Part shown: piece after piece, positions 1 through 28,032 of the stretch | Layout of the letters: the number at the start of each line of letters is the position of its first letter | Position numbering within the stretch: position 1 is the stretch's first letter | Source of the DNA: Armatimonadota bacterium | GTDB lineage: Bacteria; Armatimonadota; UBA10988 | Reading direction: 5' to 3' | Length of the DNA: 28,032 nt | NCBI GenBank assembly: GCA_016235455.1 | Contig: JACRKZ010000149.1 | Coordinates: 1 to 28,032, forward strand | Translations under genes and position numbers: made by a program | The notes under the pieces: generated by a model | Database searches by the model: none | The model's input: only the letters and a program-made list of their open reading frames with translations | Told to the model about the DNA's origin: nothing

Positions 1-2
1 AG

Positions 3-1463
3 GACACCCTCCCCTGCGCACCCGGCGTGATCAAGCCAGCCTGGGCCCAGGCGCCCGAGGCCGAGGTGCACGTCTGGCCGTCCGACCCCGACTCCTGCCG
101 TGCCTTCATGCTGAACGTGCAGGTCGAGCGGGCCGACGCGGCCGCGCAGACGCTGAAGTTCAAGGGGCCCGAGTGCATCGTCTCGATCTTTCCCGGCGAC
201 CGCTTCTACGTGGACAACCTGCCCTCGGAGCTCGATGCGCCGGGCGAGTGGTACCTGGACCGGGCCGCTGGCCGGCTCTCCTTCCGACCGGCGGCCGAGG
301 CCGACCTGAGGGACGTCATCGCGCCGGCGGTGCGGCACATCGTGCGGCTCGACGGCGATGCCAAGACCGGCCGGCTGGTCCACGATGTGCGCTTCCGTGG
401 CCTGACGCTGGGCTGCAACGACTACCAGCCAGGCGACGGCGGGGTGGGCTACGGCATGGGCAGCCAGGGCACGCTACACCTGACCGCCGCGCGCGACGTC
501 TCCGTCGAGGACTGCGCCTTCGCCAACACCGGCCTGTACGCGCTCGCGGCGACGGAATCGAGCAGTTGCCGGTTCGTGGGCAACCGCATCACCGCCGGCG
601 CCCAAGGTGGCGTGCTGCTGCTCGACAGCGACCACATGACCGTCACCGACAACACCATGGAGCACCTCGGCGTCATCTACAAACACATCGGCGGCGTGGT
701 GCTGGAGGGCCCGAAGGCGTCGGACAACCTGATCGCGCACAATCTGATCCGCGACAGCTCGCGCTACGGTATCAGCATCAAGATGGGTGGCTACCGCAAT
801 GTCATCGAGTACAACGCGGTGCACGACACGAGCACGGAGACGCACGATACCGGCGCTATTGAGGTCACCCAGGGCGAGCGCGACAAGCTCAGCGACAGCG
901 TCATCCGCTACAACCTGGTCAGCGGCACCGGCGGCTATTCATCGCGGTTTGAAGTGCCCGTGATCATGTCGTGGGGCATCTATCTGGACAGCTTCGCCGG
1001 CGGCTACACCGTCGACCACAATGTCTGCTACCGCACCCAGACCGGCGGCATCATGCTGCAGGGCGGTCGTGCCAACAAGGTCACCAACAACATCTTCGTC
1101 GACGCCGTGACCAGCCAACTGCTGTTTGCCAACTACGACGACAACATGCGCGGCTGCGAGTTCAGCCGCAACATCGTCTACACCCGCGACGCCAAAGCGC
1201 GCCTGTTCAGCTACGGTCGCATGGCGCCCGAGGTGCTGATCGCCGACCACAACCTGTACTGGCAGGCCGGCGTGGACCTGCTCCGGCCCGGCGGCGAGCT
1301 GGCGGCCTGGCGCAAGCTGGGCTTCGACGCGGGCGGCGTGGCGGCCGACCCGCTGTTTGTCGATGCCCAGCACGACGACTATCGGCTCCGGCCGGGTTCG
1401 CCGGCGCTCAAACTCGGCTTCGAGCCGATCGACCTGAGCCAGATAGGCCCGCGGCGGCGCTGA
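3..1463 (+). CDS. Right-handed parallel beta-helix protein, GH141-like putative glycan-degrading enzyme (5' truncated)
   Basis: The frame is open from position 3 (DTLPCAPGVIKP...), so the true start lies upstream of the window. Motifs: ELDAPGEWYLD, repeated Asn-ladder beta-helix segments (VGNRI, TDNTM, AHNLIRD, EYNAVHD, RYNLV), DTGAIE, WGIYLD, and C-terminal ADPLFVD..DYRLRPGSPALKLGF. Confidence 0.85.
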   Translation, partial: DTLPCAPGVIKPAWAQAPEAEVHVWPSDPDSCRAFMLNVQVERADAAAQTLKFKGPECIVSIFPGDRFYVDNLPSELDAPGEWYLDRAAGRLSFRPAAEADLRDVIAPAVRHIVRLDGDAKTGRLVHDVRFRGLTLGCNDYQPGDGGVGYGMGSQGTLHLTAARDVSVEDCAFANTGLYALAATESSSCRFVGNRITAGAQGGVLLLDSDHMTVTDNTMEHLGVIYKHIGGVVLEGPKASDNLIAHNLIRDSSRYGISIKMGGYRNVIEYNAVHDTSTETHDTGAIEVTQGERDKLSDSVIRYNLVSGTGGYSSRFEVPVIMSWGIYLDSFAGGYTVDHNVCYRTQTGGIMLQGGRANKVTNNIFVDAVTSQLLFANYDDNMRGCEFSRNIVYTRDAKARLFSYGRMAPEVLIADHNLYWQAGVDLLRPGGELAAWRKLGFDAGGVAADPLFVDAQHDDYRLRPGSPALKLGFEPIDLSQIGPRRR

Positions 1464-1470
1464 GCGCGGG

Positions 1471-3504
1471 TCACTTGGCGGGCTCGGCGTCGGCGGGGCC
1501 GAGCGTCAGGTCGCGGAGATCCCACCAGACCGTGTCGGGCGGCGGATGATGCCAGGTCTGCGCGGACACCGTCGTCGTCGCTGCCGAGCTGCTGTCGACG
1601 GGGTCGTAGAGGCGAGGCAGCTCCGGTGAGGCCAGCGCCAGCCAGCGGTCGTGGTCGGCGACCTGGCCCTCGGCACCCGCGCCGGGGCCACGCCTGGTTC
1701 CGCCGTTGTTCGTGCTCTGGCCGATGGCAGTTTGGGTCAACTCGAACCGGCGCCAGCTCCCTGTCCGATCCGGCCAGGTGCTACCGAGGCTCACGGGCTG
1801 GTTGGGGTACAGGTCGGCTCGACGGCGCAAGAGCAGCGCGGGGCGCACCGAGCTCACGGGGCCAGGCAGGCGGTACCAGCCGCTAAGCTTGAACGGCGTG
1901 TGCAGCGGCGCGGCGAAGCGGAGCTCGACGCCTGTCGCCGCCGACAGGCGCACGGCGCCATCGGCCAGAGGCAGCACCACGCCGCGAACCACCTCCCAAC
2001 AGCCGAGGTCGGAGCCGGGCTGAATGACCACGCTCTCGCCGCGAGCCATGCTGGCCATGGTTCTAGCTGCTGCGGCGCGACGGCGGGTGTAGCGCGCGGC
2101 GAGGTCGTCCGCGCGCGTGGCCAGCACCTCGTAGGCGCCGGCAGCCTCGGCCCAGCGCCGCTCTCGCCAGGCCCGGTCGGCCTCAGCCTCGGCCGTGCCC
2201 AGCGCCAGGCGGGTCGCGGCCCACTCGGCCGCGGTGCTCGCCGCCAGTGGACCAACCTTCTCGAACTCCCCGCCGTCGGCGCCGTTCAGCGCGAGCCGCA
2301 GGTCGGCCGGCTGATCAAGGCGGTAAGCCACGGCGGCCCAGCGCGCGCGGGCCCGCGCCGCCTCGGCCTCGTTGTCGGCTTGCTCGATCCGCTTGGCAAA
2401 CAGCCGGTGCAAGGCGTCGTAGCTGCCGGCGTCGGCCCAGTTGACCGCGATGTCCTTGTCTTCAAGCTGCGCCGCGGCCACCAGCGTCTGCCAGACCTGG
2501 TCGGGCACGTCGGTGTCGAGGCGTGCGGTGGCCAGGCACTCACGGCCGAAGGCCAGCAGGCGTGATGGCTCAGCCTGAGCCGCGCGGAAGGCGTCGTAGG
2601 CCGGCGGATAGTCGAACTGCGCGGCCACGGCCTGGTCGAACCAGAAGCGCGGCTCATCCGGCAGGCTGGGCTTGAGGGCGGCGACGGTGATCATGGCCGT
2701 CGCTGCCTCGGGCCAGTCCGGATGCAGCCGCCAAGCCGCCAGCAGATGGCGCCTCGCTTGCACCTCGGGTGGCTCATCACCGTCTCGACCGGAGTAGCGC
2801 ATCTGAACGGCCGTGACTTGCTCGCGCCCGGCCATGAGGTGGAACAGCCACGGGTCAATGCCTGCCTTGTCGGCCAACTGGCCGCTCGGCACGAAGGCGC
2901 CGCGCATCTCATTAACCAGGCGTTGCTCGCCAGGCTGGAAAGGGCCGCGCAGGGCTTCGACCAGCGTGTCGGTCGTGATGTCGCCTGGCGCCGCTGCGCC
3001 CGTGATCCAGGAGGTCAGGCGTGGCGGATAGACGCCCGTCGGCAGGCTGACCCTCTGTCCCGACCAGGGCGGGGCGGCCTCGCTGTCGCGGTTGCGCCGC
3101 AACACATCGCCCGCCACCGCCAGTACGAGCGGGTCGCCCAGCCCGGCCGTGGCCACACGGCGCGCTGTCTTGCCGCCGGCACGCTGCCAGGCGTCCAGCA
3201 ACTGCGCCGTCAGCAGCTCGGTCCATTGCCGACAGACCTCGGCGGTGAGCGGTGTGCCCGGCTTCTGGGCCAAGGCCGGTTTGGCCTTTTGCCACGCGGC
3301 ATAGCCCTCGCGGAAGGCCCGGCGCGCGGCCCGGTCCTGGCCCGCCGCGGGCGACAGGAAGCGCGGCAGGAGCACTCGGTCCTGGTCATACGCCAAGCCC
3401 GGTTTGGTGCTCAGCTCGTGCCAGATCCACCAGACTCTGCCCGCCGCCGCGATCAGCACCACGGCCAGCAGCACCAGAAATGGCCAACGTACACCTGTCC
3501 TCAT
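1471..3504 (-). CDS. Hypothetical membrane-anchored protein with a DUF4034-associated/TPR-like helical region
   Basis: 677 aa ORF with an N-terminal TM helix (WPFLVLLAVVLIAAAG) and a GGGGAG RBS upstream. The segment ARRHLLAAWRLHPDWPEAATAMITVA...WFDQAVAAQFDYPPAY...LLAFGRECLAT resembles DUF4034-associated proteins (recognised from memory, not searched). Confidence 0.7.
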   Translation of the reverse strand: MRTGVRWPFLVLLAVVLIAAAGRVWWIWHELSTKPGLAYDQDRVLLPRFLSPAAGQDRAARRAFREGYAAWQKAKPALAQKPGTPLTAEVCRQWTELLTAQLLDAWQRAGGKTARRVATAGLGDPLVLAVAGDVLRRNRDSEAAPPWSGQRVSLPTGVYPPRLTSWITGAAAPGDITTDTLVEALRGPFQPGEQRLVNEMRGAFVPSGQLADKAGIDPWLFHLMAGREQVTAVQMRYSGRDGDEPPEVQARRHLLAAWRLHPDWPEAATAMITVAALKPSLPDEPRFWFDQAVAAQFDYPPAYDAFRAAQAEPSRLLAFGRECLATARLDTDVPDQVWQTLVAAAQLEDKDIAVNWADAGSYDALHRLFAKRIEQADNEAEAARARARWAAVAYRLDQPADLRLALNGADGGEFEKVGPLAASTAAEWAATRLALGTAEAEADRAWRERRWAEAAGAYEVLATRADDLAARYTRRRAAAARTMASMARGESVVIQPGSDLGCWEVVRGVVLPLADGAVRLSAATGVELRFAAPLHTPFKLSGWYRLPGPVSSVRPALLLRRRADLYPNQPVSLGSTWPDRTGSWRRFELTQTAIGQSTNNGGTRRGPGAGAEGQVADHDRWLALASPELPRLYDPVDSSSAATTTVSAQTWHHPPPDTVWWDLRDLTLGPADAEPAK

Positions 3505-3527
3505 GTCCGTCTCCCCCGCGGCCTAAG

Positions 3528-4991
3528 TCACACATCCAGCCCCTTGATCGGAAACTCCGCGCTCGGCACATGCTGAGCCGTGGCCAAGGCGGCCATGGCC
3601 CGCAGCCGCTCCGGCTGCTCCGCCGCCAGGTCCTGGGCTTCGGCCGGGTCGGCGGCGATGTCGTACAGCTCCCACGGCGTGGTGGTCCTGGGTGTTTGGA
3701 GTTTGCTGCGCACGGCTTTGTAGCGGCCTTGCCACAGCGCCTGCCAGCCGCTGTAGCCGGCGAACTCGCGGTACAGCCAGGGCCGCTCGGGCTGCGCGCG
3801 GCCCAGTAGAGTCGGCGCCAGGCTGAGACCATCGGCGTTCGCCGGCGCCTGAGCGCCGGCCAGCTCGCACAGCGTCGGCAGCCAGTCCTCGAACCCGCCG
3901 ACGCGGTCGCTCTGGGTGCCGGGCTGGATCTTGCCCGGCCAACGGGCGATGCACGGCACGCGCACGCCGCCCTCATAGAGCGAACCCTTGCGCCCGCGCA
4001 GGCCGCCCGCGGAGTTGAAGAACTCGCAGTCGGTGCCGCCCAGTTCGTCATACAGCGGCCCGTTGTCGCTGGCGAAGACCACCAGCGTGTTGTCGTCCAG
4101 GCCCAGTTCGCCAAGCAGCGCCATCAACCGGCCCAGCGCGGCGTCCAGGCGCGTGACCATCGCCGCATACGCCGCGCGCGGCGTGCGCTGGGGCAGGTAG
4201 CCCCGGCTACCGTCATACGGCTTCTCGGGGAAGGCGCCGGCATACTCGGCCAGGGAGTCGGCCGGCACTTGCAGCGCCAGGTGTGGCACGATGGTCGTCC
4301 ACCACAGGAAGAACGGCCTGGCCCGGTTGGCCCGCACGAAGTCCAGCGCGGCATCGGCGATGAGGTCCGGCGCGTACTGCCGGCCGACATACCGCTCGTA
4401 GGTCTTCGGGTCGTCGGGGTCCGCGTCGGCCGGCAGCTTCTGGTGCGCGGCGAAGGCCGGATTGTCCAGCGGCACCCGCTGGGTGTTGTCCCACAGGTAG
4501 GTCGGGTAGGCGTTGTGCGCCACGCGCTGGCAGTTGTAGCCGTAGAAGCGGTCGAAGCCCTGGTTCTCCGGCGCGCCCACCGAGCCCGGCGCGCCGAGCC
4601 CCCACTTGCCCACGCAGCCCGTGGCGTAGCCCCGACTCTTCAGGAGCCCCGCCAGCGTGACAGTGTCGGCCGGCAGCGGCAACTGGCCTTCGGGCTGCAC
4701 CTCGCGGTTCTCACGCACGAAGGCATGGCCTGGATGTCGGCCGGTCAGGAATACGCAGCGCGACGGCGCGCAGACGGCGTTGCCGGCGTAGTGGCGGCCA
4801 AAGCGCAAGCCGCCGCCGGCCAGCGCGTCCAGGTGCGGCGTGCGGATGCGTTTCTGGCCATAGCAGCCCAGGTCGCCATAGCCCAGGTCGTCGGCCAGCA
4901 GGAAGATCACGTTCGGCGGGCGCTCGGCGCCGCGCGCCAGCGAGGCGGCGGCCAGGGCTGCGCTGGTGCCCATGAACACGCGGCGGTTCAT
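3528..4991 (-). CDS. Arylsulfatase (formylglycine-dependent S1 sulfatase) with Tat signal peptide
   Basis: PNVIFLLADDLGYGDLGCYG, CxPxR motif (CAPSR), GKWGLG, SDNG and LYEGGVRVP. The N-terminus MNRRVFMG...ARGA is a twin-arginine signal. The ATG at 4991 overlaps the upstream TGA (TGATG); an alternative GTG start is at 4994. Confidence 0.93.
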   Translation of the reverse strand: MNRRVFMGTSAALAAASLARGAERPPNVIFLLADDLGYGDLGCYGQKRIRTPHLDALAGGGLRFGRHYAGNAVCAPSRCVFLTGRHPGHAFVRENREVQPEGQLPLPADTVTLAGLLKSRGYATGCVGKWGLGAPGSVGAPENQGFDRFYGYNCQRVAHNAYPTYLWDNTQRVPLDNPAFAAHQKLPADADPDDPKTYERYVGRQYAPDLIADAALDFVRANRARPFFLWWTTIVPHLALQVPADSLAEYAGAFPEKPYDGSRGYLPQRTPRAAYAAMVTRLDAALGRLMALLGELGLDDNTLVVFASDNGPLYDELGGTDCEFFNSAGGLRGRKGSLYEGGVRVPCIARWPGKIQPGTQSDRVGGFEDWLPTLCELAGAQAPANADGLSLAPTLLGRAQPERPWLYREFAGYSGWQALWQGRYKAVRSKLQTPRTTTPWELYDIAADPAEAQDLAAEQPERLRAMAALATAQHVPSAEFPIKGLDV

Positions 4992-6451
4992 CACCTGAAT
5001 TCCCCCGGATGCCGGCGCCGCAGTTCCTCGACATGCTGGCCGCGGCCAGTGGCCTCGAGCCGCTGGCAGTAGGCGGGCAGCAGGCCGCGCGAGTGCAGCG
5101 GGCCGCCTTCGCGCATCACGGTCCAGAGGGGATCCACCGCGTCGGGCATGGCCATCATCTGGTCGTCGTGCCAGTTCAGCAGCAGCCGCGCCGCCTCGGC
5201 GCAGACCTCGGGCCGCTGGGCGGCCAGGTCGTGGGTCTCGTGCGGGTCGTTCGCCACGTCAAACAGCATCTCGCGCGGCCACAGGTGATAGAAGTCGTGG
5301 TAGGTGCGGATGTAGTGCCACGGGCCGAAGCGCACGCTGCGCTGGGCGCCATGGCAGCACTGGCCCAGCACCAGATGGTCGCGCTGCGCGTAGCTCTCGC
5401 CGGTCAGCGCGCCGGCATAGCTCTGGCCCTGCCAGCCCGCGCGCGGCTGCGCGCCAAACAGCTCGGCCAGAGTCGGACCCAGGTCCAGGTTGTAGTGCAG
5501 CGCGCTGTCGACCGTGCCGGCCGCCAGGCCGGGGTAGGCGATGAGCATGGGAATGCGGTGGGTCACGTAGTCCGAGGTGCCGTGCTCGCCGTAGCTGCCC
5601 AGTTCGCCCAGGTTCTCGCCGTGGTCCGAGGTCACGATGATGGCCGTGTCGTCGAGCACACCCGTGTCGGCCAAGGTGTTCAGCAGCCGGTCGAGGTGGC
5701 CATCCATGTAGCGGATGCCGCAGTCGTAGCCGTCGATCATCTGGCGGAAGCCGGCCATGTCGGGCACCTGCCCAGGATGGCGCGGGTACCTGGGCGACAC
5801 GACGTCGTCGGCCATGCTTACTTCCCAGCAGCCGTGCAGACCGGGCTGGGTGCGATGCTCGGCCAGCAGGTCGGGCGTCATCCAACTCGGCAGCGGCTCA
5901 TCGGCGAACGGGTTGCCGAACTCGGCCGGGGCGCGGTACGGCGTGTGCGGGTCCCAGTAGTTGACGTGCAGGAACCAGTTGTCTTCGCTGGCATGGCGAC
6001 CGAGCCAGTCCAGCACGTGCGGAGTGACCTCTTCGGCCGACTCCATGCCGCCGCTGCCCGTGTCGTAGGTTTCGGCGAAGCCGGCGTTGAACCAGAACGC
6101 CGAGTGGCGCTGGGCAAAGGGCGAGACCGAGGCCGTATGGTAGCCCTGTTGCCGCAGGAAGCCCCACAGGCTGAGCTGCTCGGCATCGTTGCGGAAGCCG
6201 CGGTCGCGGCCCTGCAGGCGCAGGTCGGCGGCGGTGCCGCCGTGGCCCACGATGCCCGAGCGGATACCGTGGCGACCGGTAACCAGCGCCGCGCGCGACG
6301 GCAGGCAAGGCGCGTCGGAGCAGTAGTAGTTGTCGAAGCGGACTCCGCGCGCGGCGACCGCGTCGAGCGTGGGGCTGGTCTGGCGGTGGTAGCCGTAGCA
6401 GCCCAGGTGGTCGGGCCGCAGCGTGTCGAGATCGAGGAAGAGGATGCGCAT
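4991..6451 (-). CDS. Sulfatase family protein (S1, formylglycine-dependent), no signal peptide
   Basis: MRILFLDLDTLRPDHLGCYGY, CLPSR (CxPxR), WDPHTPY and TSDHGE. Start reassigned to the ATG at 6451, which has a GGAGG RBS at 6456-6460, instead of 6553. Confidence 0.92.
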   Translation of the reverse strand: MRILFLDLDTLRPDHLGCYGYHRQTSPTLDAVAARGVRFDNYYCSDAPCLPSRAALVTGRHGIRSGIVGHGGTAADLRLQGRDRGFRNDAEQLSLWGFLRQQGYHTASVSPFAQRHSAFWFNAGFAETYDTGSGGMESAEEVTPHVLDWLGRHASEDNWFLHVNYWDPHTPYRAPAEFGNPFADEPLPSWMTPDLLAEHRTQPGLHGCWEVSMADDVVSPRYPRHPGQVPDMAGFRQMIDGYDCGIRYMDGHLDRLLNTLADTGVLDDTAIIVTSDHGENLGELGSYGEHGTSDYVTHRIPMLIAYPGLAAGTVDSALHYNLDLGPTLAELFGAQPRAGWQGQSYAGALTGESYAQRDHLVLGQCCHGAQRSVRFGPWHYIRTYHDFYHLWPREMLFDVANDPHETHDLAAQRPEVCAEAARLLLNWHDDQMMAMPDAVDPLWTVMREGGPLHSRGLLPAYCQRLEATGRGQHVEELRRRHPGEFR

Positions 6452-6513
6452 GATGCCTCCTGGTGGCGTCACACGCGGCATTGGCTGTGGACGGGCCGAG
6501 TCCTTGCCCCGCC

Positions 6514-6545
6514 AACAGAAGGCCCAGCGCCAAGGACGCCGGGCC
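6514..6545 (-). terminator. Intrinsic terminator-like hairpin upstream of the sulfatase operon
   Basis: Minus strand reads GGCCCGGCGTC-CTT-GGCGCTGGGCC followed by TTCTGTT. The 11-bp stem has two G-U pairs that form only on the minus strand. Confidence 0.45.
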
Positions 6546-6754
6546 CGCTGCAAACCCCCTGGTCCGTCGACGGGACGGCCATCCCATGGTTCCCCTGCGG
6601 CCGTCCCGACTCGACGTTGACTGTCGGGAAGCTTAGATTCCCACGCTGAAAGAACACCAAAATCGAGATGGTATCGGCGACGAGTTGGTTGATCGTTGGC
6701 ACGGCCGAGCCGTTACGATAGGGGCGGTGCGATGGGAAGGCGCACGGGTGCGGC

Positions 6755-9700
6755 ATGGCGGTCCTATGGCGAGTGCGGATGCTGGGCGGGCTAGTGGTCG
6801 AGGGCATGGGCCAGACCATCGGTCGTTTCCACACGCAGCAGGCCGCCGGCGCGCTGGCCTATCTGGCTTACCACGCCGGCCAGCCACAAGCGCGCGAGGT
6901 GCTCGTCGAGCAACTGTGGCCGGGCGTGGCGCCGGCCAAGGGGCGCGACCGCCTGAACGTGGCCATCAGTTCGCTGCGCCGGCAGTTCGAGCCGGCCGGC
7001 GTGCCGCGCGGTAGCGTGATCCAGGGCGACCGCCACAGCCTGGCACTGTCGGCCGACCAGGTCAGCACCGATGTGGCCGAGTTCCGGGCCGCGGTGGGCG
7101 CCGCGCGGCGTGGTTCGAGCGCGGAGCAGACGCGGCCGCTGCTGGAGACCGCGCTGGCGCTCTGTCAGGGCCCGCTGCTGCCGGGCCACTACCAGGACTG
7201 GATCGGTCCGGAGCAGGAACTGCTGACGGACCTGCTGGTCGACGCGGCGCGGCGGCTGACCTCACTGGAGATCGCCCAGCGCCGGCCGCGGGCGGCCCTG
7301 GAAGTGGCGCAGCGGGCGGTTGCGGCCGACCCCCTGCGCGAGGAATGCCATGCGCTGGTGCTGCGCGCCGCGGCGGCGCTGGGCGATAGCGCGCTGGCTC
7401 GGCGGCATTACGACGGCGTGGTCGAGTTGTTCCGCCGCGAGATGGGCTGCGCGCCGAGCGCCACACTGGCCCAGTTGGCGCGCGCCGTGGACGGTGTCCT
7501 TAGCGCCTCGGTGCCCGACCTCGTGGTGCCGCACCGGGCTGAGCGGACCGCCGCCTCGCATGGCAATACCACCTACCTTGGTGTGCTCGGACCGGCCCGC
7601 CAGTCGTTGTCGGAGCTGGCGCAGGCACATCGCGGCGTCGTCGTGAGCAGTGCCGGCGGGGCCGCGGTGCTGGGCTTTGCCGCGGCGCACGATGGCTGGC
7701 GGTGCGCCCAGGCCCTGCTCGCCGAACCGGTGCTGCTGGGCTTGGTGTCGGCCGATGTGGCCGGCGCCGGTGACGGCGAGAAGGCCGTCGGGCTGGCCGA
7801 ACGCATGGCCGATGCCGGCCACGCCGGGCTGGTGTTGGCCGACCTGAGCAGTGTGTCACTGCTGCGCGGGCAGCCAGGCGGCGACGTGTTCATTCACGAG
7901 CAGGGGCAGTTCCGGCTGGCGATGAGTCGGCCGGCCGAGCCGCTGTTCTGGCTGAGCGATACCGCGCGTGAGCCGCGCGCCTACCCGCCGCCGAGCGCCG
8001 AATCCGCCGCCGAGGCACACCTGCCGCCGTCGTTGAGCGGCTTCTTTGGCCGCGAGGTCGAGGTTGAGGCCGTCACCAAGCTGCTGGCCGGCGCGCCCTG
8101 TGTGGTGAACATCACCGGCCCCGGTGGCGCCGGCAAAACCCGGCTGTCGCTGGAGGTGGCGCGGGCCTGGACGGCCGCCGAGTGCCGGCCGAGCTGGTTC
8201 GTGCCACTGGCCGCGCTGCGCGATGCGGCCTTGTTGCCGCGCGCCATTCTCGGCGTGCTGCGAGGCGGCCAGGCCGATGCCGCCGACCCGCTCGGCCAGG
8301 CGGTCTACCGGCTCACGCGCGAGCCGGGCCTCTTGGTGCTGGACAACTTCGAGCAGTTGCCTGACGCCGCGGCCCAGTTGCTGGCCACGTTGTCAGCCCG
8401 CGTGCCGAGCCTGCGCTGTCTGGTCACCTCACGCCGGCGGTTGGGGCTGGATGGCGAACGCGACTACCCGTTGCCGCTGCTGGGCACACCGACCGATGTC
8501 GCCGACACCGCCGACGTCACGGCGTTGGGCCGGGTGTCCAGCGTGGCCATGTTTGTCGACCGCGCGCGCACCGTGCAGCCGACGTTCCGGCTCGACGGCC
8601 GCAACGCGCAGCCCGTGGCCGAGCTCTGCCGGCGGCTCGAAGGTTGGCCCTTGGCCATCGAGCTGGCCGCCCCGCTGGTACAGACCATGCCGGCCGCGGC
8701 GCTGTTGACGAGGTTCGATGAGCACCTCGACTGGCGAGCCACGCGCCGGTCCGGTCTGCCCGACCGGCAGCGCACCTTGCGGGCCACGCTGGAGTGGAGT
8801 CTGGCGCTGCTGCCCGCGCCGGTCCGGGTCTTCTGCGAGGCGCTTTGTGTGTTCGCCGGGCCGTTCACCAGCGGTGAAGCGCAGGCTGTGCTGGACGAAC
8901 CGCTGGCCGAGCTCTACCTGGCTCACCTGCGCGACTGCTCGTTGGTCGAGCGGACCGAGCTGGGGCAGGAGGTCGGCTTCGTGCTGCGCACGCCGGTGCG
9001 CGAACTCATGGCCCAAGCCGTCGAGCCGAGCGCACTCGACCCGTTACGCGCGTGCTGCGCGCGCTACTTCGGCGCGCTGGCCGACGGCTGCCCAGAGCGA
9101 GGGGCCACCACGGACGCCCTCGGCGCCTGGCTGGACCGCGCCGACCAGCGGTTGGTCGAGTTGCGTCTGGCCCTCGAGTGGGGCTTGGAGCACGACCTGC
9201 TGTGGGCACTGGATCGGGCCTGCGCGCTGGTGCCGCTGTGGGAGCTGCGTGGCCACGCGGAAGAAGGACTGGCCTGGCTCACGGCGCTGCGGTCGGCCGC
9301 GCTATCGGCCGGATGGCGCCTCACGGGCCATGCGGCGTTTGCCGCGGCCAGGCTAACGGTCCTGGTGCGACCCTATCCGCAGGCCAGACCGCTGCTCGCC
9401 GAGGCGGTGGACCTGCTGTCCAAGGGCGATGACACCGGCACGCTCATCGGGGCGATCTACTACCAGACCTTCAACTTCCTGCTCGGCAGAGATCTGGCCG
9501 GCTTGGAGGACTGCGCTCGACGGCTGAAGGTCATCACCGACAGCGGCGGCCCGCCCAGCGCGTGGGCCGCGGCGGCTGCCGTCGAGGCTGCTCGGCTGAT
9601 TGCCGTCGGCAAGTCGGCCAGCTCGCTGAAGCATCTGTGTACGGCCGCCGAGCTCTGTGCCGAGGTCGGCGATCTGGCGGGCGTGGTGGCCCACCGGGTG

Positions 9701-10219
9701 AACCTGGGCTTGGCGGCCATGGCGGTGGGCGATCTCGACACGGCCGAGGCGGCGCTGGCAGCGCTGGACACCGGGCTGCTGCAGCAGGTGCAGGGCTTCT
9801 GGGCTGCGCGCGCCGCCTGGCTGAGGTCGCGCGTGGCGTTGGGTCGTGGCGACTTGCTGGGCGCTGCCGACGCGTTGGCCAAGGCCGCCTCGGTCGTGGC
9901 CGGCCAGAACTCGACCTACGGCCACGAGTGGGCGCTGATCACCGCCGAGGTGCTGGCCGCCATCGGCGACCTGCCCGCCGCCGCGCGCTGCCTTGCGGCG
10001 GGCGCGCGCTGGCACGTGGAGCAGCATTGCCCGATCGTCCTGGAGCACCACGAGCCGGCCAGGGACCGGCTGCGCACCAGACTGGCGGAGGGCCTCAGCG
10101 GACCAGAGCAAGACGCGGCACGCGCCGAAGCCGAAGGATGGACCATGGCCAACCTCGCGTCGGTCATGGCCACGCTGCACCGACAGGTGGCGCGCGTTGG
10201 GCCCGGCGGGAAGGCCTAG
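6755..10219 (+). CDS. AfsR/SARP-type transcriptional regulator: wHTH + BTAD + degenerate class III cyclase-like domain + STAND NTPase + TPR-like repeats
   Basis: N-terminal wHTH (LAYLAYHAGQPQAREVLVEQLWP...LNVAISSLRR), BTAD (TDVAEF, GPLLPG, DPLREE), Walker A GPGGAGKTRL (~8117-8146), Walker B LLVLDNFEQ, VTSRRRL, LCRRLEGWPLAIELAA, and a helical C-terminus. Confidence 0.9.
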   Translation: MAVLWRVRMLGGLVVEGMGQTIGRFHTQQAAGALAYLAYHAGQPQAREVLVEQLWPGVAPAKGRDRLNVAISSLRRQFEPAGVPRGSVIQGDRHSLALSADQVSTDVAEFRAAVGAARRGSSAEQTRPLLETALALCQGPLLPGHYQDWIGPEQELLTDLLVDAARRLTSLEIAQRRPRAALEVAQRAVAADPLREECHALVLRAAAALGDSALARRHYDGVVELFRREMGCAPSATLAQLARAVDGVLSASVPDLVVPHRAERTAASHGNTTYLGVLGPARQSLSELAQAHRGVVVSSAGGAAVLGFAAAHDGWRCAQALLAEPVLLGLVSADVAGAGDGEKAVGLAERMADAGHAGLVLADLSSVSLLRGQPGGDVFIHEQGQFRLAMSRPAEPLFWLSDTAREPRAYPPPSAESAAEAHLPPSLSGFFGREVEVEAVTKLLAGAPCVVNITGPGGAGKTRLSLEVARAWTAAECRPSWFVPLAALRDAALLPRAILGVLRGGQADAADPLGQAVYRLTREPGLLVLDNFEQLPDAAAQLLATLSARVPSLRCLVTSRRRLGLDGERDYPLPLLGTPTDVADTADVTALGRVSSVAMFVDRARTVQPTFRLDGRNAQPVAELCRRLEGWPLAIELAAPLVQTMPAAALLTRFDEHLDWRATRRSGLPDRQRTLRATLEWSLALLPAPVRVFCEALCVFAGPFTSGEAQAVLDEPLAELYLAHLRDCSLVERTELGQEVGFVLRTPVRELMAQAVEPSALDPLRACCARYFGALADGCPERGATTDALGAWLDRADQRLVELRLALEWGLEHDLLWALDRACALVPLWELRGHAEEGLAWLTALRSAALSAGWRLTGHAAFAAARLTVLVRPYPQARPLLAEAVDLLSKGDDTGTLIGAIYYQTFNFLLGRDLAGLEDCARRLKVITDSGGPPSAWAAAAAVEAARLIAVGKSASSLKHLCTAAELCAEVGDLAGVVAHRVNLGLAAMAVGDLDTAEAALAALDTGLLQQVQGFWAARAAWLRSRVALGRGDLLGAADALAKAASVVAGQNSTYGHEWALITAEVLAAIGDLPAAARCLAAGARWHVEQHCPIVLEHHEPARDRLRTRLAEGLSGPEQDAARAEAEGWTMANLASVMATLHRQVARVGPGGKA

Positions 10220-10222
10220 GCC

Positions 10223-10969
10223 ATGCGCCGCACACTGCTCTGGCTCCTGGCGTTGCTGTCGATCGGCCTGGTCGCCGCCGGCGGCCTGGCCCTGTGGCCG
10301 CGCCGCGCGCCGGGCGCGCCGCCCCGGCCGATGCGCTGGCCGTCGCTGATCTCGGAGACCGAGGCGCGCCGTCGGTTCCTTGCGGAACATCCCGGCGCCA
10401 GGCCGCTCAACTGGGCCATTGGCGATGCCGCGCTGCGCTTCCACGACACCCAGCCCATGGGCGCCTTCGTGCTGGGCCTGGGCGAACCGGGCAACGACTG
10501 CTCGGACTTCGTGGCCTGCTGCATCGACGAGGGGTTGGGCGTGCGCGCCCGCTTTCGGCGCGACTCGCAGCAGCATCTGCTGGGCGAGCGACAGGACCTC
10601 TTCGAGTACTCCTGGTGGCAGCCCCAGGACGATGTGCAGCCGGGCGACGTGCTGAGCGTGCGCCACTCACCGTGGTACGAGCCCTACGACGGCGCCTGTT
10701 GGCACTGCGGCATCGTGGGCAGCGACGGCTACGTCTACGACTTCTCCAAGCTGCGGCGCTGGAGCAGCCCGCGCTATGGCCGGCATACGGTCGACGAGTT
10801 CACCAAGCACTCGCGCGGCGAGCATCAGGTGCTGCTGCAGCGGCTGCACTACCTCTATCGCTATCGCCTGCGGCCGCTGCCGGGGGTCAGCAGTGCACCC
10901 GGCCCGCCAGCGACCGGCCGGCGGCCAGCGCCTGCTCGGCCGTCGCGCGGTTCAGGCCAAGAAGGTTGA
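10223..10969 (+). CDS. Membrane-anchored NlpC/P60-superfamily (papain-like Cys/His) amidase/peptidase-like protein
   Basis: N-terminal hydrophobic helix, then DCSDFV (catalytic Cys), QPGDVL and WHCGIV (catalytic His) in NlpC/P60 order. Starts 3 nt after the regulator's stop codon. Confidence 0.7.
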   Translation: MRRTLLWLLALLSIGLVAAGGLALWPRRAPGAPPRPMRWPSLISETEARRRFLAEHPGARPLNWAIGDAALRFHDTQPMGAFVLGLGEPGNDCSDFVACCIDEGLGVRARFRRDSQQHLLGERQDLFEYSWWQPQDDVQPGDVLSVRHSPWYEPYDGACWHCGIVGSDGYVYDFSKLRRWSSPRYGRHTVDEFTKHSRGEHQVLLQRLHYLYRYRLRPLPGVSSAPGPPATGRRPAPARPSRGSGQEG

Positions 10970-11936
10970 TGCCGCGATCGACCGTGTGAGCGTAGATGCG
11001 CTCCATGTCGTTGTACTCGGGCTGTGACAGGTTCACCGCATGCACGCCGCGCATGGCCGGCAGCCGGTCGATGTAGTGGTCGCCGCGCCCGCAGAAGTGG
11101 ATGGCGCCGCCGCCGAAGGCGTCTAGCAGGCGCTGATCGTAGGGCGCGATGAACTCGTCGAACTGCGCGGGCGACAGGTTCATGGCCGAGTCGTCGCGGA
11201 TCATCACCCGGCCGCCGTGGTAGTAGCCCCAATGGCTGTTGCCGGGCTGCTCCCAGGGCACCAACTGCTGCCAGCGGCCCAGGAACGCGGTGTAGGTCTC
11301 GCAGATCAGGTCCAGGAACGCCTTGACCAGGTCGGGCTCGTCGTACAGCGCGTAGAACACCTCGCTGCCCCAGACCACTTCGCAGACGTCCATCGGGCCT
11401 TGGGTGTCGGGATGGTAGAGATGCACATGGCGGCCCAGCCGCGGGTAGGCAGCCAGAATGTCGACGAAGCGCCGGCCCATCTCGAACACGCGCGCGCCAT
11501 AGCCCGTGTCCAGGTCGGGCACGCCGGCTTCCACCAACCGCGCGATGGCCGCCGAGTCGTGCAGCGGGCGCGAGGTGGGCAGCGTGTTCATGGCGTCGGC
11601 CATGACGAACGGCTCCACGCCGAACAGCAGCGGCACGATGCTCGACCCGTAGTTGCAGCGCACGTTGAGCAGCAAGCCGCTGCCCGCGGCCAGTTGCGCC
11701 GAGCAGCCGGCGAACTGCTGTAGCGCCATCTGGTCAAAGTCCTCCAGCGCGGCGTTGACGCCGACGCTGGGCCAGGCCACGCCCGGCGGGCAGGCGTGGT
11801 CGCGGCGGGGTGAGAACAGGTCGCCGTCGAACGAGCCGGCAGCGAAAGCCTGCCAGGCCTCGAGCAGGGCCGACTCCGTGCCCTCATCGAGGCGTGACTC
11901 GAGGTCGTCGAGGCAGGAAGCGAGTGTTTCGTTCAT
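10887..11936 (-). CDS. Uroporphyrinogen decarboxylase (URO-D)/MtaA-like TIM-barrel family protein
   Basis: DTQGPMDVCEVVWGSEVFYALYDEPDLVKAFLD, IRDDSAMNLSPAQFDEFIAPYD and IHFCG are typical of URO-D-like/cobamide methyltransferase-like proteins. AAGGA RBS upstream. Confidence 0.8.
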   Translation of the reverse strand: MNETLASCLDDLESRLDEGTESALLEAWQAFAAGSFDGDLFSPRRDHACPPGVAWPSVGVNAALEDFDQMALQQFAGCSAQLAAGSGLLLNVRCNYGSSIVPLLFGVEPFVMADAMNTLPTSRPLHDSAAIARLVEAGVPDLDTGYGARVFEMGRRFVDILAAYPRLGRHVHLYHPDTQGPMDVCEVVWGSEVFYALYDEPDLVKAFLDLICETYTAFLGRWQQLVPWEQPGNSHWGYYHGGRVMIRDDSAMNLSPAQFDEFIAPYDQRLLDAFGGGAIHFCGRGDHYIDRLPAMRGVHAVNLSQPEYNDMERIYAHTVDRGINLLGLNRATAEQALAAGRSLAGRVHC

Positions 11937-11957
11937 CGGGCCGGGTTCCTTAGTCGC

Positions 11958-13598
11958 CTAGTCTTCGTCGGCCTGCCCGGCGCTCAGGCCGGGGTAGTGC
12001 ACCCGCAGGCAATCGGGGCAGACGCCGTGCGTGAACGCGGTCTTGGCGTGCTCGGCGAAGTACTCGTCGATCTGCTGCCAGAGTCCTTCGTCGTCGCGGA
12101 TCTTCTTGCAGTGGCAGCAGATGGGGAACAGGCGCCGCAGCGTGCGCACCTCTTCCAGCGCGGTCTCCAGACCGGCCTGGAGCACCTTCTGCGGGCTCAG
12201 GTCGAGGAACGCGGCGAAGACGGCGCTCTGACCTTCGAACTCCCAGTGACGCGAACTGACCAGGGCCCAGAACGTCGTGCCATCGAGCCGGCGCAGGAGC
12301 AGTTCCGTCTCCGCCACGCGATCGCGGCCGGTCGAGCGATCGGCGAGCGTCTCGGCGCTGGCCGAGTCGGCGAAGAAGTGATCGGCGGACATGCCGGGCA
12401 TGGTGTCGGGTGCCGCGCCGGCCAGTTCGGCGGCGCGGTCATTGGCATAGAGCACACGGCGCTCACCGCTGCTGGTGATGATGACCGGCACTGGCGCGGC
12501 GTCGAGCATGGCGCGCTGCGCCGCCTCCGAGCGCGTCAGCCGCCGACTGAGCCGCGCGAAACGCAGCGCCACGGCGGTGATCAGCGCGAGCGCCAGCAGG
12601 GCCGCTACGAGCATCCAGCCGAACCAGGCCGGCAGATGCCGGATTGCCGCCGGCCGGTAGAGCAGCGCCGTCAGGTCAGGTTGTTGGGGCAGCAGCCCGA
12701 GTTCGGTGTAGACCTGGGTGATGTGTTGCCAGCGGCCGGTATACATGTAGCCCAGATCGACGACGTCGGGCATCACCAGGCGGCGCGTCTCGCGCGCCTC
12801 GTAGGCCAGTTGCTCACGCGTCTTGCGCTGGCTGTAGCGCGACAGGATCAGGTCGATGGCTTCGGTGGGTCGGGCCAGTGCCTCGCGCCAGCCGCGCAGG
12901 CTGGCCTCGCGGAAGCGCGCCACCTGGTCGGGATGCCGGCGGATCTCGTGGGCCGAGGTGAACAGGTTGTCGCCATACAGATCGACGCCACTGACTCGCG
13001 CATCGAGCAGCACATAGGGCAGCTTCCGCTGCTCGGCCTCGAACGGCTCGTCGGTGATGTAGACCGCCTGCGCATCGACCTTGCCGCTGAGCAGGGCATC
13101 GAGCCCGAACTCGGTGGGCACGGAGACCAGGCGATCGAGCGTCACGCCCTCGCGCTGCAGCATGGCGCGCAGCTCGACGCCCTCGTTGACCGGGCCGAGC
13201 ATGACGCGCTTGCCCACCAGATCCTGCGGCGAGCGGATGCCGCGATCGCGCCGGGCCATGAGCACCAGTGGCGAATGCTGGTAGATCACGGCCAGCACCA
13301 CCACGGGCTGGCCTTTGGCTCGCTCCACCACCAGTTCGGTGTTGCCGACGCCATACTGCGCTCGGCCGCTGATCACCTCGGTCAGCGGGTCGTGCTGCTC
13401 ATCGGCCTCCACGAGTCGCACGTCGAGGCCGGCGTCGCGATAGTAGCCACGCGCCTGGGCCATGTAGTAGCCGGCGAACTGGAACTGATGCTTCCACTTG
13501 AGCTGCAGAGTCACCGGTACCAGCGGGTCAGCGCTGGCCGTCGTCGCCCCGAGGGCGACACACAAAGCTGCCAGCCTGACGCTCCGCCAGCCTTTCAG
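11958..13598 (-). CDS. Membrane sensor: NMT1/THI5-like periplasmic binding domain + TM + PAS + C-terminal Cys/His motif domain
   Basis: VTLQLKWKHQFQFAGYYMA (NMT1-like sensor), TM WFGWMLVAALLALALITAVAL, PAS (LDAAPVPVII...YANDRAAEL...ETELLLRRLDGTTFWALVS) and C-terminal PICCHCKKIRDD..W...HGVCPDC. Start is uncertain: TTG at 13565 or CTG at 13598. Confidence 0.85.
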   Translation of the reverse strand: MKGWRSVRLAALCVALGATTASADPLVPVTLQLKWKHQFQFAGYYMAQARGYYRDAGLDVRLVEADEQHDPLTEVISGRAQYGVGNTELVVERAKGQPVVVLAVIYQHSPLVLMARRDRGIRSPQDLVGKRVMLGPVNEGVELRAMLQREGVTLDRLVSVPTEFGLDALLSGKVDAQAVYITDEPFEAEQRKLPYVLLDARVSGVDLYGDNLFTSAHEIRRHPDQVARFREASLRGWREALARPTEAIDLILSRYSQRKTREQLAYEARETRRLVMPDVVDLGYMYTGRWQHITQVYTELGLLPQQPDLTALLYRPAAIRHLPAWFGWMLVAALLALALITAVALRFARLSRRLTRSEAAQRAMLDAAPVPVIITSSGERRVLYANDRAAELAGAAPDTMPGMSADHFFADSASAETLADRSTGRDRVAETELLLRRLDGTTFWALVSSRHWEFEGQSAVFAAFLDLSPQKVLQAGLETALEEVRTLRRLFPICCHCKKIRDDEGLWQQIDEYFAEHAKTAFTHGVCPDCLRVHYPGLSAGQADED

Positions 13599-13690
13599 TG
13601 TCCTGCTCCCAAAGGTGTATCGCCCGCCTTGACGCCGGTCTGTACGCGGCGGTGGGCGAATGTGAACGCAGTGTCACCCGGCCGGGCGGC

Positions 13691-15130
13691 TCAGACGCGC
13701 TGCCCGGTGAGCGCTGGCCAACTGGTTGGCCCGAAGCTGTAGTCCAGCGTCTGCTCGACGGTCACGCGGTCGCCGTCGAACCGCGCGGTGACGGTCGCCG
13801 TGGCCGGCGTGTTGTAGGCGCAGATCGCCACCCGCAGTGTGTCGTCGGCCAGCCAGGCGGCCGAGGCGGCCACTTTCTGCGGGGTCGGCCCGTGCCACAG
13901 GCTCAGCCCCTCGCGCCAGCCACCGTCCCAGGCGAAGGCCGTGTCACGCACACCGTCCGCGCCCTCGATGATCAGCCGTCGCCCGGCCAGGTCGAAGCGC
14001 ACGCCAGCCACGCCCAGCTCGTTGGCGTCCAGTTGCCAGGTACAGCCGTCGACCGCGGCGGCCAGCGGCGAGGTGGCCTGACCGGTCGGCGCCGGCAGCC
14101 GCAGGCTCGCCAGTCGCTCGCTCAGGCGCTGTTGCGCGGCGCGGTCTTCGCTGAGTGGGGCGCCGCTCAGAGCGGGCAGCAGATGGTCCCACAGGCAGTT
14201 GAGCAGGCCCTGGAAGTCGGCCAGCCCGGCGGTCATGGCCACCACGCACTCGCTCTCGGGCAGCACCAGGCAGAGCTGACCAAACGCGCCGTCGCCGCGG
14301 AAGGCGTCGTGCCGGCAGCGCCAGAACTGGAAGCCGTAGCCCTGCGCCCAGTCGCTCTGGGCGTCGGTGCCGTTGCTGATGTGGCGGCGCGTGGCCTCGG
14401 CCACCCAGCCCGCGGGCAGCACGCGCCGGCCTTGCCACAGGCCGTCGCTCAGGTAGAGCTGGCCGAACCGCGCGATGTCCTCGGTGGTGACATTGAGGCC
14501 CCAGCCGCCGGTGTTGATCCCGCGCGGGCACTCTTCCCACACCGGCGGCGCGATGCCCAACGGCTCGAACAGCCGCGGCCGCAGGTAATCGACGATCTTC
14601 TGGCCGGTGACCCGCTGCACCAGCGCCGAGACCATGTAGGTCGCGCCGCTGTTGTACAGGAAGAACGTGCCAGGCACATACGTCACCGGGCAGTTCAGGA
14701 AGATCCTGGCCCAGTTCTGCTCCTGCCCACGCATGATGTGGCTGAGCGTGTCTTCGCTGTGGCCGGTGCTCATGGACAGCAGGTGCCGCACGCGCATGGC
14801 GGCCAGATTGGCGCTGATGTCGTCGGGCAGGTCGTCGGGGAAGAACGAGGTGACGTAATCGTCCAGCGACAGGAGCCCCTCGGCCACGGCGAAGCCGGCC
14901 GCCGTGGAGCAGAAGCTCTTGGACAGCGAATAGAGCATGTGCGGCTCGTCGGCGCGATAGGGCGCCCACCAGCCCTCGGCCAGCACCTGGCCGCGGCGCA
15001 GCACCATCAGGCTGTGAACGTTGGGGCAGCGCGCCTCAAGCGCGTCGATCAGGCCCAGCAACGCGCTGGAGCTGATGCCTTGGGACTCGGGGCTGGTGCG
15101 GAGCAGGGGAGTTACGGCGGACTGCGACAT
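13691..15130 (-). CDS. Serine hydrolase, beta-lactamase (class C-like) family
   Basis: SxxK (YSLSKSF), FLYNSG, RHLLSMSTG, YLRPRLFEPLGI and RGDGAFGQ. AGGAGG RBS at 15139-15144. No signal peptide. Confidence 0.9.
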   Translation of the reverse strand: MSQSAVTPLLRTSPESQGISSSALLGLIDALEARCPNVHSLMVLRRGQVLAEGWWAPYRADEPHMLYSLSKSFCSTAAGFAVAEGLLSLDDYVTSFFPDDLPDDISANLAAMRVRHLLSMSTGHSEDTLSHIMRGQEQNWARIFLNCPVTYVPGTFFLYNSGATYMVSALVQRVTGQKIVDYLRPRLFEPLGIAPPVWEECPRGINTGGWGLNVTTEDIARFGQLYLSDGLWQGRRVLPAGWVAEATRRHISNGTDAQSDWAQGYGFQFWRCRHDAFRGDGAFGQLCLVLPESECVVAMTAGLADFQGLLNCLWDHLLPALSGAPLSEDRAAQQRLSERLASLRLPAPTGQATSPLAAAVDGCTWQLDANELGVAGVRFDLAGRRLIIEGADGVRDTAFAWDGGWREGLSLWHGPTPQKVAASAAWLADDTLRVAICAYNTPATATVTARFDGDRVTVEQTLDYSFGPTSWPALTGQRV

Positions 15131-15161
15131 CGTCTGGGCCTCCTGGCGGGCGATGGGTGAC

Positions 15162-15170
15162 AGGGTACCA
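15162..15170 (-). promoter_or_regulatory. Extended -10 element (TGGTACCCT) for the serine hydrolase gene
   Basis: TGnTAnnnT pattern about 30 nt upstream of the ATG at 15130. Confidence 0.45.
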
Positions 15171-15190
15171 CTAATGCGTGGCGAAGTTCG

Positions 15191-15221
15191 TTGACGACGT
15201 GGGCGCGCCGTCGTCTATACA
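15191..15221 (+). promoter_or_regulatory. Putative toxin promoter with an overlapping palindromic operator
   Basis: TTGACG (15191-15196) and TATACA (15216-15221), with a suboptimal 19-nt spacer. Inverted repeat GACGACG-N9-CGTCGTC at 15193-15215. Confidence 0.45.
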
Positions 15222-15286
15222 ACGCATGCAGGGAGCACGCGGTAGTCTTGGCTGCGCTGCTCGCCAATCCTGCCAGGAGGTAGCTG

Positions 15287-15610
15287 ATGTTGGCGATCGA
15301 GGTGTTGCCCGAAGCGAAGTTGGAGTGGGATGCCCTGCCACCACGGGAGATCGCCGCGATGGGCAACGCCATACTCAAGCTGCAAGCTGCTGGCGACCAG
15401 CTTGGTTACCCCCACAGCAGCGCCGTCTTGGGCCTACCGGAGCCGCTTCGCGAGCTGCGTCCGAGGCAAGGCAGCAGCCCGTACCGGGCGTTCTATTGTC
15501 GGTGCGGCCACACGATCGTCGTCTCGGCGATTGGCCCTGAGGCAAAGCGAGACCCCAATGGGTTCGATCGCGCCGTGGCTCGCGCGCTGGATCGACTGTC
15601 GCAGCGCTGA
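15287..15610 (+). CDS. Type II toxin, RelE/ParE superfamily (Gp49/HigB-like)
   Basis: 107 aa. LGYPHSSAV...LRELRPRQGSSPYRAFY is typical of Gp49-like RelE-fold toxins. AGGAGG RBS at 15275-15280. Confidence 0.85.
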   Translation: MLAIEVLPEAKLEWDALPPREIAAMGNAILKLQAAGDQLGYPHSSAVLGLPEPLRELRPRQGSSPYRAFYCRCGHTIVVSAIGPEAKRDPNGFDRAVARALDRLSQR

Positions 15611-15617
15611 CCGGGCC

Positions 15618-15926
15618 TCATGCGGCCTCGCTGACGCGAAGGTCGCGGCCCTGAAGAACCACGTGTAGCTCTATGCCCAGTTCGCTCGACAGGCGCATCA
15701 GGGTGGATAGCTTGGGCTCAATGTCGCCGCGCTCCAGGCGCGCAATCGCCGCTTGTGACATACCCAGCTTCTTGGCCAGCCCGCGTTGCGTCAGTTCATG
15801 GCGGGCGCGATAGCCCACGAGCCATATCGACACAGCGCTGGCGACGGCGGTACGTTCGTACTCCGCTCTGACCTCCGGCCTCTGCATCTGCTCGGCGATG
15901 ATCTCGTCCAGTGAATATGCCCGCAT
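15618..15926 (-). CDS. XRE-family HTH protein, HigA-like antitoxin
   Basis: 102 aa. N-terminal LDEIIAEQMQRPEVRAEYER, then the HTH YRARHELTQRGLAKKLGMSQAAIARLERGDIEPKLSTLMRLS. Confidence 0.88.
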   Translation of the reverse strand: MRAYSLDEIIAEQMQRPEVRAEYERTAVASAVSIWLVGYRARHELTQRGLAKKLGMSQAAIARLERGDIEPKLSTLMRLSSELGIELHVVLQGRDLRVSEAA

Positions 15927-15947
15927 GGCTACTGCCCCGTAGTCGCT

Positions 15948-15976
15948 ATGATAACGTCCATGTAGTCAGGATGCAA
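15948..15976 (-). promoter_or_regulatory. Sigma70-type promoter for the HTH antitoxin gene
   Basis: Minus strand TTGCAT-17 nt-TATCAT, ending 21 nt upstream of the ATG at 15926. Confidence 0.7.
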
Positions 15977-16094
15977 CGCCGCCGCCGCGAGCGGCGTGAC
16001 TTGTCGGAAGTGTCCGGCCAGTTTGCCACGCCGGAGACGTCAGGCGGCGATCGGCCCAGCAACAAGACCAGACGCACGCCCGCCGAGCCGGCGG

Positions 16095-17810
16095 TCAGCC
16101 CCGGCGCCGGCAGGCGGGCGGCATGTGGCGCAGCTCCCAGCCCTCGCCCCGGTACGCCCAATAGCCGTCCAGGGCGTCGGCCATGGCCACCATCCAGTCG
16201 CGCACGGCGCGTGGCCCACCGGCCAGCTTCAGCCGGTCGAGCGCCAGATCGTCGGCCACGCCGAGGTCGACCTGGCCGCGCCGCGCCAGATCGGCCACCA
16301 CCTCGGCGGCCGACGTGGGCGCGGTGTGGGTCTGCGGCACCTGGCGCCAGAGCCGCGTGTCGTCGGGCGGGATGAGCAACGCCGCGCGCAACGTGCTGCC
16401 CGACCAGTGGCGGAGCACGAGGGCCGTGTACATGGATCGCGGGAAGCGGCGGAGGATCTCGCTACGGCCGATGTAGGCCAACTCTCCGGCCTCGGCCTGG
16501 CCACCATGCAGGATCGGCGCGAAGCCCAACGGCTGGGCTCGCCACAGCGCCAGCGCGTCGGCCTCGGCGGCCGGCGCGGCGGTCACGACGGCGGTGGCGA
16601 CCGCCGACTCCAGGTAGCCTTCCCGGCCGTCAGCGTGCTGGCGGGCCATCATCGCGCGCACCGATAGGCTGCCGGGCTTGTCGGCGACGAACTCAGTGCG
16701 CCTGTCTTGGCCGCCTCCTGGCAGCACGACGGGCGGGTCGGCAGGTAGCCATCCGCCCAGGACGGACAGTCGCCAGCTTCGCTCCTCGCCGGGCGCCAGA
16801 TCGAGGTCGGTGGTCGGTGGGTCGCAGGCCAGGCGCGGCCTGTCGGGTGCTGGCCCTCGCCAGCACGCGGCCGGCCACCAACTGAGGCCGTCGGTGGAGA
16901 ACAGCAACGCCAGATCGGCCGGGTAGCCCGGTGGCAGCCGGCGGTCCCAGCGCCAACGGTCGTCCGGCGGCGGCGGCACCAGTCGGATGAGGCAGGGCTG
17001 CCGGCTGTCGTTGCGCAGGCGCAGGGTGATGTTCACCTCGCCACACTCCGGGATACTGGGCCGGTCGAAGGTGGCGGTGAGCCGCGCGACGTCGCTCGGC
17101 GGTGGTGCCGGCTGGGGCTCCGGCCCATCGTCCAGCGCCGGCGGCGGGTCGGCGAACGGTGGGTAGCTGACCACCCAGCGAGACAGCCGGCCGAAGTACG
17201 TCGCCGCGTAGCGACCGCGCAACTCGTGTGCGGCGGAGCTGGTGCCGAAGCTGTCTGTCGCTTGGCCAGAGGCGAGCAGGGCCAGCCATGTGTCGTACGC
17301 GCCACGCTCGGTCGCCGGCAGCGCCACGACGGTGATCGGCACCGTGTTGGAGCAACTGACGACCCCGCTGTACGCGAAGGGCTCTGCCGACCAGCGCACG
17401 TACCACGTGCCCGGCTGGTCGAAGACCGGTTTCCGGCTTGTGGGCACTGGCCAGCGCTGACACAGCAGGACTTTGCGTGATGCGCTTGCGCCTGGCTCCA
17501 GGTGGATGATGCGACCGCTTGGCACGCACGGCAGCGGGCTCACCGGGTACTGCCATTCCTGCCCGTCGCGCGACAGCCCAATGCCGGTCTGGCTGTCGTC
17601 GAAGAACATCTCGGGGTAGTCGATGGCGACGGCAGCCCGGTTGGTGATCTGCGTCGTCACCTGGACCAGGCCGCCCACCGGGATGTGCGTGGGCGAGCAG
17701 GTGATGTGGTAGGCCAGCGGCGCCGCAGCCGCGGCCGGCTGAGCGCCGACGGCGCGCAGCAAGGCGGTCAGGAGGAGCAAGCGCCGGCACGTCGGCGGCA
17801 GAGTCGGCAT
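16095..17810 (-). CDS. Secreted hypothetical protein with two tandem Ig-like/beta-sandwich modules
   Basis: Start reassigned to the ATG at 17810, giving the signal peptide MPTLPPTCRRLLLLTALLRAVGAQPAAA. The longer ORF would overlap the opposite-strand gene. Two similar modules are separated by a Pro-rich linker. Confidence 0.65.
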   Translation of the reverse strand: MPTLPPTCRRLLLLTALLRAVGAQPAAAAAPLAYHITCSPTHIPVGGLVQVTTQITNRAAVAIDYPEMFFDDSQTGIGLSRDGQEWQYPVSPLPCVPSGRIIHLEPGASASRKVLLCQRWPVPTSRKPVFDQPGTWYVRWSAEPFAYSGVVSCSNTVPITVVALPATERGAYDTWLALLASGQATDSFGTSSAAHELRGRYAATYFGRLSRWVVSYPPFADPPPALDDGPEPQPAPPPSDVARLTATFDRPSIPECGEVNITLRLRNDSRQPCLIRLVPPPPDDRWRWDRRLPPGYPADLALLFSTDGLSWWPAACWRGPAPDRPRLACDPPTTDLDLAPGEERSWRLSVLGGWLPADPPVVLPGGGQDRRTEFVADKPGSLSVRAMMARQHADGREGYLESAVATAVVTAAPAAEADALALWRAQPLGFAPILHGGQAEAGELAYIGRSEILRRFPRSMYTALVLRHWSGSTLRAALLIPPDDTRLWRQVPQTHTAPTSAAEVVADLARRGQVDLGVADDLALDRLKLAGGPRAVRDWMVAMADALDGYWAYRGEGWELRHMPPACRRRG

Positions 17811-17864
17811 GATGGGTCCCCTGGGCCACGGATTCCGTGTGCGGCGGCGGCCTCCTCCAAGCGG

Positions 17865-17891
17865 TTGACCGCCGCGCGGAGCGGGTATCAT
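17865..17891 (+). promoter_or_regulatory. Putative sigma70 promoter (TTGACC...TATCAT)
   Basis: Near-consensus hexamers upstream of the ATG at 17910, but the spacer is only 15 nt. Confidence 0.4.
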
Positions 17892-17909
17892 GCCCCCAGG
17901 TGGACAGCC

Positions 17910-18389
17910 ATGCGTGGTGGACGAGTTCTGGTGGTGGTGCTGCTGCTGGGCGCCGCGGGCGCCGGCGTGCTCTGGCTGCTGCGGCCGCCGCCGCGCGCGG
18001 AGCAGGCCGTGCCCGCGGCCATCAAGACCTTCTGCGATAACGTCGGACAGTGGCGCGTGCATGAGGCCATGGCCGTGGTCTCCAAGCGCTACAAGGGCGA
18101 TCTGTACTCACGCGGCGATATCGCGCGTGGGCTGATGCAGATGCGCACCACCTGGAAGACGTTCCGCATCTACGTGGCCGGCGTGCAGGTCATCCCCGGC
18201 GGCGACGGCAAGTCGGCCACGGCGCTGGTCGATGTCAGCCTGACCGGCGTGCAGAACAATGGCGGTGAGGAGCACCTCGGCGAGGACAAGCCCGTGCGCG
18301 TCACCTCGCACTGGGAGCTCGAGGGCCGGGACTGGCGCTGCGTGTCCACCGCCAACACCCCCGGCGTCGGCACCGAGGGGTTCTACTGA
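17910..18389 (+). CDS. Membrane-anchored NTF2/SnoaL-like (DUF4440-like) protein
   Basis: Start at ATG 17910 (MRGGRVLVVVLLLGAAGAGVLWLL). Pattern AIKTF...AMAVVSKRY...DGKSATALVDV...WELEGRDWRCVS fits an NTF2-like fold. Strong GC3 codon bias. Confidence 0.75.
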   Translation: MRGGRVLVVVLLLGAAGAGVLWLLRPPPRAEQAVPAAIKTFCDNVGQWRVHEAMAVVSKRYKGDLYSRGDIARGLMQMRTTWKTFRIYVAGVQVIPGGDGKSATALVDVSLTGVQNNGGEEHLGEDKPVRVTSHWELEGRDWRCVSTANTPGVGTEGFY

Positions 18390-18390
18390 T

Positions 18391-19899
18391 CTACCGCCGT
18401 CGATAGATATCGATGCTGGGCAGCAGATAGAGCCAGTCGTGCTGCCGCCGGCCCAGGCCCGTCTCGCGCCAACCGGGCAGGATGGTCGCGCGGTTGGCGA
18501 AGCTGACCACGCGCTCGTAGTCGCGGGTCAGCGCCGCCCAGCGCTGCGGCTCGGCATGGTAGCGCTCCAGGCGCTTGGTCTCGTTGACCGCCAGCCAGCG
18601 CGGCGGGTCGGCCGGCCAGGCGTCGGGGTCGGAGCGCAGGTCCCAGCGGCTGCCGTCGGCCGGGCCGGGCACCGGGTGGCCCGAGTTGTTGGGCCGCAAC
18701 GGCACCGACCAGAACCAGGTCCGCTCGATCTCGCCCACACTCTCGCCGCCGGGAATGTTGGCCGCGCACCACGCCGCGGCGCGGTCGCGGGCGTCGTCGC
18801 CGGCCATCATGGCCACCAGCGCGCGGCTGCGCAGGCCGGGGCCCAGCAGCAGCGCCAGCAGCACTGCCGCTCGCCAGCGCTGGGGCGCGGCGCGCACCGC
18901 TTCGGCGGCGGCCAGTGCCAGCACCGGCAGCAGCGGCAGCCAGTAGCGGATGAACAGCTCCTTGGTGCGGCCCATGGCCAGCAGGCACAGCGCCGCCCAC
19001 AGCAGCAGCGGCCAGGCCTCGCGACGCCGCGCCAGGCGCGCCAGCCCGACGGTCGCGGCCAGCGCCAGGAGCGTGCCCGCCGCCGTGGGCAGGTTGTCGC
19101 GCAGGTGGAACCACCAGCCTGGCCCCACGCCCACGAACAGGTTGCTGGCGCGCGGATGCTCGATCAACTCGAAGCGGATCTGCGCCCAGGCTTGTGGGTC
19201 GATGAACACAAAGGGCGAGGTGGCCACGAAGACCAGCGCCGCGAGCCCGACCGCGGCCACAGCCTCCACCGCGGGCCGCCGGCCCAACCACAGGCCGAGC
19301 AGCAGCGGCAGCAGCACCAGCACACCGTTGTACTTGGTGCCGGCGGCCAGCCCGCAGGCCACGGCGCCGATCCACAGCCAGCGGCGCGACGCCCCCGGCC
19401 CGGCCAGTTCCACCGCCGCCCACAGCGCCAGTGCGCACCAGGTGGTCAGCGGTACATCGACCGTGGCGAAATGGCTGTTGACCACGGCCAACGGTAGCAC
19501 CGCCAGACAACCCGCCGCGGCCAGCCCAAAGCGCGGCGAGACCAGCCGGCGGCCCAGCCCGAAGACCAGCGCCACGCCGGCCGTGCCCAGCGCCACGGTC
19601 ACCAGCCGCGCCAGCACGTACCACAGCCCGAGGCTGTCGCCACTCGGCGCGAGGATTAGGCTAACGAGCTTCAGAAAGCCATAGACGAGGTAGATGGTGA
19701 GGCTTGGGTAGTTGAAGAAGCGCGGGTTGTGCTCGCCGCTGACGACCATGCGCAGGGCGGTGTCGACGGTGGACCATTCGTCGGGGTGGTAGCTCTTGAG
19801 GTGGATGCCGTTGGGTACACCCCAGGCCAGCCCGCCGAGGCGCAGGGCCAGGGCCAGGGCCACGATGCCAACCAGTGCCAGTCGCTCATGCCGGGTCAT
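18391..19899 (-). CDS. GT-C fold membrane glycosyltransferase (ArnT/PMT, GT39/GT83-like)
   Basis: LALRLGGLAWG, HPDE in the first external loop, NPRFFNYPSL, SHFATVDV, GLAAGTKYNG and about 11 hydrophobic segments. Confidence 0.88.
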   Translation of the reverse strand: MTRHERLALVGIVALALALRLGGLAWGVPNGIHLKSYHPDEWSTVDTALRMVVSGEHNPRFFNYPSLTIYLVYGFLKLVSLILAPSGDSLGLWYVLARLVTVALGTAGVALVFGLGRRLVSPRFGLAAAGCLAVLPLAVVNSHFATVDVPLTTWCALALWAAVELAGPGASRRWLWIGAVACGLAAGTKYNGVLVLLPLLLGLWLGRRPAVEAVAAVGLAALVFVATSPFVFIDPQAWAQIRFELIEHPRASNLFVGVGPGWWFHLRDNLPTAAGTLLALAATVGLARLARRREAWPLLLWAALCLLAMGRTKELFIRYWLPLLPVLALAAAEAVRAAPQRWRAAVLLALLLGPGLRSRALVAMMAGDDARDRAAAWCAANIPGGESVGEIERTWFWSVPLRPNNSGHPVPGPADGSRWDLRSDPDAWPADPPRWLAVNETKRLERYHAEPQRWAALTRDYERVVSFANRATILPGWRETGLGRRQHDWLYLLPSIDIYRRR

Positions 19900-19906
19900 G
19901 GGCGGC

Positions 19907-19915
19907 AGCTTAGCA
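19907..19915 (-). promoter_or_regulatory. Extended -10 element (TGCTAAGCT), probable leaderless promoter for the GT-C gene
   Basis: TGnTAnnnT exactly 7 nt before the ATG at 19899, with no Shine-Dalgarno sequence. Confidence 0.5.
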
Positions 19916-19923
19916 CTGTCAGC

Positions 19924-20670
19924 CTAGCCCGCCGCCAGGAAATCCAGAATCCGCCGCGCGTGATGGTCGAAGGTCAGCCCGGCCACCACGCGTTCGCGCG
20001 CGCGGTTGGCCAGCCGGCGGCGCAGGTCGCCATGGTCGAGCAGGAGTTGGGCCAGTTCGGCCAGCTCCGCGCCGCCATTGGTAAACGCGATGGTATCGCC
20101 GAACAGCTTCTCGGCCGTGGGCACGCGGTCCGAGAGGATGGCCGCGCCACAGCAGGTGGCCTCCCACAAGCGCGAGGTGGGCACGTCGTTGTTCCGGTGC
20201 CAGGCGGTGTGCGCCGAGAGCACGAGGCTGCAGCTGGAGTAGAGCGCTGGCACATCGTTGGGGTTGATGCGGCCTTTGAGACAGCCCGAGTCGGCCAGCT
20301 CCGGCTCGCGTTCCCAGCCACTGCCATAGATGGCCAGGCCGAGGGGCAGCAGCGGCAGCAGGTAGCGCTCAACCTCGTCGCGGGTGCGGGCTTCCTCGAC
20401 GGGCCCGTCGGGCGGATTGAGGCGCGGCGCCTGGAACCACCACACCTGCCGCGGACCGGCCACCACGCGACACTCGGGGTAGGGGTAGAAGCTGAGCACC
20501 AGGTCGAGGTTGTCGTGGATGGTGCCCACGCTGTAGATCTCCGCCTCGGCCACGTCGGGCTGGCGGCGCAGGGCCTCGGCCAGGCCCACGGCCATCACCT
20601 CGTCGCCCCACACGGCGCCGGTATAGGTGTTGATCACCGGGAGTTGCAGCCCGATGCGCAGTCCGCTCAT
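19924..20670 (-). CDS. Small glycosyltransferase (Glyco_trans_1_2/CgeB-like GT-B)
   Basis: WGDEVMAVGLAEAL, LAIYGSGW, LYSSCSLVLSAH...SRLWEATCCGAAILSD and TFDHHARRIL. ATGA overlap with the upstream gene. Confidence 0.8.
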   Translation of the reverse strand: MSGLRIGLQLPVINTYTGAVWGDEVMAVGLAEALRRQPDVAEAEIYSVGTIHDNLDLVLSFYPYPECRVVAGPRQVWWFQAPRLNPPDGPVEEARTRDEVERYLLPLLPLGLAIYGSGWEREPELADSGCLKGRINPNDVPALYSSCSLVLSAHTAWHRNNDVPTSRLWEATCCGAAILSDRVPTAEKLFGDTIAFTNGGAELAELAQLLLDHGDLRRRLANRARERVVAGLTFDHHARRILDFLAAG

Positions 20671-22508
20671 TGGCCCACCACCTTCCGCCAGATGCGCTCG
20701 ACCACATGCCGCGCGGTGTAGTGCTCGGCGACGAAGGCCTTGGCGTGCGCGGCCACCTGCTGCCGCACGGCGTCGTTGGCCAACAGCGCGCGGATGGACT
20801 CGGCGGCGCTCGCGCGGTCGATGACCAGCAGCAGGTCATCACGCGCCAGCTCGCTGCCGGGGGTCAACGGCTCGGTCACCACCACGGCGCCGCAGGCCAT
20901 GGCTTCCACCACGCGCAGCTCGGTGTTGGGCAGCGCCGTGAAGTGCAGGTTGAGCACCAGCTTGGCGCGGTTGAGCAGCTGAATGTAGTCGTCGCCCCAG
21001 GCCTGCGCCGCGGTGACCTTGACCCCGCCGGCCTCGATGGCGCGAATCCACTCGGTGCGGTGCTGCGAGACATTGCCCACGAACAGCAGATCGATGTCGC
21101 GCTCCAAGCCCAGATCGCGGTGGAAGGTCGGGGAGTAGGGCAGCGGCACCACAGCGGTCAGGTTGCGGTGGCCGCGATCCAACAGGAACTCGAGGGCATG
21201 AGCATCGTGCAGGATGACATGGTCGTAGGCGTCGGCCGCCTCGCAGTACTCCGCGTAGCGCTTCTCGGCGTGCGGGTCGGTGGCGGCCAAGGTGGGCAGC
21301 ACCTCGGGGCTGTAGAGCACGGTGGTCGCGCGCAGGGCCGCCACCAGGTCGGCGCTCAAGCCGCCGCGGTCGACCAGCACCACGTCCTGTCGGCCGGCGC
21401 CGTTCAGCAGGCCGATGGCGGTCTGCGGCGAGCGCAGATCGACGGCCACCGGGTTCAGCCCGGCCTCGCGCGCGCCCGCCACCAGCCAGGGTGGCATGTA
21501 GATGGGCAGATGCTGGCCCACCACCAGCAGGCGCGGTTCACGACAGTGCAGCGGCTGCTCGACCGCCTCGGTGGTCAGCGTCTCGGCGGCGCCGAGCTCG
21601 TCACCCAGCGTGCCCAGGTCAAACGCGTCGAGCGCGGCCAGGCTCAGCGCCACGCCGGCCTGGGCCAGGCGGTGCAGCCCGGCCAGCTCGGCGGACTCCG
21701 GCGCGCGGGCCAGCCGCACCTCGACCGCGGCAGCGCGGGTCAAGGCCTCCCAGGCCGCGGGGTCGGTCGGTCCATCCAGCGTCAGCCGCACCGCCCAAGG
21801 CCAGTCGAGCCCCGCCAGCGCGGTGCCCAGGTCGGCCAGGTAACCTGCTTCAGAAGCCAGATCGGTATCTTGGATGAGGAGGTGCGTCAGCCGCGGATAG
21901 GCGCGCTGGCAGAAGGCCAGGTCGTCCAGCAGCCAGGCGGCGCCATGGCGCCGGCCGGGTCCGCGACCGGCCTGCTGCACCAATTGCGGGCCGTCGGGCA
22001 GGCCCGGCAGCGGCAGACGGTAGCGGTGCACCGAGTAGTCGCGATAGGGTCGCGGCAGGCTGTCCAGATCGGGCAGCGGGTCGGCCGGATACACGGTCGG
22101 CGCGTCGAGCGCGCAAGCCGCCAGGAGGCCGAGTTCGGGCTCGCCGCAGACGACGGCGCGCACATTGGGCAACTCGAGGAACAGCTCCGCGGCGCGGGCA
22201 TCGCCCGACCACAGCACGATGACTGGCCGCGCGGCCACGGCGATGAGGGGCAGGTCGCCGTCGATGGTCTCGGGTGCGGCGGCGATGGCCACGACGTCGG
22301 TGACCAACTCGGCAATGCGAGTCAGGCAGCCGGCCTCGCTCTCACCGCTGGCCACGGAGTCGACCAGCCAGGCCTGCGTGTCGGGCTGGGCCATGAGCCA
22401 GCCGGTGGCCTCGGCCAGCCGCGCCGGCCAGGGCACCTGCCCAGCGCGGCCGCGTATCGCGGCGGCCGCGCTGGGCGGATGGCACACTTGCACACGGGTT
22501 ATGCTCAT
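20667..22508 (-). CDS. Fusion protein: degenerate B12-binding/radical SAM-like N-terminus + Glyco_trans_1_2/CgeB-like glycosyltransferase
   Basis: C-terminal GT motifs DIDLLFVGN and LNRAKLVLNLH...RVVEAMACGAVVVTE. The N-terminal ~320 aa align by eye with the B12/rSAM part of the upstream gene (LVDSVASG, VVCGEPE, LPDLDSLPRPYR, AGRG) but lack CxxxCxxC. Confidence 0.8.
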   Translation of the reverse strand: MSITRVQVCHPPSAAAAIRGRAGQVPWPARLAEATGWLMAQPDTQAWLVDSVASGESEAGCLTRIAELVTDVVAIAAAPETIDGDLPLIAVAARPVIVLWSGDARAAELFLELPNVRAVVCGEPELGLLAACALDAPTVYPADPLPDLDSLPRPYRDYSVHRYRLPLPGLPDGPQLVQQAGRGPGRRHGAAWLLDDLAFCQRAYPRLTHLLIQDTDLASEAGYLADLGTALAGLDWPWAVRLTLDGPTDPAAWEALTRAAAVEVRLARAPESAELAGLHRLAQAGVALSLAALDAFDLGTLGDELGAAETLTTEAVEQPLHCREPRLLVVGQHLPIYMPPWLVAGAREAGLNPVAVDLRSPQTAIGLLNGAGRQDVVLVDRGGLSADLVAALRATTVLYSPEVLPTLAATDPHAEKRYAEYCEAADAYDHVILHDAHALEFLLDRGHRNLTAVVPLPYSPTFHRDLGLERDIDLLFVGNVSQHRTEWIRAIEAGGVKVTAAQAWGDDYIQLLNRAKLVLNLHFTALPNTELRVVEAMACGAVVVTEPLTPGSELARDDLLLVIDRASAAESIRALLANDAVRQQVAAHAKAFVAEHYTARHVVERIWRKVVGQ

Positions 22509-22538
22509 GTCAGCGCGCGCTCCGGGGCCCGGGCCGAG

Positions 22539-25500
22539 CTAGTTGCCCTTGATCCTGGCCAGCAGCTTGGCCAGTGACGGCGCCATGCTCTTGGCCAGCG
22601 ACACGAACAGCTCGTGGTTGAAGCCCTGCATGGAGCATTCGGCCTGCAGGCCATTCTCCTTGGCCCAGCCCAGCAGCAGTTCGTCGTCCCAGCCCTGAGG
22701 CAGGCTCTCGGGCCCGGTCCGGCCGAGCACGAGTCGGCCGCCAGGGGCCAGCCGTGCTGGCAGCTGGTCCATCCAGCCCTCGGCCAGCACGCGGTTGACC
22801 GGGGTGGAGAGCACCAGCAGATCGACCGACTCGGGCGGTAGCTGGTCCAGTTCGGCGGCGTCGGCCACGTAGGTCGTGGGCACGTCGCGACCGATCTGCT
22901 GACGGGCCTGACGGCACGTGGTGTGCAGCGCCCAGCGCCAGTGCGCCTCAAGCAGCACGGACTCCAGTTCGTCCTTGCTCAGGTACTGGCCCTTGACCAC
23001 GGTGTAACGCGCGCCGTCGAACTGCTTCCAGTCCGTGGTCAGCAGCGTGCCGTCGCGCACGGCGTCGGCATACATGCTGGTGCCGGGGAAGGGCGTCATC
23101 AGCGAGAACTGCACGGTGTCCGGGTCCAGCTCCAGTGCCAGGTCCATGGTGCGGCGCGCCGACTCGTAGGTCTCGCCCGGTCCGCCGAAGCTGAAGGTCA
23201 GGTGCACGCCGAGGCCCAGCTCCTTGCACCAGCGCACCGCCTGGGCCACCTTGTCCAGGTCCAGGTTCTTCTTGATGCGCTGCATCATCTCCACATCGCC
23301 GGTCTCGACGCCGAACTTGATGCCCACCAGGCCCGCGCGCTTCATGGCTTCGAAGGCCTCGCGGCTGGAGGTGTCGGCGCGGCCCATGGCCGTGATCGGC
23401 ACGCCGAAGTGCGCCGCCTCGATGCGGTTGCACAGGTCGATGATGCGGTTGTCCTGGATGTTGAAGGTGTCGTCGTCGTAGTAGATCGCCTTGAAGCCGT
23501 AGCGATCCAGCAGGAAGGCCATCTCGGCGACGATCTCCTCGTTGTCGCGGGTGCGGTACGAGTGGCTGTTGTAGACCACCTGGGGCCAGACGCAGAAGAT
23601 GCACTGGAAGGGGCAGCCGCGGCTGGCGTGCATCTGCACGTTGGGCCAGGGCATGGCGCCGGCGAAGCTGTCGAAGTAGTTGTACATCGGCAGCGTGGTG
23701 CGGTCCGGCCAGGGGAACTCGCTCATCGGCGGCAAGGGTCGGCGCTCATGGACGGCGTGCACCGTGCCGTCGTCGTCGCGCCACAGCAGGCCCAGGATGC
23801 CTTCGGGATCCTGTCCGTCGCGCAGCCGCTCGCACAGTTCCACGAGGGTTGGCTCAAACTCGCCGAGCAGGATGCCGTCGACTTGCGGCGCCTCGGCCAT
23901 CAGGTCGTCGGCGATGGCCGTGGCGTGCGGCCCGCAGAACAGCAGCTGCGTGCTGTCGCCCAGGCGCTCCTTGAGCCGCAGCGCCCAGTCCTGGTCGATC
24001 TCGTGGCTAGCCGTGGCGGTTTCCATGAGCACCAGATCGGGCTCCCAGCCCTCCAGGCGCCGCATGAACTCGTCGCTGTACAGCCCTTCGGCGATGGCAT
24101 CGACCAGCAGCACCTCGAAACCGCGCTCACGCAGCATGGCCGAGGCGGTGGCCAGGAAGAAGGGGAATGGCACATAGCACGGCACGCGCTGGCCGTGGGC
24201 CTCCTGGGTGAACGGCCAGCGGCTGCCGGCGCGCACGCCGATGCGGTCGCCCTCGGCCCAGGGCGCGTTGACGATGGCCACGCGCGGCCCGCCGGGTCGC
24301 ACCTTGGCGGCGTTGCTCGCCTCGTCGCGCAGCCGGTAGGCCGAGGCCCGGACCATCGACCAGGTGGTGGCGTCCATGGCGGCGTAGACATTGTCCACCG
24401 CGGCCAGGTCGGCCAGTACCGCTTCCTCGTCGCGCGCCATGAGCGCCGTGCCGGGATGGTCGGCGCCGTTCAGGTTGGTCGTCGCCGCGCGGCGCGTGTT
24501 CTCCCAGTTGCAGTACTCGGCCAGCGCCGGGTCGAGCGGCCGGCAGGGGGCCAGATCCTCGTGGATCATCGCCTGCAGGTCCTCGGGCGCGCCGGCACCA
24601 TCGAGCAGCGTGAACAGGCCCAGGTAGACCGCCGCGTGGGTGTCGCCCAGGCAGCGGGCATCGTCGCCCTGCGCCTTGCTGGTGGCCAGGCGCAGATCGC
24701 TCAACATGCGCCAGGGCAGACCGAGGAAGGTCAGGTAGACCAGGTGCCACGAGCGGCGCTCCTGGTCGATGTGCCAGTCATCCTGGTGCCGCGTCATGTT
24801 CTCGGGGAGCTTCTTGATGACGTCGGCCGGCTTGCCCGTGTCGAACACGCCGTAGCGGTACTCAAAGTAGGGGGTGTGGTAGCGCCAGATGGTGCGTAGC
24901 ACCGACTCGAGCGTGTCGCGGCGCAGGTGGCGGCAGCGCGCGGCGGGTTCGTAGGCGAGTCGGTAGCCCTTGGTGCGCACGCGCTCACTGGCGTCGCAGT
25001 CTTCGCCATTGGTGCGATACAGCGGGTCGTGGCCACCGACGCCGAACAGCGCCTCGCGCAGCCAGACGCTGTTGCAGCCGTAGAGGTGGCGCACGTCGTC
25101 GGCGTGGTCGTCACCGTGGTGCTGGCCCATGTGCAGCACGCGCCACTGGTCGGGCAAGGTGGCGTCGTTCAACTCCTCCAGGCGGCCCATGACGCCGCCC
25201 AGGCGCGCGCCGGTGTCCTGGCCGTCCTGGTGGTTGAGCCGCTCGGACTCGAAGTTGAGCATGCAGCGCTCGAGCCAGTAGCGGTCGGGCAGCACGTCGG
25301 CGTCGATATGCGCCAGATACTGGGTGGTGGCCGCCAGCAGCGCGGTGTTGCGCGCGTGGGCCAGGCCGCGGTTGTCGCCGTGAGTGACGATGCGTACCGG
25401 GTATTTGGCGGCCATCTGCACGCTGTCGTCGGTTGAGCCGTCGTCGATGATCAGCAGCTCGGTCAGCGGGTAGCTCTGCTCGAGCACGGCGGGAATGACG

Positions 25501-26012
25501 CGGTCGAGGAACGCCGTGGCGTTGTAACTGGGCACGTAGACCGTGACGGGCCGATCCGGGAAGGCGGCGTCCAGGTCGGCCAGCGTGCGGCGCGACTCGT
25601 TCTGGCCGGGGTCGATACCCAGCGACAGACGGAGCGCCTGCTTGGCGGCATAGGGCAGCCCGGCCTCGGCGTAGAGGTCAGCCATGGCGTTGAGCGCGGT
25701 CGGCTGCTCGGGCGCGCACTCGTGCGCCAGGTGCAGGTAGCCCAGCGCGCGTTCCCAGGCGCCCGCGCCGGCCAGCAGTTGGGCCAGATGCAGGTAGGCG
25801 TCGGGGCGTTCGGGGGCCGAGTCGATCGCGCGCAGCAGGTGGGATCGTGCCTGATGGTCGCGCTCCAGGCGGGCGAGCACCATGGCCGAGGTCAGCAGCC
25901 ATTCGTAATCCGGTCCTGTCTGGTCGGCGGCCCCCTCGACTAGAGTCCAGGCCATCTGCCAGTCGCCGCGATCGGCGGCGTCCAGGACCGCGGTGAGCGT
26001 GTCTTGTATCAT
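22539..26012 (-). CDS. Multidomain fusion: TPR + GT2 glycosyltransferase + B12-binding + radical SAM (HpnJ-like) + short methyltransferase-like tail
   Basis: Start at ATG 26012 (GGAG RBS at 26020-26023). N-terminal TPRs. GT2: VYVPSYN, IIDDGSTD, ARN, DAD, GED. B12-binding: RAGSRWP, LVDAIAEG, CGPHAT, LLGEFE. Radical SAM: SRGCPFQCIFC (motif at 23592-23615), YYDDDTF, FGVETG, TPFPGT. Confidence 0.92.
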   Translation of the reverse strand: MIQDTLTAVLDAADRGDWQMAWTLVEGAADQTGPDYEWLLTSAMVLARLERDHQARSHLLRAIDSAPERPDAYLHLAQLLAGAGAWERALGYLHLAHECAPEQPTALNAMADLYAEAGLPYAAKQALRLSLGIDPGQNESRRTLADLDAAFPDRPVTVYVPSYNATAFLDRVIPAVLEQSYPLTELLIIDDGSTDDSVQMAAKYPVRIVTHGDNRGLAHARNTALLAATTQYLAHIDADVLPDRYWLERCMLNFESERLNHQDGQDTGARLGGVMGRLEELNDATLPDQWRVLHMGQHHGDDHADDVRHLYGCNSVWLREALFGVGGHDPLYRTNGEDCDASERVRTKGYRLAYEPAARCRHLRRDTLESVLRTIWRYHTPYFEYRYGVFDTGKPADVIKKLPENMTRHQDDWHIDQERRSWHLVYLTFLGLPWRMLSDLRLATSKAQGDDARCLGDTHAAVYLGLFTLLDGAGAPEDLQAMIHEDLAPCRPLDPALAEYCNWENTRRAATTNLNGADHPGTALMARDEEAVLADLAAVDNVYAAMDATTWSMVRASAYRLRDEASNAAKVRPGGPRVAIVNAPWAEGDRIGVRAGSRWPFTQEAHGQRVPCYVPFPFFLATASAMLRERGFEVLLVDAIAEGLYSDEFMRRLEGWEPDLVLMETATASHEIDQDWALRLKERLGDSTQLLFCGPHATAIADDLMAEAPQVDGILLGEFEPTLVELCERLRDGQDPEGILGLLWRDDDGTVHAVHERRPLPPMSEFPWPDRTTLPMYNYFDSFAGAMPWPNVQMHASRGCPFQCIFCVWPQVVYNSHSYRTRDNEEIVAEMAFLLDRYGFKAIYYDDDTFNIQDNRIIDLCNRIEAAHFGVPITAMGRADTSSREAFEAMKRAGLVGIKFGVETGDVEMMQRIKKNLDLDKVAQAVRWCKELGLGVHLTFSFGGPGETYESARRTMDLALELDPDTVQFSLMTPFPGTSMYADAVRDGTLLTTDWKQFDGARYTVVKGQYLSKDELESVLLEAHWRWALHTTCRQARQQIGRDVPTTYVADAAELDQLPPESVDLLVLSTPVNRVLAEGWMDQLPARLAPGGRLVLGRTGPESLPQGWDDELLLGWAKENGLQAECSMQGFNHELFVSLAKSMAPSLAKLLARIKGN

Positions 26013-26156
26013 GCACGTGCTCCAGGTCCGTTCGAGAGGAGTCTCGGCTAAGCGCGGTTGTCGCGCCATAGCCAAACCTGGCTACGCGGGGTGGTCTGGG
26101 GAGCCGCGTGTCACACGCGGTTCATCTGGGCCCAGGCCCGCCCTGGGACGGGGCCC

Positions 26157-26194
26157 AAAACGAACAGCGGCCCCGCCCGAGGGCGGGGCCGCTG
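26157..26194 (-). terminator. Rho-independent terminator downstream of the lipoprotein gene
   Basis: Perfect 13-bp stem CAGCGGCCCCGCC/GGCGGGGCCGCTG with a 4-nt loop, followed by TTCGTTTT on the minus strand. Confidence 0.85.
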
Positions 26195-26219
26195 CTCAGT
26201 CACTTACGTGACGGCAGGA

Positions 26220-26501
26220 TTACTTCTTGTCGGCGGGGGCCGGCTTGGCATCCTTGGCGTCGGGGGCCGGCTTGGCGTCCTTGGCGTCGGCCGCGGGCTT
26301 GGCGTCCTTGGCATCGGGGGCCTTGGCGTCGGGGGCCGGGGTCGTCGGGGCCGGCGGCGGCGGCGGGGTCATCGAGCCCGAGCCACTACCACTCATCGGC
26401 GCCGGCGGGGCGACTTCTTCGGCCTTGGGGGCGCAACCAGCCAGGCTCAGGGCCACGGCGCAGACGACGGAGGCGGTAAACAGAACAAACAGCTTGCGCA
26501 T
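26220..26501 (-). CDS. Small Pro/Ala-rich lipoprotein with DAKDAKPA repeats
   Basis: Signal peptide II with lipobox LAGC, AAGGAG RBS at 26508-26513, a low-complexity mature region and its own terminator. Confidence 0.85.
   Translation of the reverse strand: MRKLFVLFTASVVCAVALSLAGCAPKAEEVAPPAPMSGSGSGSMTPPPPPAPTTPAPDAKAPDAKDAKPAADAKDAKPAPDAKDAKPAPADKK
26235..26330. repeat. Coding tandem repeat: three 27-bp units plus a partial unit
   Basis: Units at 26235-26261, 26262-26288 and 26289-26315 (consensus gggggccggcttggcgtccttggcgtc) encode DAKDAKPA(P/A). Confidence 0.85.
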
Positions 26502-26576
26502 TGTGCGCTCCTTCTCACAGTGTTAGGCACCGTCCCGGACTGGCCTTGACGGCCCCCTTCCGGCGCTCTCTTGAGG

Positions 26577-26582
26577 ACTATA
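26577..26582 (-). promoter_or_regulatory. -10 element TATAGT for the lipoprotein gene
   Basis: Near-consensus -10 about 75 nt upstream of the ATG, with an A-rich tract further upstream. No clear -35. Confidence 0.4.
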
Positions 26583-26655
26583 CGCGGGGGCTCGCCTTTT
26601 GCGCCGCGAATTTCCCAACTTTCTTTTTGGGCGTGGGCGGCGGGCCGGATCCGGC

Positions 26656-27672
26656 TCAGGGGGCGAGCAGGTTCATGGCCGCCTCGACCACGATGTTGGA
26701 GTCGATGAAGATCGAGTCGGCGGGGCCGCCTCGGCTCTGGCAGTTGGCCTCGGAGCGCAGGCTGTGGTCGACCAGGCGGCCCTGCTCGGGGGCCAGGTTG
26801 TAGGCGCCCGTGAGGCGGTGGGTCAGCGACTGCACCTTGAGGTCCAGCGGGCCGCTGCCCGGCACCGTCAGGCGGATCGGCTCGTCCTGCAGCGTGGTGG
26901 CGCCGTCGAAGCTGATCTTGACCGTCTCGAACGGGCCGACCGTCTGGCGGTTGGCCAGGGCGAACAGCACGTCGAGGCGGTAGGTCTTGGCGCCGACTCC
27001 CGGCAGCGGCACCGCGCGCGGCTGTTCCCATTCCTGGCCGAGCTCCAGGCTGCGGCCGGGCAGTTCGGGCAGCGGCTGGCCGAAGGGCTGGAAATAGGCG
27101 GCCAGCTGGCCGAAGCTGGGCAGCGTGGCCAGGTGCTTGACCCATGGCGCGCCGGTCTTGGCGGTGGTCAGGCCGGCGGGCGTGATGGTCACCTGGCAGG
27201 GCTGCAGCAGGCCCATGGGATCCCAACCGCCGAAGGCTTCCAGCAGGTCGGCCGGCGTGGGCTTGCCGGCCTCGGGCGGCGGCAGCTTCCATTGCGCGTC
27301 GCCGCGCTTGATCAGCACGCCGTCGGGCAGCCGCTCGAGCTCGAGCAGGAACTGGCCGGGGATGGACGAGCCGCCCGACAGGAACATGAGCCGGATCTCG
27401 ACCGTCGCCACGCCGTCGTCGGCCATGGCCTTGACTTCGTAGCGCGTGCGGTCGCAGATATCGAGGCCGACGGGCAGTGGCGCGTGGCGGTTCTCGCCGT
27501 TGACCTGCACGGCCAGCTTGCCCAGCGCCGAGGTCTTGGTCTCGTAGGTGAGCACATCGCCCGCCGCGAAACGGTAGCGCAGGGGATAGGTGGTTGGCGC
27601 CGCGCCGGCGACGATTGAGGCCAGGCAGCACGTCAACAGCAAGCAGCCGCGGAGCATGCAGCGTCTCTCCAT
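26656..27672 (-). CDS. Secreted hypothetical beta-rich protein
   Basis: 338 aa with a signal-peptide-like N-terminus (LLLTCCLASIVAGA), then YPLRYRFAAGDVLTY and LELGQEWEQ. Strong codon bias. No family recognised with confidence. Confidence 0.75.
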   Translation of the reverse strand: MERRCMLRGCLLLTCCLASIVAGAAPTTYPLRYRFAAGDVLTYETKTSALGKLAVQVNGENRHAPLPVGLDICDRTRYEVKAMADDGVATVEIRLMFLSGGSSIPGQFLLELERLPDGVLIKRGDAQWKLPPPEAGKPTPADLLEAFGGWDPMGLLQPCQVTITPAGLTTAKTGAPWVKHLATLPSFGQLAAYFQPFGQPLPELPGRSLELGQEWEQPRAVPLPGVGAKTYRLDVLFALANRQTVGPFETVKISFDGATTLQDEPIRLTVPGSGPLDLKVQSLTHRLTGAYNLAPEQGRLVDHSLRSEANCQSRGGPADSIFIDSNIVVEAAMNLLAP

Positions 27673-27679
27673 GGCGCGG

Positions 27680-27688
27680 ATGGTACCA
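27680..27688 (-). promoter_or_regulatory. Extended -10 element (TGGTACCAT), probable leaderless promoter
   Basis: TGnTAnnnT exactly 7 nt before the ATG at 27672, with no Shine-Dalgarno sequence. Confidence 0.55.
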
Positions 27689-27827
27689 CACGCGCGCGCC
27701 AGGTGATCTCTGGCGCGGCCGCCGGTTGGGGGCAGGGCCGAGCAGAGACGCCGTCGGTGCCAGGCTCAGGGAGCCGTGCGCGCTGGCAAAGGCCGAAATA
27801 GGGGAATGCATCGATGGTCGGGAGGGC

Positions 27828-27836
27828 TGGTATGAT
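27828..27836 (+). promoter_or_regulatory. Extended -10 element (TGGTATGAT) upstream of the response regulator
   Basis: Near-consensus TGnTATAAT in the divergent intergenic region. Confidence 0.45.
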
Positions 27837-27996
27837 GGCAACCTGCACCGATGGGATGGTTATCTTCTTACGATTGCTGTCCGAAGTGCAGCGGGAGATC
27901 CGGGGAGGTCGCCGTGAGCAGGTGCGGCGACGCGTCGTACCACATGCACATGGAGCGACAGCCAAGGGGGATCGGCCAGATGGCAGGAATGTGAAG

Positions 27997-28032
27997 ATGG
28001 CGCTGACCAAGGTGGTGCTGGTCGATGATCAC
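27997..28032 (+). CDS. Response regulator receiver N-terminus (NarL/LuxR-like), 3' truncated
   Basis: Translates as MALTKVVLVDDH, the classic receiver beta1-DDH start, with an AGGA RBS at 27985-27988. Only 12 codons are visible. Confidence 0.75.
   Translation, partial: MALTKVVLVDDH

Follow-up and report, generated by a model that had tools for sequence, protein, structure and literature searches.

The window analysed here is a 28,032-nucleotide stretch of DNA from a soil or groundwater bacterium of the phylum Armatimonadota. It carries four co-oriented genes, referred to as A to D, which are separated by a gap of 30 nt (A-B), an overlap of 4 nt (B-C), and a gap of 24 nt (C-D) (Table 1). The close spacing and shared orientation noted in a preliminary description agree with the open reading frames (ORFs) in coordinates, strand, and all three spacings. 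A GGAG sequence lies 9 nt before the ATG of gene A at position 26012. Upstream of A, a GC-rich hairpin is likely a terminator that makes A the first gene of the transcription unit; a consensus promoter and terminator scan of positions 17500-28032 returned nothing and did not pick up this hairpin. Hydrophobic segments are present in D (at least seven) and in none of A, B, or C. Among the window ORFs scanned, there was no SDR sugar-nucleotide enzyme, priming transferase, flippase, or ABC-2 exporter. Consequently, the pathway is incomplete as seen here, and the missing flippase, exporter, and priming transferase speak against the export step to the cell surface that had been suggested.

Table 1. 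Genes, domains, and other features of the locus, with positions in the window.
Feature	Position	Strand	Description or basis
Hairpin, GC-rich, and TTCGTTTT	26157..26194	(-)	3' of upstream lipoprotein gene; read by eye
Gene A	22539..26012	(-)	ORF, 1157 aa: TPR, GT2, conserved linker, B12-binding, radical SAM, C-terminal domain
A, TPR repeats (about residues 40-135)	25608..25895	(-)	TPR_14, TPR_8, TPR_19, TPR_17, TPR_16 matches
A, predicted GT2 domain (GT-A type), residues 155-378	24879..25550	(-)	PF00535, 93 bits; PF13641, 50 bits
A, B12-binding and radical SAM module, HpnJ-like (about residues 576-1040)	22893..24287	(-)	PF02310, PF04055
A, CxxxCxxC iron-sulfur motif (C800, C804, C807), then VWPQVVY	23592..23615	(-)	Read in translation
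A, C-terminal domain, ~115 residues	22542..22892	(-)	Only in ~1150 aa forms
Gene B	20667..22508	(-)	ORF: dead B12-radical SAM module and predicted GT-B
B, N-terminal 300 residues, dead B12-binding/radical SAM module	21609..22508	(-)	hhalign against A family
B, residues 323-613, predicted complete compact GT-B fold (PF13524)	20667..21542	(-)	Pfam and model superposition
Gene C	19924..20670	(-)	ORF, 248 aa, small PF13524 GT-B-like protein (predicted)
Gene D	18391..19899	(-)	ORF, 502 aa, predicted GT-C membrane glycosyltransferase (PMT_2)

Domain composition of the four proteins

Pfam searches of each protein recovered all of the domains that had been named previously. The N-terminal repeats of A score 25.4 bits against TPR_14 and, in a PDB profile search, match the TPR region of OGT and designed TPR proteins. 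The adjoining domain is predicted to be a GT2 (GT-A fold) glycosyltransferase, given its Glycos_transf_2 match (PF00535, residues 157-258, 93 bits against a cut-off of 23.3) and its DxD motif. D190/D191, D237-x-D239 (the DxD), and N335-x-E337-D338 are invariant in 20 of 20 sequences, and chondroitin synthase (142 bits) is the solved relative that ranks highest for this domain in the PDB profile search. The B12-binding domain of A (PF02310, residues 621-726) scores 42.3 bits against a cut-off of 32.1, and its Radical_SAM domain (PF04055, residues 797-959) scores 70.6 bits. The C800-x3-C804-x2-C807 triad is invariant in 20/20 aligned homologs, which, together with the preceding B12-binding domain, marks A as a predicted class B (B12-binding) radical SAM enzyme. 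AprD4 (PDB 6fd2) is the best solved relative of the radical SAM core (155 bits, profile positions 762-998). Two further parts of A, a conserved linker of ~190 residues and the C-terminal domain, were absent from the earlier domain list. The latter has no Pfam match and gave no tblastn match in 80 related loci.

Gene B was thought to encode a dead B12-radical SAM module, and its homology to the module of A bears this out. In hhalign, residues 2-297 of B align with residues 574-947 of A (probability 99.2%, E 1.5e-19), with the segment that carries the cysteine triad deleted in B. BLASTP aligns residues 25-183 of B with residues 614-799 of A at 26% identity (E 2e-4), and none of nine B homologs has a cysteine at this site. 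The predicted model of this module consists of alternating strand-helix elements (mean pLDDT 81). Whole-model Foldseek and VIA-align lists are filled by the GT-B half, so the homology of the N-terminal module rests on hhalign; a PDB profile search with the B family returned no matches at E 0.1. The remainder of B, residues 323-613, is predicted to form a complete GT-B fold. Its Glyco_trans_1_2 match (PF13524, residues 472-606) scores 63 bits against a cut-off of 25, and the best Foldseek matches of the B model are GT4-type GT-B enzymes. VIA-align superposes model residues 325-613 on PimA (2gej) with a Z score of 21.1 over 274 residues (rmsd 4.0), covering both halves, and the GT-B half on BshA with a Z score of 20.9.

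The small protein C is assigned by sequence to the same PF13524 GT-B-like group (89 bits against a cut-off of 25), and B and C are the two best matches to this family in the whole genome. In the C of the window, 58 residues that 4/4 orthologs have are missing after A94 (nt 20389), at a site corresponding to the junction of the GT-B halves. Exactly at 20389, a public contig record (record 9, run X2) contains a further 174 letters, and this is also where contigs of runs X1 and X6 break. The 58-codon gap is probably absent from part of the natural population.

Protein D scores 48.9 bits against PMT_2 (PF13231, cut-off 26.1) and 40.6 bits against PMT (PF02366), also above the cut-off. Its family score, its polytopic membrane character, and an acidic pair in the first external loop support its assignment as a putative GT-C glycosyltransferase. 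This Asp-Glu pair lies within the sequence YHPDEW, is kept in 4/4 orthologs, and presumably constitutes the catalytic motif.

Conservation of the genes and the wider HpnJ-like clade

Genes A, B, and C are adjacent in three of four sister genera (G003, G004, and G005), and B and C are adjacent in all four; in the remaining genome, G002, A lies on another contig. The A orthologs of the four sister genera are 56-60% identical. The surroundings of A-B-C differ between genomes. For example, a 1150-aa protein is encoded upstream of A in G004 and G002, and its ortholog in the source genome is found on a separate contig (C117). Full-length B occurs in 4/300 other genomes of the phylum, all from one family (named Fimbriimonadaceae after the NCBI records of two sister-genus MAGs), and the B family comprises only 12 clusters among 5.8 billion proteins. 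Neither A nor B was found in a genome of the same genus that is 80% complete (G001). In a genome of the same order (G006), an A-type radical SAM gene is unfused, with an ABC-2 pair at the locus. Orthologs of D share 52-56% identity in G002-G005 and 42% in G006, which belongs to a different family, and D adjoins A-B-C in the source genome only. The expected co-occurrence of the four genes in other genomes thus holds for A, B, and C across genera and fails for D, whose orthologs reside on other contigs.

The radical SAM domain of A scores 225.7 bits against HpnJ (TIGR03471; 228.3 bits in the genome search), and the cut-off of this family is 577.6. Identity with HpnJ was therefore rejected: the score is far below the cut-off, and a true HpnJ is encoded elsewhere in the genome (contig C116, 694 bits). 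Six of six bacterial relatives tested also match HpnJ best, with 217-252 bits. By sequence, the module of A belongs to a large, unnamed HpnJ-like clade that spans many phyla, reaching Patescibacteria, Elusimicrobiota, and others. This clade contains at least 150 clusters at 50% identity above 398 bits; the collection scan looked for relatives by the motif C[VQ]WPQV[VFL]Y. GT2 domains are joined to the radical SAM type of the clade in both orders, and 20 GT2-first fusions form one tree group (SH-aLRT 97). GT2-B12-radical SAM fusions without TPR are present in other phyla, where alignment shows forms of 840-985 aa without the repeats, and the architecture is not unique. Full-text literature searches found no characterised locus with such an architecture, in line with the preliminary description.

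Among 111 neighbours of the 30 closest relatives are 28 SDR epimerase/dehydratases, 17 PF13524 proteins, 13 GT1, and 9 GT2. Because the wider clade is located among sugar enzymes, modification of a sugar by radical chemistry, as first suggested, is the natural reading. A specific link to GDP-mannose dehydratase (GMD) was considered and rejected. Of the neighbours, 27/111 match that Pfam family, but a close GMD relative occurs in only 2/53 loci, the remaining loci hold generic SDRs, and the GMD of the source genome is encoded on another contig (C102). Searches of the 80 related loci by tblastn, a weak method at such distance, gave one match for the N-terminus of B, none for its C-terminus, three for C, and four for D. 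Pfam detected PF13524 in clade neighbourhoods far more often than tblastn did. At about 30% identity, function is not reliably transferred from one B12-radical SAM enzyme to another, according to a review.

Proposed function and alternative explanations

The real unit is, with moderate probability, a three-gene cytoplasmic glycan-tailoring module, A-B-C, confined to one Armatimonadota family, with D being separately conserved and adjoining only here. Judging from its family and conserved DxD, the GT2 domain of A would glycosylate an acceptor with a sugar donated by a nucleotide sugar. The B12-radical SAM module of A, an HpnJ paralog, would then remodel this sugar by 5'-deoxyadenosyl radical chemistry; the reaction could be C-alkylation or, as has been suggested for HpnJ, contraction of the ring to a carbocycle. 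The dead module of B, derived from an A-type module and devoid of the iron-sulfur site, may act as a binding or docking domain that brings the intact GT-B domain of B to the modified intermediate. Finally, C, in which the same compact GT-B stands alone, could add or assist a further transfer. A bolder version is quite unlikely. In it, A would be a single-chain enzyme that glycosylates and then contracts the ring to make a carbocyclic (cyclitol-type) sugar, the HpnJ-like clade would be a general route to carbasugar glycoconjugates, and B would provide the first example of a radical SAM pseudoenzyme that has been retained as a reader domain and hands a radical-modified sugar to a glycosyltransferase.

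The nature of the radical step and the extent of the unit bear on two alternatives. A might be an ordinary cobalamin-dependent C-methyltransferase acting on a sugar of a poly- or oligosaccharide, which would make the step a routine decoration and not a rearrangement. This is a tentative possibility, rather unlikely overall. Methylation is the commonest chemistry of the class, most characterised class B enzymes being methylases according to the reviews, and a review's similarity network places the moenomycin enzyme MoeK5, listed as a carbon-centre methylase, with HpnJ. Moreover, the A homologs P0003 and P0010 carry an added SAM-methyltransferase domain, one clade member is fused to an FkbM methyltransferase, and two methyltransferases are encoded at the G006 locus. 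However, the nearest curated families, HpnJ and BchE, are given as non-methylases in the same literature, and AprD4, a diol dehydratase, is the closest relative with a solved structure. The unit might, on the other hand, be a four-gene system. Cytoplasmic synthesis and radical tailoring of a lipid-linked glycan would then fall to A-B-C, and D would pass this glycan on, outside the membrane, to a lipid or protein. D is co-oriented with C and begins 24 nt after it, with no terminator-like site in between, and the junction of C and D is spanned by contigs from runs X1 and X2. D might be co-transcribed with A-B-C, in which case the source genome would have a four-gene unit. In G006, the gene immediately upstream of the unfused A-type radical SAM gene encodes a different GT-C, and an ABC-2 exporter, GT2s, and methyltransferases accompany it. 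D-like GT-C genes are found at most 10 kb away in 4/80 related loci. In contrast, the D orthologs of 5/5 related genomes are on contigs other than those of A-B-C, among unrelated neighbours (a Lon-like protease, AcrB, GH39, and proteins of no family), and membership of the GT-C in the system is not supported. The conserved neighbour of D is a small convergent gene on its other side, as seen in G005; PMT_2 is outside the 25 commonest families among the 111 clade neighbours; and neither a flippase nor an exporter accompanies D in the window. Overall, the four-gene system appears plausible but unlikely.

Two other explanations concern the acceptor. It is improbable that the locus is a second hopanoid side-chain system, in which A would be a fused HpnI-HpnJ-like enzyme acting on bacteriohopanetetrol or a related hopanoid, and B and C would extend the resulting new head group (glycosyl or cyclitol ether). 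Contig C116 already encodes a true HpnJ (694 bits) next to an HpnI-like protein (252.7 bits), and HpnI (TIGR03472, cut-off 310 bits) is not in the best 25 of the 56 NCBIfam families matched by A (weakest of the 25: E 3.4e-9). Three HpnJ rows also fall outside the 64-row A-type side of the tree, A has no membrane segment, and the A-type clade sits beside sugar-nucleotide SDRs and glycosyltransferases, not hopanoid genes. HpnJ is nonetheless the nearest curated family (225.7 bits, with 135 for the next), and HpnJ and A-type proteins share an N-terminal NPP..G..AG.R and a C.WPQ after the triad, both of which are missing from archaeal BchE-like relatives. The genome encodes hopanoid enzymes (squalene-hopene cyclase, SHC, on C60 and HpnJ on C116), and an SHC gene directly follows C in G003, but in only this one of the four sister genera. 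As outlined in reviews, HpnI (a GT2) and HpnJ follow the same two-step logic. Less probable still is modification of a protein or peptide, in which the TPR would recruit a substrate for glycosylation and radical modification by A, in the manner of RiPP maturation or O-GlcNAc-type transfer. The resemblance of the TPR of A to the OGT TPR region would fit such a role, yet fusions in other phyla lack the repeats. Among NCBIfam families, the RiPP enzyme ApyD is the second-best match of A (134.9 bits), and D is in the protein-mannosyltransferase family. No conserved small precursor gene is present, however; the upstream lipoprotein ORF is replaced by a protein of 1100-1150 aa in G002-G004, and the clade neighbours are sugar enzymes.

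The three-gene module is of interest because B12-dependent radical SAM enzymes are hard to assign from sequence and few sugar-acting ones are understood. The locus points to a large unnamed clade tied to glycosyltransferases and sugar-nucleotide enzymes by neighbourhood and by independent fusions in both orders. Protein A appears to be a self-contained, two-activity protein suited to expression and assay. HpnJ, its nearest named relative, has never been reconstituted according to the reviews, so A may offer an easier entry to HpnJ-type chemistry. The dead module of B provides a clean example of a radical SAM pseudoenzyme joined to an active-looking transferase. Should the product prove to be a surface glycoconjugate, it would also be the first lead on envelope chemistry in the little-studied phylum Armatimonadota.

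Comparison with known systems

Protein D resembles PMT/ArnT-type GT-C enzymes in scoring above the PMT_2 and PMT cut-offs and in its many membrane segments and Asp-Glu pair; it differs in that its orthologs are unlinked to A-B-C. GT4-type GT-B enzymes (PimA, BshA, TarM) and the PF13524 CgeB-like group are the closest counterparts of B and C. Residues 323-613 of B superpose on PimA and BshA, and both B and C match PF13524. Unlike these enzymes, B has 300 residues of dead radical SAM module preceding its GT-B domain, and neither a solved nor a named counterpart of this module turned up. The radical SAM core of A has its best solved relative in AprD4, the radical SAM diol dehydratase of apramycin biosynthesis. 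AprD4 acts on a sugar ring and is a stand-alone enzyme of an aminoglycoside pathway that works with a partner reductase. The likeness is confined to the core barrel, and AprD4 has no glycosyltransferase fusion.

HpnI and HpnJ, which with HpnK make the bacteriohopanetetrol glucosamine and cyclitol ether, offer a parallel in the order of events: a GT2 attaches a sugar, which is subsequently remodelled by a B12-binding radical SAM enzyme. However, the GT2 domain of A is not HpnI-like, and A combines both activities in a single chain that also holds TPR and additional domains. No deacetylase turned up here (the hopanoid genes looked for were those of SHC, HpnI, and HpnJ), and no consistent hopanoid context is apparent. 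Calditol synthase (Cds) of Sulfolobus acidocaldarius is a radical SAM enzyme that has been proposed to act after glycosylation and to turn a lipid-bound hexose into a five-membered carbocycle by ring contraction. Cds differs from A in being archaeal and in acting on tetraether lipids. It is likened to A by its proposed logic and not by sequence, and the order of events proposed for the two is the same.

Gene layout, conservation and the length of C

Genes A (TPR-GT2-B12-radical SAM), B (dead radical SAM plus GT-B), C (small, GT-B-like) and D (GT-C) lie on contig C107 of the source genome, G000, which makes up the whole window (28,032 bases, G+C about 70%). The preliminary description of four co-oriented, closely spaced genes was borne out by ORF reading, with a 30-nt gap between A and B, a 4-nt overlap between B and C, and a 24-nt gap between C and D. 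A hairpin with TTCGTTTT upstream of A, a likely terminator for the preceding lipoprotein-like ORF, and a GGAG located 9 nt 5' of its ATG suggest that A probably opens its own transcription unit. At the other end, D and a plus-strand gene ending at 18389 converge with their 3' ends. The remaining large ORFs differ in kind, encoding beta-helix, sulfatase (two), BTAD/AAA regulator, URO-D-like, NMT1/PAS and beta-lactamase-fold proteins, and three further ORFs adjoining the cluster gave no match in a Pfam scan. The right-handed beta-helix and sulfatase genes (27-6553) suggest sulfated-glycan degradation without relation to A-B-C.

Features of the window, with positions and strands
Feature	Position	Strand	Remarks
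Gene A	22539-26012	-	ORF
Gene B	20667-22508	-	ORF
Gene C	19924-20670	-	ORF
Gene D	18391-19899	-	ORF
Lipoprotein-like ORF	26220-26501	-	93 codons, upstream of A; signal …LSLAGC; DAKDAKPA-like repeat tail
GC-rich hairpin with TTCGTTTT	26157-26194		between lipoprotein-like ORF and A; read in the sequence
Proline-rich ORF	16095-18062	-	655 aa, flanks cluster; no Pfam match
ORF with signal-like start	26656-27672	-	338 aa, flanks cluster; no Pfam match
Sulfatase genes	3528-4994 and 4991-6553	-	adjacent pair

The names on close homologs place the host in Armatimonadota, and the NCBI records of two sister-genus MAGs carry the family label Fimbriimonadaceae. Four other genera of the family (G002-G005) have full-length orthologs of A, with 56-60% identity. 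For three of the genes, the co-occurrence called for by the preliminary description extends to these genomes: A-B-C are adjacent and in unchanged order in G003, G004 and G005, and B-C are adjacent on contig C82 of G002, where A lies on C221 and is followed by an unrelated ORF. Neither A nor B was found in G001, a genome of the same genus (80% complete, 3.4 Mb). In G003 (72% complete; G003:C487, 4390-10258), A and B are each split between two frames, which reflects frameshifts or assembly errors. Among 300 other sampled genomes of the phylum, full-length B occurs in four, all within the same family, and 20 further genomes match only its GT region. In a set of 5.8 billion proteins the B family comprises 12 clusters, none of which carries a name other than hypothetical.

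The flanks of A-B-C vary among genera. The lipoprotein-like ORF has no counterpart 5' of A in G002-G004, where a protein of 1100-1150 aa is found instead; the G000 ortholog of the 1150-aa protein preceding A in G004 and G002 sits on contig C117. In G003 a squalene-hopene cyclase (SHC) gene lies 3' of C; in G004 and G005 unrelated genes take that place. The preservation of A-B-C adjacency despite these changing flanks argues for a functional unit.

In the window, C lacks 58 residues (between A94 and R95, nt 20389) that are present in all four orthologs, which are stand-alone compact GT-B proteins of about 305 aa, similar in size to the GT-B of B. Logan contigs from four public runs were compared with window positions 18200-22700. 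A 6,832-nt contig of run X2 matches 18200-20389 and 20389-21767, with 173 letters separating the pieces, an excess of 174 letters (58 codons) at 20389. At this position, contigs of X1 and of X6 (a second study) break or diverge, and none of the listed contigs spans it in the window form. C is therefore probably longer in nature than in the window; its short form is an assembly loss or minor variant and poor evidence of decay.

Domains of the four proteins and the inactive module of B

All four domain types proposed for A were matched in Pfam (TPR repeats; Glycos_transf_2, 93 bits; B12-binding, 42.3 bits; Radical_SAM, 70.6 bits). Across 20 aligned A homologs (alignment A1), the invariant positions comprise acidic residues of the GT2 domain (D190/D191, D237-x-D239 and N335-x-E337-D338), the cysteine triad C800, C804 and C807, and the flanking motif RGCP..C..C[VQ]WPQV. 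C matches PF13524 (89 bits). A simple hydropathy scan detected no hydrophobic segment in A, B or C. The assignment of D as a GT-C also held, on PMT_2 (48.9 bits) and PMT (40.6 bits) matches and at least seven hydrophobic segments in the same scan; its YHPDEW stretch is preserved in four orthologs. Two A homologs (P0003 and P0010, 1334-1387 aa) carry an extra class I SAM-methyltransferase domain beyond the C-terminal domain. Paralogs of A at G002:C4:55296-57266 and G004:C27:124386-126470 (32-33% identity) cover only A residues 17-735 or so (TPR, GT2, linker and B12 domain), without the radical SAM core; that of G004 shares its contig with A-B-C at a distance of about 35 kb, and none of this kind was seen in G000.

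In B, the sole region matched by Pfam is Glyco_trans_1_2 (PF13524, 63 bits, residues 472-606). In BLASTP, B 25-183 and A 614-799 align with 26% identity up to the point at which A has ASRG-CPFQCIFC and B has AGRG-PGRRHGAAW. Comparison by hhalign of nine B homologs (alignment A2) with A1 places B 2-297 onto A 574-947 (probability 99.2%, E 1.5e-19), a span that takes in the B12-binding domain and about two-thirds of the barrel; about 18 triad-bearing residues are missing from B altogether, and none of the nine homologs has a cysteine at the triad position. The N-terminal motif of B, NPPW...G.RAG...PWP..LA, is closer to the A-type NPPW...GVRAGSRWP...PFPF.LA than to HpnJ. In the AlphaFold model of B (mean pLDDT 81), residues 323-613 resemble complete GT-B enzymes (PimA, Z 21.1 over 274 aligned residues; BshA, Z 20.9). 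These results agree with the pseudo-radical SAM-GT first described and identify B as a predicted pseudo-(B12-radical SAM) module followed by what is modelled as a whole compact GT-B. The dead module may act as a docking or reader domain.

Relatives and neighbours of the radical SAM module of A

NCBIfam ranks HpnJ first for A (225.7 bits), followed by ApyD (134.9), BchE (133.4) and AprD4 (113.9), all far under their cut-offs. A true HpnJ (694 bits) is encoded elsewhere in G000, adjoining an HpnI-like GT2 (252.7 bits against a cut-off of 310; C116:11281-14269). The module of A is thus a paralog and not an ortholog of HpnJ. Given this pair and an SHC (G000:C60:48955-51015), G000 looks able to make extended hopanoids, perhaps including the cyclitol ether.

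A pattern scan using one genome per species returned at least 587 relatives of the module, the best 80 of which come from Planctomycetota, Verrucomicrobiota, Omnitrophota, Acidobacteriota, Elusimicrobiota, Patescibacteria, deltaproteobacterial lineages and Thermoproteota. HpnJ was the top NCBIfam match for all six bacterial relatives tested (217-252 bits), both archaeal relatives tested were BchE-like, and two Armatimonadota controls were true HpnJ (764 and 803 bits). Loci L080-L105, from Thermoproteota and other archaeal MAGs, form a tight B12-radical SAM group (27-30% identity to the module) whose best match is BchE (230-273 bits, under cut-off); their hosts make no bacteriochlorophyll. In a 94-row tree, rooted at the midpoint only and omitting L027-L032 (already represented) and rows with stops or matches below 380 residues, 20 GT2-first fusions form a single group (SH-aLRT 97) nested in a 64-row A-type side (SH-aLRT 95) that excludes three HpnJ rows and the archaeal rows. 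A profile search of 1.84 billion representatives yielded 23,830 proteins with E values no higher than 1e-30; 14 of the 150 best run from GT2 through radical SAM in one stretch.

The neighbours of this A-type clade were sampled as the four nearest genes within 3.5 kb of each of the 30 closest loci. Among the 111 proteins, whose Pfam families overlap within single proteins, were SDR Epimerase (28), PF13524 (17), GT1 (13), GT2 (9), further Radical_SAM (9) and B12-binding (6). Of 80 loci, 24 have a GT2 relative of A within 10 kb; a PF13524 protein of about 650 aa is encoded directly 3' of the radical SAM gene in 8 of 53 loci, and an SDR beside the fused gene in three of four fused loci examined. 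Nine other clade fusions comprise two with radical SAM then GT2, five with two or more radical SAM domains, one with an FkbM methyltransferase in front and one with an unassigned N-terminus. The clade is therefore tied to glycan and sugar-nucleotide enzymes, especially GT2 and PF13524; the two best PF13524 matches in the whole G000 genome are B and C. A specific tie to GDP-mannose dehydratase was discarded, since just 2 of 53 loci contain a close relative and the SDRs are therefore a mixed set.

Membership of D, substrate and known systems

The short gap between C and D, spanned by contigs of X1 and X2, would fit a four-gene system, as would D-like matches in 4 of 80 related loci and, in G006 (same order, different family), a different GT-C directly upstream of an unfused A-type radical SAM gene, in a locus that also holds an ABC-2 exporter pair, three GT2 genes and two methyltransferases. 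Orthologs of D in G002-G005 (52-56% identity) and G006 (42%), however, are without exception on different contigs from A-B-C, beside a Lon-like protease, AcrB, a GH39-like protein or proteins of no family; the sole neighbour that D shares with an ortholog is a small convergent gene on its far side, in G005. Membership of D is thus rather unlikely, and the conserved unit is A-B-C rather than A-B-C-D. The observation of the preliminary description was confirmed, and its interpretation is partly supported. The G006 locus (L015, G006:C194, 454-10217) has nine minus-strand genes, in the order GT-C, A-type radical SAM, ABC-2 permease, ABC ATPase, A-like GT2, methyltransferase, GT2, methyltransferase, GT2, and looks like an unfused, exporter-equipped counterpart of A-B-C from a neighbouring family.

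Because A joins both kinds of activity in one chain, the most economical reading is that it would transfer a sugar and then remodel it. Sequence does not decide between ring contraction, C-methylation and dehydration as the remodelling step: the curated families closest to the module are non-methylases and its closest solved core is that of the dehydratase AprD4, whereas methylation is the reaction most often found in the class, and some relatives bear methyltransferase domains. The HpnJ kinship of A and, in G003, the SHC adjoining C make a hopanoid substrate possible. This option is not favoured, since the canonical pair lies elsewhere in G000, the GT2 of A is not HpnI-like, A is predicted to be soluble, and the clade neighbours are sugar enzymes, in phyla far beyond hopanoid producers.

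Neither a GT2-B12-radical SAM fusion nor a glycosyltransferase fused to a radical SAM module without cysteines is described in the full-text literature searched, which covers few subscription journals, in keeping with the preliminary description, which knew of no characterised locus with this architecture; homologs carry no public names beyond "glycosyltransferase", "radical SAM protein" or "hypothetical protein". Of known systems, HpnI/HpnJ comes closest in its logic. As outlined in reviews, the GT2 HpnI attaches N-acetylglucosamine to bacteriohopanetetrol, deacetylation follows, and HpnJ, a B12-type radical SAM enzyme, is then proposed to contract the ring to the cyclitol ether; a like reaction is proposed for Cds on archaeal tetraethers following glycosylation, and according to these reviews neither HpnJ nor Cds has been reconstituted (PMC13459092, PMC9204698, PMC9092360). 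The two activities are separate in HpnI/HpnJ but joined in one chain in A, and A-B-C is a variation on the known theme of a glycosyltransferase plus a class B radical SAM enzyme.
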